DNA of 64,000 nucleotides from Gemmatales bacterium. GTDB lineage: Bacteria; Planctomycetota; Planctomycetia; Gemmatales; HRBIN36. Where the stretch lies: assembly GCA_025060195.1 (NCBI GenBank), contig JANXCQ010000003.1:722-64721 (forward strand), in the 5' to 3' direction. The notes beneath the pieces are model-generated. The model was given only the letters and a program-made list of their open reading frames with translations, made no database searches and was not told the DNA's origin. Positions 1-64,000 of this stretch are shown in pieces; the stretch's first letter is position 1, and the number at the start of each line of letters is the position of its first letter. Both the position numbers and the translations under genes were made by a program.

Positions 1-636
1 CTGTCTTTCGCGTTCCATGACGTCGGCAGGGATCTCATCTCGAGTTAGGGCCAACGGTTGCATGCCCGTGATGTGCATGGCAATGTCCTGGAGCACCGTG
101 GGGTCTTTGGGCGTGCCCTCGGCGAGGAGAATGGTTCCCGTACTGGCATTGAAATGGAGGTAACCTCCCACGGTGCCTCCACTGAGGCGAGCAAACCGAG
201 CGAGGCGCATATTTTCGCGAATAATCCCAATGGTTTCCTCAATCCGCTCACGGACAGTGCGGCCTCCGCCGTCCACATACGGTTGTTGCAAGAGTTCTTC
301 CACCGTTTGGGGCAGTTCGGGGGTGAGGGCCACATGCCGGGCCAAATCCTCGGTTAGCTGGATAAACGGATCGCTTTTGGCCACGGGGGCAGTTTCGCAC
401 CGCATTTCGACGATGGCTGCTACGCCGCGTTGCTGATCTAAGTAGATACCAATTCGCCCCTCCGCAGTTTCCCGCCCAGCTTTCTTGCTGCTGATGACTT
501 TGCTCTGTTCGCGAAGAATTTGAATCGCTTTCTCGAAATCTCCATTCGCTTTTTCTAATGCAGCTTTGCAATCCATCATGGGAGCGTTGGTCAAGCTCCG
601 CAACTTCATGACATCTGCGGCAGTGATCGTGGCCAT
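1..636 (-). CDS. tsf: Elongation factor Ts, N-terminal 212 codons; the 3' end runs off the window
   Basis: Absent from the ORF track because it has no stop inside the window. My minus-strand translation from the ATG at 636-634 reads MATITAADVMKLRSLTNAPMMDCKAALEKANGDFEKAIQILREQSKV..., the conserved EF-Ts UBA-like N-terminus. I checked the frame triplet by triplet and found no in-frame stop down to base 1. It lies downstream of rpsB, as in the conserved rpsB-tsf operon. Confidence 0.88.
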   Translation of the reverse strand, partial: MATITAADVMKLRSLTNAPMMDCKAALEKANGDFEKAIQILREQSKVISSKKAGRETAEGRIGIYLDQQRGVAAIVEMRCETAPVAKSDPFIQLTEDLARHVALTPELPQTVEELLQQPYVDGGGRTVRERIEETIGIIRENMRLARFARLSGGTVGGYLHFNASTGTILLAEGTPKDPTVLQDIAMHITGMQPLALTRDEIPADVMERERQ

Positions 637-841
637 ATTCCTCTCTCCGGGTATCCTGGCTGGGCAAAGCTACTTTGTATTGTTCGCGTCCTTTCAGGAC
701 ACTGCTTTCGAGCGCTCTCGGACAGTCGTTGCTCTCAGCATAAAGACTTGAGTGAAGGCCCAAGCAGGGAGAAGATGGTCAGTGCTCGGAAGTTCCCAGT
801 AGTCTTGCCCTAAAGTCTACGATGGCTCCGAAAATGATGAA

Positions 842-1606
842 TTAGGAAGCCCCCTGTACGGGCACAGGTTCCACCGATGCGGGCGCGGAGTTCGCCTCGA
901 CCTTCTCACGAAATTCTGGTGGTAAGGACGCTTTTCCTTCCAGTACTGCCTGAGCGAGCTTGCTCACGATTAGGTCGATAGAACGAATGCTATCGTCATT
1001 CCCGGGAATGGGCAAATCCACGAGGTCTGGGTCGCCATCAGTATCAATGAGCGCTACGCTCACGATGCCCATACGTCGTGCCTCGGCCACCGCCGTGTGT
1101 TCCCGCACAGGATCGACAATTACTAACGCATCTGGCAAACGTTCCATCGTGCGGATACCACGCAGGTTCCGCTCGATTTTTCGCTTCTCCCGTAGTAACG
1201 AGGCAATCATCTTCTTGCTGTAAGTCTGGAGTTGACCGTTGCGTTCCATTTCCTCGAGTTCTTCTAAACGCTGGAGGCGACTGCGAATAGTTTTGAAATT
1301 CGTCAGGGTGCCGCCTAACCAGCGCTCACTGACAAACGGCATGCCACAACGAATGGCCTCGCGTTCGATGATCTCCCGCGCCTGACGCTTGGTGCCGACA
1401 AACAGGATGATTTTGCCCTCACTTGCTGTCTTGACCAGGAACCGATATGCCCGCAACAGGCCCCGCAACGTTTCTCGCAAATCAATGATGTGGATCAAAC
1501 CGCTGCGACCGTAAATGTACGGTTTCATTTTGGGATTCCAGCGGCTGGCGCGATGGCCATAATGCACCCCCGCTTCGATTAGGTCTTTCACCTCGACAAT
1601 CGCCAC
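842..1606 (-). CDS. rpsB: 30S ribosomal protein S2
   Basis: The 254-aa ORF reads [33 protein letters not shown]..., typical of the S2 family. It has a GTG start at 1606, with AAGGAGG (revcomp of 1613-1619) 6-7 nt upstream. Confidence 0.95.
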
Positions 1607-1880
1607 GCATCTTCCTCCTTGGGCTCATGCCCGGTGAAGCGATTCGCCCCGTGTTTTCGCCAAGCCCCAGGGGATTCCCTGGAACGGCCTCGCCTTTTCC
1701 CCTTGGCGACGCACCTCGTCTTCAGCTACCTCGCAGCGCCGCCAGGACAATGGATACGTTTCCCAAGCCTGTGCCATGCGATGACAATAGCCCGACTTTT
1801 TCAAGCACAGGCAGCCAGCTTGAACACTAGGCCACAGGCCGAGCTACCCGGTTCTCGACCAAGCTGGTCGGGAGTATTTC

Positions 1881-1908
1881 ATCTTATCGGAAATCGGTTT
1901 GTCGTCAA
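1881..1908 (-). promoter_or_regulatory. Candidate sigma70-like promoter for rpsB-tsf (TTGACG-N16-TAAGAT)
   Basis: The minus strand reads TTGACG (1908-1903), a 16-nt spacer, then TAAGAT (1886-1881). This would give a leader of about 270 nt before the rpsB GTG. Sequence pattern only. Confidence 0.3.
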
Positions 1909-2753
1909 ATCGAATTAACGTGATACGCCGCTTCGTCAACGGCGGATGCCTTGTGTTTAGCTGAGCGTTCCCAGGGAACATCAGCGGTATTTGCTATAGC
2001 GAATCAAGCGCGGCTGGCAAGCGGACGATGAGGCCATTACTGCAGAACGCTGTGTCAAACTTCGACGAAGCGGGGCACGTCGGTACGCTCCTGGGTAGGC
2101 CGGTGGCTGTTGCCATGTCCGCCGTGTTAGACGTGAACTAAACGGCGCGCGTTAGTACGGTACTCCGCGAGCACAAGTAGGCACGCTGGGCGCCTGCACC
2201 AAAGTCACCCCCCGAAGCCACCCAGACCGCACTAAGTCGCGGTGGTGACCGTCCAGCCATCTGCAACACTGACCGTGCGGTGCTTCGTTAGACATGCCGC
2301 TCAACTGCGAGGCATCCGGGTACCGGCCGGGACACCATCTTGCCGCTTTCCGAGCCATCGCCCCATCGGTGCCCATCGGGCCGCGTGGGCACAATCTCGG
2401 CACCCCTAGGCAAACTCCGCGCGGCAACGCAATTTTTTATGTGTGCGGATTCGCCCCTGTTTTTACCCCCCACGGCAAGCCGAATGACCTGGTAAACTTG
2501 TTTCCTAAGTGCTGATGTGCCAAATTCTTACAATTTTTGTCTCGAACCAAGGGCGAGCGCGCGGGCATGTTGGAAAATTTGTGCAGTCCACCCCACGGCA
2601 AAATCGCGATCTTGCCGGGGTGGTGACACGCGGTTTGCCTCTGCCCCATTTCCGACCTTAGATGGAACGTTATCAACTTAGTGACATTTACCCGAATGAT
2701 TCAATTCAGCGACTTTTCCGAATACATTAGTAACATAGTCAACTTGGTGATAT

Positions 2754-2782
2754 TTGACAGACCTCCGAATTATGGCTACATT
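2754..2782 (+). promoter_or_regulatory. Candidate sigma70-like promoter (TTGACA-N17-TACATT) inside an AT-rich patch, pointing toward the tandem repeat array
   Basis: TTGACA sits at 2754-2759, followed by a 17-nt spacer and TACATT at 2777-2782. It lies in the only markedly AT-rich stretch of this region (about 2690-2900). No convincing ORF lies downstream. Confidence 0.25.
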
Positions 2783-3084
2783 TTAGCTCTGAAAAATCAT
2801 GGTATGCTCCCCGGCACCATTAGTCGGATACCCGACGGCGATTCCATTTGTTATTTTTTTTATGTCGCAAAAATCTCCCATTGGCTCGGGACGCTATATC
2901 GCTTCGCGTTTGCGATAAGCAGCCCAGGTGCGGGATGCCCAAGCGATAAAGACGATACTAGAGCGAGAGGCAGCGCCAAGAGCGCCGCAAGTTCGTTTGT
3001 GTCGTCCGGGACGCCTGACTACGAAGTCGGAACCGGAACGTTGCATCAACGCGCGTTTTTGATCCGTGCTAGGGCGAGATTTCT

Positions 3085-3390
3085 TATAGCGTAGCCTAAC
3101 GTGGCTTAGCGTAACTTGTCGTAGGCATGCAGTGTGCGAAGGGGAGAGAACACGGAAAACGCGGACGTACTTATGTCCACGACTGGTAACTTGTCGTAGG
3201 TAGGCGGTGCCCGGAGGTAAGAAAATATATAACACGCGGACGTACTTATGCGTTTATGTCTGGTAACTTCCCGTCGGGAGGCCGTGTGCGGAGGTGAGGG
3301 ACTCCATAACGCAAAGACGTACTTATGTCCACGACTGGTAACTTGTCGTAGGCAGGCGGTGCGCGGAGGGGAGTAGGGTGCGTTTGGGGC
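3085..3390. repeat. Tandem repeat, four units with a 75-77 bp period (the first unit is degenerate)
   Basis: The core GGTAACTTGTCGTAGG(C/T)AGGCGGTGC(G/C)CGGAGG recurs starting at about 3110, 3185, 3262 and 3337. The second block GACGTACTTATGTCCACGACTG recurs at 3164, 3239 (diverged) and 3316. The array ends about 8 nt from the brxL stop codon. Confidence 0.85.
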
Positions 3391-3397
3391 GGGGGGT

Positions 3398-5431
3398 TTA
3401 GGCGCTCTCGAGGGCTTTTTGCAGAGCAGCGCGGGGGTCGGAGTAGAAGATGGGGTCGATGCGTTCGACGATTTCGCTGGGCACGTCGGTGAATGCGCGT
3501 TTGTTTTCCAGGGGTAGCAAAGCGCGGCGTGCGCCGTTGTCCATGGCCACTTGGAGCGGTTCGATGAGCGAGCGTAAGGCTTTAATGGTACCTTGGATGC
3601 TCAGGTCGCCTAGCACTACCATGGCAGGTCGTACCGATTGGCGGCGCAGGGCTGAGTAAACGGCCACGACGAAGGCTACGCCGACTTCGCAGCTAGCGTG
3701 GTTCCCTAGCAGGTCAATGGCTTCGACCTGGAAATCGGTTGCGTCGAGTAGTTGGCGTATGCCGAGGAATTCCTTTTGCGTTTGCAGGTAGCTGAAGGCG
3801 CGGTCAATGGAATCCCGGAGTTTCCTGTCGGTTACGCCGACGTTGCGGAGTTTTCCGGTGCCTGCGGCACAGCCGACTTCGAGGCGGTAGAGTCCGACCT
3901 TGCCTTCGTCATCTACGGAAGCGGCATAGACCGAGCCCGGGGGTAGCGGGTCGCTGGAAATGGCCTGACAGCCGCCTTGTTCGGGAACGCCCACAAAGCG
4001 CTCCTCGCGAGTATCCTGGTCAATGAACGAGAACGAAGTTTGATGGTACTCGAAGGCGCCCATCTTTTTGAGTTGTTCTTTAACACGGCGTCGGCCTTCG
4101 AGGGCGAGTTCGAGGAGTTCCGCCAGTTCTTCTTTGGTGTATTCGCCGTGGGGATAGAGCAATTTGATCAGGCCGGAGACGGTTTTTCGCACTGCTTTGA
4201 CATCGCGTGCGTTGAGATGGCTGCCCAGGAGGAAGTAACGGTCAATGGCCTCGGTGTAGTTATGTTTGCGGAGTTCGCGTAGGGCCTCGGCCAGGTAGTC
4301 CACGACGAAGCCGTAGTGGTCGGTGAAGAATTCGACCCGCATTTTGGGAATTTCCCACCCGGGCAGGTAGAAGTGGATACGGTCGAGAAAGGCGAGGTCT
4401 TCGCGGATGACGTCGGGCATGGGCAGGAACAGGTGCGAGGTCCGTACCATGACTTCCACGGGCTGGTTGGTATTGCCGAACATGGCGATGGAGGCCATGC
4501 CTGTGAGCGAATCTTTGCCGCGGGCAAAGGTGCCGGATTCGCAGTAGGTTTTCAGAGTGGTGACGACCTCTTTGGGCATTTTTTGGAGGTCGGCGACTTC
4601 GTCGAAGGCGATGGCGTCCCAGATACCGACCAAGCCGATGCGGTTGGTGGCGATGTTATAAAACAGGTTGGCGACGGTGGTGGGGCCGGTGAGCAGGATG
4701 GCGTAGGGCGAGAGTTCCTGATAGGCGTAACTTTTGCCGGTGCCGCGTGGCCCGAGTTCGACCAGATTGTAGTTGCGTTCGCATAGGGGTATGAGGCGAA
4801 CGAGCAGGAGCATCTTGACCCGGCGGGAGAACTGGCTCGATTCCAGGCCCATGGTGCGGATCAGGAGGTCGAGCCATTCGTCGGTGGTGAAATGGCGGCG
4901 GTTTTGGCGGTATTCTTCGAGGTCGAAGGTGGCGATTTGGATCGGCTTGAGTTCATCAATCCAGAATGGGCTGCGTTTGGCCGGGCCGTGCGCTTCTGCG
5001 TCGTACTGATGGCGAAGTTCAATTTGGGCCCAGATGCCGCCTACCAGCAGCCGGTCGTATTTGCGGATGTAGTGGTCGGGAATGTGGACGTAGCGGTGGC
5101 CGAAGTTTTTCAGTTCCGCCCAGTATTTGTCGTCGTCGGAGACATAACGGACTTGGACTTTGTCAATGAAGGTGTGTCGGCCCTTGTCGCGGACGAGCGC
5201 CTGGGCTTTATTCGATTCGTCGGGCCGGACGTAGTGGGAGGCGAGGGTATTGTGCACGACGCGCATGCCTGCCTCGATAGCCACAGGGTCGTTCGTGGCG
5301 CAGTATTTTCCCAGTAGATATTCCAGCACGAACACGGGAACGTTGGCCCCGACTTTGACCTTGCGAACCAGGTCTTTGCGAACGACTTTACCGGGGAAGA
5401 CTTCGCTGACCTTTTGATCCAGTTCCGACAT
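3398..5431 (-). CDS. brxL: BREX Lon-like protease BrxL
   Basis: The intact 677-aa ORF begins MSELDQKVSEVFPGKVVRKDLVRKVKVGANVPVFVLEYLLGKYCA..., with an AAA-like core (ELGPRGTGKSY) and a Lon-protease-like C-terminus. It is the last gene of the BREX operon, starting 9 nt after the pglZ stop. Confidence 0.88.
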   Translation of the reverse strand: MSELDQKVSEVFPGKVVRKDLVRKVKVGANVPVFVLEYLLGKYCATNDPVAIEAGMRVVHNTLASHYVRPDESNKAQALVRDKGRHTFIDKVQVRYVSDDDKYWAELKNFGHRYVHIPDHYIRKYDRLLVGGIWAQIELRHQYDAEAHGPAKRSPFWIDELKPIQIATFDLEEYRQNRRHFTTDEWLDLLIRTMGLESSQFSRRVKMLLLVRLIPLCERNYNLVELGPRGTGKSYAYQELSPYAILLTGPTTVANLFYNIATNRIGLVGIWDAIAFDEVADLQKMPKEVVTTLKTYCESGTFARGKDSLTGMASIAMFGNTNQPVEVMVRTSHLFLPMPDVIREDLAFLDRIHFYLPGWEIPKMRVEFFTDHYGFVVDYLAEALRELRKHNYTEAIDRYFLLGSHLNARDVKAVRKTVSGLIKLLYPHGEYTKEELAELLELALEGRRRVKEQLKKMGAFEYHQTSFSFIDQDTREERFVGVPEQGGCQAISSDPLPPGSVYAASVDDEGKVGLYRLEVGCAAGTGKLRNVGVTDRKLRDSIDRAFSYLQTQKEFLGIRQLLDATDFQVEAIDLLGNHASCEVGVAFVVAVYSALRRQSVRPAMVVLGDLSIQGTIKALRSLIEPLQVAMDNGARRALLPLENKRAFTDVPSEIVERIDPIFYSDPRAALQKALESA

Positions 5432-5440
5432 GGCGGACTC

Positions 5441-6493
5441 CTAGATGGCAATGGCGACCTCGACGGTCAACGGGGTGGCCAGTTCCACGTGGGTGGCGCT
5501 ATCCACCAGGTGGATCGTGGCCGTGGGTTGGTTGATGTCTTCTTCGAGCATCAGGGCGATGGTGTTGGGTTCAACTTGTTGCGGATCGGCGTCGGAGAAT
5601 TTCAGGTGGACGTCGCCTGTCGCGTCGTCGAAGCCATACGAAGCGCTCACTGGTCGGGACACTACTTTTCGACCGGCGCGGATTTCGACGCGCACCTGGG
5701 GGAGTTCGGCGCCGAAGAGGCTGGATTCGGTCGCCTGGCCGGAAACGCGGACGGAGAAGAACCGCGTGGTGATCTTGGCGGCGCCGGGGGTAAGTGTCCA
5801 GGCCATGGGGCAGAATCGCGGACGTGGCTTTGCCTTGGCCGTTACTGTCAGTACCGGGATGATCATTTCCTGGGGCGAGACCCCGCCGTGGAAGTAAGCC
5901 CGATTGCCGCTTTTACAGCGAAACACGGCAAAGCCTTTGGGCGTGGCGAATTCCAGGTCGGTTTCCAGGCCGAAGCTCTGTAACGGTACGCGCCACGAGG
6001 ACGGTGCCGAAGTGCCGGCGGAACCGAGCCAAAGGCGCCGCCGCAAGTTGACCGTGGAGCCTGCGGGAGGCTCGATTTTCATGGGCTCGGTGGTTTCGTC
6101 GGCGAAAAGGTAACCGTGGTCGGCGGTGAGGATGATGATGGTGAATCCGTGCTCGACCAGGATACGGACGACGCGCCGCAGCTGAGCCAGCAAGGCGTTC
6201 ATATGCAGACGGGCTTGGGCGATGTTATCGGTTTCGCCCAGTTCGTCAATTTCCTGCGAGGTAACTACCAGGAGCGTTGCCTGGGCCAGGTCTTGTTCCC
6301 GGCGTTTATTCGGTTTGGGCAACAGTTGTTCCAATTTACAATCCCGCACGTTGCAGGACACGCGTTCGCGGATATACTGGAGACGGTCTTTACGGTCTGC
6401 GATGACTCGTGCGCCGATTTTCACGCCAAGGCGACCGTCCTTGAGCGCGACCAACCCCAGGGATTGGTGCGCTTCGGGCAGCAAGGCGGCCAT
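5441..6493 (-). CDS. pglZ: PglZ, C-terminal fragment (PglZ/alkaline-phosphatase-like domain remainder), separated from the N-terminal fragment by an in-frame TAA
   Basis: It starts MAALLPEAHQSLG... and contains LTADHGYLF (the DHG metal-ligand motif). It is in the same frame as ORF 6500-8032, since both end coordinates are 1 mod 3. Confidence 0.85.
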   Translation of the reverse strand: MAALLPEAHQSLGLVALKDGRLGVKIGARVIADRKDRLQYIRERVSCNVRDCKLEQLLPKPNKRREQDLAQATLLVVTSQEIDELGETDNIAQARLHMNALLAQLRRVVRILVEHGFTIIILTADHGYLFADETTEPMKIEPPAGSTVNLRRRLWLGSAGTSAPSSWRVPLQSFGLETDLEFATPKGFAVFRCKSGNRAYFHGGVSPQEMIIPVLTVTAKAKPRPRFCPMAWTLTPGAAKITTRFFSVRVSGQATESSLFGAELPQVRVEIRAGRKVVSRPVSASYGFDDATGDVHLKFSDADPQQVEPNTIALMLEEDINQPTATIHLVDSATHVELATPLTVEVAIAI

Positions 6494-6499
6494 ACCGAC

Positions 6500-8032
6500 T
6501 TAGGTGACCGTGGGCACGGTGGCCAAGGCGGGACGCAGTTCGACTTGGAAATCGTTTTCGAGCAAGCGGGCCAGTTCCCGTCCCATCTCGAACCGCAGGG
6601 CATCCACCCAGACGTAAGCGACTTTCTGGCCGCTTTGCAGGTGGGGTTTGACGACTTTTTCGAAAATTTCGCGTTGCTGGAGCAACGCCTTGGCGGGGAA
6701 TCTGGTCTTGTGGAGCAGGTCGAAGAACAGTTCGGCCAGCTTGGTGCCGACGGTTTCATACTCCTGGCGGGCCCGCGTGGTCAGTTTGTGCAGTTGGTCG
6801 TAGTCGTCCTCGGCGGTAAACTCGAGGTTATGGCGGCGTTGTTCGAGGTGGCGGTGACAGGTATCGAGGAGGCACCAGGGTTGGTCGGAGGCGGCGTAGG
6901 CGTGCACCAGTTCGGCGAGGCTGGACGGCGGCGATTGGAGTTGTTGGCGGATGTGGTCGGCGCAGAGAAGTAGTTCGGCGGCCACGGCTACCAACGCCCA
7001 ATACGCCTGGAGGGTCGGTTCCACTTCGGCCCAGAAACGCGAAAGCCGCCGCTGCGCTAACTCCAGCAGCTCGCGCCGCGGGCCTTCGAGCAGTTGTTGT
7101 TCGGCGTATTGGAGCAGGACTTTGTCCAGCACGGGGAAGGTTTCCAAGTGCTGACAGGCAAGCGCGGGCAGGGGGAGCCGGTGCAGTTGATACTGTTGTT
7201 CGACCTGGCGGGCCCAGGCGCTATAGCTGTCGCGATATTCCCGTTGATTCCGCCAGGCCTGGGCCAAGCGCAGACAGGCATCCCGGGCCAGCGGATTCTG
7301 GGCCACGGGCACGGAAGCTAACGTGGACGGCCAACTCTCCTTCAGACCGTGATACAGTTCGCTGAGCAACACATGGCGCGCGAAGTGTTCCCGTAACATG
7401 GTCAGCGAGACGCCGTCGCGCACCGACAGTTGGAATCGTTCGCCCAGCATCTCGCGCAGTGGTTGGACAAGTCGTTTTTCCTCGAGAGCGGCGTCGTATT
7501 TGTCGCTGGCGACGAAACGCAGGGCGACTTCCTCGGCGTCGTCGCTGCCGAAGACCGACTTGAGCAAGGCGGAGAGCGGTTTGTGGGGTGCAGCCAGGGC
7601 GTCCAGGAAAGCCAGGTCGAGTTGCTGCTGGTCGAGGCGTTCGAGCACCGCGGCCAGGTCTTTGTCGGGGAGCATGCCTTGCAACACCCGCCGGGCGAGC
7701 ACGCTGGGGCGCGTGTTGTGGGTCAGCGACGGATGCCCCGGACGCAACACGGTGCCCGCGGCTTCCAACTCAACCAGGGCATGGTGCGTATCGGCCGGGT
7801 CGCACGGTACGTACACCAGCAAGCGGGGCGGTTGTTCGTCGTTGAGCAAGGGGTCCACTTCGTAGCGCAGTTGGAAAAAGCTGTTGTTGCAGGTTACGAT
7901 CTTGGCGTCGGGCAGCGTTAGCTGGTCAACTACGGGACGATAGAACCCCTGGGGGTCGTACCAGACGACGATCCCATGCTTGTCGAGCAGTTCGGCGAGC
8001 AACTTGGTGACGTAGTCGCTGACGGCACCCAT
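6500..8032 (-). CDS. pglZ: PglZ, N-terminal fragment, ending at an in-frame TAA (6500-6502)
   Basis: It begins MGAVSDYVTKLLAELLDKHGIVVWYDPQGFY... and ends ...VAYVWVDALRFEMGRELARLL...ATVPTVT*. Reading across the stop gives TVPTVT*VGMAALLP, the conserved PxxT..GMAALLP segment of PglZ. Confidence 0.85.
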   Translation of the reverse strand: MGAVSDYVTKLLAELLDKHGIVVWYDPQGFYRPVVDQLTLPDAKIVTCNNSFFQLRYEVDPLLNDEQPPRLLVYVPCDPADTHHALVELEAAGTVLRPGHPSLTHNTRPSVLARRVLQGMLPDKDLAAVLERLDQQQLDLAFLDALAAPHKPLSALLKSVFGSDDAEEVALRFVASDKYDAALEEKRLVQPLREMLGERFQLSVRDGVSLTMLREHFARHVLLSELYHGLKESWPSTLASVPVAQNPLARDACLRLAQAWRNQREYRDSYSAWARQVEQQYQLHRLPLPALACQHLETFPVLDKVLLQYAEQQLLEGPRRELLELAQRRLSRFWAEVEPTLQAYWALVAVAAELLLCADHIRQQLQSPPSSLAELVHAYAASDQPWCLLDTCHRHLEQRRHNLEFTAEDDYDQLHKLTTRARQEYETVGTKLAELFFDLLHKTRFPAKALLQQREIFEKVVKPHLQSGQKVAYVWVDALRFEMGRELARLLENDFQVELRPALATVPTVT

Positions 8033-8069
8033 GGCTGGCTACCTGATGCGGGGCCTGGCGGTGCGCCGA

Positions 8070-11000
8070 TTACGGCGTGGCGCGGACCAGGCCTTTTTGC
8101 CGCAATTGCTGGGCGATGGACGACCACGGATACTTCCCCGCGAGCAATTCGTCCCAATATTTTTTGGCTTCCTTCCAAGGGACGAGTTCCCACAAATGGG
8201 CGATGGTGAGCACGACGCCGTCATCGCGGTCGGGGCGCAGCTGCAAGCGGGCGGCACGCTGCAATTTGTCGGCGAAGTCGCGCAGTTCGCTGAGCAAGTC
8301 TTGCTGGCGTTCCAGGTCGCGGTCCAGCCGCTTACTGACGTTGCCCGCGGCCTGGGCCTTTTGTTGTTGCAAGGCGGCGAGGCGATTTTCCTCCCGGCGG
8401 ATTTTCGGTTCGACGTAATGCAGCCTCGCTTTAAACAGCAGGTCCTCGTCGAGCTGGTGATAGTAAAGCCACAGGGCGAAGTTCCCTTTAGAAGATTGTA
8501 GCAGCCAGTAAATCGGGGCTTTGCGTCGGCTTTTGGAATAGCGGGCGAGGTGGTCGTGCCAGAAACCGCCCGGGCCGGCGCGACGGAAATATTCCCGCAG
8601 GTCGCGCACGCCCAGGGCGCGGCAGGCTTCCTGTTCGACCTGTTCGGCGGCGTCGCCCCAGAGCAGGTCAAAGACGTCGCGGACGCGGCGGACGATGTCG
8701 TCGGTATGTTCGGGGTCGTCCACCAGGATGCCGTTCCACTGAATGGCCAGCGGATAGCCGGGCGGTGTTTCGCTCAACGGCAGACCGTCTTCTCCCTGGA
8801 GCATCCCCGGCGGACACACCGGCAGCGGGTCAAACGGATCGGGCAACGGCGGCGCTGCTTTCTCCCCCGTCGCATACCGCACATCCCACCGCCCAAACAC
8901 ACACCCCACCGCGTAAGAGATAACTTCCCGTGCTCGTTTTGCCCGATCGTCTAGCTGTTTCTCGTCGCTCGCATCGCCATTATCATCATCAAACCAGCCT
9001 TGATTATGCACGGCGACAGTTATGGACAAAGCTTCCAATTGAGCTCGCTCTTGCTCGTTCAAGCCGTAGGCTTCGTAAATAATGTCGTCAATCAGTTGGG
9101 ACGGCTTACTCGGGGGCTCAGGACGAGTTTGGTAGGAGGTAAACTCGTGTGCAGTCTCGTCGTAGTTTTTGTATAGTGCGAACTTATAACACTTTTGAGC
9201 CTCCGCAACGAGAATACTCGAATACTTTCGAAGATCTGGGTAGGGGACGATTCCCAATACTCCAACTTCATAAGATTTGGCGATCATGGAAGTGCCAACA
9301 ATTAAGTCCACTAAGCAGCTAAAAGCGGATGAATTCATGAACGCTAAGGCAAGCCATAAATCCGTCTCGTTGGTGGCAAAACCGCCGCTGCCTTTGACCG
9401 AAATTATCGCTCCCGCATTGAGCACTCTCGGCCCGAACCTTTTCGAGGTGCGTTCACTCCATGTCAATCCTGGGCGAAAGTAGTAATCGGTGTTTCGAAG
9501 GCATGAATAGGGGCGTCCCGTCTCGGGGTCTCTGAAATTCCTAATTTCCTCCCCGTCGCGTTCCCAATTGATGACGAGGTGTAAGTCGGCGTAAAAGGGA
9601 CTATACTCGCCGCCCTTGGCGAAGGGCACCCAGCGTTTGCCTTCGAAGGTGCGCTGGCGGCACCATTGTTGAAAGGCCTTGAGGTCGCGGCGCCAATCGG
9701 GACCGTGGCGGGCATCGAGGATCTTCTGCGGGTCCACTTCCCACCAACAGCGAACGAAGCGAAAATCGTCGGCGGTTTGGAGCCCGACGCGCACGGTGCG
9801 GCCTTCGCTCTGGAACGGGGGCAGTTCGCGGAACAAGCGACGAATCCGCTCGGAGACCCAATAGGCGAACGGGCTGCCCGGGACCAGGCGAAATTGCTCA
9901 GGCGCCACCGGGAAGACGTCGGGGTGAGGCTGGTCGGCGAGGTAAGCGGCCCGGGCCTGGGCCAACGCCTCCGCTTTGTTCTCATGGTGCAACATGCGGA
10001 AAAACACGGTCGGCGCCGCGGACGGTGCGGCGGACGGAGTCGCTTTGGCCAAACAGTAGGCGGCAGTTTCGACCATGGCGGTGTCGAGCACGCCATAGCC
10101 CAGGTCGGCCACCACCAGGAGCCGCGCTTCCCGTAATAAAACTTCTTCCCGCCATTTCTGGAAACTGGAGAGGAAAAATCCAGTGCGGCTGGTCAGGGCG
10201 CCCAGCAGTCCGTCCGGGAGCAGACGCCGTAACGCCATTTCCACAAACGCCGCATACAGGTTATGTTTACTCCGCGGATAAGCCCGTTCCAGATAGGCCT
10301 TGAGCGCTATGGGATAGTCGCCATAGGGCGGATTCATCAGGATGACGTCGTAGCGCTGGTGGCACAATTCGACGAAAGCCAGTCCCTGGGCGGTATCCTC
10401 GGCAAAGAGCCGGCGCTGCAGACCGCGTCCGTTATCGGCCCGCTGAGCATGGGCGCGTAAGGCGGCGACGACGCGCTGCTCGGCTTGTTCAAAGAACTGG
10501 GCATCGGACAAAGCGCTCACGGCAAAGAGCCGCGGCGGCTCGGAATCCGGGGCGTCGAACATCGTCCGCTGCCACGCCCCGCCCCCCGCGAGGAATTGCC
10601 GATGCGCTTCCTGGACGGCGTCGCGGAGGTCGTCCTCGATGAGTAACAGCGGCCCCGCTTCTCCGGCCAGTTGCATCTTGTCGAACACCACTTCGACCAA
10701 CTGGCCCAACAGCTGCGGCTCCAGGCTGGCCACGAACTCGCGGAGCAACTGGCGCTCGCCCGGCATCGGTTCGGCACATACGAGATGGGAACGGGTAATC
10801 TTGGGCCGCTCGCCACTTAGGCCGAATTGCCGATACGCCCGCTGACACCGCAGCCATAACGCCAACGCCGCCACCTGAATCGCCCGCGGATCGATATCCA
10901 GGCCGTAAAGATTCTCCGCCAGGATGAGCCGGGGCAGGTCGCGATACAGCGCCGACTTGTCGGGATAGTCGCGGCGAAGAGCGGGGCCCAGGTCGGGGTC

Positions 11001-11654
11001 GTCGTGGGCCTCGTCGTAAATGTCCAACAGCAGGTCGAAGCAGTAAAGCAGGAAATGGCCGCTGCCGCACGCCGGGTCGAGGATTTTCCAGAGCCGCGGA
11101 TCCTTTTTCGGTCGCCAAGCCGACGGCGAACGGTCGGGCACGAGATAGCGGCAGCGCTCGGTCAGGCGTGTCGCCCCGTGGCGCATTTCGTACCACAATC
11201 GGCCCAGCGTGTTATCCACGAGAAACTCGACCACATAGCGGGGCGTGTAAAACTGATTGCGAAAGGCCAGTTCGTAGGCGTTGCGCGGGGCGCGACTTTC
11301 CTGGCGTGCCTGGGTGCGTAGTTCCGTGGGCGTGAAATACTGATAGACCCAGCCGAGGGTTTCGTCATGGTGCCAGACGTCGGCCAAGGCGGGGTCGTTG
11401 AGACAGGCGAGCACCTGGTCGAGAGCCCGCTGCGGCGGATACAGCCGATTGGCCGGATCGTGCGGACTGAAGAGCACGCCGATCTCTTCCGCCAGCCGCT
11501 GCGCCAGCCAGTCGAGGAAATGGCGGTAGGCGAGTTCGTGCTGGCCCGCATAAAACAGCGCGATGCGCCTCGGGATGCTCGGCGAGGTAAAGCTGAAAGC
11601 CTTCGGAATAGACGCCGCGACTGACCGCTTCGCGAAAACGCTGCCCGCCGACAT
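8070..11654 (-). CDS. pglX: BREX methyltransferase PglX (paralogue 2), main fragment downstream of a frameshift
   Basis: Family-like sequence starts around 11570 (RRIALFYAGQHELAYRHFLDWLAQ...). It carries WVYQYFTP, FYTPRYVVEFLVDNTLGRLW, the SAM motif KILDPACGSGHFLLYCF and catalytic DVILMNPPYG. The BREX-PglX C-terminus reads PIYWLLQSSKGNFALWLYYHQL...VVLTIAHLWELVPWK. Confidence 0.88.
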   Translation of the reverse strand: MSAGSVFAKRSVAASIPKAFSFTSPSIPRRIALFYAGQHELAYRHFLDWLAQRLAEEIGVLFSPHDPANRLYPPQRALDQVLACLNDPALADVWHHDETLGWVYQYFTPTELRTQARQESRAPRNAYELAFRNQFYTPRYVVEFLVDNTLGRLWYEMRHGATRLTERCRYLVPDRSPSAWRPKKDPRLWKILDPACGSGHFLLYCFDLLLDIYDEAHDDPDLGPALRRDYPDKSALYRDLPRLILAENLYGLDIDPRAIQVAALALWLRCQRAYRQFGLSGERPKITRSHLVCAEPMPGERQLLREFVASLEPQLLGQLVEVVFDKMQLAGEAGPLLLIEDDLRDAVQEAHRQFLAGGGAWQRTMFDAPDSEPPRLFAVSALSDAQFFEQAEQRVVAALRAHAQRADNGRGLQRRLFAEDTAQGLAFVELCHQRYDVILMNPPYGDYPIALKAYLERAYPRSKHNLYAAFVEMALRRLLPDGLLGALTSRTGFFLSSFQKWREEVLLREARLLVVADLGYGVLDTAMVETAAYCLAKATPSAAPSAAPTVFFRMLHHENKAEALAQARAAYLADQPHPDVFPVAPEQFRLVPGSPFAYWVSERIRRLFRELPPFQSEGRTVRVGLQTADDFRFVRCWWEVDPQKILDARHGPDWRRDLKAFQQWCRQRTFEGKRWVPFAKGGEYSPFYADLHLVINWERDGEEIRNFRDPETGRPYSCLRNTDYYFRPGLTWSERTSKRFGPRVLNAGAIISVKGSGGFATNETDLWLALAFMNSSAFSCLVDLIVGTSMIAKSYEVGVLGIVPYPDLRKYSSILVAEAQKCYKFALYKNYDETAHEFTSYQTRPEPPSKPSQLIDDIIYEAYGLNEQERAQLEALSITVAVHNQGWFDDDNGDASDEKQLDDRAKRAREVISYAVGCVFGRWDVRYATGEKAAPPLPDPFDPLPVCPPGMLQGEDGLPLSETPPGYPLAIQWNGILVDDPEHTDDIVRRVRDVFDLLWGDAAEQVEQEACRALGVRDLREYFRRAGPGGFWHDHLARYSKSRRKAPIYWLLQSSKGNFALWLYYHQLDEDLLFKARLHYVEPKIRREENRLAALQQQKAQAAGNVSKRLDRDLERQQDLLSELRDFADKLQRAARLQLRPDRDDGVVLTIAHLWELVPWKEAKKYWDELLAGKYPWSSIAQQLRQKGLVRATP

Positions 11655-11979
11655 AGACCTGGTGGACTTCCATCATCTTGTAGGCACATAAGCGGTTCAG
11701 GTGGGTGAAAGCGACTTCGCGGACGAGTTGTTCCAGGGCGTCGGCGGGAGCGAAACCGCGGGCTTGGGCATGTGCGAGGTAATCGAGCAAATCGCGGCGG
11801 GCCTGCAGTTCCTGCGGCGTCAGATGCTTGAGCCGGGCCTCCGGTTCGATATGCAGGCGGCGCGCCCGTTCCAGACGAATGCCAAAGCGGCCCTCCAGTT
11901 CCTCGCGCAGGGCCGGTTCGAGGATGCGGCGACATTGGGAGACGGCGAGCCGCAGCTGATTCCGCGTCGCCTGGTCCAT
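11365..11979 (-). CDS. pglX: PglX (paralogue 2), N-terminal fragment upstream of a frameshift; only about 11979-11575 is family-like
   Basis: The fragment reads MDQATRNQLRLAVSQCRRILEPALREELEGRFGI...VREVAFTHLNRLCAYKMMEV...EGFQLYLAEHPE. It parallels the N-terminus of paralogue 1 (...RETAFTWLNRLVAFKMLEA...NGYLLWLADH). After about 11575 the frame yields Ala/Arg/Gly-rich nonsense. Frame 0 mod 3 here versus 2 mod 3 for the main fragment. Confidence 0.8.
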   Translation of the reverse strand: MDQATRNQLRLAVSQCRRILEPALREELEGRFGIRLERARRLHIEPEARLKHLTPQELQARRDLLDYLAHAQARGFAPADALEQLVREVAFTHLNRLCAYKMMEVHQVYVGGQRFREAVSRGVYSEGFQLYLAEHPEAHRAVLCGPARTRLPPFPRLAGAAAGGRDRRALQSARSGQSAVSAAAGSRPGARLSQRPRLGRRLAP

Positions 11980-11982
11980 AGC

Positions 11983-14187
11983 CTACTCCACGATCACAGT
12001 GCATCCCTGGTCGAGATGGCGTTGCACCGTGCGGCGGAGCTGGTCGAGGAAGGCCTCGAGGTCGTGGGACGATTGGAGCCGGCGGGGTACCAGGTCGGCG
12101 AGGCGTACCCGCACCTCGCGTGTCGTCGGCGTTTCAGGCGTCAGGCATGCGCGGAGCCGTTCCAGGACCTGGTCGCGAAACCCGCGCACTGCGGCCAGGT
12201 CGGATTCCAATTGCTCTAGCGAAGTGCGTGCGGGGCGCACGCCTTGGGCGACGTCGGCACGTTCCTGGTCGCGGCCCAGACGTTCGCGGAGCGCTTGTAC
12301 CATTCGTTCGGCCTGGAGACAGTCGCGTTGGGCCAGGGCCTGGTAGTCGGCGTGGTTTTGAATGTGTTCGAGGGCCTCGCGATAGGCAGCGGCGCGGCGG
12401 TCAAACAGATCGAGAAACACGCGCTGGTACGTTTGCCAAAGCCGCTCGGTGTGCTCCTGAAGCACGTCCCATTGCTCCAGGACGCGCTCGGATTGGAGGA
12501 GGTCCTCTAACTTGCGGACGCCGGCTTGCAGCGGTGCGGCCTCGTCGCGGCGAGCCAACTGCGGCCAAATCTGCTCGACGGCCAGGCGGGCCCGCTGGAA
12601 AGTTTGTAAGTGAGCCTCGGTGAATTGGTCGCGGTAGCGCCGCAGTTCGCGGTGCAGATGCAGCAGATGTTGGCCGTGTTCGTCGAGCAGACGCACGCGG
12701 TCTTCCCCCGAGGCGTCGCTCATCCGCCGCAACAGTTGCGCGTAGTCGTCGAGCCGGCGGGCGATCGGCAGCCGGTATTGGTTGACCTGGAGGCGCAGTT
12801 GCATCAGCTGGTCGAGCGTTTCCTGAGCGAACTGCTTGGCCACGGTGGCGATGTGCGTTTCCTCGGCCCGCACTTCCTGGCCCGTGAGATGCTCCAGGAC
12901 TTGCGCCGTCTGTTTGAGCACCTGCACGTCGAGGGAGCGCCGCGGGATAAACGCGGCCTGGCGGAAATACGACGGCTTGGCAAACAGGTTCACGGCCATG
13001 GGATCGTGGGCCTCGGTGAGGCGTTGGCAGCTGGCGAGCACCTCGATTTTGCGGGCGCGGAACAACGTGGCCAGCACCAAGCGGACAATCTCGGGGTCCC
13101 AGCCATAGGGCGGTCGGCGGAAATGTTGTTCCACCTCCTTGCCCAGCAACTTCTCGCGGTTGCCGTAGCTATGTTCCGTTTCCAGGTAGCCGAGCACTTC
13201 CTTGACCAGCGGGGCCGACATGTCCAGGACGAAGTGGCCTTCTTGCTGCTTGACCAGTGCGGCCTGGGCGTCGAGCGCCCGTAACACGTGGGCGACGTCC
13301 CGCAGGTCGTGGGCCTGGAGAATCCGCTCCACCTCCGTGCCGCTGGGTTGGAACGTGGCCAGGCTCAGCTGCGGATAAATGCGGGGCACTGCGGCGGCGA
13401 GTAACCGTTTGAGCTTTTCGGAGAAACTTTTGCTCGCGGTGCCGGCGTCGTGGACCCCGCCGGGATCCTGCACGCCGCGAAACATCCCGCTCCCCTGGCT
13501 TAGCGCTTCGCTCAACTTGGTGCGCAGTTGCTGGGCCAGGTTATCCAGACGGTTCTTTTCCTCCTGGAGCAAGGCGGCTTCGACCGGGCTGAGTTGCTTC
13601 TGCGCCCGTTGTTCTTCGTAGGTTTGCACCATGCGCTGCGAGGCGTAATATTCGGCGATGAGGCGATCGATCTCCGGCGTCAGGCAGAAGACCCAGAAGA
13701 CGGCCTGTTCACGGGCGCGCTCGCGGCTTTCTTGGCGGACTTCCTCGACGCGGGTACTGAAGGCGTCGAGGTCGTCGGCCACGGCCAGGTGCAGTTCCAG
13801 TTCCCCTTCCTCGAGGAGCGGCGTATCCTCCAGCTGCACGCGGAGACGGAAGCTCCGCAGGTTCTGATAGCGATACGTTTTCAGCTCCGGTTCGCTGAAG
13901 ATGTCGCGGAGGAAGTTGCGTAACACTTCCCGCCGGTCGCGTTGCCGGGGTTCGAGATATTCCGCGCGTTTCCGTTCCCAGGTTTTTTCCTGAGCGGTCT
14001 GGAGTTTCCATCCTTCGTCGGTCTGGCGGATGAACTGGCCCTGGCTCAGGCGTTGCAGCGCCGCCTCGACTTCGCGCGCGGGCTTATTCTGCCCCACAGC
14101 ATCCACGAGGAAGGCCGCGATATTGGCAGCGGTCCGGGGAAGGTCGCGGACGAACTCCAACAGACAGATCACCTTGGCCACGCGCAA
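11983..14187 (-). CDS. brxC: BrxC (PglY-like ATPase), C-terminal fragment downstream of an in-frame TAG
   Basis: This 734-aa fragment is in the same frame as 14257-15666 (both 0 mod 3). Reading across the stop gives ...VYDLVEDNLS*ERRHDLDQIRERLSLDPQDQGWSLRVAKVICLLEFVRDLPRT.... It is a long helical region typical of the BrxC C-terminal half. Its stop lies 3 nt before the pglX start. Confidence 0.82.
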   Translation of the reverse strand: MRVAKVICLLEFVRDLPRTAANIAAFLVDAVGQNKPAREVEAALQRLSQGQFIRQTDEGWKLQTAQEKTWERKRAEYLEPRQRDRREVLRNFLRDIFSEPELKTYRYQNLRSFRLRVQLEDTPLLEEGELELHLAVADDLDAFSTRVEEVRQESRERAREQAVFWVFCLTPEIDRLIAEYYASQRMVQTYEEQRAQKQLSPVEAALLQEEKNRLDNLAQQLRTKLSEALSQGSGMFRGVQDPGGVHDAGTASKSFSEKLKRLLAAAVPRIYPQLSLATFQPSGTEVERILQAHDLRDVAHVLRALDAQAALVKQQEGHFVLDMSAPLVKEVLGYLETEHSYGNREKLLGKEVEQHFRRPPYGWDPEIVRLVLATLFRARKIEVLASCQRLTEAHDPMAVNLFAKPSYFRQAAFIPRRSLDVQVLKQTAQVLEHLTGQEVRAEETHIATVAKQFAQETLDQLMQLRLQVNQYRLPIARRLDDYAQLLRRMSDASGEDRVRLLDEHGQHLLHLHRELRRYRDQFTEAHLQTFQRARLAVEQIWPQLARRDEAAPLQAGVRKLEDLLQSERVLEQWDVLQEHTERLWQTYQRVFLDLFDRRAAAYREALEHIQNHADYQALAQRDCLQAERMVQALRERLGRDQERADVAQGVRPARTSLEQLESDLAAVRGFRDQVLERLRACLTPETPTTREVRVRLADLVPRRLQSSHDLEAFLDQLRRTVQRHLDQGCTVIVE

Positions 14188-14256
14188 CGACCAGCCCTGA
14201 TCCTGCGGGTCGAGGCTGAGCCGTTCCCGAATCTGATCCAGGTCGTGCCGACGTTC

Positions 14257-15666
14257 CTACGAAAGGTTGTCTTCGACCAGGTCGTACACCTTGTCGAGCG
14301 TGACCAGCGCGCCGATGGGCTTTTGGGCGTAGTTGGTGCGTTCGTGCACGAGCATTTCGTAGGTTTGTTTGATGATGGTGCGGTTACTGCCGCCCAGGTG
14401 CCGCGATTCGCCCAACTGTTGCCGCAATCCCGACATGATGCTGATGCACAGATCAATGTAATGCGGTGGATAGGGATAAAAGTGGGCGAACTCATCGGCG
14501 CTGAGATGGGTGTGCCGCGTGGTGCGTTCCAGGCTCAGCGCCTCATGGAGCACGCCTTCATGCTGGCGGAACAGCTCGCGCAACAGATGCTCCCCCTCGG
14601 GTTTCTTGGCCAGCACTCGTTTCGACGCCACTTCGCGAATGTCCGAAGGCGGCAAGTCCACGCGGATGCTGAAGCGGTCTTGCAACTTGGCCAATTCGAC
14701 CCGCCGCGCATCTAACGACGACACCACCTCGTCGAGCTTCTCCTGCGAGGTCACGATGATCCAGCACGGGGCGGGAATTTTGCCTTGTTTGACGAGATTT
14801 CTGCCCACCCGGCCAAACTCTTCAACGGTGGCGCGGAGGTCTTCGATTCTCTCCTCGCTGGTGGCGACGTGTTGGCCCACTTCGTCAATGATGAACACCA
14901 AAGCCTGTCCGGGGCGGCGCCGGCCCCATAACTCAAAAGTCCGTTGCACGATCTTACTGACCGAAAGCGGTTCGCGGCGTTGGCCGTGGACTTGGGCCCA
15001 GGAATCGGCCGTGGGGTACGTTTTCGGATCGAGCCGATGCAGGATGCTGCTGGTGCGGGCCAGGCGTTGCGCCCCTTTGCGGACGCGGCGCCACGGTTGC
15101 TGGTGCAACTCCAGACACAGCTGCTCCAACTCGGCCAGGCGACCTTCCGCTTCCAGTTCGATTTCCAGTTCGGCGAGGTCGAAATCCTCGGCGTAATCGA
15201 GTTCGCGGAGCAACACACGGTACATGATTTCCGCGATGCGTTGCGTCGCCAGGCGGGTGTCGCGTTCCTTGGCCACGTCGAAGAAGATCACCCCCGTACG
15301 CCACCGGGCATGGATATTATCCAACAGGTCGGCCAGTTCCGGGTCGTCCATGCGCTCTTTGAACCACTCGGCAAAGGGGCGCCCGCGGATGCGGGGATTG
15401 TGCAGAGCGTAGCCGAGATTCTTGACGAACGAGCTTTTGCCCGAGCCGAAGAAGCCCGAAACCCACACGCCGATCCCTTCGCGCAGTTCGCTCGGCGCCT
15501 CGGCCATGGCCCCGAGCAATTGCCGATAGTGCGCTCGGATACTCGGCGTGGCCACATACTCCATGATTTCCTGATAGACCGACTCCTCATCGGCCTGATC
15601 CACTTGGATGATTTCCTGGATTTTGCGAGACAGGTCGCGGGCGATGATTTCGCCGATGGTCTTCAT
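14257..15666 (-). CDS. brxC: BrxC (PglY-like P-loop ATPase), N-terminal fragment, ending at an in-frame TAG (14257-14259)
   Basis: The true start is the ATG at 15666 (MKTIGEIIARDLSRKIQEIIQVDQADEESVYQEIMEYVATPSIRAHY...). Walker A is GFFGSGKSSF. Its ATG overlaps the TGA of the upstream gene (ATGA at 15663-15666). The 721-aa ORF-track entry 14257..16422 is an artefactual upstream extension. Confidence 0.85.
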   Translation of the reverse strand: MKTIGEIIARDLSRKIQEIIQVDQADEESVYQEIMEYVATPSIRAHYRQLLGAMAEAPSELREGIGVWVSGFFGSGKSSFVKNLGYALHNPRIRGRPFAEWFKERMDDPELADLLDNIHARWRTGVIFFDVAKERDTRLATQRIAEIMYRVLLRELDYAEDFDLAELEIELEAEGRLAELEQLCLELHQQPWRRVRKGAQRLARTSSILHRLDPKTYPTADSWAQVHGQRREPLSVSKIVQRTFELWGRRRPGQALVFIIDEVGQHVATSEERIEDLRATVEEFGRVGRNLVKQGKIPAPCWIIVTSQEKLDEVVSSLDARRVELAKLQDRFSIRVDLPPSDIREVASKRVLAKKPEGEHLLRELFRQHEGVLHEALSLERTTRHTHLSADEFAHFYPYPPHYIDLCISIMSGLRQQLGESRHLGGSNRTIIKQTYEMLVHERTNYAQKPIGALVTLDKVYDLVEDNLS

Positions 15667-16646
15667 GCGGACAACCCCCGATGCAGTTGCCGACTCAGGC
15701 TCGACCATGAATAGTGTCCCTGGAGCAGTTGCTGCCAATATTTTTTGGCGTCGGGGAAGGGCACCAGTTCCCACAGCGGTGCCAGGTTCAGCGCCACGCC
15801 GTCGTTGATATCCGGCACCAGGCGCAGTTCCGCGACGCGCCGCAGCTTCTGCTGAAAGTCGCGCAGTTCTTCGAGGCGTTCCAGTTGGTTTTCGATGTCC
15901 TGGGCGAGTCGTTTGGCTTCGCGGGGCAGTCGGGAGCGGCTCTCGCGGGGCGGCAGCGTTGTGGTGCTGCCAGCGCTGGCGCTGCCGGCGTGCGACGCCT
16001 GCCACGCCGCAAAACGGGCCCGCAGTTCGGCCAAGCGCTTTTCTTCCCAGCGGCACCGCGGTTCCACCACCTTGTGCAGCACCTTGAAGAGCGTGTCCTG
16101 GTCGTAGCGTCGGGCAAAGAGCCACACGCCGAAGTTTTTCCGCCCCGACAGCAGCAACCAGTAGATCGGGCGCTTGCGATATTGCGACAGAGGGCGTTTG
16201 AAAAACGGCAGGGCCAGGTCGTCGGCCAGACGGTCGAGCACCGGACCCGGGCCACACGCCTCCGTGACTATAACTTCCGCCGCGGCTTCGCCGTGACGCC
16301 CTTCCAGGACGCGCCACACCGCTTCGGCCAGGGGACGACCCGCTTCGCAAAAGGCTTCCGCTTCCAGGACGCGGCCGACGGCCCAACTGAGCCACGCCTG
16401 GGCCAAACGCGTCCGGGTCCACGCCGCGGGAGGCGCCTCCGCTTCCTCGCTCGGTTCGTCCTCGGGCTCGGCGTCGTCATCGGCCGCGGGACGCGCCGCT
16501 AATTCCGCCTCGATGGCCCGACGGTCGCTCTCCGAGATGCCGTAGAGCCGATACACTTCCTCGTCGATTTCCCATTCGATTTCCGCCAACTGGCGATGGC
16601 GCTCGGCCACACGCTCCACGCCGTCAGGCCAAGCCGGCGGTTCCAC
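15663..16646 (-). CDS. PglX-like methyltransferase (paralogue 1, pglX'), C-terminal fragment after an in-frame TAG
   Basis: The fragment contains ...EWEIDEEVYRLYGISESDRRAIEAEL...PIYWLLLSGRKNFGVWLFARRYDQDTLFKVLHKVVEP...INDGVALNLAPLWELVPFPDAKKYW. This matches the PglX paralogue 2 C-terminus block for block. It shares the frame (2 mod 3) with 16680-17114 and 17163-19448. Confidence 0.85.
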   Translation of the reverse strand: MEPPAWPDGVERVAERHRQLAEIEWEIDEEVYRLYGISESDRRAIEAELAARPAADDDAEPEDEPSEEAEAPPAAWTRTRLAQAWLSWAVGRVLEAEAFCEAGRPLAEAVWRVLEGRHGEAAAEVIVTEACGPGPVLDRLADDLALPFFKRPLSQYRKRPIYWLLLSGRKNFGVWLFARRYDQDTLFKVLHKVVEPRCRWEEKRLAELRARFAAWQASHAGSASAGSTTTLPPRESRSRLPREAKRLAQDIENQLERLEELRDFQQKLRRVAELRLVPDINDGVALNLAPLWELVPFPDAKKYWQQLLQGHYSWSSLSRQLHRGLSA

Positions 16647-16679
16647 GAAATCCCACGTCGTTTCGTCCTCCCGACTATC

Positions 16680-17114
16680 CTACTTCGCTAACTCAATCGC
16701 TTGCTCCACCAAACGCTCCAGCTTCTCGCTCGACTGCTGCGGTATCGGCAACCGCGATAGATCCCCGACTTGAGTATTTACTGTCGGATTAACCAAGGTG
16801 ATCAGGTGATAGAACATACTGCTATTCATGACACCAAGTATTTGTGGAACATTGTCGGCAAATAGCCCTGCAGTTGCGTCGGCAAAAATAAAGCCCTCGG
16901 GCATCAGTCTAGCACTGAATCGGCTCGAGCTGACCTTGGGACACGTGATGCCGCGGCGGAAGTAGTGTTCCGTGTTCCTAACTACCCATTCCCACTTTCC
17001 GTCTAGGTATGAATAACGTTCGCAAACATAAGCTTTGATTTCGGCGCCGTCGTTTTCCCAATTCACGACATATTCCTGATTGCCATACCATCGGCGAAAC
17101 CTGCCACCTTTCAT
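16680..17114 (-). CDS. PglX-like methyltransferase (paralogue 1), middle fragment between an in-frame TGA and an in-frame TAG
   Basis: MKGGRFRRWYGNQEYVVNWENDGAEIKAY...NTEHYFRRGITC... aligns with paralogue 2 FAKGGEYSPFYADLHLVINWERDGEEIRNF...NTDYYFRPGLTW. It ends at the TAG at 16680-16682. Confidence 0.85.
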   Translation of the reverse strand: MKGGRFRRWYGNQEYVVNWENDGAEIKAYVCERYSYLDGKWEWVVRNTEHYFRRGITCPKVSSSRFSARLMPEGFIFADATAGLFADNVPQILGVMNSSMFYHLITLVNPTVNTQVGDLSRLPIPQQSSEKLERLVEQAIELAK

Positions 17115-17162
17115 GTAGGGGAACCAGCGTTTTTTCGACTGTTTGGCTTCCTCGGCGTTTTT

Positions 17163-19448
17163 TCAGTCGAAGGCGATCCGCTCTTTGCCCACCTCCCACC
17201 AGAATCGGACGAAGCGGAAGTTATCTGCCGTGGTTAACCCCGGCCGCACTGCGGCCACGTCGCCGAGTTTGGGTAAGGTCTGGAACAGGCGCCGCAGGCC
17301 GGGCGTGATCCAATACACCCAAGGACTGCCGGGAATGGCGTCGAAGTCGGCTTGACGATAACGGAACACGGCGGGGTCTAGGGCGCTGGCCTCGCTCGTG
17401 GGCGGAGCGCTGGCGCCGCTCGTAGCGGCTTGGAACGCCTGACGTAACGCGGCGAGGGCCCGTTCCAGGCGCTGGCGTTTGCTTGGCGCATCGGGTTCCT
17501 TGACCAGTCGAAAATACGTCGCGACCGCCTCGGCCCGCCGCCGCTCATCGCTCTCCTTCCGCAGCACGAGCAACGCCGTATTCACCTTCGCGCCCGCGAT
17601 TTCCTCAAACGCTTCCGTTCCGAGATGGGCTAAGGTTTCGATCACGTGTTCTTGCAGCAATTGCTGCCGCAGCCGTTCGTAACTGGAAATGAACATGAAC
17701 GATTGTTGCGTCACCATGCCGAGCCGACCGCCATCTGAGAGTAGTTGCGAACCGCGGAGCAGAAAAGCCGCATAAATGTCCGTCTTTCCCTCGGGGTAAT
17801 GTTTGGCTAAGAGGTCTTTGATCACGGGGTCGAGATTCCACGCTGTGCTATAGGGCGGATTGGTAACGACCACGTCGTAGGTCTGATCTAACAGTTGGAG
17901 CAAGCGCAGGCCTTGGACGGTCTCGCCGGCAAAGAAAGTCTGGGGGATGCCCCGTGCGTCCTGGTCGCGGGCCAATTGGTCGAGGGCGTGGCGAATCTGG
18001 GCCAGGAGCGTGTCCCAAAAGTGACGCCGCGCCGCTTCCGAGCCGAATTGTTCCCGACTCCAGCCGAATAAATCGGGGTTGCGACCCGCGCGCTCGTAGC
18101 GTTGGCGTTCTTCCTCGACCAGGGCGCGAATCCGCCGCTCCAACGGCAGCAACGAGCCCAAATACTGCGACCGCTGAAGTTCTTCCTGCAACGCGGTGAG
18201 AATCCTTTGGTAGATGGGCCGCTCGCCCAGTCCTGCCTGACGCAGGAACGTGGCTAACCGCTCGCCGTCGAGCATGTGCACGTTGGCGCAGGCTAACCGC
18301 GATTCGCGGAGCGTCCGCCCGGGAGCCAGCGTCTTGGCCTTGAGATAAAGCGCCAAAGCGGCGATCTGCACCGCCCGCAGGTCAATATCAATGCCGTGAA
18401 GATTTTGCTCCAGAATCGCCGCGGGGATGTCCTCGGGATGGTCCACCGGAGGCTGCGCCGGCCAGCCCGGTTGACCCGCCCGCGCCATTTCTTCCTGGTA
18501 CATCTCCACAAACAGGTCGAACGCCACTAACCCGAAATGCATGGTACCGCACGCGGGATCGAGTAATTTGATTTCCCGCACGCTGCGAATCGGCCGTTTC
18601 AATTCCGCAGGGGTGAGCGCCTCGGGAAGCAGATAGTCCAACTTGGAGCGCAAATTGGAATCGGGATGAAGTTGGAGCCATAAGCGACCCAACGTGTTGT
18701 GCACCAGGAAACGCACCATCCACCGCGGCGTGAAAATCTGCGTGGCCGCGGGTAAATCCTCGGCGGAGATTTTGCGTTTGTGCTTGTAAAGTTGCTCAAA
18801 GATGTGGGCCTTCTCCTCTTCGACGAAAAACTGATAGACCCAGCCGAGGGTTTCCTCATTGCCGGGCTGCCAGGCTTCGGCGAGTTGGGGTTGGTTGAGG
18901 GCGTGGGCCACCTCGCGGAGCACGGCCAAGGGGGGTGCGAAGCGGGAAGCCAGATTATCCGGGTCAAACAACACGCGAATCTCCCGAGCGAGCTGACGGC
19001 AGCAGTCGAGGAGGAAACGTAAGTAAGCAGCGTCGCGCGATTCGCCCCCGCGTTGATGCTGGAGCCAGGCGTCGCGATGGTCGGCCAGCCACAGCAGATA
19101 CCCGTTGGAGTGATCCCAGCGGGAAATGGTTTCGCGGAGCCAGCGCCGGGCCTCGAGCATCTTGAACGCGACCAGGCGGTTGAGCCAGGTGAAGGCCGTC
19201 TCCCGCAGAAATTGCCGATACGCCTGCCGCGGGGTCAGGCCGCAACGCTGCAGGTCGTCGAAATGCTTGAGCAAGGCAGCGCGTAAGGAGCGACCTTCGT
19301 CGTCGAGATGCCGCAGCGGGGCGTTGGGATCGGCCACCAGTTGGCCCGACTTTTCGTAGAGGTCGTACTGGCCTTCCAGAAGCTCCGCGACGGCGCGTTC
19401 CAACCGGGCGCGGGCGTCGAGTGCCAGTCGGCGAAGCAGTTGCCGCAC
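17163..19448 (-). CDS. PglX-like N6-adenine methyltransferase (paralogue 1), N-terminal and catalytic fragment, ending at an in-frame TGA (17163-17165)
   Basis: The fragment carries WVYQFFVEEE, IFTPRWMVRFLVHNTLGRLW, the SAM motif KLLDPACGTMHFGLVAF and catalytic DVVVTNPPYS, and ends ...ADNFRFVRFWWEVGKERIAFD*. The start is uncertain. I propose the GTG at 19448, the first start codon after the brxB stop at 19466, aligned with the paralogue 2 N-terminus. The ORF-track extension to 19928 overlaps brxB and is not credible. Confidence 0.82.
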   Translation of the reverse strand: MRQLLRRLALDARARLERAVAELLEGQYDLYEKSGQLVADPNAPLRHLDDEGRSLRAALLKHFDDLQRCGLTPRQAYRQFLRETAFTWLNRLVAFKMLEARRWLRETISRWDHSNGYLLWLADHRDAWLQHQRGGESRDAAYLRFLLDCCRQLAREIRVLFDPDNLASRFAPPLAVLREVAHALNQPQLAEAWQPGNEETLGWVYQFFVEEEKAHIFEQLYKHKRKISAEDLPAATQIFTPRWMVRFLVHNTLGRLWLQLHPDSNLRSKLDYLLPEALTPAELKRPIRSVREIKLLDPACGTMHFGLVAFDLFVEMYQEEMARAGQPGWPAQPPVDHPEDIPAAILEQNLHGIDIDLRAVQIAALALYLKAKTLAPGRTLRESRLACANVHMLDGERLATFLRQAGLGERPIYQRILTALQEELQRSQYLGSLLPLERRIRALVEEERQRYERAGRNPDLFGWSREQFGSEAARRHFWDTLLAQIRHALDQLARDQDARGIPQTFFAGETVQGLRLLQLLDQTYDVVVTNPPYSTAWNLDPVIKDLLAKHYPEGKTDIYAAFLLRGSQLLSDGGRLGMVTQQSFMFISSYERLRQQLLQEHVIETLAHLGTEAFEEIAGAKVNTALLVLRKESDERRRAEAVATYFRLVKEPDAPSKRQRLERALAALRQAFQAATSGASAPPTSEASALDPAVFRYRQADFDAIPGSPWVYWITPGLRRLFQTLPKLGDVAAVRPGLTTADNFRFVRFWWEVGKERIAFD

Positions 19449-19465
19449 TTGCGCGTCCCTGAGCG

Positions 19466-20053
19466 TTACCCGTAGATTTTCACGCGATAATTGCCCCAGG
19501 CCAGGCGGTCTTTCAGGTTCATGAGGCGCAGTCCAAAAGTGCCTTCGCGGGAACCGGGGTAGAACAAGACGGTGGGCACCTGCGTGCGGCCGTGGAGTTC
19601 GTCGAGCAACTTCGACACGGGATACAGCCCGGGCGCCAACGCCGCGACGCGGGTCAGAAACACAATGTCGCGGGCAGGATGCAGACCACTGTAGTGGCTG
19701 AGCACTAAGTCGGCCAACGGACACCAATCGCGATCCGAGAGATAACAGGTCACCTGCTCCTGGGCTGGGAGAAAGCCCCATTGGCGTTCCAATTGCACCA
19801 GGGCATCGAGTCCCTCGGACTGGGCGATGGCCTGCCAGAGCAAATCGGACATCCGCACCACGTGCACGGTTTTCTGCGCCGCTTCCAGGCGCGTCTGGAG
19901 CAACCGGAGTTCGCGCCGCAGCTGCCATTCCTCGCTCGGATCGTAGCGCAGAATGGCAAAGGGGAGATCGTGACAGACAGCAATCCGCGGAGGCACCGCT
20001 TTCAGGTCATCTTCCAGGAGCTTGAGCCGCTCGCTCAACGAGGACATGGGCAT
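19466..20053 (-). CDS. brxB: BREX protein BrxB (DUF1788 family)
   Basis: The intact 195-aa ORF has ...PFAILRYDPSEEWQLRRELRLL...VLFYPGSREGTFGLRLMNL...GNYRVKIYG, the typical size and C-terminal YPG...NYR signature of DUF1788. It is the second gene of the operon. Confidence 0.8.
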   Translation of the reverse strand: MPMSSLSERLKLLEDDLKAVPPRIAVCHDLPFAILRYDPSEEWQLRRELRLLQTRLEAAQKTVHVVRMSDLLWQAIAQSEGLDALVQLERQWGFLPAQEQVTCYLSDRDWCPLADLVLSHYSGLHPARDIVFLTRVAALAPGLYPVSKLLDELHGRTQVPTVLFYPGSREGTFGLRLMNLKDRLAWGNYRVKIYG

Positions 20054-20843
20054 ATTCCTCCAGGCTCGTCGCGGGGAACGTCAGACGCACGACACTGCCC
20101 GCGGCGTAATATTCGAGATAGCCTTCCTGATGGGCGGCAAAGAAGGCCCGTTCCACCGCATCGGGCGTCAGGAAAAACAGTTGCCAATCGGGCCGCCGTA
20201 CCAGCTGCGCCACAGCGCGATGCCGCTGGTGCAGGTAATAGGCGATGTAGGCAAAAGCCGCCAAAGGTAAATACGCCGGTTGCAGCCGTTTCTTGTTCAC
20301 CCCCTGCAGTATGCCGAAATCGCGGAGCGCCGCTAACAGTCCTTGGGCGACGCGGCGCAACGTGTATTCCGACCAGGGCCGCACCATTCGCCCCTGAGCG
20401 ACCCAGGCACGCAGCGGGCCAAGCAAATCACCCACGCTCACCTCGACCAGGCCGCATTGCGCCTGCGGTAACAGCACATGACGCACCACGTCGGCGACTA
20501 AGGGGTCGGCCTGAGCGGTGTGGAAAAACAAAATGCGGTCGAGCGCCGTCGCGGGGAGCCTCCCTTGCACCAGGATCACCAGAGCCGGCAAGACCGACGG
20601 TTCGACCAAATAGCGTTGGCGAAACACGCTCAGGATGTGCCGCAGCCGTGCCCGCGACGATTTGCCCAGCCAGTTTTGCCGCAGCACGCATTCCAGATTG
20701 GCTTGCGGACTTCGCGTCTTGTCCCAGTGCAACAGGATCGCTTTGGTCTCGGCGAGCAAGGAGCCGGCCTTGATGATTTTGCACGAATACGGCCTTTGGG
20801 CATCCTCGTGGGCGCGACGGCGCCGAGAGACTCGTGGCGGCAT
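20007..20843 (-). CDS. brxA: BREX protein BrxA (DUF1819 family)
   Basis: I chose the ATG at 20843 (MPPRVSRRRRAHEDAQRPYSCKIIKAGSLLAETKAILLHWD...), with GGAGG about 15 nt upstream. The DUF1819-like pattern includes ...PWSEYTLRRVAQGLLAALRDFGIL.... The gene overlaps brxB by 47 nt. The longer ORF-track version (to 21125) is an upstream extension. Confidence 0.72.
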   Translation of the reverse strand: MPPRVSRRRRAHEDAQRPYSCKIIKAGSLLAETKAILLHWDKTRSPQANLECVLRQNWLGKSSRARLRHILSVFRQRYLVEPSVLPALVILVQGRLPATALDRILFFHTAQADPLVADVVRHVLLPQAQCGLVEVSVGDLLGPLRAWVAQGRMVRPWSEYTLRRVAQGLLAALRDFGILQGVNKKRLQPAYLPLAAFAYIAYYLHQRHRAVAQLVRRPDWQLFFLTPDAVERAFFAAHQEGYLEYYAAGSVVRLTFPATSLEEYAHVLVERAAQAPGR

Positions 20844-21087
20844 GGTCGCTTCGACTTTGTACCTCCAAGGAAACCGCGCAGGCGAGTCGGGGCAAGCCAG
20901 TTCGCCATACCTGCGGGGATAGGACGTTCTACGGAGAAAACGCGGTGCGGAGCAGAGCCTGCTGTCGCGATGTTCCCGACTAGCGCGACGCGGCGGAAAC
21001 ATTATTATCGACGTCCATACTGCAGGCCTGTCCCACGCCGCGGCTTGCGCGTTCCGCCCAAGCAGCCAGCGAAGTGTTTCCGATCCG

Positions 21088-22410
21088 GTGGAGCATACAA
21101 TGGAGCGGAAGTCGGAGTGCGCCATGAGCGAACGAGTGGCCGTTGCCCTGGATTATGGACAAACGCAGGCACGGTTCTGGGTGTCGGAAGAGTGCCTGAC
21201 GCGCCCGATGCCACCGTGGCCGCAAGCGAACGAACTCAGCGACGTCCGCGCCGCAGTGCGGCAAGCGCTGGAGTCGCCCATCGATTTTCCGCCCCTGCGG
21301 CAAGCGCTGACGCCCGACGACGCGCTGGCCATCGTCGTCCACGAGCAATACCGTAGCCTGCCCGATTTGCTGGTGCCCTTGCTGGAACACGTCGAGCAAG
21401 CGGGGGTCTCGTTGGAGCGCGTAACGTTGCTCTGTCCGCCCCGTCTGCCGGAGGTGGCACCACCGCCGTGGCGCGAGGAATTGCCCGAGAAATGCGCGGC
21501 AATTCGTGTCGAGGAACATGAGCCGACTAACCGCGCCCGACTTTGTTACTTAGCCGGCACACGGGCAGGGCGCCGGTTGTACCTGAATCGCACTCTGGTG
21601 GAAGCGGATCAGGTGATCGTGGTCGGCCCCGCTTGTTACGATCCGGTGATGGGCTACGGAGGTGGCCGCGCCGCTTTGTTCCCCGCGTTAGCCGACGAAA
21701 CAGTGCGTCGGGAGTTTGCCCGCGGATTAGTCGAGGGACCTCCCACGATTCGGGGTAATCGTCGCCTGGAGGAATCGGGCGAAGTAAGTTGGCTGCTGGG
21801 CGTACCGTTCTGGCTGGCAGCCATCCCAGGTCGCGGCGACCGAGTTCACGCCGTCTTGGCGGGTCCCGAGGGTAGTATCGCTCCCCGCGTTTGGCAAATG
21901 CTGGAATCAGTCCAACAATATCGCTTCGCTTACCGGGCCGAAGTCGTCGTCACCGCGCTCAGTGGCGAACCGCGTTGGCTCAGTTTCGACGATTTGACCC
22001 GCGCGTTGGCCGCGGCCGCACGAGTGGTGCAACCAGGCGGCAAAATCATCGCGCTGGCTCCCATCAACGCGGCCACGCTCGGCCCCGCGGCCAGGCAATT
22101 GGGTCAATTCGACGACTTAGTCACGTTGCTAGCCCAGGCACGCCGCGACTATCTGGCCGATTGGCAAAGCATCTGGCACCTGGCTGTGGCTCAACGCCGC
22201 GCCAGTCTGTTTGTCTATGGTTCGTTGCCCGAAGAACTGGTGCTACAGATGCATGCCACGCCCATCCGTTCTCTCGAGGAAATCCAACGCATTCTCGACC
22301 ACTGTGAGTCGTGCATTTTTCTGCCGGACGGTCACCGTTCTAACCCGATCATCATGGGTACTAGGTCTGCTTACAGCCAGGCCGACCCTGACCGGACGAC
22401 AACCTCCTGA
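21088..22410 (+). CDS. LarA-like (lactate racemase N-terminal domain, DUF2088) protein
   Basis: The 440-aa ORF has ...DDALAIVVHEQYRSLPDLLVPLLEHVEQAGVSLERVTLL...GPACYDPVMGYGGG..., the DUF2088/LarA fold pattern. The start is ambiguous, with ATGs at 21088, 21100 and 21124. It is divergent from brxA. Confidence 0.55.
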   Translation: MEHTMERKSECAMSERVAVALDYGQTQARFWVSEECLTRPMPPWPQANELSDVRAAVRQALESPIDFPPLRQALTPDDALAIVVHEQYRSLPDLLVPLLEHVEQAGVSLERVTLLCPPRLPEVAPPPWREELPEKCAAIRVEEHEPTNRARLCYLAGTRAGRRLYLNRTLVEADQVIVVGPACYDPVMGYGGGRAALFPALADETVRREFARGLVEGPPTIRGNRRLEESGEVSWLLGVPFWLAAIPGRGDRVHAVLAGPEGSIAPRVWQMLESVQQYRFAYRAEVVVTALSGEPRWLSFDDLTRALAAAARVVQPGGKIIALAPINAATLGPAARQLGQFDDLVTLLAQARRDYLADWQSIWHLAVAQRRASLFVYGSLPEELVLQMHATPIRSLEEIQRILDHCESCIFLPDGHRSNPIIMGTRSAYSQADPDRTTTS

Positions 22411-22569
22411 GCGACAATGGTTAAATTCGATGCCCGCCCGTTGACTACGTCACGGACTCTTCCCACAATTATTAACAAGACTAACACCGGGTTTTCACTT
22501 AGCATAACCAATAGCAGCGTCGGGCTATGACTTCATAACCCCGACTCATCACCATCAGGGGGAATAACG

Positions 22570-23397
22570 ATGTTGGGGACCTTCACGCGCCTAAGTCGGA
22601 TCGGGCACCTAGGGCTGGTGTGCGTAGTTTGGCTCATGACCACGTCCCTCGTCTCGGCCGCGGAAGGCGAGTCGGGAGCCGATCTGGCCAGCTCCATCAT
22701 TCACTTCCTTTTTACCTCGGTTACGGGATATGTGCTGATCGGTATTTACTTCTTCTTCGTAGGCATGATGGTGTGGTTGCTCATGGACGTGCGCGGCGGC
22801 GCCATGATGCCGCCTGACCTGGTGGAAGCGATCGAAGACGGGATCGCCAAGCGGCAGTTCCGCCAAGCCTTCGAGACGGTCAAGGCAGAAAACTCGTTTT
22901 TCGCCCGGGTGATGACCGCAGGGATGGCCCGCTTGCAGCACGGTCTGGAAGAAGCGCGCGATGCTGTGCACGCCATGCTCGATAACCTCCGCTCGAAGAA
23001 AAAAGGCTTGGTGGGTTATATTGCCATCGTGGGTACGTTAGGTCCCCTCATCGGTCTGGTCGGTACGGTATCGGGAATGATTCAGAGTTTCGCGGAACTC
23101 GGCCGGGGCGGCACACCTGACCCCGCCAAGTTAGCCGACGGTATTTCGCACGCGCTCAACGCCACGCTGGTGGGTATCTTCCTATCATGCTTGGCTATCC
23201 CTGCGTACACATTCTTCAATAACCGTCTAGATCGCATCATCAACGACATAAGCCTGATGGCCGATGACCTGCTGGTGCAGATGTATTTCGCCAGCCGACA
23301 AGCTGGTGCGCCAGCGCGTCCTGGTGCCCCCGCTTCCGCGGATCAACGACCTGCCGAAGCGGCCGCTGTCCAGGCACAGCCGCGAACTCAGAGCTGA
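22570..23397 (+). CDS. MotA/TolQ/ExbB proton-channel family protein
   Basis: The 275-aa ORF has multiple TM segments and the motif IAIVGTLGPLIGLVGTVSGMIQSFAEL, typical of ExbB/TolQ. Confidence 0.8.
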   Translation: MLGTFTRLSRIGHLGLVCVVWLMTTSLVSAAEGESGADLASSIIHFLFTSVTGYVLIGIYFFFVGMMVWLLMDVRGGAMMPPDLVEAIEDGIAKRQFRQAFETVKAENSFFARVMTAGMARLQHGLEEARDAVHAMLDNLRSKKKGLVGYIAIVGTLGPLIGLVGTVSGMIQSFAELGRGGTPDPAKLADGISHALNATLVGIFLSCLAIPAYTFFNNRLDRIINDISLMADDLLVQMYFASRQAGAPARPGAPASADQRPAEAAAVQAQPRTQS

Positions 23398-23458
23398 AGC
23401 CCAGGCCCTTCCTTCAGCGTCGAACGCGGGTTAGCTTGAGTAGTAAGGAGCACGATCG

Positions 23459-24220
23459 ATGGCCGCTGCTGTCGGTTCCGAAGAACGCTTGGAACTGAAC
23501 CTGACCCCGTTGCTCGACGTCGTCCTGCAACTGATTATGTTCTTTATGATGTGCGTGAACTTCGTCATGGATCAGGTCGACCCCAATGTGCAGCTGCCTT
23601 CTTCCGTGTCGGCTCGCGAGTTACAGCCAAAGACCGATATTCAGGTGATCGTGATCAACATGGAAGTAGTCCGCAAAGATGTGATCGGCCCCGATGGTTT
23701 GCCCAAGCGGGACCCGAAAACCGGGCGCGTCGAACGCATGCCCATCACGCCGCGAACGACCAAAGTTTCCATTCTGACCTACCGCCAACGCAGCGAGGGC
23801 CGAATGACGGAAGAAGAGCGCCGCAACCTCGATCCGAAGATCGTCTTCCTGGTAGAGCAAGCCACTGATACCGATCTGCAAAATGTCAGCGAATATCTGC
23901 TAAGCATCGGCTATTTGCCTAAGGATAATCATCAACGACCCGAACCCGACCAGATCAAAGTGTTGCCCGAAGGTAGTGGCATGGTGGTAGCGCAGCGTTT
24001 CTTGGCGAACATCGCTCGGGCCATCGAAGTTACCGACCCGAAAAAAGTTACCAAGCTGGAAGGGGGCCGACGGATCATTGACGTACCCGTGATTTTGCGT
24101 GCCGACCGCGATGCACTCTATGGCACGGTTGTTCACCTGATCGCCCAGTGCAATTTCGAGGGTTTTAAGAAAGTGGATCTGCGAGCCACTATCCAGCAAC
24201 AAAAGCCGGATGGTGGCTAG
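23459..24220 (+). CDS. ExbD/TolR-like biopolymer transport protein, with a long periplasmic insertion
   Basis: The N-terminal LNLTPLLDVVLQLIMFFMM is an ExbD-type TM helix. At 253 aa it is clearly longer than my recollection of typical ExbD (about 130-150 aa). Confidence 0.65.
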   Translation: MAAAVGSEERLELNLTPLLDVVLQLIMFFMMCVNFVMDQVDPNVQLPSSVSARELQPKTDIQVIVINMEVVRKDVIGPDGLPKRDPKTGRVERMPITPRTTKVSILTYRQRSEGRMTEEERRNLDPKIVFLVEQATDTDLQNVSEYLLSIGYLPKDNHQRPEPDQIKVLPEGSGMVVAQRFLANIARAIEVTDPKKVTKLEGGRRIIDVPVILRADRDALYGTVVHLIAQCNFEGFKKVDLRATIQQQKPDGG

Positions 24221-24244
24221 CAGGCTCAGGTAAGGTAAACAATT

Positions 24245-24808
24245 ATGGCCAATCGCCGACGCGCCCTGGGCAGTGAGATGTCCTTTGACAGTACGGCGGT
24301 CTTCATCACGCCGTTCCTGGACATGGCCTTCCAGATCCTCACATTTTTCGTTTTCACTTACAATCCGACGGCTATGGAGGGACAGTTCACCATTGCCTTA
24401 GCGGCGGGAGAAAGTGGTGGCGAGACGAAGCCCGTCGCTAATCCGCAGGTCTCGCCCGTTGAAACGAAAACCAAACCGCACATTATCGTCATTGCTCGCA
24501 CCCGGGCAGAAGGGAAGTTGGACGCCCTGGAAATTATCCACGGCGGCGGCGAGCGCATTATTGTCAAACCTCCAGCCGCGGAAAGTGACGTCGGGGTAGA
24601 GTTTTATCTCGCAGGGCTGAACAATGCCTTGGCTTCGTTGAAAAAGACCTACACGACTGAGGACCGCGTTGTGCTGCGGGCAAGTTTGCGCATGCCTTGG
24701 GGCTTAGCCATGCAGTTAATGGACGCTTGTCGCCGCTACCAACCCGAAGGAAAAACCGAGCCGGAAGACCTTTTCCCCAAAGTCGAGTTGGATTTACTGC
24801 ATCAATAA
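24245..24808 (+). CDS. ExbD/TolR-like protein (second copy)
   Basis: The N-terminal FITPFLDMAFQILTFFVFTY is an ExbD-like TM helix. The 187-aa ORF lies in the same cluster. Confidence 0.55.
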   Translation: MANRRRALGSEMSFDSTAVFITPFLDMAFQILTFFVFTYNPTAMEGQFTIALAAGESGGETKPVANPQVSPVETKTKPHIIVIARTRAEGKLDALEIIHGGGERIIVKPPAAESDVGVEFYLAGLNNALASLKKTYTTEDRVVLRASLRMPWGLAMQLMDACRRYQPEGKTEPEDLFPKVELDLLHQ

Positions 24809-24867
24809 ACGCCCCCACCTACAGGCGCGCAGGGAGTCATTTGGCGCGGGAAATAAGGACGAACCAG

Positions 24868-26205
24868 ATGTCCCGAACACCGTTGCCCGAACCGTCAAGC
24901 GGTTTTCGTCCGGGCGACTTAGTGCGCCTCGCCTTAGCGATTTCGTTTTTAGTGCTGATAGTGCTCGCCATAGTACGCTTCCGTAATCCTGCCACGTGGC
25001 ATTGGGTACGAAATATCCGGAGCGGCGATTCGGCGGCTCAGATCTTCCACAACAAAGAAGAAGCGCAAGCGCCGGTACCCGGCGAGCCTGCCGAGAGTGC
25101 TAGCCCGTCGAAGCCAGCCGTGGAAATTTTCGAGTTGGGTCAGTTCGGACTGGCCTTAGCGGGTGCCACCGTGACGCTGACACAAACTTGGGCGGTGCAG
25201 CCTCTGGCGGTTTCGCTTTTGTCCCTCGATGCGCTAGCCTACGCCACGCCCATTCTCGATGCGCCCCTAGGGAGCGGACCCACGAAGCCGAGCCGACTTC
25301 GTTATGTACTTCCGCCCGATCGCGAACTGCTGCGCGGTGCTCAGGACCGCGAAGGTTTCCTGGTCGAACCTCGGGAGCTCGCCGACAATTTTGTCTTTCG
25401 CCGTGCACGTCTTGATGCCGATGCGCGGTATCATCTTATTAGTCTAGTGCTGGAACAGGCCCGCGCGAACCGGGAAGGTTTTCTCCAACTGCTGCGGCAA
25501 GACGCGCTATGGAACGTGCCCTACGAATTGCTTTGCGATAAGCCACATCGCTATCGCGGAGAAGTGATCGGCATGCAGGGCACGTTGGTCTGGGTCAAAC
25601 GTTTCCCCCTGGAGCGTGGCGGCAGCGGCAACTTGCCCGAATACATATATCACGGCGTTCTGGAGCAGGGCGGCTCGCGTCATCGCCCGGTATGGTTGCT
25701 TTTCACCCACCTACCTGACAACATGCCGCCGGAAAAAGACTGGCCCCGCCTGTTTATTCATAACGCGACGTTTATTGGGTATTATCTCAAGGTCGTAGGT
25801 ATCGAGCCGCCCGTCGAACCGCCGCGCTCTCGGGCATCCACGAAACCGCAACCCGCGCGGCTCTATTTTCCAGTTTTGGTTGGCTACACGGTCGAGTTGC
25901 CTCCGCCGCCTCCGGGCGAAGACTGGATCAGCCTGCTGCTCCTGGTAACCACGATTGTCGGCGGCATCGTATTAGTTTCGGCCCTAGCCTTGTACATCTA
26001 CTACCGCAGCGAACGACGGTATCTGGAAAAGGTAGCCCAAGTGCGGGAACGTGCAGCCCAACGCGGTCCAGTGGTTGCCGAACCACGTGGCTTGGAGTCG
26101 AGCAACTTTTTCCTGGACAACGGGGAAGCCAATATCAACAGTAACGCACCCCAGCCCGATAACTCTCCACCTTCCTCTCCCAACGGCAGTTCTCCGCAAA
26201 GCTAA
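24868..26205 (+). CDS. Hypothetical membrane protein, co-oriented with the exbB-exbD-exbD cluster
   Basis: The ATG at 24868 (MSRTPLPEPSSGFRPGDLVRLALAISFLVLIVLAIV...) is preferred over the ORF-track start at 24697, which overlaps the preceding gene. There are an N-terminal TM and a C-terminal TM (LLLLVTTIVGGIVLVSALALYIYY). No family recognised. Confidence 0.5.
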   Translation: MSRTPLPEPSSGFRPGDLVRLALAISFLVLIVLAIVRFRNPATWHWVRNIRSGDSAAQIFHNKEEAQAPVPGEPAESASPSKPAVEIFELGQFGLALAGATVTLTQTWAVQPLAVSLLSLDALAYATPILDAPLGSGPTKPSRLRYVLPPDRELLRGAQDREGFLVEPRELADNFVFRRARLDADARYHLISLVLEQARANREGFLQLLRQDALWNVPYELLCDKPHRYRGEVIGMQGTLVWVKRFPLERGGSGNLPEYIYHGVLEQGGSRHRPVWLLFTHLPDNMPPEKDWPRLFIHNATFIGYYLKVVGIEPPVEPPRSRASTKPQPARLYFPVLVGYTVELPPPPPGEDWISLLLLVTTIVGGIVLVSALALYIYYRSERRYLEKVAQVRERAAQRGPVVAEPRGLESSNFFLDNGEANINSNAPQPDNSPPSSPNGSSPQS

Positions 26206-26285
26206 CTGTTTCCTGGTCGCCGAGCCACAGCGAAACCATGAACAAGTTCAGTCCGTATCGGACGAAGTCTTGACAACAATTCACG

Positions 26286-28367
26286 ATGAGGCACCAAAGC
26301 GGGGCCATGCGCGATTGGCAGCAACAATTTCTCCAGGTGGTGGACCGCGATGAAGCGGAACGGCGGTTCCGTGCGGTATTGGATAAACGTCCGCGCGGTG
26401 AGGAACGAGTACTTTTAGGCGAAGCGCTGGGCCGTGTGCTCAGTCGCGATGTTACCGCGCCGATTGACGTGCCGGGCTTCGACCGCGCTAATGTGGACGG
26501 CTTTGCCGTGCGCGCCGCTGACACGTTTGGTGCCGAAGAGATCAAACCCGTTCGCCTCCGCTGGACAGGCGAAACCATAGTACCCGGTCGCCAGCCACGA
26601 CTCAGCATCGAACCCGGCACGGCCAGCGCCATTGCCACGGGCGCCATGCTCCCCCGCGGCGCTGATGCCGTGGTCATGGTGGAAGTCACGGGCTTCGAGC
26701 AAAGCGGAGATACCGGCTGGATCATTGTCCGTCGAGCGGTTACCCCAGGAAGCAACGTCACCATGGCGGGCACAGACATCGGCCAAGGCGAAGTAGTCCT
26801 GCGGCGCGGGGAAATGCTGACCGCCCGTGAAACTGCTGTGCTCGCCGCGTTGGGTATTGACCAAGTGTGGGTAGTGCGCCGACCGCGGGTCGCTATTCTC
26901 TCCACGGGAGATGAACTCGTGGCGCCGGGCCAGCAGTTACAGCCCGGTCAGATTTACGACAGTAACGCCACCATGCTTGCCGATGCCGTGCGTGAAAACG
27001 GCGGCGAGCCGACCGTTTTAGGTATCGTCCCCGATGACCCGACTGCGCTGCGCCACGCTTTGACCAAGGCACTCCAATGGGACCTGGTGCTGCTTTCCGG
27101 CGGAACGTCGAAAGGCGCCGGCGACTTGTGCTATCAGGTGGTTGCCGAGCTCGGGCCGCCCGGAATCCTCGTGCATGGCGTGGCACTGAAGCCTGGTAAA
27201 CCATTATGTCTAGCCGTTGTCGGGCAGACGCCCATCGTCATCCTGCCCGGATTTCCGACCTCGGCGATTTTCACCTTCTATGAATTTGTCGCACCCGTCA
27301 TCCGCGAGTGGGCAGGTTTCGCGTTGGAGCCACACGGCACATTACGCGCTCGGCTGCCGCTGCGCATGCAATCGGAGCGGGGCCGCACCGAATACGTGCT
27401 CGTGAATCTGGTCGAAATTACCGAGACCGGCTTTGCTCGATCTGTACGCCAAACGCTGCCGACGTCGCCAGCACCGTCGGAGACCACGTCCCCGTTTCCG
27501 GCCGATCTAATCACTGCGCCAATGGCCACTTCTTCCGTGCGCTACACGGCCTATCCCATCGGCAAAGGCTCCGGCTCAGTCACAGCGTTCAGTCGGGCCG
27601 ACGGTTTCATCGTGATCCCCAAGGACACCGAGATGCTCGAAGCGGGCGAGATCGTCGAGGTGCGGCTCTTAGGTCGCGAAATCCGCCCCGCGGACTTGGT
27701 GGTGATCGGCAGTCATTGCGTCGGTTTGGATTATCTTCTGGGTCGGCTCCAAGAACAAGGTTGGCGTAGCAAGACGTTAGCCGTCGGTAGCATGGGCGGC
27801 TTGGCCGCGGCGCAACGCGGCGAATGTGATGTCGCCGGCATTCACTTGCTCGACGAGAAAACAGGCGATTATAATCGGCCGTTTGTGACTGACGATTTGG
27901 CTTGGCTGCCTGGTTACGGTCGGCTGCAGGGCATCGCGTTTCGTCGCGGCGATCCGCGATTCAGTGGCCAAGCAGTTGCAGAAGCCGTGCGTCGTGCTCT
28001 GGCGGATCCGCAGTGTATTCTCGTGAATCGCAATCGAGGCAGTGGCACCCGCATTCTGATCGACCAGCTACTCCAAGGGGCACGACCTCCCGGCTACATG
28101 ACCGAAGCCCGTTCGCATCACGCGGTCGCCGCGGCTATTGCCCAGGGACGGGCCGATTGGGGCGTGTGTATCGAACACGTCGCCCGTGAGCATGGCCTGG
28201 ACTTTCTTCCTGTGCAACACGAATGGTTCGACTTCGTCGTGCCTAAATCCCGCTTGGCACGACCAGCGGTTCAGGCGTTTCAGCAGTTGTTACGACAACC
28301 CGAGGTGCATACCGCCCTGCGCAGCTTTGGCTTCGTCGTGCGTCCAGAACTAACGGAAGGCCCATAA
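26286..28367 (+). CDS. moeA: Molybdopterin molybdenumtransferase MoeA fused to a C-terminal periplasmic-binding-protein-like domain
   Basis: MoeA blocks are present: ...DVPGFDRANVDGFAVRA..., ...ILSTGDELV.PG......GQIYDSN..., ...DLVLLSGGTSKGAGD.... The C-terminal ~270 aa resembles the PBP-like domain seen in MoeA fusions (DLVVIGSHCVGLDYL...VAGIHLLD...). Confidence 0.8.
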   Translation: MRHQSGAMRDWQQQFLQVVDRDEAERRFRAVLDKRPRGEERVLLGEALGRVLSRDVTAPIDVPGFDRANVDGFAVRAADTFGAEEIKPVRLRWTGETIVPGRQPRLSIEPGTASAIATGAMLPRGADAVVMVEVTGFEQSGDTGWIIVRRAVTPGSNVTMAGTDIGQGEVVLRRGEMLTARETAVLAALGIDQVWVVRRPRVAILSTGDELVAPGQQLQPGQIYDSNATMLADAVRENGGEPTVLGIVPDDPTALRHALTKALQWDLVLLSGGTSKGAGDLCYQVVAELGPPGILVHGVALKPGKPLCLAVVGQTPIVILPGFPTSAIFTFYEFVAPVIREWAGFALEPHGTLRARLPLRMQSERGRTEYVLVNLVEITETGFARSVRQTLPTSPAPSETTSPFPADLITAPMATSSVRYTAYPIGKGSGSVTAFSRADGFIVIPKDTEMLEAGEIVEVRLLGREIRPADLVVIGSHCVGLDYLLGRLQEQGWRSKTLAVGSMGGLAAAQRGECDVAGIHLLDEKTGDYNRPFVTDDLAWLPGYGRLQGIAFRRGDPRFSGQAVAEAVRRALADPQCILVNRNRGSGTRILIDQLLQGARPPGYMTEARSHHAVAAAIAQGRADWGVCIEHVAREHGLDFLPVQHEWFDFVVPKSRLARPAVQAFQQLLRQPEVHTALRSFGFVVRPELTEGP

Positions 28368-28386
28368 CTGAGCGTCGCCAAATTCA

Positions 28387-28878
28387 TCAAGTGCTCTGAA
28401 TCAAGGAGAGTCTCCGATGTTGCAGGCATCGCTCGCGCAGGGCCGACGTGAGCGTATCGAGGGCCGCTTTCTTTGTCTTGCAGCCGCGATGACCGAGTTG
28501 CTCCGCAAGCGCCAAGGCTTCGTCTTTCGACAGTTCTTTGTCTAGCTGCCGACGAGTAATCTCTATCTGGGTGATGGCAAAATCTTCATCAAACAGTCGG
28601 CTTTCTAATTCCCGAATCCGTTGTAACGCTTGGTCAATCTTATTGTGATCCACAGATTTCGCGGTTGGCTTGCGGGACGTGGCTGCGGTGATGACCCCGG
28701 TACGGTGATACTCTTCGGCCCGTGCTAAAAACTCAGCCCATTGGGCGATCGTCCAGGAATCGAACGGGGCCAGAGCGGTAGCTGCGCGCTCGAGGTCCTG
28801 GGCTACCGCCTTGGCACCGCTACTCCGCAGCACCTCGGCCAGACCGTTAAGGTATTGTCGCAGTGCGCCGACGTGCAC
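28387..28878 (-). CDS. Hypothetical helical protein, overlapping the stop of the upstream ParA-like gene by 32 nt
   Basis: A 163-aa ORF with no recognisable family. It is co-oriented with 28847-30394 and overlaps it. Confidence 0.4.
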   Translation of the reverse strand: MHVGALRQYLNGLAEVLRSSGAKAVAQDLERAATALAPFDSWTIAQWAEFLARAEEYHRTGVITAATSRKPTAKSVDHNKIDQALQRIRELESRLFDEDFAITQIEITRRQLDKELSKDEALALAEQLGHRGCKTKKAALDTLTSALRERCLQHRRLSLIQST

Positions 28879-30394
28879 GCTCCAGCTCCGCCATTTTGCC
28901 CAGCAGTTGATTAGCTATGTCGCGAAAATAATCGGACAAGTTGGCGTAGCGTGGCGCGAAAAACGTTTCCATACTCGCGCCCGCAAACTGGGAACTTTCG
29001 GGCACTCCCTCAGTCAGGACGAACACCTCCTTACCCCAGATTTCCGCACACGTCGTGGGGAGTACCTCGAGAATACGCTGCTGAATCCCGATGGGCTTAT
29101 CACTCCGGCGACGCACGAAAGTCGGCACCACTGCCAAGACTTCCAAATGCGGACATAGCGGTGGAACTTCGTCCTCGTCCGACCCGCTGGCGCTTTTCGC
29201 CCGCTGACTGAGTACCTGCAAGGTGCGCAGCACATGGTAAACGCCGTTGGCAGAGAGCCGATCCAGCTTGGTGGGAATCACGACATAATCGCAACAACAT
29301 AGCGCATTGATGCAGGCAGTGCTCAGGCGGGGCGGGCAATCCAATAATACGTAATCGTAAAACTGTTCCACTTGCGGCTCGTGCAACACCTGCAGCAGGA
29401 TCTGCCGAACGTCTATTTCCAGGTGTCGCGACAACCACCTCGACAGTAGCATCGATTCGACCTGATGCAAGTCATCGCTCGCGGCAACCACGTGGTAAAT
29501 CCCCTGGCTGTTTTCGCTCTCGAAAATCGGAGAGGGCACGGCGCGTCGTTGCAGTTCGGCAAAACTCGGTGCAGGCTGCCGAAAAAGTTGACTGATGAAT
29601 AACTCGTCATCTATTTCGGGGTATTGGTCGCCTAAGCACAGTGAGGATAACGAGCCTTGAAAGTCGAGGTCGAGGAGCAACGCGCGTTTCTTGAGTTCCC
29701 ACAGCGCAGCCCCGAGGAAGGCGGTCAAAGTGGTCTTCCCGACGCCGCCCTTGAGGTTCACGAAGGCGAGTATCCGCGTCTTGCGTTTCCTGGCGGGGAC
29801 GAAGGCGGGTTGCTTGGGTAACGGTCGGCTCTGCCAGATGCGGCCGTCAAATTCTTCGATGCTAATCCGTGCATCCAGTTCCTGGCGCAACTGATCGCGT
29901 TCCTGTTTGATGCGCTCCAATTGGGAGCAGTATTGTTCGAGAATCTGCTCGTAGCGCTCGCGCTGTTGTTCGAGTTGGTCGGTCAGTTGGGAACTGTTCT
30001 GTTGCTGGCGCTGGCAAGCCGATTGCCAACGCTGAATTTCCGACAGCGCTTGACGCAATTCTTCCCTAATGCTGGCCAATTCGCGGGAACGTGCTTCCAG
30101 GGACTCGCGTAACACTGCCGACTCCTGGCGCAATCGGGCTTCCGTTTCGCGCAGTCCGCGATTTTCGGTGCGCAGATCGGCGGCCTGGGCGCGCAATTCC
30201 TGGTGCTCCCGCTCGAGTTGCTCTAAACGCAGGCGGAGAGCCAACTGGGTGTCATCCACGCGTGGCGAACGAAACCACCACCAAAGCCAAATCAGGATCG
30301 CCTCTGCTACCAGCGTCCCCACAACAAAAGCGGCTATCGCTTCCGGATGATTCCTGACCCACTCCGTCAACAACCGCCAGATTTCCACGAGCAT
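28847..30394 (-). CDS. Membrane-anchored coiled-coil ParA/MinD-family ATPase
   Basis: The ATG at 30394 (MLVEIWRLL...) has GGGAGG 7 nt upstream. The protein has a TM segment (AFVVGTLVAEAILIWLWWWF), about 150 aa of heptad-like Q/E/R/L-rich sequence, then the deviant Walker A ILAFVNLKGGVGKTTLTAFLG and ...YVLLDCPP.... Confidence 0.7.
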   Translation of the reverse strand: MLVEIWRLLTEWVRNHPEAIAAFVVGTLVAEAILIWLWWWFRSPRVDDTQLALRLRLEQLEREHQELRAQAADLRTENRGLRETEARLRQESAVLRESLEARSRELASIREELRQALSEIQRWQSACQRQQQNSSQLTDQLEQQRERYEQILEQYCSQLERIKQERDQLRQELDARISIEEFDGRIWQSRPLPKQPAFVPARKRKTRILAFVNLKGGVGKTTLTAFLGAALWELKKRALLLDLDFQGSLSSLCLGDQYPEIDDELFISQLFRQPAPSFAELQRRAVPSPIFESENSQGIYHVVAASDDLHQVESMLLSRWLSRHLEIDVRQILLQVLHEPQVEQFYDYVLLDCPPRLSTACINALCCCDYVVIPTKLDRLSANGVYHVLRTLQVLSQRAKSASGSDEDEVPPLCPHLEVLAVVPTFVRRRSDKPIGIQQRILEVLPTTCAEIWGKEVFVLTEGVPESSQFAGASMETFFAPRYANLSDYFRDIANQLLGKMAELERARRRTATIP

Positions 30395-30540
30395 ACGTGC
30401 ACCTCCCTCGGCCTTACCGGGCACGTCAACTATTATGGTAAACCTTGCAAGGCAGGACAACCGTTCGCCGCGCCTTAGGTAGGCTCAGAAAAGCTCACCA
30501 CATGGGCAAACGGGTCAGTCAAGTGGGTGCCTGCGGCAGA

Positions 30541-31893
30541 CTAGCGCAGCACGTTTTCCGGAAGGTTCAAAGTGCCGCGTTGGATGGCTCCCTGGCGAAT
30601 GATGAAGAAGCGTAAGGGCTGGAATTGGGCCCGGTCGGGATGGCGCAGCACATAGGCGATGTTCTCATAGCTCAGCGTTTCCCAAATATGCAGACCGACC
30701 AGGATGTCGCCCGGCTGGATGCCCGCCCGTTCGCTCGGCGAATTGGACGCCACAGCAACGACGGTCAGGCCGCCCCGCAAACTGGCCTGGACCCGCTGCA
30801 CTTGCTCCGGCGGGGCCGGAACTAAGCGCAGCCCGAGCACACGCCACACCACTTCGGTAAGACCGCTCTCCAGCGGCGTGGGTTGCACGACCAAGTTCGC
30901 GGAAAATTCCTCGCTGCCGCGGCGCCATTTGAGAGGCAACGAGTCGCCCGGACGCACCTCGAGCAGAGCCCGTTGCCAATCGAGGTTGTGCAAGATGGGC
31001 CAGCCGTTGAGTTCTAATATGACATCGCCTGGTTGCAGTCCCGCCCGAGCGGCCGGGCTGTCCGCTTCGACACGGTCCACGACCGCCCAACGCCGCACCG
31101 GACCATGGGGATCGCTCACATCTACACAATTCCGCAACCGCAGGCCGACATGGATTTCTGGGGAGCGCAGCCCGGCGAACAGATCGCTGGCCACCTCCAG
31201 AACGTGGTCCACCGGCAGAGCGAAGGCGATGCCCTGGGCCCCCGCGCGAATCGCCACATTAACGCCCACTAGTTCCCCTTCAATGTTGAGTAATGGCCCG
31301 CCCGAGTTGCCTGGATTGATGCTGGCATCAGTTTGAATCAGGTTCTTGTAAACCAGGTCGCGGTTCAGGGTGACATTGCGTCCTAAGGCGCTGATCACGC
31401 CCACGGTGATGCTCTGCTCGTAACCAAACGCGTTCCCAATGGCGATGACTGTCTCGCCCAGCATCAGATCGCTGGAGGTGCCCAACGGAATGGTCGGTAG
31501 AGGACGGGATGGGGAGATCTTCAGCAATGCCAAGTCGTTGTCCCGGTCGCGAGCCACCAGTTGGGCGGTATGCTGGGTACCGTCCGCCAGGGTCACGCGA
31601 ATAGCACTGACCTCCTCGACGACATGATAGTTAGTGAGGATGTAACCGCGTGGGTCGAGAATGATGCCGGTGCCCATGCCATTGGAGCGGGGCGCAGGTA
31701 ACGGCTGGCCCCAATCCTCGGTGCCCGTATAGCGCACTGGCCGTTCGCTGCGAATACTCACCACTGCAGGACGCGCCCGCTCCACGGCCTTCACAATAGC
31801 GGTGCGTCGCGCCGCTGTACCGCTCCAAACCACACCACAAACTTCGATTAACGTCATCCCGCACAAGATGCTGCTCATCAGCTGCCGCGCCAT
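30541..31893 (-). CDS. HtrA/DegP-family serine protease with two PDZ-like domains
   Basis: ILTNYHVV, DLALLKI and TDASINPGNSGGPLLN form the S1C catalytic triad context. C-terminal GLQPGDVILELNG and GIQPGDILVGL are PDZ motifs. Confidence 0.88.
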   Translation of the reverse strand: MARQLMSSILCGMTLIEVCGVVWSGTAARRTAIVKAVERARPAVVSIRSERPVRYTGTEDWGQPLPAPRSNGMGTGIILDPRGYILTNYHVVEEVSAIRVTLADGTQHTAQLVARDRDNDLALLKISPSRPLPTIPLGTSSDLMLGETVIAIGNAFGYEQSITVGVISALGRNVTLNRDLVYKNLIQTDASINPGNSGGPLLNIEGELVGVNVAIRAGAQGIAFALPVDHVLEVASDLFAGLRSPEIHVGLRLRNCVDVSDPHGPVRRWAVVDRVEADSPAARAGLQPGDVILELNGWPILHNLDWQRALLEVRPGDSLPLKWRRGSEEFSANLVVQPTPLESGLTEVVWRVLGLRLVPAPPEQVQRVQASLRGGLTVVAVASNSPSERAGIQPGDILVGLHIWETLSYENIAYVLRHPDRAQFQPLRFFIIRQGAIQRGTLNLPENVLR

Positions 31894-32137
31894 GGTGCAG
31901 TGATCCTCAGGCTTGGGTGCAAAGCTGCGCGCTGGGAGGCTAGTCGGATTTCGGCAATTTCCTGCCTAAACTAAAATCATTGCGTCGTGAGCTAGGGAAG
32001 CTGGTGAAAACTTACTTCGCAGGATGCGAAACTTGCGGCTTACCAAGAATGTAACGGTGCTGTCGCGGCACGCAAATGTAACGCGACGACAGCATGGAAC
32101 CTTCAGGAACCGATGTCCACGTTCGGGAGTATTGCTC

Positions 32138-32455
32138 ATGTCGGAGCCGACTCGCCGGCAGAAACTCGAAGCGCTGCTGACTGAGGAGCCGAACGATCCG
32201 TTCCTCAAATATGCTCTAGCTATGGAATGTGCTGCCCAAGGCGACGTGCCCGCAGCGGTTGACTGGTTCGAGCGGCTTGTCCGCGAGCATCCCGAGTATA
32301 TCCCCGCGTATCACCAATACGGAAAAATGCTGCTGCAGCTTGGCCACCAGGAGCAGGCACAAGCGATTCTGCAACGGGGAATCCGCGAGGCGCTTCGCTC
32401 GGGCGATACCCATGCTGCCGAGGAAATGGAAGCGCTCCTCACCGGCTTGGCTTAG
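32138..32455 (+). CDS. Small TPR-like repeat protein
   Basis: ATG at 32138: MSEPTRRQKLEALLTEEPNDPFLKYALAMECAAQGDVPAAVDWFERLVREHPEYIPAYHQYGKMLLQLG.... Confidence 0.55.
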   Translation: MSEPTRRQKLEALLTEEPNDPFLKYALAMECAAQGDVPAAVDWFERLVREHPEYIPAYHQYGKMLLQLGHQEQAQAILQRGIREALRSGDTHAAEEMEALLTGLA

Positions 32456-32470
32456 CGGTGACTCGCTTGG

Positions 32471-34678
32471 TTACTGGTGCCATTCGCCCGTAAACGGCTT
32501 GTAAAAGCTTTTCCACTCGCGTTCATACCAGACTGGCATCGAGGGGATACCTTCCTGACCGAGCGCATCGACCGCCACGATGTGGTATCGCCGGGTCGCT
32601 TTCCCGGCGGTCGCATCGGTAAAGGTCGCTTCCTGGATCGGTTCTGGGGTGAGACGCGAAACTGGCGGCGCCCCGAATCGGCTGTCTATGCGATACACAC
32701 GGTAACCGCGAAGTCCTCGTTCCGGGTTCTTGGCCCATTTCAGATCGCACTGACCGTTGCGCTCGCGGCTGAACACCCATTGGGGAGCCGAGGGAATGGT
32801 GAGAAAATAGGGCGAGGGACCACTTTCCACTCCCAAGGCATTGACGGCCCGTACTCGGTAGGCATAGACCGCCCAGGGATAGGGCTTGCCCTCAGGATTG
32901 ATCTCCTCTTTATAAAAGCGGCGTTCCCAGAGTGGCGGGTCAGCAATCTTTATCGGCTTGGTTAAGTCCACGCGGTCGGTAAAGCGAGTAGCAGTCAAAG
33001 GCTTCTCCGTCAAACGCTGGAATGGCCCAATGCGATGCACCGCGGCCACTGCAGTCGTCGGCAATGGTGCCACCGAGTTGCGGACCCGCACCAATTGATC
33101 ATCGCTATAGACCTCCACGACTGCCCGCTCGACGTGGTAGCCGATGACGTCCTCCGCGCTTTCCGGCGGTGCCCAATTCAGTTCCACTTGTTGTGGCCCG
33201 AGCACTGAGACGGTAACCTCCTCAACGATACGAGGCTGAGTTCGCCCTTTGTTACTGGCCACAGCACCCTCGGCAAGAGCACCGGCCTGGGTCTCGGCAC
33301 GGACGAAATAATAATAAATCTGCCCTTTTTGCACGGTGCGATCCTCAAAGCGACATTCATTGCCCGGCACTTCGGCAATGCGTTGGTACTTGGCCTCCCA
33401 GGGACGCGGACCCTCACCGCGGAAAATACCCCATCGCGCCGGGGGCTCGGCTGCCGTGTTTTGCCAGGTGAGAATAGCTGATTGCTGGGTCGTCACCACT
33501 TTCAGCACCGGGGCGGTTGGCCGTGCGGCCTGAGCTGGCGTATCGCCATAGCGGTAGGTCCAGATTTGTTGCTCGGCCGGTCCATGAGGCGGATGGGTGC
33601 GGTTTTCCAAGATAGCTAGTCCGTGATCGGGCAGGAACGTCAGCAAGCGAGCGCGATTGCCGCTAGGATCAGGCTCACGGGGTGGATTCATTTTCGTCCA
33701 TTGGCGTTTTCCAGTATCGAACGCCCAGGTTTCCAATCGCGATTTCGCTTCCTCTCCTTTCCCTTCACTGACTTTGATCACGGCGATGACGACGCGATTG
33801 ATGGGATCGTAAGTCAGCACAGCATCATTGCGATCCGTGGGAGGCATGGTCGAAGGTTTCAGGTCGATCCAGCGATTGGCCACCAAATCGTAGGCCCAAG
33901 TATGAGGATCGTTACTGAACTGAGAACCGAAGAGTATGTGCACCCGGTGAGCCGCATCGTAAGTCATGTTGCCTCCGCTGCGAAAGGCAGGTTGTTCCGG
34001 AGGCCGCTGCCAAGTCCAGGTATTGGTGTACAGGTCGTAAACCAGAGTTCCTTCGGTGTTACCTTCCCCGCCAAACACCACAATTACTTCGTGCTCGCTG
34101 TCCCAGGAAGCACAACGAAGCGGACTAAGTCGCGGTTCGGGACACGGCCGCATATCGCGCCAATGATTGCGGGCCAGCTCATATGTCCAGACACTGGTAT
34201 TCTTCAAATAAATCTCGCGGAACCATTGCCAACCGTGGCTGCCACTGAACGCGGGGAAGCGGACGAAGCGCCGGGCTGCCTCATCGAACACGTTTTGCTG
34301 GGCACAACAAACTCCTGGCGGAGCGTCGTTAGGTTCTTTGAGTGTCCACCGCGCTGTTACTGGATCAAACGTCCAAGTCTCACTGTGCTGCTCGCCCCCG
34401 CCGCCTTGATTATGTCCGCCCCAGCGAATGAGCACTTTAGCGTAACGATCATAGGCCCACGAAGCCTCATAACCGAGTCGCGGAGATGGCGGTGCGTCCG
34501 GCAGCGGACTGCGTTTGACCCAAGTGTTGGCTGGCTGGGTCAGGCGCTCTCCAACCTGCGCCGACACTACCACGCAACAAGACAGCCAGATCGTTATCGT
34601 CGCGTACCTGACTGACCGTGCCCGTGGATAATACATGATTCGCCCCCTTTGTGGTACCGTGGTGCTCAAAGACATCAC
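32471..34678 (-). CDS. Secreted Kelch/beta-propeller repeat protein with fibronectin-III-like C-terminal domains
   Basis: The 735-aa ORF has a signal-like N-terminus and repeated W-rich propeller blades (...VFGG...W.Y...N.W...). The C-terminal modules are FN3-like (...GYHVERAVV..., ...GYRVYRID...). Confidence 0.6.
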   Translation of the reverse strand: MMSLSTTVPQRGRIMYYPRARSVRYATITIWLSCCVVVSAQVGERLTQPANTWVKRSPLPDAPPSPRLGYEASWAYDRYAKVLIRWGGHNQGGGGEQHSETWTFDPVTARWTLKEPNDAPPGVCCAQQNVFDEAARRFVRFPAFSGSHGWQWFREIYLKNTSVWTYELARNHWRDMRPCPEPRLSPLRCASWDSEHEVIVVFGGEGNTEGTLVYDLYTNTWTWQRPPEQPAFRSGGNMTYDAAHRVHILFGSQFSNDPHTWAYDLVANRWIDLKPSTMPPTDRNDAVLTYDPINRVVIAVIKVSEGKGEEAKSRLETWAFDTGKRQWTKMNPPREPDPSGNRARLLTFLPDHGLAILENRTHPPHGPAEQQIWTYRYGDTPAQAARPTAPVLKVVTTQQSAILTWQNTAAEPPARWGIFRGEGPRPWEAKYQRIAEVPGNECRFEDRTVQKGQIYYYFVRAETQAGALAEGAVASNKGRTQPRIVEEVTVSVLGPQQVELNWAPPESAEDVIGYHVERAVVEVYSDDQLVRVRNSVAPLPTTAVAAVHRIGPFQRLTEKPLTATRFTDRVDLTKPIKIADPPLWERRFYKEEINPEGKPYPWAVYAYRVRAVNALGVESGPSPYFLTIPSAPQWVFSRERNGQCDLKWAKNPERGLRGYRVYRIDSRFGAPPVSRLTPEPIQEATFTDATAGKATRRYHIVAVDALGQEGIPSMPVWYEREWKSFYKPFTGEWHQ

Positions 34679-35153
34679 CTACTGGGATAAAAAACGCCAG
34701 CCACAACGGCCAGGCCAAAGCCTCCGTGCTAACTGCCCGTGCCTTAACCCGAACTTCGATGTATCTCACCTCTGCCGAAACACACTTACATTGTGTTTTC
34801 GACTAATATCAATAAGCCCGCCAATTCGTAATGCCGTTGGCGCGACAGGGTAAACTAACCCTTTGGAGAAACCAGGGTCGTCCTCCTGAGGTCTTCGCCA
34901 ACGCTCGGACATGAGGGGGACGTTTAAGGTTCCGGCGAGAATGCCTCCATGGTAACGCGTTTTAGCACCGCACCTTGCTGTCAGGACTTTGTTACCCAAC
35001 TGTGGCGAGCGTCATGATTGGTCTACGAAAACTAGCGGGGTCGAGCAAGGCCCGACTATGGGCATACTCAGCAGCCACGTTCACCAATGTCAACTTTTGT
35101 GCACGAGCGGTATGGCCACGTAAACTTGGACGTAGTCGTATGATGGTCCCAAT

Positions 35154-36167
35154 TTATTCAATGCTATCAGTAGGCTTGATTCTGGTACCGTCGTTGCGGA
35201 TCATGATGGCGGCCAACGTCTCCGGAGCAACCGTGTAGCGAATCCTGCGCAGGGACCGATCGGCGAAGACCGCCAACATAGCCTCCCGACTGGCGGAGCC
35301 CATAGCGAAATCGGGCACGGGATTGTCACCATCGGGAGCGGGCTGCAAGTTGCCATCTTCGGGATGGTAACGCACAATGGTATCGTTGCCCCAACCGTCC
35401 ACGAAACTCCAGTCATCATTGGGCGGATTCTTGCCGATGCGGCTCGTCTGCATTCGCTTGGTGATGAGGAGCAGCGTGTTGCTCGTGCCATCGGGAACGC
35501 CTCCGTCCAGAGACACGACGCGGCGCTGCTCACCCTGATACCATGCCGAGCTGCGGATTACCATGCCCGAGGCGGTAAAGTCGTCATAAGGCGGGACGTA
35601 GTTACGTAACATCGGATCGCGCACATTCTTCATCGGCCCCGTTACGCCGCCGTTGCCGGCATAATCAATCCCGGCCATGCGTAGCCCTTTTTCATTCTTT
35701 TCATTAGCTTCAGGCTTACGGCGCAACGGGCAGAAGTAAGTCGGGACGACCGTTTGGCGCACCTGGTCATCGTCAGGAGTACGCCAAAGCTGCTCCAGTT
35801 CGAGATAGGGCAATAATTGGTAAGCCCAGCCCCATTCTTGCAGTACGGGACCAGCCGGTTGGGCACCGCCAACCAGCTTCCCGCCAAGCGGGGGATTGCG
35901 TTCCGGCTTGTTGCCCCCGACAAGGAAAGCGCGGCCTTGTTCGGCGTTGCCGCCACCCGTGGGAAAAAAGTCGTAATCGTTGTGCAGAGTATGGAAGGCC
36001 ATAGCCAGTTGGCGCAACTGGTTGGCAGATTGTATTTCCAGCTTGGTCAGGCGGACTTGCTGAAGGCCCCTAACTCCAGTAGGCGCAAGGAACAAAAAGA
36101 GTCCCAGCAAAACCAGCCCATCGCGACGCGATAGACCCCGACGAGCATTTCGACGACCGTACTGCAT
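35154..36167 (-). CDS. DUF1559 (H-X9-DG) pseudopilin-like protein, planctomycete-typical
   Basis: LQQVRLTKLEIQSANQLRQLAMAFHTLHNDYDFFP resembles the DUF1559 N-terminal block. DGTSNTLLLITKRM is the H-X9-DG-type motif. The classical prepilin leader is diverged. Confidence 0.65.
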   Translation of the reverse strand: MQYGRRNARRGLSRRDGLVLLGLFLFLAPTGVRGLQQVRLTKLEIQSANQLRQLAMAFHTLHNDYDFFPTGGGNAEQGRAFLVGGNKPERNPPLGGKLVGGAQPAGPVLQEWGWAYQLLPYLELEQLWRTPDDDQVRQTVVPTYFCPLRRKPEANEKNEKGLRMAGIDYAGNGGVTGPMKNVRDPMLRNYVPPYDDFTASGMVIRSSAWYQGEQRRVVSLDGGVPDGTSNTLLLITKRMQTSRIGKNPPNDDWSFVDGWGNDTIVRYHPEDGNLQPAPDGDNPVPDFAMGSASREAMLAVFADRSLRRIRYTVAPETLAAIMIRNDGTRIKPTDSIE

Positions 36168-36230
36168 GGTTAGACCCTCTTAGAGTAAGCGTGGCGACCT
36201 GAGCGGCCCCCGCGAGCCGTTAGGAATTAA

Positions 36231-36343
36231 ACTAATTTCGGCGAACGAGGCGTCAAGGGGCGTAATGCTGGATCATTCATGTTTTTCCAACAACCTGACT
36301 TAGCGACTAATTTCGGCGAATGACCCGTCAAGGGGCGTAATGG
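36231..36343. repeat. 37-bp direct repeat in two copies, starts 76 bp apart, upstream of the DUF1559 gene
   Basis: Copy 1 is 36231-36267, ACTAATTTCGGCGAACGAGGCGTCAAGGGGCGTAATG. Copy 2 is 36307-36343, ACTAATTTCGGCGAATGACCCGTCAAGGGGCGTAATG. They match at 34/37 positions. On the minus strand each copy contains TTGACG. Confidence 0.8.
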
Positions 36344-36392
36344 CCCCCTGCGAGTCTGGTACATGGAAAACAAAACAGCGCGGCTCGGCTGA

Positions 36393-37211
36393 TCAACGGG
36401 CCGGGTGTGCGTTGCTCAGGCGTTGCAACACTGCGGAAACAGCGGTGGTCTCAGAATCGGCCACTGCTTCGATTTCCCGTTGGCAGTGCGGAGAGTTCCC
36501 CGCCAAGACGCAGATGAAACGCCAGCGGCCATCTGTGAGTCTTTCCAATTTGTGCGAAATGACGCCGCAGTGTTGGCAAAGAGTTTGCCAGGTCGACCAG
36601 TCGAGCTCGGCATAAGAACCGACTAATCTCCCCGACTCTGCCGGAGCATTTGCCGATGCAGGGACACCAACCTGGGCCTGAGGGCGGTTGTGCCGAAACG
36701 GGTCGGGCTTAACGGTATCGGCGCGTTGCGACGTTGTTTCTGGAATCAGGCCTAGTGCTTCCGGCGGTGGCAGCGTAAGCAGCGGTGAACTAGATGGGCC
36801 CTGGTCGTCGAGCTGTCCGCGTACAATCCTGGGCGTTTGAGGGTCGGGCGACTGCCTGTGTTGCGGGTTGAGCGGTGTCGTAAGCCCGGCCTGGCGCGGA
36901 GGAGCCGCCGGTACATTAGCTGTCGTGGCACAGCTTCTGTTTTGCGAGACTGAGCCAATAACTTGCGACGAATGCAATCTGTTTGCGGTCGGATCGGCCA
37001 GAGACCGATTTGAGCCGTCGGCTGATGGCGCGGTCGGGCGCGGAAGCAACATCTCCGGCATCGGCGGAAGATACGGACCTGGCCGAGAGTTATTACGCCG
37101 CCCGTTCGAGGCAGGGGGCACGTTGCGCGGCACGGTGGCGGGAACGCGGGGCAGTGCGTTAGTAGCCCCAGCGTGTGGGATTATCGCGGATGGCATGATC
37201 GAAGCCGGCAC
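36393..37211 (-). CDS. Hypothetical Pro-rich protein with a Cys-containing C-terminal domain
   Basis: The 272-aa ORF has a low-complexity P/S/A-rich N-terminal two thirds. The C-terminus reads ...WQTLCQHCGVISHKLERLTDGRWRFICVLAGNSPHCQREIEA.... No family recognised. Confidence 0.4.
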   Translation of the reverse strand: MPASIMPSAIIPHAGATNALPRVPATVPRNVPPASNGRRNNSRPGPYLPPMPEMLLPRPTAPSADGSNRSLADPTANRLHSSQVIGSVSQNRSCATTANVPAAPPRQAGLTTPLNPQHRQSPDPQTPRIVRGQLDDQGPSSSPLLTLPPPEALGLIPETTSQRADTVKPDPFRHNRPQAQVGVPASANAPAESGRLVGSYAELDWSTWQTLCQHCGVISHKLERLTDGRWRFICVLAGNSPHCQREIEAVADSETTAVSAVLQRLSNAHPAR

Positions 37212-37751
37212 CCGGCCGGCGGGAATCGAACTCGGCCCTCAGGTTCCGCCACTGCATTCCAATGGGGGAAATTGTGCAAAGATTGGATGGGAAAGACCCG
37301 TCACCAGCCATAGCCACCAGCATGAAGTTCTTGGCATCCGACCAGCGCCTCCTCGGGCTTGGAGCGGGAGTGGCTCCCACATAGCAGACTCCAACGGTCT
37401 TAGGAAGGCCAAATTGGCGAACACACTGCAAAAGCTAACCAAGGACTTAACTGCGAGGATCTTTTGTCGGGTGGTGAGGCCCAGTTCCCCATGGGCACAT
37501 CGAGCCCAGTGAGGCTCAGATGGTTCCTCCGCTGTTGGAGCAGCTAGCCTGTGCGAAAATATCAGGTCAGCGCTTACTTTGCGGGGTGAAAGTCATATAG
37601 TTTCCTTACCGAAAATAATGCCTGGGGAAAAGAACACGAAAAACTTAGCGGGGTCCTCGCCCACGATTTTGGTAACGCAGCAAGGGCCAGGGAAGTGTGC
37701 GTGATATCCTTGAAGAAAACGCTGAGCAGGTCTCGGGCGCTCAGTTGCTGA

Positions 37752-38234
37752 ATGGGTGCAGCCATGCCGTTGCTTCATCGAAATCTGCGGCGGGAAAAAG
37801 TCGGGCAGTTGACCGACCTGAAAAATCCGTTGGCGCTTCCGCCTCAGGCCAGCGTACGCGAAGCGGTACGCTGCATGCAAGAAAAGCGTACGGGTTGTGT
37901 GTTGGTCTGTGAGGGAGAAAAATTGGTGGGCATTTTTACAGAACGCGACTTGTTGCGCCGTGTGCTGGCCCTGGGCAAACCCCTGAGCCTGGCGTTGCGC
38001 GAATGTATGACCCCGAACCCGGTTACGGTGCGGGAATCAGAAACCATCGGCACGGCGTTACGCCGCATGCAACAAGGAGGTTATCGGCATTTGCCCGTGA
38101 TCTCCGAGGCGGGCACTCCCATCGCCATTCTTTCGATCAAACGCATCATTCGCTACATAGCCGAACATATGCCCGAACTGGTGTACAATCAACCTCCCGA
38201 TCCTCATCAAGTCCAACGGGAATACGGAGGCTGA
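37752..38234 (+). CDS. CBS-domain pair protein
   Basis: ...VREAVRCMQEKRTGCVLVCEGEKLVGIFTERDLLRRV... and ...IGTALRRMQQGGYRHLPVISEAGTPIAILSIKRIIRYI... form two CBS motifs. Confidence 0.8.
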   Translation: MGAAMPLLHRNLRREKVGQLTDLKNPLALPPQASVREAVRCMQEKRTGCVLVCEGEKLVGIFTERDLLRRVLALGKPLSLALRECMTPNPVTVRESETIGTALRRMQQGGYRHLPVISEAGTPIAILSIKRIIRYIAEHMPELVYNQPPDPHQVQREYGG

Positions 38235-38362
38235 CACGCCGATATTTTGCTTCTGCATGCACCATTTCACTTACCGAACCGATGCATAGGATTACTTAGA
38301 CGAGAACCAATAAGCCGACAACGCCCTTGTCGGTTCCTTATTTAGCAAGGAGCTCTCAAGCC

Positions 38363-40243
38363 ATGAGCGCAACTGCCGCTGCCATGACGATGGCAAGTCC
38401 AAGTAAGCAAAGGCGCATCGAGGAAAGGCCCGAGGTGGTAATCCGCTTCGCCGGCGATTCGGGCGATGGTATGCAGTTGGCAGGGACCCAGTTCAGCAAT
38501 GTCTCCGCAGTGGTCGGCAATGACATCAGTACCCTGCCGGATTTTCCAGCGGAAATTCGCGCGCCCGCCGGTTCTTTAGCCGGCGTCAGTGGCTATCAGA
38601 TCCATTTCAGCAGTTACGACATTTATACACCCGGCGACCGCGTCCATGCGCTCGTGGCCATGAATCCCGCCGCGCTCAAAACCAACATTAAAGACCTCGA
38701 AGAGGGCGGTATTCTGATCGTCAACTCCGATGCATTCACCACCAGCGATCTGCAGAAGGCGGGATATAAGACCAATCCCCTGGAAGACGGGAGCCTGAAA
38801 AAGTATCGATTGGTAGCTGTGCCCATCACCAAGCTCAATCGAGAAGCGCTGAGCGATTTGAAGCTGAGTCCGCGCGAGGTAGATCGTTGCCGCAATTTCT
38901 TCGTCCTGGGGCTGGTGTACTGGCTTTATGAGCGACCTCTGGAACCAACGCTGCGCTGGATCAAGGAAAAGTTCGCGCGTAACCCCGCCGTGATGGAAGC
39001 GAATATCCGAGCCCTGAAGGCGGGCTACAGCTACGGCGAAACCTTGGAGGAACTGCCGGTTCAATATCGCGTGCCCAAGGCGAAAATCCCTCCAGGTCGC
39101 TACCGCAAAATCACAGGCAACGAGGCCACCGCTCTGGGATTGGTCACCGCAGCGCAATTGGCCGGTAAGACTCTGGTCTATTGCAGCTATCCGATCACAC
39201 CCGCCAGCGACATTTTGCACACCCTGGCTGAGATGCGCCGTTATGGCGTGCTAACTATTCAGGCCGAAGATGAGATAGCGGCCGTCGGCGCCGCCATTGG
39301 AGCTTCCTTCGGTGGAGCACTGGGCGTGACTGGCACGAGTGGCCCTGGGCTGTGTCTCAAATCCGAAGCCATCAACCTCGCGGTCATGGCCGAACTGCCT
39401 GTGGTGATTATTGACGTGCAGCGCGCTGGCCCAAGTACGGGCATGCCGACGAAGACGGAACAGGCCGACCTGTTACAGGCGCTCTTCGGCCGCAACGGCG
39501 AGTCGCCCGTGGTGGTAGTAGCGCCTGCCTCGCCGGCTGAATGCTTTACCATGATCATCGAAGCCATCCGTCTGGCCGTCAGTTATATGACGCCCGTGTT
39601 CTTTATGTCGGACGGGTACCTGGCCAACTCCGCGGAGCCTTGGCCGATCCCAAAGGTGGAACAGTTGCCCAAAATTGAAATTCAGCATCCGACGGAGCCT
39701 AACGAAGACGGCCAATTTATGCCGTATAAACGCGATCATCGTCTGGTGCGCCCCTGGGCCTTGCCCGGCACGCCCGGCTTAGAACATCGCATCGGTGGTT
39801 TGGAAAAAGAAGACGTGACCGGCAATGTCAGTTATGATCCGCTCAATCATGAGCATATGGTGCGCACACGGGCTCAGAAGGTGGCCAACATTGCGGACGA
39901 AATTCCGCCTCTCAGTGTGGTCGGCCCGGAAACCGGCGATTTGCTCGTGATCAGTTGGGGCAGCACCTACGGAGCGATCATAGCGGCCGTCGAACGCGCT
40001 CAACGCAAAGGCTTGAGTGTGGCCTGTGCGCAGTTGCGTTATCTCAACCCGATGCCGAAAAACACGGGCGAAGTTTTGCGCCGGTATAAGCGAGTGCTCG
40101 TTCCTGAGCTGAACCTGGGCCATTTGCGGCTGCTGCTTCAGGGACGTTACCTGGTCGAATGTATCGGACTCAATAAAGTCCAGGGCCGACCTTTCCTGGT
40201 AAGCGAAATCGAGGAAAAAATTCACGAACTGCTTCATGTGTAA
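38363..40243 (+). CDS. korA: 2-oxoacid (2-oxoglutarate):ferredoxin oxidoreductase, alpha subunit (fused gamma-alpha type)
   Basis: The ATG at 38363 follows AAGGAG (38347-38352). Family blocks include [17 protein letters not shown], ...[16 protein letters not shown]...YPITPASD... and ...[15 protein letters not shown].... Confidence 0.85.
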
Positions 40244-40309
40244 TTCCAGCTTTCTGGGCATGCCCGCAAGCAACGACTTCGGGCGTGCTTGCTTCTTATG
40301 AGGATAGCC

Positions 40310-41362
40310 ATGCCTGCTGCATCACTACCAACTCTCACGCCGAAAGATTTTGCCAGTGACCAGGACGTGCGCTGGTGCCCCGGCTGCGGGGATTATTCCA
40401 TTTTGGCGCAGATGAAGAAGGTCTGCGCATCCTTAGGCATCCCCCGCGAAAGATTCGTGTTTATTTCCGGCATCGGCTGCTCCAGTCGCTTTCCGTATTA
40501 CATGAATACCTACGGCTTCCACACCATCCACGGACGCGCTCCCACCTTTGCGACAGGTTTGAAGGTAGCACGTCCGGATTTGCTCGTTTGGGTGATCACG
40601 GGAGACGGCGACGGTCTCTCCATTGGCGGCAATCACTTGCTCCACGCGCTCCGACGCAACGTGGACATCAAAATTATCTTGTTCAATAACGAAATCTACG
40701 GCCTGACCAAGGGACAGTACTCTCCGACCTCGCGTCTGGGCACGCGCACCAAATCCAGCCCCCTGGGTTCGTTTGAAAATCCCATTCGCCCAATCACCAT
40801 TGCCCTAGCGGCCGAAGCTACCTTCGTCGCCCGCACGATTGACGTGGACGTCAACCACCTAACCGAGACGCTTCGCCGCGCGGCTTTCCATAAGGGGTCA
40901 GCTTTCGTTGAGGTGTATCAGAACTGTAAGGTTTTCAATGATGGCGTGTTTGAATACACGACAGATAAAGAAGTGAAGTCGGACAACGTGCTTTACCTGG
41001 AACACGGCAAGCCCCTGATTTTCGGCAAAAATCGCGATAAGGGCATCCGCCTGAATGGCCTAGAACCGGAAGTCGTGGAACTCGGCAAAGGAGTGAGTGT
41101 GGACGACTTGATCATCCATGATGAGAAGGCCGCCGAACCCACGCTCGCTTTTGTTCTGAGCCGGATGTATTATCCGCAATTTCCTGAACCCGTTGGGGTC
41201 TTCCGCGCCATCGAAAGACCGACCTTCGAAGATTTGCTCAACCGTCAAGTCGAGGACGCGATCAAGGCCAAAGGTCGAGGCAAGCTCGAAGAGCTTTTCC
41301 AGAGCGAGGACATTTGGGAGGTCGAGGAAGCTGAGGCTAACGGTCCGACCGCCCTGGACTGA
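40310..41362 (+). CDS. korB: 2-oxoacid:ferredoxin oxidoreductase, beta subunit (TPP-binding)
   Basis: The protein carries WCPGCGDYSIL, GIGCSSRFPYYMNTYGFHTIHGRA, GDGDGLSIGGNHLLHALRRN and NNEIYGLTKGQ. I chose the ATG at 40310 (GAGGA 5 nt upstream). The ORF track starts at 40289. Confidence 0.88.
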   Translation: MPAASLPTLTPKDFASDQDVRWCPGCGDYSILAQMKKVCASLGIPRERFVFISGIGCSSRFPYYMNTYGFHTIHGRAPTFATGLKVARPDLLVWVITGDGDGLSIGGNHLLHALRRNVDIKIILFNNEIYGLTKGQYSPTSRLGTRTKSSPLGSFENPIRPITIALAAEATFVARTIDVDVNHLTETLRRAAFHKGSAFVEVYQNCKVFNDGVFEYTTDKEVKSDNVLYLEHGKPLIFGKNRDKGIRLNGLEPEVVELGKGVSVDDLIIHDEKAAEPTLAFVLSRMYYPQFPEPVGVFRAIERPTFEDLLNRQVEDAIKAKGRGKLEELFQSEDIWEVEEAEANGPTALD

Positions 41363-41529
41363 TTTGAGCGCTGGTTCCAGTTAGGCGGTACCCTCCTTGC
41401 GTCCGCAGGAAACTGCGATACAGTCGAGCATCGGGCCGGAACGCGAAGTTCGACCCAGAGATGCGCAGCCAGGGTATCCAAGCCGCGCCAAGTAAGCGCG
41501 GCCGACACGCTGAAGGGAGAATAGAAAAA

Positions 41530-42036
41530 ATGATTTGTCCGGTATGCGGTTCCGACAATTTGCCCGGGGAAGAAGTCTGCGTATCGTGTTGGCAACCGTT
41601 GACGCCGCTGGATGAGCCACAACCCCAGGACGAACTCAGCGAAGCTTTAATGCACACGGAAGTGCGGGAACTGCGTCCACAGAAACCGATTACCGTTCTG
41701 CCCACGACTCCGGTTCGCGAAGCCATCCGCCTCCTGGTGGACTATAGCATAGGCGCTGTGCTGGTCGCGAACGAAGAGGGGCACTTGGTGGGCATTTTCA
41801 GCGAGCGGGATCTTCTGATGCGTGTGGTCGGCTTCTTCGAGCAGTTTGACAATCTCCCGGTCGGCTGGTTCATGACGCCGAATCCCGAAGTGGTGAAGCC
41901 AGACCACCCCGTGTTGTTCGCGGTGCACAAAATGGATGCGGGTGATTACCGACACCTCCCCGTGGTGCGCGATCAGAAACCCCTGGGAATGATCTCCGCC
42001 CGCGATATCTTGCGTTTCGTCGCTAACTATGTCTAG
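41530..42036 (+). CDS. Zinc-ribbon plus CBS-domain pair protein
   Basis: From the ATG at 41530, MICPVCGSDNLPGEEVCVSCWQ has CxxC...CxxC spacing. Two CBS motifs follow (...VLVANEEGHLVGIFSERDLLMRV..., ...YRHLPVVRDQKPLGMISARDILRFV). Confidence 0.75.
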   Translation: MICPVCGSDNLPGEEVCVSCWQPLTPLDEPQPQDELSEALMHTEVRELRPQKPITVLPTTPVREAIRLLVDYSIGAVLVANEEGHLVGIFSERDLLMRVVGFFEQFDNLPVGWFMTPNPEVVKPDHPVLFAVHKMDAGDYRHLPVVRDQKPLGMISARDILRFVANYV

Positions 42037-42781
42037 CCCGGCCATGTCCGAGGCAACGGACCAACTCATGGTTTGGCCTTCGATCGCGCAGCGTCTCGTC
42101 GTAGAAAGCCTGGATAGTGGCGTGCACCGGGTGTTAGCGGTATGTGGCCCCTATCGACTGATTCACGTGCTCAATGCCGCGACCGTGGAGGAACCTGTTG
42201 GGGTGACTTTTCTCGCACATTCCGCTGCGGAGGATTTTCCCGTTTGGCAAAGCCCAGGCCAAGATCGTTCTGACCTAGCCCCCGAGACAGTGCATCGGGA
42301 GGCGTTAGCGCTCGGCCCCCTATATCGGGAAGCTGACGGGGCCTGGTTGCCGTTGGCAGGCCTCCCAGCAACTTGGTTCGATGCCACGCTCGAGGTGCTA
42401 CGGGAGAATGGGGAATCTTTGTCCTGGGCGACGGAGTCGAAAGTTTACGGTGGACCAATTTTGCTCGAATCCCTCACGCTCACCCCGCAAGCCCTCGATT
42501 ATTCCTGCGGCTTGCGCTGGACGATTCCCGGTTTCGCTCTGCAACTGCCGCTCTGGCTTACTGATGGTCAGCGCAGCGCTCGGCCACAACTTCAGGGTCC
42601 GGAGTTACGTGTGCACACTCCGGTATGGACGCTAGTCGCGGAGTGTCTGGAGCCTGAGGATGCTTCGTGGTCACTAGATACCTCAAGTGTCTCGCGAGGT
42701 ACAGTGCAGTATGCCCGCGCGCTGTTGCAGTCTCGTGCTGCAGTTTGTTATCGCGTGCGTCTGCGAGTAACCTGTCCCTGA
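42029..42781 (+). CDS. Hypothetical protein
   Basis: The 250-aa ORF overlaps the preceding gene by 8 nt. No family recognised. Confidence 0.4.
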   Translation: MSSPAMSEATDQLMVWPSIAQRLVVESLDSGVHRVLAVCGPYRLIHVLNAATVEEPVGVTFLAHSAAEDFPVWQSPGQDRSDLAPETVHREALALGPLYREADGAWLPLAGLPATWFDATLEVLRENGESLSWATESKVYGGPILLESLTLTPQALDYSCGLRWTIPGFALQLPLWLTDGQRSARPQLQGPELRVHTPVWTLVAECLEPEDASWSLDTSSVSRGTVQYARALLQSRAAVCYRVRLRVTCP

Positions 42782-43077
42782 AAGTTTTTGCCCTCTCGGA
42801 GCTTTCCGTTGATTGGCCAGTCTCCGCGCATTGTCGCGGACCGATTTTTCGACCTGGCTCGATTCACACTTCGGCAGGTCTATCATCGGCCTGGTGTTGC
42901 ACCCGATTCGCCTTATCCGCTATCAGCTTCGCTGGACTCTGGTACTTGTGGTGCACAGTACGGCCCGACTTCTAAACAAGCGATGGACCTTGCGCGTCAG
43001 AATTTGGACTAGGGCTACAATGAATAGGGCCAATACGTAAGAAACTTGGGCCTCGAGACTATCTTAAGCAGAGCACC

Positions 43078-45021
43078 ATGCCACGCGAGTTGATTCTCGG
43101 AACGGCGGGGCACATTGACCACGGCAAGACCTCGCTGATCAAAGCGCTGACAGGAATTGATTGCGACCGTTTGCCCGAAGAAAAAGCGCGCGGCATCACC
43201 ATAGACATCGGCTTTGCGCATCTGGATTTGGGGGAATATCGGTTGGGCATCGTAGATGTGCCGGGACATGAGCGGTTCATTAAGAACATGCTTGCGGGGG
43301 CCACTGGGATTGACTTAGCGTTGTTAGTGGTAGCGGCGGATGATTCCGTCATGCCCCAGACGCGGGAACACTTGGAGATTTTGCAACTCTTGGGACTGAA
43401 ACATGGCGTCATCGCCATTACTAAAGCCGACTTAGCCGATAGCACGACACGCGATTTGGTCGCCTTGGAAGTACGTGAACTGGTGCAGGGCACCTTCCTG
43501 GAAAATGCCCCTCTGGTGTTTACCTCGGTGCGTACGGGCGAAGGTCTGGAGCAGTTGAAACAAGCCCTACGCCAGGTGTGTGCCAATGTCGAGGAACGTC
43601 CTGGAGAAGACATATTTCGTTTGGCCATCGATCGCTCTTTCGCCGTTGCAGGCCATGGCACCGTGGTAACTGGTTCGGTCACCAGCGGCCGCCTGCGCGT
43701 CGGCGAGGAAGTGGAATGGTTGCCCGTCGGTGAAAGGTTGCGAGTCCGCGGGCTCCACCATCACGACCAACCTGTCGAAGAAGTGCACCGCGGCATGCGG
43801 GCAGCCATCAATTTAGCGGGCGTTAAGCATGAGCAAATTCACCGCGGCCAGGAGTTGGCGACGCCAGGCTTCTTACGGCCGAGCCGCGTTCTCACCGTGC
43901 GGTTGCATGCTTTGCCCGACCTGCCTCATCCCATCAAACATCGGGCCGAAGTGCGGGTGCACCTGGGCACTGCCGAGATCATGGGGGTGTTGTCCTTACT
44001 CGACTGCGACCGTTTAGCGGCAGGACAATGGTGCCTGGCCCAAATCTTTCTGCGGGAGCCAACCGTCGCACGGTGGGGCCAACCGCTCATCGTGCGTGAT
44101 CCATCGGCCACACACACCTTGGGCGGCGGCCAAGTATTACAACCCGTCGCCCAAAAACTCCGCCGCAGCCGACTTGATACCCTGGAACGTTTGGAGACGC
44201 TCGGGCGCGGTAATGCGGACGAGCGTGCCGACGTCGTGGCCTGGTTTGCCAGTTGGTCGGGCATTCGCCCCACCGAATTAGTGCAGCTAGCAGGCTTGAC
44301 TTTAGATAAGGTGGAACCAACGGTAGCACAACTGTTGGCTCGAGGCCGACTCATTCAGCTGTCTCTTGGGGCGGGCAGAACTGTTTTGCTCCAGGGCGAG
44401 GTTTTCGAAGAGTTAGCGCAACGTCTCCTAGCCGTGCTTGACCGCTGGCATGCCGAGTATCCCCTGGTGGCCACGCACGACCGCAGGAAATTGGAAGCGC
44501 AGCTCAGCTATGTCGGCGACGAGGCCCTGGTGCATGCGGTAACCGAAACGCTGCTAGCTCGGGGTCAACTGGTGGGGGACGCGCGTCGCGTGGCACGCGC
44601 CGATTTCAAACCGAAATTATCGGCCGCACAACGCAAGCTCAAGGAACGCATCGTGCAGGCCTATCGCGAGGCACGCTTTCAGCCGCCATTACTGAGCGAT
44701 TTTGTCCCAGAAGCCGGAGGGCAAGCCGGTGCGTTGAAAGATCTCTTTGAGGTGTGCGTCGCTGAGGGAGAATTAGTCCATATCGCTGATGAACTTTATT
44801 TACACGCGGAACACGAACAGGCGATGCGACACATGTTGCGCGAGAAACTTCAACAAGGTCGGGGGCTAACCGTCGCCGAAATTCGCGACTTGTTGCAGAC
44901 GACGCGGAAGTTTGCCGTTCCCCTGTGCGAATACCTAGACCGGCAAGGCTTTACACGCCGCGAAGGCGACTTGCGCTTCCTGGCGGATACTTCCCCAGCC
45001 GCTTCCCAACCTACCCGGTAA
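43078..45021 (+). CDS. selB: Selenocysteine-specific translation elongation factor SelB
   Basis: The G-domain reads [49 protein letters not shown]...[31 protein letters not shown]...TKADL. It has a long winged-helix C-terminus and sits directly upstream of selA. Confidence 0.88.
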
Positions 45022-45027
45022 GGCCTA

Positions 45028-46455
45028 ATGAAGCACGAGCCAGCCGCGATGACCCAGAATCCATACCGCCAACTTCCCGCAGTTCACGAAGTGCTCAGTT
45101 GGCCTGAAGTGCAAGCGCTGTTACGCGAGCACGTGGCCGATCTGGTCACGGAAGCGGTGCGTCAGGAAATAGCGGCGCTACGCGCGCGCATCCGTCAAGG
45201 CGAGGCACTACATTGGGATACAGAGAGGGCCGCCCTGGCTCTACGCATTCACCACCGTCTCCAGCAGGCCGACCGCCCTCTCCTGCGTCCCGTCATTAAC
45301 GCCACGGGCATCCTGCTGCATACCAACCTGGGTCGTGCGCCGTTAGCGGCCAGCGCAGTCGAAGCGGTCTGTGAGGCAGCTCGGGGTTACGTCAACCTCG
45401 AAATGGACCTGGTCACGGGCGAACGCTCCAGTCGACAAGACATCGTGCGGCACTGGCTCACGCGGTTGCTCCGAGCCGAATCGGCCACCGCCGTTAATAA
45501 CAATGCGGCGGCGACCGTACTGGTATTACGTGCCCTGGCTCAGGGACGTGAGGTCATCGTATCGCGCGGGGAATTAGTAGAAATCGGAGGCAGTTTCCGC
45601 TTGCCCGAAATCATGCAAGCCAGCGGCGCTAGCCTGCGGGAAGTCGGCACCACTAACATCACGCGCCTCCAGGATTACGCCCAGGCCATCACGCCGCAGA
45701 CTGCTTTGATCCTTCGAGTACATCGCAGTAATTTTGTGATTCGAGGACACACCCACAAACCCAGCTTGGCCGAACTGGCGCAGCTCGCGCACCAGCATGG
45801 ACTTTGGTTGATCGATGACATCGGCAGTGGGGCATTATTCGATTATTCCCGCTGGGGCTTTCGCGAGGAGCCTTCGCCTTTGGAGAGTTTGCAACTCGGC
45901 GCCGACCTTGTGTTGTTCAGTGGCGATAAGCTTCTGGGTGGCCCCCAAGCGGGGATCATTGCGGGTCGGCGGGAACTGGTGCAACGCATCGAGAGGGATC
46001 CGCTGATGCGCGCGTTGCGCCTGGACAAAATGACTCTCGCCGCGCTCGAAGCCACATTACGCTTGTACCTCGACCCAGAACGGGCGCTTCGGGAAGTACC
46101 TTTGTTACGTTTACTCAACCAATCTCTCGAGGAACTGCGCCGTCGGGCCAGGACCGTAGCCCATGACTTGCGTGCTGGCACTACCTTGCTTACCCACATC
46201 GAGGTTCGAGAAGACCGTGTGGCCGTGGGAGGCGGTTCCCTGCCGGAGCAAACGCTGCCGACGGTGGTCATCGCCCTGAAATCGGACCAGCTTAGCGATG
46301 CCCAACTGGCTCAACGACTACGCACCGCACAGCCCCCGGTCATTCCGCGCATTCAAGACGGTTTGGTCTTGCTCGACCTCCGCAGCGTTTTTCCCGAACA
46401 AGACGCGGCCTTGGTAAAGTCCGTATTATGCGCTTGCCGTTCGCCTTCTGATTGA
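45028..46455 (+). CDS. selA: L-seryl-tRNA(Sec) selenium transferase SelA
   Basis: ...VINATGILLHTNLGRAPL..., ...YVNLEMDLVTGERSSR..., ...NNNAAATVLVLRAL..., ...SGDKLLGGPQAGII.G... (PLP-lysine context). Confidence 0.88.
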   Translation: MKHEPAAMTQNPYRQLPAVHEVLSWPEVQALLREHVADLVTEAVRQEIAALRARIRQGEALHWDTERAALALRIHHRLQQADRPLLRPVINATGILLHTNLGRAPLAASAVEAVCEAARGYVNLEMDLVTGERSSRQDIVRHWLTRLLRAESATAVNNNAAATVLVLRALAQGREVIVSRGELVEIGGSFRLPEIMQASGASLREVGTTNITRLQDYAQAITPQTALILRVHRSNFVIRGHTHKPSLAELAQLAHQHGLWLIDDIGSGALFDYSRWGFREEPSPLESLQLGADLVLFSGDKLLGGPQAGIIAGRRELVQRIERDPLMRALRLDKMTLAALEATLRLYLDPERALREVPLLRLLNQSLEELRRRARTVAHDLRAGTTLLTHIEVREDRVAVGGGSLPEQTLPTVVIALKSDQLSDAQLAQRLRTAQPPVIPRIQDGLVLLDLRSVFPEQDAALVKSVLCACRSPSD

Positions 46456-46470
46456 TTGGTCTGCGTCCTC

Positions 46471-46503
46471 CTGCCCACTTCGGCCGCGGGGCAGTGTCTT
46501 CTT
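46471..46503 (+). terminator. Possible hairpin terminator after selA
   Basis: CTGCCC (46471-46476) pairs with GGGCAG (46489-46494) around a 12-nt loop, followed by TGTCTTCTT. The stem is weak and the T-tract imperfect. Confidence 0.25.
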
Positions 46504-46821
46504 ACGCAGTTGCCGCTCGCCTTTGGAGTGAGGACACTAAGCACGCCACAGTGGAAGGTCATACCATGGGGGGAAGGAAAAGTAGTTGAATACCGATGAT
46601 AGTTCATGGTTTCGTCGGACGATTTACGAACCGTCGTATTGTCCCAGGAATTAGTCCATACCATCTGCCGCTGATTCGGCATCGTCGCTCTAGTAACATT
46701 TTTCGCGAAAGTACGCGCCGAGCAACATAAACAGCTTTCGTCCATTAACAATTGCTACTATGACGATAAAATTCATAATGAAACGTAATATTTGCGACAA
46801 AGGCTTCAAGGTGAGCAAGTA

Positions 46822-47253
46822 ATGAGAATTTCGACGCGAGCGGAATATGCTTGCCTAGCCGCTTTAGAATTAGCCAATCGGTACGAGTCAGGCCATCCAG
46901 TTTCGCTCAAAGCGATTTCCGAGCTCCATGGGATTTCGAGCAGGTATTTGGTACAAATAATGGTACAGCTGCGAGCCGCGGGTTTGGTGCAAAGTGCACG
47001 CGGCTCTAGCGGCGGATTTCAGTTAGCCCGACCGCCCGAACAGATTAGCCTGCTGGAAATTTTCACAGCCATCGACGGGCCTTGGCCGGAAGAATACAAA
47101 TTGGCCGCTCCGTCCAAGACCCCAGCCGCCGAGGCACTTGCGTCTGTCCTTAGCTCTTTACTCGCACGCCAGCGCGACTTCTTAGACAGCATTTCCCTGG
47201 CAGAACTCGCCCAACATGCTCGCAAATCACCGGCGGACATGTATTTTATATGA
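46822..47253 (+). CDS. Rrf2-family transcriptional regulator
   Basis: From the ATG at 46822, MRISTRAEYACLAALELANRYESGHPVSLKAISELHGISSRYLVQIMVQLRAAGLVQSARGSSGGFQLARP is the canonical Rrf2 wHTH. The ORF-track start at 46792 is TTG. Confidence 0.85.
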   Translation: MRISTRAEYACLAALELANRYESGHPVSLKAISELHGISSRYLVQIMVQLRAAGLVQSARGSSGGFQLARPPEQISLLEIFTAIDGPWPEEYKLAAPSKTPAAEALASVLSSLLARQRDFLDSISLAELAQHARKSPADMYFI

Positions 47254-47361
47254 TCCGCATCCAACTCATTGAGTAGGCACAAGTTTTTTCGTTTATCCAG
47301 GCTTCCTAACATTCGACGCGATGGATTGAATTAGCTCGGCAGACTCAAGAAAGGAGTGCGT

Positions 47362-48567
47362 ATGAATGCGGCGCTGACGTCGCAAGACCATGCAGTAAAC
47401 TTTCCCATTCCGCCGCACGGTGGCCAATTGGTCAATCGCTTGGCCTGCGAAGAGGAGCGCACCGAATGGCTCGCGCGCTTGCCCGAGTTACCGCGAATTA
47501 CCGTGCGCCTGCGGGAGCGTTGTGACTTGGAAATGTTGGCTATCGGGGCATATAGCCCGCTAACGGGTTTTCTCACGCGTGCCGACTACGACCGCGTGGT
47601 AACGGAAATGCGACTGGCTAACGGTTTATTGTGGAGCATTCCCATCACGCTCGGGGTTGCGCGTTCCCAAGCGGATCAGTTGCGCGAGGGGCAAGCCATT
47701 GCCCTGTTCGATGAGCAGGGCGACCCGCTAGCCATTCTCCACCTCCAGGAGAAATTTATTCCTGACAAGCGCCGCGAAGCTCTGGAAGTTTATCGCACCG
47801 ACGACTTGGCTCATCCTGGCGTGGAGTACATCTACCAGCAGGGGGAAGTATTGCTGGGAGGGCCGATCACAGCACTGCAACGGCCGCGCCACGAACTTTA
47901 TCCTGAATGGCATCACACTCCCGCCCAACTGCGGACTATGTTCCGACAGCGTGGTTGGCGCCGAATCGTTGCTTTCCAGACCCGCAATCCAATCCATCGC
48001 GCTCACGAATATTTGACGAAATGTGCGCTGGAGGTGGTAGATGGCTTGCTGATTCATCCGCTCGTCGGGGAAACGAAAGGAGACGATGTCCCCGCGTCGA
48101 TCCGCGTGCGAAGTTACGTCGCCATTTTAGAGCGCTATTATCCGCGAGATCGGGTAATTCTGAGTTTGTGGGGCGCAAGCATGCGTTACGCTGGACCGCG
48201 GGAGGCCGTCCATCATGCTTTGGTGCGGAAAAACTACGGCTGCACTCATTTCATTGTCGGCCGGGATCATGCTGGTGTAGGTAAGTATTACGGCACGTAC
48301 GACGCTCAGCGCATTTTTGACGACATTCCGCCCCAGGACCTCGGCATCACGCCGTTATTCTTTGAGCACACCTTTTACTGTCGCAACTGTGGCATGGCGT
48401 CGTACAAAACTTGTCCTTGCCCGCCGGAGAACCATCTGATGCTGAGTGGCACTCAGGTGCGAGCGATGTTAGCACGCGGCGAGTGCCCACCGCCCGAATA
48501 CACCCGCGCCGAAGTGGCGCAAATTCTCATCGAGGGCTATCGCCAGATGCTCCAAGGGGCGGCTTGA
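47362..48567 (+). CDS. sat: Sulfate adenylyltransferase (ATP sulfurylase)
   Basis: ...VAFQTRNPIHRAHEYL..., ...LIHPLVGETKGDD..., ...HFIVGRDHAGVG.YYG.YDAQ.... The ATG at 47362 lies 5 nt after AAGGAG (47351-47356). Confidence 0.88.
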   Translation: MNAALTSQDHAVNFPIPPHGGQLVNRLACEEERTEWLARLPELPRITVRLRERCDLEMLAIGAYSPLTGFLTRADYDRVVTEMRLANGLLWSIPITLGVARSQADQLREGQAIALFDEQGDPLAILHLQEKFIPDKRREALEVYRTDDLAHPGVEYIYQQGEVLLGGPITALQRPRHELYPEWHHTPAQLRTMFRQRGWRRIVAFQTRNPIHRAHEYLTKCALEVVDGLLIHPLVGETKGDDVPASIRVRSYVAILERYYPRDRVILSLWGASMRYAGPREAVHHALVRKNYGCTHFIVGRDHAGVGKYYGTYDAQRIFDDIPPQDLGITPLFFEHTFYCRNCGMASYKTCPCPPENHLMLSGTQVRAMLARGECPPPEYTRAEVAQILIEGYRQMLQGAA

Positions 48568-48570
48568 CAA

Positions 48571-48587
48571 CAGGCGAAAATCGCCTG
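48571..48587. terminator. Perfect 6-bp hairpin between the convergent sat and aminotransferase genes
   Basis: CAGGCG AAAAT CGCCTG. It has no flanking U-tract, so its function is uncertain. Confidence 0.25.
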
Positions 48588-48661
48588 GCACGATTAGTCA
48601 TGACCACCGAGCTGCGCGCCGCGTACGTGCTCCTGATGAGCCGAAGCAATGGTCGGCGTTT

Positions 48662-49510
48662 TCACAAAGCGTCCACCAGTTGCCGATAAGCGCGTTGCAG
48701 ACTCCGCGTGATGGGCCCCGGCTGCCCGTTGCCGATGACTTGATTATCCACCTGAACGATGGGTAGAATCTCCGAAGTGGTGCCCGTGAGAAAGAGTTCG
48801 GTCACGTGAGGCAGGTCGGCTACCCGGAAAACGCGCTCTTCGACCGCCACGCCTTGTTGGCGGGCCAAGCGCAGCACGAGTGCACGGGTAATGCCGGGCA
48901 GGATGTTTGGCGCTGCTGGCGCGGTGAGGAGTTTTCCCCCCAGCACGGCAAAACAGCTCGTTCGCGACCCCTCCAGCAACGTGCCGTCCGGCAGATAAAG
49001 CAAGGCTTCATAGGCGCCTGCCTCGCGGGCCGCTTGTGCCGCTAGCACATTGGGCAAGAGATTGGTGCTCTTTATGTCGCAGCGCTGCCAACGCCAGTCG
49101 GGATGCGTAATCACGCGCACGCCATGCTCACGCTGCGCTTCGAGGTGATCGTGAAATTCCTCGACATAAAAAAACTCCAGCGGCACGGGATGCTCAGGAA
49201 ACACATGATGGCGGGACACGTCGCTGCCGCGAGTGATTTGGATGTAAACAATCGCCTCCTGAAATCCGTGCTCACGAATCACTCGTAGCACGCGCTGTCG
49301 CAGGCCATCGAAGTCCGTATAGGGCAGACGTATTGCGTCCAGACTGCGACGCAAGCGCGCTAAATGCTCCTCAAATAGGAAGGGCTTACCACGGTAGACG
49401 CGAATTACCTCGTAGACGGCATCGCCAAACAGAAAGCCGCGATCCAGCGCTGGTACCCGCGCTTCCGCTAAAGGCAAGCATTCTCCGTTGATGGAAGCAA
49501 TCGCTCGCAT
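48662..49510 (-). CDS. Class IV (D-amino-acid/branched-chain) aminotransferase
   Basis: ...LDRGFLFGDAVYEVIRVY.GKPF.FEEHL.RL..S..., ...IKSTNLLPNVLA.Q.A.E.GA.EAL..., ...LPGITR.... Confidence 0.82.
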   Translation of the reverse strand: MRAIASINGECLPLAEARVPALDRGFLFGDAVYEVIRVYRGKPFLFEEHLARLRRSLDAIRLPYTDFDGLRQRVLRVIREHGFQEAIVYIQITRGSDVSRHHVFPEHPVPLEFFYVEEFHDHLEAQREHGVRVITHPDWRWQRCDIKSTNLLPNVLAAQAAREAGAYEALLYLPDGTLLEGSRTSCFAVLGGKLLTAPAAPNILPGITRALVLRLARQQGVAVEERVFRVADLPHVTELFLTGTTSEILPIVQVDNQVIGNGQPGPITRSLQRAYRQLVDAL

Positions 49511-49513
49511 GGC

Positions 49514-50542
49514 TTGTGTGATTATACGATGATTAGCGAAGGCAAGTATAAGACCGATGAGGCAACGAGTATGTCCGAGAAGGAGAGCAAATTAGGGCCG
49601 TCTGCACCGATCACTAGCGTACAACCTGGAGGCGGTTGGTGCATGGCTCTGGAACTGGCCTGGGCTCGCTGGCGCCGGACCTGGTTGCGGTGGTTCCGAC
49701 CCGGCTACGTCGCACGCATGCAGGACCGCCGCCTCGGTGCCTGTCCTAACTGTTGCCATGATGTAGTAGATGCCCGCGATTTGAAGTATTTTCGCAACGT
49801 CTGTGGTTTTCGTTTCGGGGAAGAAGACCGCTATACCCGTCCCGACCGATTCGGCCTAGCTCCCTTGGGACATGCGGAAGTGCTGGTGAGCGCGTTGCTG
49901 GGCAGTAGTGTCATCGCCCTGACAGTGGTCGGCTGGTATTTCTGGAATTGGCCGACCTGGCTCAGCCTGAGCATCGCAGCAGTAGCGTTCCTGGCGGCTA
50001 TGCAGGCGGTGTTTTTTTTCCGCGACCCGGAGCGCCAAATTCCTCAGCAGCCCGGAATCTTGGTTAGTCCCGCAGATGGCTTGGTGACCCACATGGACGT
50101 GGTACCCTGTGCGGATTTTCCCGAAGGTCGAGCCTTGCGCCTCAGCATTTTCCTTTCGGTTTTTGATGTACACGTGAATCGTGCTCCCTGCGGGGGTCGA
50201 GTGATTGCGCGGCATTACTTCCCAGGTCGCTTTGGCAACGCGCTACGGGAAAGCGTGGCCGAGGGAAATGAGCAGTTTTGGACGGACTTGGAAGAATCGG
50301 AGACCGGGCAACGCATACGGATCAAGCAAATCGCTGGGGCCATCGCGCGGCGGATTGTGAATTGGTTGCGCGAGTGGGAGACCGTCGCCCGCGGACAGCG
50401 GATCGGTCTGATTAAGTTTGGTTCCCGCACCGACCTGTTAGTGCCGCTGGACGGCGGTTGGGAGCCTTGCGTCGAACCTGGGCAACGCGTTTACGGAGGC
50501 ACGACGATCGTGTTTCGGCGCAGCGCTTCGAACTCGACGTGA
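49514..50542 (+). CDS. psd: Phosphatidylserine decarboxylase-family protein with an N-terminal Cys-rich/TM extension
   Basis: The C-terminal half reads ...FFFRDPER...SPADG.V.......LSIFLSVFDVHVNRAPCGG...IKFGSRTDLLVP. The N-terminal extension contains GACPNCCHDVV...NVCGFRFG and two TM segments. The start codon is uncertain. Confidence 0.7.
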   Translation: MCDYTMISEGKYKTDEATSMSEKESKLGPSAPITSVQPGGGWCMALELAWARWRRTWLRWFRPGYVARMQDRRLGACPNCCHDVVDARDLKYFRNVCGFRFGEEDRYTRPDRFGLAPLGHAEVLVSALLGSSVIALTVVGWYFWNWPTWLSLSIAAVAFLAAMQAVFFFRDPERQIPQQPGILVSPADGLVTHMDVVPCADFPEGRALRLSIFLSVFDVHVNRAPCGGRVIARHYFPGRFGNALRESVAEGNEQFWTDLEESETGQRIRIKQIAGAIARRIVNWLREWETVARGQRIGLIKFGSRTDLLVPLDGGWEPCVEPGQRVYGGTTIVFRRSASNST

Positions 50543-50774
50543 AGGAAGTGGAACTACAATCGGCCTTGCGATTTTATCGGCGCGAAGGTTTAGTAGCGCT
50601 CGGAAAACCCTATCCCATGATTGGTAGAAGCCGCCAATGCCGACGCGGCCGTGCCGAGCAACTCTGGCCTCGAAAGGTGCGTCGCCGCTGGGCCCGACCC
50701 CATGCAGCTAAGTGCCTCCCTTCGCTGCGCAAGGCGGAGGAGCTTACGCGTTGAACTGAGGGGAAGGCTAAACA

Positions 50775-53700
50775 ATGGGACGCAAGCTACTCTTCCGCGG
50801 CTTATTAGTGGCAGCGCTGGCCGCACTAGGATGGCTAGCATGGACAATTTGGTCATGGACTGACCCGGATAAACTGCGGCGGGAAGTCTTGGCCTTGCTC
50901 ATGACACGCTTTCCCGACGCGGAAGTTCGTGTCGCACGGGTTCAACTCGATGGCTTGGACAGCGTGTTGCTGGAACGAGTAGAGTTGCACCCGCGGGGCG
51001 AATCTCCCGGGACCACGCCATTAGAAATTGGCCGCAGCTCCGTACGTCTGGATCGCTTAGCGCTGGCGCGTGGAGCGATCTTACCCGCAGAGATTGTTCT
51101 CGAGCAGTGCACCCTCCATGTGCGTCGACGACGGGACGGCTCATGGCAATATCCGCCACTCACATTGCAGGTAGACCCAGCAGGCGTCGGTTTGGCCTTA
51201 GTACGAATAGCGCAGGCCAAGGTGATTTTTGAGGATGAGATTCTCGATGAACGAGTCGTTTGGGAAATCGAACGGGCGGAGGCATCGCGCCCGTTTGGCG
51301 CCGATTGGCATTTTCAAGCGCGGGGCCTGCTCGACTGGGGCGGCCGATTGTCCGTGACGGGCCAGTGGCGACCGAATCGTTTGCCACAACAAGACCACGC
51401 CACGCCCGCGCTCGCCCTAAGTTGGCAGCTCGCCGACGTCCCTTTGCAGCCCGGGGGACTAGCTCGATTGACACGTTGGACTGGGCTTGGAGTACTGTCG
51501 GATGTTCAAGCCTCGGGATGGTTGTCTTTGAAGGGCCATTGGCAAACAGGCGCCGCGTTGTGGGACCAACCTATAGAAATCGAGTTGCGCGATGTGTGTG
51601 TCAATCACCGCAAGCTACCAGAGGCAATTTTTGGATTATCCGGACGATTCCGTTACGACAAGGGCCAGCTCTTGTGGCAGGACGTTCAAGGAAAGTGGCT
51701 AGGCGCGGCGTTGACGTGCCGGGGCCTTTGGCCGACAAGCAACAGCCTCGACGATGCAGAACTGGAAGTGTCGTTGCAATCGGTGTCGGTAAATTCGGCA
51801 CTCTACGACAAGCTGCCCGCCTCCTTGGCAAAACTCTGTCGCGAATTTGCCGCTGAAGGCCTCGCCCACCTGCATCTGCGTTGGAAGCGGATCCAGGGAC
51901 ATCCTCACGTGCACCTGACCGCACGAGTGCAAAACCTCAGTATGGCCTTTGAAGACTTTCCCTATCCCATTAGGCGAGTAAGCGGGCAGTTGGAATATCG
52001 CGATGTTCCGCACGAGCCCCCCTTGCTCCAAGTCCGACTTACAGGCTGGGCGCAGGAAAGTAAAGTGCAATTGGAAGGCGAGGCCTTCGGTCCCGGACTC
52101 AAGCTGGGAAATCCCTGGCGCTGCGGTTTACGGTTGGATTTGGAGAGCGAGAGCGTGCCCATCGACGAAATGCTGCTGCAAGCGTTGCCCGGACGCACTC
52201 AGCTGGTCGTGCGGGAGTTTCGTCCTCGCGGCCGGGTTCGAGTGCGTGCCCAGATTCGCCGCGCCGCGGGCAGCGCGGAGCAACCCCACCCTCCCACCTT
52301 CACGCACATCCAAGCACATATTGAACAGGGCCAGATCTGCTATAAGCGCCTGCCGTACCCATTACAACAAGTGCAAGGCATCGTGGAAGTGGATTTACCT
52401 GCAGAAACCTGGCGCGCTGTGGGTTTTAGTGGTCGCTACCAGGATGGATTGTTTTTTGCCCACGCCCAAGGCGAGCCGACACCACGCGGGGAAAAAGTTT
52501 CCCTGACGTTGCAGGGGCAACGGGTATTGCTGAATGAGGAACTCCGGCAAGCTTTGCCTGCTCCCGTCCGAACTCTTTGGGACGAACTGCGTCCCACCGG
52601 GCGTGTGGATTTTTCGGCCAAACTGGAATGGGTCGGGGAACAAGCGCCTCAGGTGGATGTCACTGTGGCAGCCAGGGGCCAGTGTGCCGTGCAACCCCGC
52701 TTCTTTCCTTATCGCCTCGAAGAACTCACTGGAACCGTACGTTACACGCCGGCACAGGCAGTTTTCACGGTCCTGCGCGCGCGGCACGGGCCCAGCCAGA
52801 TTTTCATCGGACGCGATCAAATCGGCGGACTATTGCGTCTGCGCGACGACGGGAGTTGGCAATTAGAACTATACCAAATCCGTGGCGATCCGCTGCATGT
52901 AGATAAGGACTTGCTCGCGGCGTTGCCCGAGGGCGTGCGGAGTGTCTTAGAGACGCTGCGCCCTGACCAGCCGATCCGCGTGGTCTTCGACCTGTACGCC
53001 GACAGCGCCCGGGGCCAACAGGTGCAAAGCCTGCGCTGGAGCGGCCACGCTAGTTTTGCCCGATGTACCTGGCACTGTGGTATCCCCTTGCGGGAAGCGA
53101 CGGGATACGTGGCGCTGCAAGGAACGTGGCAACCAGGACGCCTCAAAGCGCTGGGACAGGTACAGCTTCAGGAAGTGAACGTGTTAGGTTTGCCCCTGCG
53201 GGAAGTCGCCTCCGCAATGCAAATTCGCGAGGATAGCGTGTACTTTCCCGGGATTCGCGGCAAGTTATTCGGGGGACAAATCTTCGGCCCGCTCCGCTAC
53301 GACTTCGCCCCGCGGCGTGAGTTCCGCCTCGACTTGACCGTGGCGCAAGTGGACCTGCAAGCCCTGGCGCGACAGAGCTTAGGTCGTCATGGTCAAGCAC
53401 AGGGTAAAGTGCAAGGGCGCATCATTGTTAGTGGCCAGCCCGGAGATTGGCGCACCCTGACTGGGCGGGGCAGCCTAAGCATCACCGACGGCCACATCTA
53501 CGACCTGCCTCCGTTTCTCAATTTACTCAACCTGTTAGCGGGCCAGTTACCGAACGATGCAGTATTTCACGAAGTGCAAACCCGTTTCACTTTGGAAGGC
53601 CAACGGGTTCACTTCAGCCGCATTGAGTTTCTCGGAAACGCTCTGACCTTACGGGGGCAAGGCTCGATGCGCGTGGATGGCCAAGAACTGGACTTAGAAA

Positions 53701-53915
53701 TGTATGCCCTGCTGTGGGGACGGAGTTTACCCTTGCTGCCGCCGGGAATCGACCGCATCCCTCCATTGATTAGCCGACAGTTGTGGAAGATTTACATGCG
53801 GGGCAGCCTGGACCAAGTGGTCATCACACGCGAGCCAGTGCCCTTAGTCGGTGAAACCTTGCGGTTACTTTGGCAACTCGGCCCCGGGCGTCTGCAAGAG
53901 GAGAATTTCGATTAA
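50775..53915 (+). CDS. Large (1046 aa) N-terminally anchored AsmA/TamB-like envelope protein
   Basis: The N-terminal TM is LLFRGLLVAALAALGWLAWTIW. A long beta-rich sequence follows with a repetitive V.L.G.... pattern and no enzymatic motifs. The family call is tentative. Confidence 0.45.
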   Translation: MGRKLLFRGLLVAALAALGWLAWTIWSWTDPDKLRREVLALLMTRFPDAEVRVARVQLDGLDSVLLERVELHPRGESPGTTPLEIGRSSVRLDRLALARGAILPAEIVLEQCTLHVRRRRDGSWQYPPLTLQVDPAGVGLALVRIAQAKVIFEDEILDERVVWEIERAEASRPFGADWHFQARGLLDWGGRLSVTGQWRPNRLPQQDHATPALALSWQLADVPLQPGGLARLTRWTGLGVLSDVQASGWLSLKGHWQTGAALWDQPIEIELRDVCVNHRKLPEAIFGLSGRFRYDKGQLLWQDVQGKWLGAALTCRGLWPTSNSLDDAELEVSLQSVSVNSALYDKLPASLAKLCREFAAEGLAHLHLRWKRIQGHPHVHLTARVQNLSMAFEDFPYPIRRVSGQLEYRDVPHEPPLLQVRLTGWAQESKVQLEGEAFGPGLKLGNPWRCGLRLDLESESVPIDEMLLQALPGRTQLVVREFRPRGRVRVRAQIRRAAGSAEQPHPPTFTHIQAHIEQGQICYKRLPYPLQQVQGIVEVDLPAETWRAVGFSGRYQDGLFFAHAQGEPTPRGEKVSLTLQGQRVLLNEELRQALPAPVRTLWDELRPTGRVDFSAKLEWVGEQAPQVDVTVAARGQCAVQPRFFPYRLEELTGTVRYTPAQAVFTVLRARHGPSQIFIGRDQIGGLLRLRDDGSWQLELYQIRGDPLHVDKDLLAALPEGVRSVLETLRPDQPIRVVFDLYADSARGQQVQSLRWSGHASFARCTWHCGIPLREATGYVALQGTWQPGRLKALGQVQLQEVNVLGLPLREVASAMQIREDSVYFPGIRGKLFGGQIFGPLRYDFAPRREFRLDLTVAQVDLQALARQSLGRHGQAQGKVQGRIIVSGQPGDWRTLTGRGSLSITDGHIYDLPPFLNLLNLLAGQLPNDAVFHEVQTRFTLEGQRVHFSRIEFLGNALTLRGQGSMRVDGQELDLEMYALLWGRSLPLLPPGIDRIPPLISRQLWKIYMRGSLDQVVITREPVPLVGETLRLLWQLGPGRLQEENFD

Positions 53916-53924
53916 TGCGGTAGC

Positions 53925-54356
53925 TCACGAGCGAGGCACCACGGAAAGGATTTCGATCTCCAGATGGAGGGTCTGCTCGGCTAGAGGATGATTTGCGTCC
54001 AAAATGGCGACGTTACCGGTGATCTCTTTTACCCAGAAGCGTATGCGCTGATTGCCCATCTGCGCGCTGAGGCGGTCGCCCACTTGTACCCCTTCGGGTA
54101 AGTCGGCCAGCGGGACTTCCCATTCCAACTGTGGATCGCGGTAACCATAGGCCTTCTCGGGTGGTATCGTGATGAAGCGCCGTTCGCCTTCTTCCATGCC
54201 AATCACCGCCTCCGACAGACCCTCTATCACCTCGTCGCTGCCGGCAGTAAATTCCAGCGGCTCACTGCCGATGGACGTGCTGAACACCATTCCATTGGCC
54301 AGCCGACCGGTGTAATGAATCTTGACCAAGTCGCCGGCGTGAATTTTCCCGGCCAT
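53925..54356 (-). CDS. FKBP-type peptidyl-prolyl isomerase (SlyD-like)
   Basis: From the ATG at 54356 (GAGGAG 7 nt upstream): MAGKIHAGDLVKIHYTGRLANGMVFSTS...PLEFTAGSDEVIEGLSEAVIGMEEGE...IPPEKAYG. Confidence 0.82.
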   Translation of the reverse strand: MAGKIHAGDLVKIHYTGRLANGMVFSTSIGSEPLEFTAGSDEVIEGLSEAVIGMEEGERRFITIPPEKAYGYRDPQLEWEVPLADLPEGVQVGDRLSAQMGNQRIRFWVKEITGNVAILDANHPLAEQTLHLEIEILSVVPRS

Positions 54357-54918
54357 CACGATTCTCCTCATATGCCCCCTGGGCGTCAGTCTCGGCGCCA
54401 GGGCAGGCGTTCCCCGGCTGACACACTCTTAGGAAACGGCAACCCAGCCGGCAGCGGCTCACCGTTTCTGCTTCGAGCCGACTTGCGCTCACAACACAGC
54501 GACGACGCTCTTTCGGTTCCTCACAGGACAAACCGCATCGTTCGTGACGCTCACTTCCTTCGGCTGATGCGGCACAGCCTGATTGGCGGCAACCGCTAGC
54601 TCGTTCTCTCTGTGCAAGAGCGCGGAGTTGACTCTGAGGTAGTGTAACCTTGCGGAACGATTGCGGCAAGTAGGCATACCTCTGTCAGCTACGCGCACGG
54701 TTGTCATGTACACACATTTTCTTTCGCGAGTCGGTTGTGCGCGGTTCTGATTACTGCTAAGCCATGTCGTGCCGGCAACCCTGGCCACTCGCGAGACCCG
54801 ACGACATTTCCAGCAACTTTTCTTCTTCGTAGATATAAGCCCGAATCCCAACCAACAAGTAAAAAACGATTCAATTAGGCCCGAGATTTTGGGCCCGATA
54901 CGGACGGAGCACTAAAGC

Positions 54919-56454
54919 ATGAGCGTTTATTTGGGTATCGACATCGGAACCAGCGGGACAAAAACGGTCGTTTGCCGGGAGGATGGTACGATCTTGGCGA
55001 CCGCGAATGCCGAACATCCGTCGTACTATCCTCAGCCCGGTTGGTCGGAACAGGAACCGGCAGACTGGTGGCACAGCACCGTGAGCAGCGTCAGGCAGGC
55101 GCTGGCGCGTGCGGGCGTGGCCGGCCGCGAGGTGCGCGGTATCGGCTTGAGCGGCCAAATGCATGGTTCGGTATTCCTGGATGGGCAGGGAAACGTATTG
55201 CGGCGGGCCATTTTGTGGAATGACCAGCGCACCGCAGAGCAGTGTGAGCAAATCGAGCATGCCGTGGGCGGGCGCGAACGCCTCATCCAACTCGTGAGTA
55301 ATCCTGCGTTCACCGGCTTCACCGCACCGAAGATTCTCTGGGTTCGACAACATGAACCTCACATTTACGAACGCACCCGCAAAATCCTGCTGCCAAAAGA
55401 CTACATTCGTTATCGCCTCACAGGCGAGTTCGTCACTGAGGTCTCCGATGCCTCAGGCACGCTCTTGTTAGATGTCGCAGGCCGACGGTGGTGTCGGGCG
55501 ATCCTGGAAAAGCTGCAAATCGATGAAGAGTTATTACCTCGATGTGTCGAATCTCAGGAAATTACGGGCTATTTGACCCCAGCAGCAGGCAACGAACTCG
55601 GCCTACCCGCGGGGGTGCCGGTAGTCGGCGGTGCTGGCGACCAAGCCGCGGGAGCAGTCGGTAACGGGGTCGTTCGCGCGGGCATTCTCAGCGCCACCAT
55701 GGGCACCAGCGGCGTCATCTTTGCCCATAGCGACTGCGTGCAGACCGATCCCCAAGGCCGCGTCCACACTATGTGCCATGCGGTCAAAGGTGCCTGGCAC
55801 CTGATGGGCGTAGTACTCAGTGCAGGCGGTAGTCTGCAATGGTTTCGTAATCACTTCGCGACGCAAGAGATTCGCTTAGCGGCTGAACGGCAGGTGGATG
55901 CTTACGATCTGATCCTCGCCCTCGCCGAGCAGGCCCCTCCGGGGGCCGAGGGGCTATTCTTTTTGCCGCACTTGACCGGTGAGCGGCATCCTTACTCCGA
56001 TCCGTTGGCCCGCGGCGCCTGGATAGGGTTGACGGTACGTCATGGCTGGCGGCATTTGGCTCGTGCTGTGGTCGAGGGAGCCACGTTTGCCTTGCGCGAC
56101 TGTTTGTCGGTGATGATCGAAATGGGGCTGGAGCCGAAGCAGATTCGTCTTTCTGGCGGCGGCGCGCGTAGTGCGTTCTGGCGCCGCTTGCAGGCCGATA
56201 TCTACGGCCATAAGGTCGCCTTGATCAACGCTACCGAAGGCCCAGCATGTGGCGTGGCTTTGTTGGCCATGGTCGGCACTGGTGCTTACGCTTCCGTTCC
56301 CGAAGCTTGTGACGCTGTCATTCGCGTTACCGAAGAAATATCCCCCTGTCCCGAACGTAAGGCATTCTATGAACGGTGTTACGCCACCTACCGCCAACTT
56401 TACCCAGCTTTGCGCCACTTGTTTCCTCAATTAGCCCGTTTGGTGCATTCCTAA
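54919..56454 (+). CDS. xylB: Xylulokinase (FGGY carbohydrate kinase)
   Basis: MSVYLGIDIGTSGTKTVV...GWSEQEP.DWW...IGLSGQMHG.VFLD...LWNDQRT.... Confidence 0.85.
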   Translation: MSVYLGIDIGTSGTKTVVCREDGTILATANAEHPSYYPQPGWSEQEPADWWHSTVSSVRQALARAGVAGREVRGIGLSGQMHGSVFLDGQGNVLRRAILWNDQRTAEQCEQIEHAVGGRERLIQLVSNPAFTGFTAPKILWVRQHEPHIYERTRKILLPKDYIRYRLTGEFVTEVSDASGTLLLDVAGRRWCRAILEKLQIDEELLPRCVESQEITGYLTPAAGNELGLPAGVPVVGGAGDQAAGAVGNGVVRAGILSATMGTSGVIFAHSDCVQTDPQGRVHTMCHAVKGAWHLMGVVLSAGGSLQWFRNHFATQEIRLAAERQVDAYDLILALAEQAPPGAEGLFFLPHLTGERHPYSDPLARGAWIGLTVRHGWRHLARAVVEGATFALRDCLSVMIEMGLEPKQIRLSGGGARSAFWRRLQADIYGHKVALINATEGPACGVALLAMVGTGAYASVPEACDAVIRVTEEISPCPERKAFYERCYATYRQLYPALRHLFPQLARLVHS

Positions 56455-56487
56455 GATCAACTTTGCTAAGTTGATTCGCTTCTTTTC
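56455..56487 (+). terminator. Rho-independent terminator candidate after xylB
   Basis: GATCAACT (56455-56462), loop TTGCTA, AGTTGATT (56469-56476), giving 7 bp plus one G.U pair. CGCTTCTTTTC follows. Confidence 0.5.
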
Positions 56488-56609
56488 ATGATATTTCGCC
56501 AGTTTTGCTCATCGTGAGATTGACGCGCAAATTTCCTAAGCTAAAATGCATTGACGAGCGGAAATCAGCTATTGGTGCCTAAACATATCCAGCAACAGGA
56601 GGAGACAGC

Positions 56610-57287
56610 ATGTATAGTGTCGTGCTTCTGACCGCGATGGCCACAACGCAAGTGAACGCTCCCAGTTGGTTTTGGCATCATCGGTGGTTTGCGTGCCATG
56701 GTTGGTGCTCCGGCTGGTGCCATGGCTGGTGTGCGGGTTGGTGCAGTGGTTGGTGCAGCGGCTGGTGTGCGGGCTATTGCCACGGCGCATATTACGTGCC
56801 AGTAATTCCCGTGGTCTATGCTGGTCATGGTTGCTACGGTGGGCCGGTCGCGACTTGTTTTGGTTGTCACGGTTGCTATGGCACCACGCCTCCAGGTTCT
56901 TATTACACGCCGCCTTCCCGACAAGTGGAAACCATTCCAGCTCCGCCGCGGGAGGTGAAGCCTGATTCTAAACCCATGGAGAAGGCTGAGCCAGAAAAGC
57001 CTGCCTTAGCGCCAAACCGGGCGCGGTTAATCGTTGAGCTGCCGGCAGATGCTACGTTGTATGTGGATGACCAACCCATTCGATCCCCAGCTAAGTCGGT
57101 GCGCACCTTTGTGACGCCCTCCTTGGAACCAGACCAAACTTATTACTACATCCTTAGAGCCGAAGTGGTGCGTAACGGTCAGCGCTACGAGGAAAGCCGG
57201 CGCGTGATTGTGCGTGCCAATCGGGAGATTCGCGTGGTCTTTCCCGATCCGGAGTCAGCTACTGTACGGACGGTTTCCACGCAATAA
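56610..57287 (+). CDS. Planctomycete TIGR03000-type protein with an N-terminal Cys/Trp/Gly-rich repeat
   Basis: A signal-like N-terminus is followed by the (GWCx)n tract and the C-terminal block ...ARLIVELPADATLYVDDQPIRS...RTFVTPSLEPDQTYYYILRAEVVRNGQ...RVIVRANREIRVVF, which resembles TIGR03000. Confidence 0.7.
   Translation: MYSVVLLTAMATTQVNAPSWFWHHRWFACHGWCSGWCHGWCAGWCSGWCSGWCAGYCHGAYYVPVIPVVYAGHGCYGGPVATCFGCHGCYGTTPPGSYYTPPSRQVETIPAPPREVKPDSKPMEKAEPEKPALAPNRARLIVELPADATLYVDDQPIRSPAKSVRTFVTPSLEPDQTYYYILRAEVVRNGQRYEESRRVIVRANREIRVVFPDPESATVRTVSTQ
56700..56783 (+). repeat. In-frame 12-bp coding tandem repeat in seven copies, encoding GWC(S/H/A)
   Basis: ggttggtgctcc ggctggtgccat ggctggtgtgcg ggttggtgcagt ggttggtgcagc ggctggtgtgcg ggctattgccac translates to GWCS GWCH GWCA GWCS GWCS GWCA GYCH. 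Confidence 0.85.
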
Positions 57288-57484
57288 ACGTTGCTTCTCC
57301 GCATCTGCATAAACGATTCAACCCCACTTGCCTGGGGTAACAAACGCTGCACGACAGTAGTTAGCTAGTCGCGCGAGGCAAATTGGATAAGCAAGGCGCG
57401 CCGGTGGATGCGCTTTGTTTATTTTATGGGCGTAGCTGTTCGAAGCTGCCAGCTAGGGAAAATACCGCACGGCTAATTTCCGTC

Positions 57485-58816
57485 CTACTGTAATCGGCGT
57501 GCGATTTCGTTTTCCAACTGAGCCAGTTGGTGGAAATCGAAGCCCTCACACCGCCACAAAATATTCCCGCGGCTATCAACAAGGATGAGGGTAGGAAAAC
57601 TTTGCACTGCAAATTGCTGTTTGACGGGACAGGTATCGCCGCTGCCAAGCAGGATACGGTAGTTCAGGCCCAAGCGTTGCCGAATGAAATTCACCCGTTG
57701 CTGCTGCTCTGACAAAGTTCCCTCTTCATAGGCGATACCGATGATCTGCAAGCCTTGTGGACCGTAACGGCGCTGCAAGTCCGTCAAGTGGGGCAAGGAA
57801 TTCAAACAAGGCCGACACCACGTCCCCCAGAAATCTAACAAGGTCAGCCGCGCCGGTGCTTCCCGAAATCGGAATGGTTGGCCAGCCAGATCATATAACG
57901 CAAAGTCTTCTACTTTATTGGCCACCACTCGACAACTGGGCACGGGGAACGAAGATGAGGGAACAGCAGCGGAACCGGAGGACGCCGCTCCTGGCCAAGG
58001 TACCGGATTTGCGAGTTGTGCTAAAGGGGGATTATGCACGCTCGCCTTATCTGGATGGCGGAACTGCGACGACGAGTCGTGGCCACGCAAGCTGGGGGCA
58101 GGAACCACCAGAGGGGGTGCTGTCGCTGGAGAAGGCGATCGGTTCAAATCAGAGGCAGGCGGTTCGGCAGGTTTGTCTGACTTAGGCGAGCGCAGGGCCG
58201 CAGGTGTCCAGGCGCGGTCGTTGGGCGGGGCAGGCGTATGCCAACTTTGGGGGCCTGCCGAGGAGGACGGAGTCTCGCCGTTGCGTTGTGCCGAGTTGGT
58301 AGTGGGTGCAGCCGGCTGGCTTTCCTGGAGGTTTTCCCGCACGATGATGGTTACTAAAACATTGGGCGGGGTCGCGTAGGTAACGCCCGTAAGTGTCACC
58401 TCGCCGACACGCGCCCGGGCGAGTAGTTTATAGCGTTGCCCCGGCGTCAACCCCTGGATCACGAAATAGCCCTGATAATCAGTTTGTACTTCGCGTGGCG
58501 GCTCGCCCCCATCTGCCAAGCTCACTTGAATCAGCGAGTAAGGCCGACGTTGGTAGTAAGCATCTATCACTTGTCCCGCCAGAATGCCGTTGCCCCGTTG
58601 CGATATAGTGCGAGCTGGGGCTTCGGGCGCTGGGGTCAACGGTTCTCCTGGCGAGATCAGGGTCGTCGTTTGTTCAGGGGGGTTACGCCCGCCTCGGCCA
58701 AGAGTCGGCCAAGGCCAGTTCTTTGAATTGAGTGCGGCACAACTGGAAACGGCTAGCACGACCAAAATCCCCAGCAGGCACAAGCGACGCACATCGGTTC
58801 CCTCATGCAGGTCCAC
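57485..58816 (-). CDS. Secreted TlpA-like thioredoxin-fold protein with an N-terminal carboxypeptidase-regulatory-like domain
   Basis: The C-terminal LTLLDFWGTWCRPCLNSLPHL... carries the WCxxC redox motif. The N-terminal ...GQVIDAYYQRRP...GYFVIQGLTPGQRYKL... is CarboxypepD_reg-like. Confidence 0.72.
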   Translation of the reverse strand: MDLHEGTDVRRLCLLGILVVLAVSSCAALNSKNWPWPTLGRGGRNPPEQTTTLISPGEPLTPAPEAPARTISQRGNGILAGQVIDAYYQRRPYSLIQVSLADGGEPPREVQTDYQGYFVIQGLTPGQRYKLLARARVGEVTLTGVTYATPPNVLVTIIVRENLQESQPAAPTTNSAQRNGETPSSSAGPQSWHTPAPPNDRAWTPAALRSPKSDKPAEPPASDLNRSPSPATAPPLVVPAPSLRGHDSSSQFRHPDKASVHNPPLAQLANPVPWPGAASSGSAAVPSSSFPVPSCRVVANKVEDFALYDLAGQPFRFREAPARLTLLDFWGTWCRPCLNSLPHLTDLQRRYGPQGLQIIGIAYEEGTLSEQQQRVNFIRQRLGLNYRILLGSGDTCPVKQQFAVQSFPTLILVDSRGNILWRCEGFDFHQLAQLENEIARRLQ

Positions 58817-59126
58817 CGAACTCGCTGGCGAGCGTCACGGCCCGCCTGGGAAATAATTCCCTCGTTCAATCCTTACCGACGCCGAGTAAGATGCAAGTCG
58901 TCGCAGTGCGATCGACCGAGCCCATAGCTCCCGACGAGCGATCAATACGGCCCATGGCATAAGGTTTGCGCCCCCTGGCGACTCGGCTCTTTTCCTGCCA
59001 TCGGCAATTTCCTACATGAGTATCATGCCAGACGGCACTGCGTCGCCACCTAACCCTAACGGACGTAGCGACTATACTCAGAATTCACTGCGGATATGTC
59101 GCGCCAATTTTATGAGGAGGAAACCC

Positions 59127-59579
59127 ATGACGCCATGGTTACGCCAAGCGCTCCTTGCAGGTATAGCTTTTGTGGCTGGCGTCTTGGTCACGCGCTTATG
59201 GCCATCGGCGGAACGTGGCCCGCTGGACGACCGGCTCTACGCGCAAGAACAACAGCCTGCGACTTGGTTAGTCCACAACGTTTATTTTTCCTTGAAGGAC
59301 AACACGCCCCAAGCTCGCGCCCAGTTGGTGGAGGCGTGCCACAAGTATCTCTCAGGGCATGAAGGCACTGTCTTCTACGCCGCTGGGATTCTAGCCGAGG
59401 ACCTGAACCGACCGGTCAACGACCGTGATTTCGACGTGGCTCTGCATATTGTCTTCAAAGATAAAGCGGCCCACGACCGCTACCAGGAGCACCCGCGTCA
59501 TAAAAAATTTATCGAAGAAAACGAACGGCTATGGAAAAAGGTGCGCGTTTTTGATTCGTATGCTTCTCCGAAACGCTGA
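59127..59579 (+). CDS. Dabb (stress-responsive alpha/beta barrel) domain protein with an N-terminal anchor
   Basis: The ATG at 59127 (GAGGAGG 6 nt upstream) begins MTPWLRQALLAGIAFVAGVLVTRLW.... The Dabb block reads ...VHNVYFSLKDNTPQARAQLVEACHKYLSGHEG...DFDVALHIVFKDKAAHDRYQEHPRHKKFI. Confidence 0.7.
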   Translation: MTPWLRQALLAGIAFVAGVLVTRLWPSAERGPLDDRLYAQEQQPATWLVHNVYFSLKDNTPQARAQLVEACHKYLSGHEGTVFYAAGILAEDLNRPVNDRDFDVALHIVFKDKAAHDRYQEHPRHKKFIEENERLWKKVRVFDSYASPKR

Positions 59580-59581
59580 CA

Positions 59582-60562
59582 CTACTCGCCTGGACGACGC
59601 GGTCGCTGATCGATGATTTCGATCTGGTAATTATTCCCCACACGCCGCACGCGGAAGATGGTGATTAGCTGGCGTTTGTCGATCTCCTCTTCCGTCAGGC
59701 CGCGATATTTCAATTCGCGCTCGGCCAAGGCGCGCTCCAGTTCGACGGGGAAAAACACAAAGGCGCGCTTGGGGGTAAAATCCAGGTTCAGTGCGTGGGC
59801 TAAGGCCGCCACCGATTGTGGATTGTCGTCGGTCCAGTGGATCAGGCGTCGGCTCAGAGCGCTAAGCGCATCCTGCCCCTCCAGGGTTGGTTTAAGATTG
59901 CGGTTGCCCAGTTCTCGGTAGAACAAATACAGCCCGTCGGGACGCGGAATGACCAGGATGGCCTGCAGTTCAATCAGACGGTTGAGATATTCTCGGGAAC
60001 TCGCATAGGGCATGACCATCTTCCAGCGATGCATGCGTCGCGCACGGACAGTTTGGACGCCCGGACCAACGCCCGAGCCGATCCCCGGCCCGGTACCACT
60101 GCCGAGGCCACCCCCGGTACCGGGACCGCCGCGCCCCACATCGCCAGGTTTGCCTTGGGGTCTGTTGGGCGGAGGCTGCTCGGGCGGCTTATCTGGGATA
60201 ACCGTTTCAGGTGGATTCACTTCGGGCGGTTTGTCCGCCGGTTTCTCCGGCACTTGGGGCTGGTCCACAATCGGCGAATCCTCAACGGCGTCGGGCGGAC
60301 TGTTATCCCCCTCACCACCACCCCCTGCATCTACGACATCCAGCTCAGGCGGCGGTGGGTTGTATGACCACAGTCCGCATCCGCCATATGCCGCTAACAC
60401 TGCAAATCCCAAAATCAGAAATAGATGCAGTAACACTGCCGAACCTAATGACAGGGGCAGCTCATGATGGGCCGAGTATTTCAGATACATCGGCTCTTCA
60501 TGGAGATACACAGGCATTGCCTGACTTCGCCTCGACTCGGTTGTTCGCGCCATTCCCGCCAT
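59582..60562 (-). CDS. Hypothetical membrane protein: TM segment, Pro/Gly-rich linker and a C-terminal globular domain
   Basis: The 326-aa ORF has a TM (VLLHLFLILGFAVLAAY) and a linker (PPPPELD...EKPADKPPEVNPPETVIPDKPPEQPPPNRP...GPGTGGGLGSGTGPG). Its ~150-aa C-terminal domain is not recognised. The start is uncertain. Confidence 0.45.
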   Translation of the reverse strand: MAGMARTTESRRSQAMPVYLHEEPMYLKYSAHHELPLSLGSAVLLHLFLILGFAVLAAYGGCGLWSYNPPPPELDVVDAGGGGEGDNSPPDAVEDSPIVDQPQVPEKPADKPPEVNPPETVIPDKPPEQPPPNRPQGKPGDVGRGGPGTGGGLGSGTGPGIGSGVGPGVQTVRARRMHRWKMVMPYASSREYLNRLIELQAILVIPRPDGLYLFYRELGNRNLKPTLEGQDALSALSRRLIHWTDDNPQSVAALAHALNLDFTPKRAFVFFPVELERALAERELKYRGLTEEEIDKRQLITIFRVRRVGNNYQIEIIDQRPRRPGE

Positions 60563-60818
60563 GCCTGCTTCCTCACCGTCGGGGATCTACTACGCTACCC
60601 CGCTTCAGCAATTCTTACTATGCGTCAGATTTGCCACCCCTCAGTCTAACTCTCTCCTTGTCATTGTTACCACTTTCCCGAGGAGAGGCAAGCGACTCTC
60701 CAGCGAAATGGTACTATGCAGGAGCCGGGCGTCGAATTTCACTACGGGACACCGAGCCTGGGTACAGTCTCGCGGACCTCGGCACTCTGCGTAACGAACT
60801 AAGAGAGGTGGCGGCGGT

Positions 60819-61439
60819 TTATGTCGAATATCGCGCAAGGAAGTGCGGCAAGAGTGTCTCCACGGCACGGCGGACGTACTTACTGAGTATGTCCAACTCC
60901 ACATTTACCAGGTCGCCGACACGACGCACGCCGAGCGTGGTATGGGCCAACGTGTACGGAATGAGCATTACGCTGAAACGATCGGAATGCACTTCCACCA
61001 GCGTCAGGCTTACTCCGTCCAACGCGATCGAGCCTTTGGGCACCATGTAAGCAAGCAGCTCCTGGGAGCAGCCTAGCCAGAGCAAGTCGAATTGTTCCTG
61101 GTGTTGCCGCGACAGAACCGTGGCCAAGCCATCGACATGTCCTTGCACCCAATGACCGCCCAAAGTATCGCCCAGGCGCAACGGCAATTCGAGATTCACC
61201 ATGTCCCCGACTTGCAGGCGGGCCAGGTTAGTGCGCGACAAAGTTTCGGGACCCAGATCAAAATGGCAACGCCCTTCCTCGAGATGAACCACGGTCAGGC
61301 ACACGCCGTTGACTGCAAGGCTCTCGCCCAGCCCGACTGGACGCGCTAACGCCTCGTGGCTGATGACCAGCCGCTTGCCCGCACCAACGTCATGAATTGC
61401 GCTGACCGTTCCCAGGTATTGAATGATTCCCGTAAACAT
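60819..61439 (-). CDS. ribE: Riboflavin synthase, alpha chain
   Basis: MFTGIIQYLGTV.....G..L.I......GESLAVNGVCLTV...HFDLGPETL..TNL..L..GD.VNLE..., with a duplicated lumazine-binding repeat (GSIALDGVSLTLVEV...). Confidence 0.9.
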   Translation of the reverse strand: MFTGIIQYLGTVSAIHDVGAGKRLVISHEALARPVGLGESLAVNGVCLTVVHLEEGRCHFDLGPETLSRTNLARLQVGDMVNLELPLRLGDTLGGHWVQGHVDGLATVLSRQHQEQFDLLWLGCSQELLAYMVPKGSIALDGVSLTLVEVHSDRFSVMLIPYTLAHTTLGVRRVGDLVNVELDILSKYVRRAVETLLPHFLARYST

Positions 61440-61554
61440 GTTGAAGTATACAGGCCTTATCGTGTTTCAATCGCTGAGACTGGCCGCCATGATCCGAGCC
61501 TACTACGTTAACGTTTAGCATATACGCGAAGTTTTCGAACCAGGAGTGTAACGT

Positions 61555-62544
61555 ATGTCTGCGGAGCGGCCTGACCAAACGCGCGTTCCCGATGCGCTCC
61601 TGGCAAGTGTTTCCAGCGCTATTGCTCGCTCTGACACCGAAGCGTCGCAGGCATCGCCAGCCGAGGATCGCATTGCGGCTCCCGCTCGCGATAATTGTGG
61701 GGCCAGGGAAGGCGGTAAGCCTCAGGCGAAGCAGGTCGGCGTCTTGTCTGAGAGATTGCCAAGCGAAGCCGCTCGGACGAGCGCGCCAACGCCCGCGCAG
61801 CAGGAGCCTGGGCCCGTGCCAGCGCGGCGATGGTGGTTACTGCTACTTCTGGGTTTGACATTTCTTCTCTTGAGCGTAGTGATATTCCCCCTAGTTTGGC
61901 TCATGGTCTCTGGCAGAGCAGATTTGGCACGCGCAATTTCTGCTGATGATGCTTACGAGCCGGGCTGGCGTTATCGCGACTTGGTCGCTTCCATTAGGCT
62001 GGTGCCTGAAGCCGAAAACGGTTGGCCCGTTGTCGAAGGACTAGCGCGCTCTTGGCCACCACCTCCGAACGTGCGCTTAACAAAATCTTCTGAGTGGCTG
62101 AAAGAAATCTATGGGATTCATTGGCATGGAGGGCTCCCGCTGCCTGGCTACCTAAGTGCATTTCCTTCAGCCATAGTCGCCAGTGGGCGTTGTGTATGGC
62201 ACGAGCGTTTGCCCACGGATGTCGCGAAGGAGTTGGAAGAAATCATGGCCGCTGCCCCGCACGTTTGGCCGGCCCTGCAATATTTGTCTCACTTTCCTGG
62301 GCTACAATGCCCCGTACCCGGTAGTGTCCCAGAAATTGACGCTCATCCCAGACTCTCACCTGCCAATCATTTGGGAATCGCCTTTTGTCTGGCGGTCTTG
62401 TGCCTGGAATGGCACCTGCAACACGGTCGCTTTCAGGATGCAGAGCGCTGTCTGCATGTGTTATGCCTCATGGAGTCAGCGTATTGCGATCGGGCGTTTT
62501 GCCTTCCTTGGCGTAATTGGTCTGAATTTTGGGCCGTACCTTGA
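61555..62544 (+). CDS. Hypothetical membrane-anchored protein
   Basis: The 329-aa ORF has a TM (WWLLLLLGLTFLLLSVVIFPLVWLMV). No family recognised. It ends at a TGA that is in frame with the next ORF. Confidence 0.4.
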   Translation: MSAERPDQTRVPDALLASVSSAIARSDTEASQASPAEDRIAAPARDNCGAREGGKPQAKQVGVLSERLPSEAARTSAPTPAQQEPGPVPARRWWLLLLLGLTFLLLSVVIFPLVWLMVSGRADLARAISADDAYEPGWRYRDLVASIRLVPEAENGWPVVEGLARSWPPPPNVRLTKSSEWLKEIYGIHWHGGLPLPGYLSAFPSAIVASGRCVWHERLPTDVAKELEEIMAAAPHVWPALQYLSHFPGLQCPVPGSVPEIDAHPRLSPANHLGIAFCLAVLCLEWHLQHGRFQDAERCLHVLCLMESAYCDRAFCLPWRNWSEFWAVP

Positions 62545-62547
62545 GCC

Positions 62548-63291
62548 GTGGAGCGTGTACTCGCCTTTACCGAGTTAGCACCGCCCACTTTGCATCGCCT
62601 GGCCAGCGTTGCCCAGCAATGGGAGAATTACTCTCCAATAGTTGAGGATCTTCGGGCCGCACGCGCGTTATATCACGAATATTTCACAGCGTTTGAACGA
62701 GGCGACCCAAGATATTTTGGCTTTCTTTTGTCGAGTTACCGTGCTCCGTTCAGTATTGAGGCTCTAGTCATGAATTTGCTTGAAAGGTGTCGATGGGTGT
62801 TGCTGAAATGCTCGGCCCACAAGGTGCATGCACGGGTGTTGCGGTATTACTTAGAGTGGCAGCAATGGGCGCAGCAGGCGTGGGATTCGACCATGGGTCG
62901 CAGTGCACCAGGCCCGTTGCCTTCGGTACCTGTGCGGACGTGGTACGAGGAGCTTTGGGACATCAGATGGCCCTATATGCCTGCTTCGATTGATAACGAC
63001 CTGCGCCGCTTGCTTTATTTACGACTACTGCGCTCGGCAATCGCTGCGGAGTTATTCCGCAAGGAGCACGGTCGTTGGCCCAGTCATTTAGGCGAATTAG
63101 TGCCTGACTATCTCAACGAGTTGCCCTGCGATCTGTACAACGCGCCCAACCCGCTCTTGTTACGACGCACGGCCGAGGGAATCGTCATTTACTCCGTGGG
63201 CGAAAACGGCACCGATGATGGTGGCGATCCCGTGCGCGATTACACGTTCTTTCTCTATGATGTCGAGTATCGTTGGGCACACCGACGTTGA
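62548..63291 (+). CDS. Hypothetical protein with a pseudopilin-like C-terminal G-x-DG motif
   Basis: The 247-aa ORF has a GTG start one codon after the preceding TGA, in the same frame (both starts are 1 mod 3). The C-terminal ...IVIYSVGENGTDDGGDPVRD... recalls the type II secretion pseudopilin tail. Confidence 0.4.
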   Translation: MERVLAFTELAPPTLHRLASVAQQWENYSPIVEDLRAARALYHEYFTAFERGDPRYFGFLLSSYRAPFSIEALVMNLLERCRWVLLKCSAHKVHARVLRYYLEWQQWAQQAWDSTMGRSAPGPLPSVPVRTWYEELWDIRWPYMPASIDNDLRRLLYLRLLRSAIAAELFRKEHGRWPSHLGELVPDYLNELPCDLYNAPNPLLLRRTAEGIVIYSVGENGTDDGGDPVRDYTFFLYDVEYRWAHRR

Positions 63292-63419
63292 CCAGAATTG
63301 ATCGATGACTGCGCCCGGCAACTGTGCGGCGCTGGGTCGGTACACAGTTCTTTCATCCATCTCAGGCTGGCAATCCAGGTATCTCAACTATTCGCCTGGA
63401 AGCAAACAACCCTTCAATT

Positions 63420-64000
63420 TCAGTTTTCAGCCCGTCGGCGGATTTGCATCTGTTGGCGGATCTGTTCTTGTTGCAGACGGCGTAATTCCTCGAGAGTTTT
63501 GAGCACTTGCTCAAATTTCTCGCGGTCGAATCCGGGACCGTCCTGATTGAGGTCGCGAATTTGCTGTTGCAAACGTTGCCGCACTTGCTGTAGTTGGGGC
63601 AAGTCTTCGACTTTGGCGTTTTGCTTTTTGTCATTCTGAGGAACGGCCTCGGCAGGTTGAAGTTTTGGCGGTAAGGGCTGGACGGGAGGAGCAATTTTTG
63701 GCACTGCGGGCGGTTGTTCTGGGGCGGGTTGAACAGGAATAACTGGTAGAGGTTGAATCTGAATCTTGGGAATAGCTGGAGGTGGGGCGATAGGTAGCGG
63801 TTGCACCGGCAGCGGTACTATGGGCACCGGTTGCGCGTTAGGCGGTTGGATGACACGGATTGGCGGCCTGGGGCCTGCTGGAGGAGCCGATGTATCATTC
63901 TTATTCGTACTTTGGCCAGACCCCGCGGGACTATAGTCTGCTTCTCGAGAATCAGCCACTTCAAACACGACGCGGAAATTGCCTGCACGCAATTCCACCG
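63420..64000 (-). CDS. Hypothetical Pro-rich protein, probably partial at the window edge
   Basis: The ORF is open to within 2 nt of the window end. It has repetitive QP(L/V)P(I/V) segments and a Q/R-rich helical C-terminus. Confidence 0.35.
   Translation of the reverse strand, partial: VELRAGNFRVVFEVADSREADYSPAGSGQSTNKNDTSAPPAGPRPPIRVIQPPNAQPVPIVPLPVQPLPIAPPPAIPKIQIQPLPVIPVQPAPEQPPAVPKIAPPVQPLPPKLQPAEAVPQNDKKQNAKVEDLPQLQQVRQRLQQQIRDLNQDGPGFDREKFEQVLKTLEELRRLQQEQIRQQMQIRRRAEN

Follow-up and report, generated by a model that had tools for sequence, protein, structure and literature searches.

Several BREX systems have been described that bear on the locus reported here. [quoted passage not shown] On E. 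coli BREX plasmids, deleting brxZ or brxL led to secondary frameshifts elsewhere among the brx genes (PMC6326788). The BREX-1 PglX of Brevibacterium casei is naturally split after the variable region (PMC9881135). In the type V BREX of Haloarcula hispanica, BrxX1 and BrxX2 methylate separate motifs, and full defence requires the two together (bioRxiv 10.64898/2026.04.28.721311). Our literature search for type 1 BREX systems with two PglX proteins gave only this type V case and cases of shufflon or split PglX.

The window analysed here, a stretch of 64,000 nucleotides from a Gemmatales bacterium (GCA_025060195.1, contig JANXCQ010000003.1, positions 722 to 64,721), carries an operon in the order brxA-brxB-pglX-brxC-pglX-pglZ-brxL, i.e. 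a BREX type 1 set with two divergent methyltransferases (Table 1). We refer to the first of these as pglX-a and to the second as pglX-b. The original prediction had treated pglX-a as an extra copy. However, the intact relative L004 has the same order, brxA-brxB-pglX-brxC-pglX-pglZ, and therefore the 'extra' PglX is rather a conserved part of a recurring BREX-1 layout with two methyltransferases. In the Gemmatales genome pglX-a is very probably a recently inactivated pseudogene, disabled by two independent single-base substitutions within a decaying operon, as the comparison of its sequence with relatives indicates.

The gene is one minus-strand frame, running from 19448 to 15663 and interrupted by two in-frame stops exactly where they had been claimed. 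Translation of the minus strand of 15663-19928 reproduces both quoted junctions, ...FVRFWWEVGKERIAFD*KNAEEAKQSKKRWFPYMKGGRFRRWYG... at the TGA and ...LERLVEQAIELAK*DSREDETTWDFVEPPAWPDGVERV... at the TAG. The proposal that the three collinear pieces make up one PglX gene also held, as they match the BREX-1 PglX profile NF033452 in order and over its full length; piece 1 alone scores 529 bits, above the curated cut-off of 500. All catalytic motifs are in piece 1, as proposed: LDPACGTMHFG (SAM-binding motif I) and VVTNPPYS with its NPPY, both of the gamma-class N6-adenine methyltransferase type, together with the Pfam matches Eco57I, N6_Mtase and MmeI_Mtase. This piece comprises an N-terminal helical bundle, the N6-adenine methyltransferase core and the first part of the recognition domain, and is annotated as a 761-aa PglX in the NCBI and Logan assemblies. 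Residues 12-160 of piece 2 align with residues 723-868 of Salmonella PglX (8c45_A), and piece 3 contains the spacer helices and the C-terminal region. The natural stop of pglX-a overlaps the ATG of brxC (ATGA). Thus pglX-a has the profile match, the motifs and the operon partners (brxA, brxB, brxC, pglZ and brxL) of a BREX-1 PglX, but because of the two in-frame stops it is not the single ORF of ~1200 aa expected of one.

Table 1. Features of the BREX operon, in window coordinates and in the direction of transcription.
Feature	Position	Strand	Description
brxA	20007..20843	-	intact; Pfam BrxA 2-180/184; 278-aa gene call
brxB	19466..20047	-	intact; Pfam BrxB
pglX-a piece 1	17166..19448	-	761 codons, GTG start at 19448; profile 1-721
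pglX-a in-frame TGA, codon 762	17163..17165	-	nonsense change from Cys TGC/TGT
pglX-a piece 2	16683..17162	-	160 codons, rest of target-recognition domain; profile 725-881
pglX-a in-frame TAG, codon 923	16680..16682	-	nonsense change from Gln CAG
pglX-a piece 3	15663..16679	-	338 codons and natural TGA 15663-15665; profile 1082-1209 of 1210
brxC	11983..15666	-	broken by in-frame TAG 14257-14259
pglX-b (second PglX)	8070..11979	-	+1 frameshift (1-nt insertion) near 11560
pglZ	5441..8032	-	broken by in-frame TAA 6500-6502; Glu GAA/GAG in relatives
brxL	3398..5431	-	intact; Pfam BrxL_N 1-131/132, BrxL_ATPase 1-313/313, Lon_C

What do relatives have at the two stop positions? Genuine three-gene architectures at these junctions were looked for, and all pglX-a homologues found are single ORFs of ~1210-1350 aa with 48-67% identity; no intact allele above 67% identity was found among 5.8 billion proteins. 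Nearly all of 39 homologues have Cys at the TGA column, encoded by TGC in the closest. In the DNA of other genomes (~50 PglX genes) this codon is TGC in 13 and TGT in 11, ~20 encode other residues, and TGA does not occur. Many of these genes have Ala, Phe, Ser, Val or another residue in place of the Cys. At the TAG column the closest homologues read ELAKQDSREDETTWDF, i.e. Gln, the codon is CAA or CAG in the nearest genomes and a stop is found in this genome only. The Cys (TGC) and Gln of the closest homologues therefore identify both stops as single-base nonsense changes. Private substitutions at otherwise-invariant columns number 30/338, 2/51 and 6/117 in pieces 1, 2 and 3, and this lack of any excess 3' of the stops points to a recent lesion. 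The 39 such substitutions of pglX-a are only slightly above the 30 and 21 of similarly divergent intact homologues, which is evidence for recent lesions but not for long-term relaxed constraint.

The damage extends to the other large genes of the operon. Intact BrxC proteins of 1222 and 1221 aa align with the brxC product along its whole length, at 55% and 51% identity. Every other genome has a sense codon where brxC has its TAG; in the nearest relatives it is AAC (Asn), from which TAG would take two steps. The uninterrupted C-terminal 60 percent of paralogue 2, pglX-b, had been used as the reference for pglX-a; the alignment is indeed collinear, at 33-46% identity, but pglX-b itself is not intact, as the 1-nt insertion puts the N-terminal ~138 codons (11979..~11562) out of frame with the rest. 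With the intact second PglX of L004 (1310 aa) it shares 59% identity. Its frameshift site, catcgcGctg, is neither a homopolymer nor a repeat tract, which speaks against phase variation. The operon thus contains four nonsense changes and one indel, a somewhat unusual mix for bacterial pseudogenes, although the numbers are tiny. A single mutational signature was considered and rejected, as the changes deduced are, the brxC TAG aside, C→A, C→T and G→T, with no shared pattern.

Since the other large genes of the operon are also broken, the locus most likely represents a defence system that died recently. The evidence fits a recent-nonsense pseudogene: both stop columns are sense in all homologues, the stops are reproducible, and the operon carries further lesions. 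We suggest that TGC→TGA at the Cys of codon 762 and CAG→TAG at the Gln of codon 923 arose as independent substitutions, and that brxC, pglZ and the second pglX were each hit once in an operon-wide decay that left brxA, brxB and brxL whole. Methylation and defence by the locus would thereby have been lost. The multiple hits could represent neutral decay after the first knock-out, or could be partly selected if incomplete BREX sets are harmful.

It had also been suggested that a truncated methyltransferase core, without its C-terminal recognition and helical region, might still be made. The TGA corresponds to about residue 711 of Salmonella PglX, ~50 residues inside the target-recognition domain (662-849; PMC11341690) and away from a domain boundary. 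A 761-aa product may be translated, but would end within the recognition domain, and brxC and pglZ have their own in-frame stops, so a function for such a product is not supported. At most, this N-terminal PglX fragment would be produced without working BrxC or PglZ partners.

In bacteria UGA is the leakiest of the stop codons, and both frame and homology continue unbroken past both stops, which would be consistent with programmed read-through or recoding (at the leaky UGA-A, at UAG-G or at the A AAA AAC run) giving a low level of full-length PglX-a. We consider this very unlikely. Neither stop is kept in any relative, the downstream structure is no stronger than in shuffled sequences, the partner genes are also broken, and as two different stops would both need to be read through, the yields would multiply. 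The context C TGA AAA AAC is as the original prediction described it, and the protein continues without a frame change; a frameshift at A AAA AAC would instead exit the homologous frame. AAA AAC encodes Lys-Asn, a 'KN' also present in three homologues, and the run was made longer by the TGC→TGA change; judged from the sequence, it is incidental. The window contains no tRNA genes and hence no suppressor tRNA. A changed genetic code was rejected as well, since TGA, TAG and TAA all terminate full-length genes in the window.

Could the pieces instead be separately translated and assemble into a working enzyme? Naturally split PglX proteins do exist, the split in Brevibacterium casei being near the TAG site (PMC9881135), and gene callers find an ATG (17114) and a GTG (16646) 3' of the stops. 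Nevertheless, this is very improbable, as codons 762 and 923 are not split points in any homologue. The split relatives break at residues ~650-678, with inserted genes, whereas each junction in pglX-a is a single in-frame codon without spacer, and the TGA falls within the recognition domain fold and not in a linker. The first available starts are 16 and 11 codons downstream, so that their use would remove the conserved KRWFPY and DSREDETTWDF, and direct reading of the sequence revealed no suitably spaced Shine-Dalgarno-like sequence upstream of either.

The UGA at codon 762 could also be read as selenocysteine, replacing Cys in PglX. It aligns with Cys in most homologues, and the window encodes SelB (43078-45021) and SelA (45028-46455), 26 kb from this UGA; the window shows neither selC nor selD. 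This makes two of the features expected of a bacterial selenoprotein, but a SECIS, a UGA recurring in relatives and an ORF running to the natural end are all missing. With a folding energy of -5.9 kcal/mol, the 60 nt 3' of the UGA form a weaker structure than shuffles do (z = +1.04), and there is no SECIS-like hairpin; for an 81-nt fold z = +0.48 against shuffles, and there is no Rfam match nearby. The complete absence of TGA from this column in the ~50 PglX genes of other genomes and the frequent replacement of the Cys also do not favour selenocysteine, nor do the TAG at a Gln column 160 codons further on and the broken state of the rest of the operon. A single step turns TGC into the nonsense codon TGA, and overall selenocysteine appears extremely unlikely. 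If it were true, a 922-residue Sec-containing PglX fragment would be the first selenoprotein among phage-defence methyltransferases, still truncated by the TAG. As a control for stops in the window, SelB/SelA and the two PFOR subunits were examined, and each proved to be a complete gene in its own right. Elsewhere in the window an ORF pair (61555-62544 and 62548-63291) is also separated by an in-frame TGA, with homologues for the C-terminal ~65 residues only.

The window, which corresponds to the NCBI Gemmatales MAG GCA_033581835.1, was compared with the Logan assemblies of runs SRR15826899 and SRR15826900. Relative to the window, the Logan assemblies show 5 and 7 SNPs, with no indels and no SNP at a stop, and both give pglX-a gene calls of 761/144/327 aa, as in the window. 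The SNPs (5 nonsynonymous, 4 synonymous) include segregating derived replacements at conserved sites, R959W and P1081S in pglX-a and G466D in brxC. Since the Logan assemblies may share a site or study with the MAG, the agreement excludes assembler error but is compatible with a locally fixed variant. Although the source is a metagenome-assembled genome, an origin of the stops in sequencing, assembly or binning errors is extremely improbable, given that the three assemblies share every lesion yet differ at 10 other SNP positions and that substitution errors would not plausibly create stops at five sites of a single operon.

If pglX-a is indeed a recent pseudogene, the 761-, 144- and 327-aa CDS calls should be merged in annotation and flagged as one pglX pseudogene. 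Censuses of defence systems should count the BREX locus of this Gemmatales genome among the non-functional ones, and a BREX methylation motif would not be expected. The locus would add another natural case in which a costly defence system is lost through several independent hits. It also draws attention to the two-methyltransferase BREX-1 layout, which can be studied in intact relatives.

How does the locus compare with known systems, then? With the naturally split PglX of Brevibacterium casei (PMC9881135) and of hinge-split loci (L041 and L045) it shares only that more than one ORF encodes PglX. Those splits come with separate start codons and with spacers or inserted genes, and they lie at domain borders, in contrast to the junctions of pglX-a, which are single nonsense codons that are sense in all relatives. 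The type V BREX of Haloarcula similarly has two divergent PglX-type methyltransferases in one locus, but the Gemmatales locus is of type 1, with brxL and only one brxC, and both its PglX copies are disabled. With BREX-1 PglX itself (NF033452; 8c45 from Salmonella and 9ewz from E. coli), pglX-a shares the collinear profile match, the methyltransferase motifs, the recognition domain, the spacer helices, the C-terminal region and the set of operon partners. It differs in being broken by two nonsense codons and in sitting between brxB and brxC; the usual place, after brxC, is held by the second PglX, which is 33% identical to pglX-a. In its mode of inactivation the locus resembles the secondary inactivation of BREX in E. 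coli (PMC6326788), where several independent disabling mutations also occurred across different brx genes; those were frameshifting deletions in the laboratory, whereas in this locus we find four nonsense changes and one 1-nt insertion in a natural population.

Translation of the minus strand and comparison with the NCBIfam BREX-1 PglX model NF033452 bear out the original prediction that pglX-a, a member of a BREX type 1 operon, is cut by two in-frame stops into three collinear pieces with the flanking peptides as quoted. The pieces, of 761, 160 and 338 codons, match model positions 1–721, 725–881 and 1082–1209 of 1210, and the stop codons themselves are the only thing missing at the junctions. 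The catalytic motifs are, as had been noted, confined to the first piece, which alone contains the Eco57I and N6_Mtase domains (Pfam) along with LDPACGTMHFG and NPPY. We consider it very probable that pglX-a was inactivated by nonsense mutations, within an operon that would have died recently through several lesions.

Coordinates of the BREX operon, of the interrupted gene and of loci with two PglX genes
Feature	Position	Strand	State or remark
brxA	20843-20007	minus	intact
brxB	20047-19466	minus	intact
pglX-a	19448 (GTG) to TGA 15663-15665	minus	single reading frame by translation, with two internal stops
pglX-a internal stop 1, TGA	17163-17165	minus	in frame
pglX-a internal stop 2, TAG	16680-16682	minus	in frame
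brxC	15666-11983	minus	in-frame TAG 14257-14259
pglX-b (second PglX)	11979-8070	minus	1-nt insertion near 11560
pglZ	8032-5441	minus	in-frame TAA 6500-6502
brxL	5431-3398	minus	intact
Two-PglX BREX-1 locus, window	3398-20843	minus	pglX either side of brxC
Two-PglX BREX-1 locus, L004 (intact relative)	8565-23672		pglX either side of brxC
Two-PglX BREX-1 loci, L017, L026, L045, L059			pglX either side of brxC

All four large genes of the operon are damaged, by one frameshift and four nonsense codons that between them include TGA, TAG and TAA, while domain matches are full-length in the three smaller genes brxA, brxB and brxL. Their lack of lesions is not surprising, as by our calculation its probability is ~0.33 (4681 large-gene against 1148 small-gene codons). 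The column of the pglZ TAA is Glu in relatives. The insertion throws the first ~138 codons of pglX-b (11979..~11562) into another frame, and deleting one base from ‘catcgcGctg’ restores …EAHRLFYAGQ…, where a relative reads …DDERLFTSGQ…; the second paralogue is therefore not the uninterrupted reference it had been taken for. A changed genetic code was ruled out, since the window has full-length genes ending in each of the three stop codons.

Among 5.8 billion proteins searched, the nearest full-length relatives of pglX-a are 57–67% identical and all are single ORFs of ~1210–1350 residues; no intact allele of pglX-a itself was found there. The TGA column is Cys in nearly all of 39 aligned homologues (…IAFGC[KR]…) and the TAG column is Gln in the closest ones (ELAKQDSREDETTWDF). 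At the DNA level, among ~50 PglX genes of other genomes, the former is TGC in 13, TGT in 11 and elsewhere a different sense codon, the latter is CAA, CAG or again some other sense codon, and none has a stop at either. Stops present in this genome alone, at columns otherwise occupied by sense codons, point to one-step nonsense substitutions, TGC to TGA and, assuming a CAG ancestor, CAG to TAG.

Assembly error as the source of the stops is excluded. A Gemmatales bacterium MAG contains a PglX-annotated protein that matches piece 1 exactly, and contig JAVQSM010000001.1 of GCA_033581835.1 shows 100% identity to the window. The same locus is found in two Logan assemblies built directly from runs SRR15826899 and SRR15826900, with 5 and 7 SNPs, no indels and no SNP at any stop. 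Gene calls are unchanged in the Logan assemblies for pglX-a (761/144/327 aa), brxC (483 + 729–732 aa) and the first part of pglZ (510 aa). At the columns that do not vary among nine intact homologues, pglX-a carries 39 private changes, against 30 and 21 for two intact homologues of similar divergence. The density of the pglX-a changes does not rise past the stops (30 of 338 such columns in piece 1, 2 of 51 in piece 2 and 6 of 117 in piece 3), which argues for a recent lesion and also against selective maintenance of piece 1 while the rest decays. The SNPs between the three assemblies (5 nonsynonymous versus 4 synonymous, small numbers), with derived replacements at conserved positions in pglX-a (R959W, P1081S) and brxC (G466D), are as would be expected of sequence drifting without constraint.

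Could the stops nevertheless belong to a functional gene? Natural split PglX genes exist, as in Brevibacterium casei, where the split follows the variable region (PMC9881135), but they have their own starts and spacers. Each junction in pglX-a is only one codon long, and translation from the nearest available starts beyond (ATG 17114, GTG 16646) would lose conserved residues, so that a genuine split gene is very unlikely. Programmed read-through, equally hard to credit, would need to succeed at two stops of different kinds, with neither conservation nor structure in its favour; the A-rich, slippery-looking run after the TGA encodes conserved Lys-Asn (AAA AAC), lengthened by a C to A change, and has no apparent recoding role. 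Least probable of all is selenocysteine at the UGA, for although the column is Cys in relatives and the window encodes SelB and SelA, the 60 nt 3′ of the UGA have a folding energy of just −5.9 kcal/mol, less favourable than that of shuffled sequences, Rfam gave no match in this region, none of the ~50 other PglX genes has TGA in the column, its Cys is often swapped for Ala, Phe, Ser or Val, and a TAG follows 160 codons later.

The adjacent plus-strand genes selB (43078-45021), for the selenocysteine-specific elongation factor, and selA (45028-46455), for selenocysteine synthase, suggest that the organism can make selenoproteins; the window contains no tRNA-Sec gene. Elsewhere on the plus strand, two function-unassigned ORFs (61555-62544 and 62548-63291) share one frame with a single TGA (62542-62544) between them, and homologues cover only the last ~65 residues of the pair, in proteins of 509–638 aa. 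The pair may represent either two genes or a single gene interrupted in frame by the TGA (another pseudogene, or a Sec codon).

With the pglX-a stops read as inactivating, a truncated methyltransferase core, as originally proposed, may well be translated as a 761-aa product, because the lesions spare brxA, brxB and the start of pglX-a, but its function is unsupported. Salmonella PglX has a recognition domain at 662–849 and spacer helices at 850–960 (PMC11341690); the TGA corresponds to residue ~711, within the former, piece 2 aligns with residues 723–868 of the solved structure, and the TAG falls at ~869, where the helices begin. The product would thus be without most of the recognition domain, and also without functional BrxC or PglZ. 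The purified PglX N-terminal domain is soluble and does not bind DNA or Ocr (PMC11341690), E. coli BrxX does not methylate on its own, and deletion of brxB, brxC or brxZ (pglZ) abolishes both methylation and defence (PMC6326788). Any activity is therefore improbable. In E. coli, removal of brxZ or of brxL triggered secondary frameshifts elsewhere among the brx genes (PMC6326788), so some lesions of the window operon may be selected rather than neutral.

The stops are a further instance of a known phenomenon, and their novelty is limited to that; more interesting are the two-PglX layout and hinge-split PglX genes with embedded defence genes. On contigs of relatives, hinge-split PglX is found at L041 6676-12803 and L045 10001-16132, and also in L036, L057, L059 and the second copy of L017; between the halves lie a Schlafen AlbA_2 + HATPase_c_4 + wHTH protein (L041 8663-10336) and a GmrSD protein (L045 11967-14177). 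Three canonical-order relatives (L006 13139-14454, L015 12898-13334, L038 12877-13640) have 0.4–0.8 kb gaps or a repeated C-terminal segment within pglX or just 3′ of it, which suggest insertions or duplicated C-terminal cassettes.

Although called ‘extra’, pglX-a is not a stray copy. Its closest homologue, P0001 (67% identical), sits in a metagenome contig with the gene order of the window, brxA-brxB-pglX(1223 aa)-brxC(1222 aa)-…-pglX(1310 aa)-…-pglZ, all intact. When one genome per species was scanned, pglX-brxC-pglX also turned up on contigs of Chloroflexota, Anaerolineae and Sedimenticola; several further contigs start brxA-brxB-pglX, and ~40 others have the canonical order. The order brxA-brxB-pglX-brxC-pglX-pglZ-brxL recurs across unrelated phyla and is intact in L004, where a 23S-rRNA-IVP family gene and a PhD/PIN toxin-antitoxin pair (17378-17755, 21800-22422) lie among the core genes, inserts that are missing from the window. 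Upstream and downstream copies are two distinct types, ~30–33% identical to each other and conserved by position, and together with the recurring arrangement this suggests that the window locus is a decayed example of a two-methyltransferase BREX-1 layout. We found no description of such a type 1 layout in the literature searched. In Haloarcula, a BREX of type V, not type 1, with two methyltransferases has proved functional (bioRxiv 10.64898/2026.04.28.721311).
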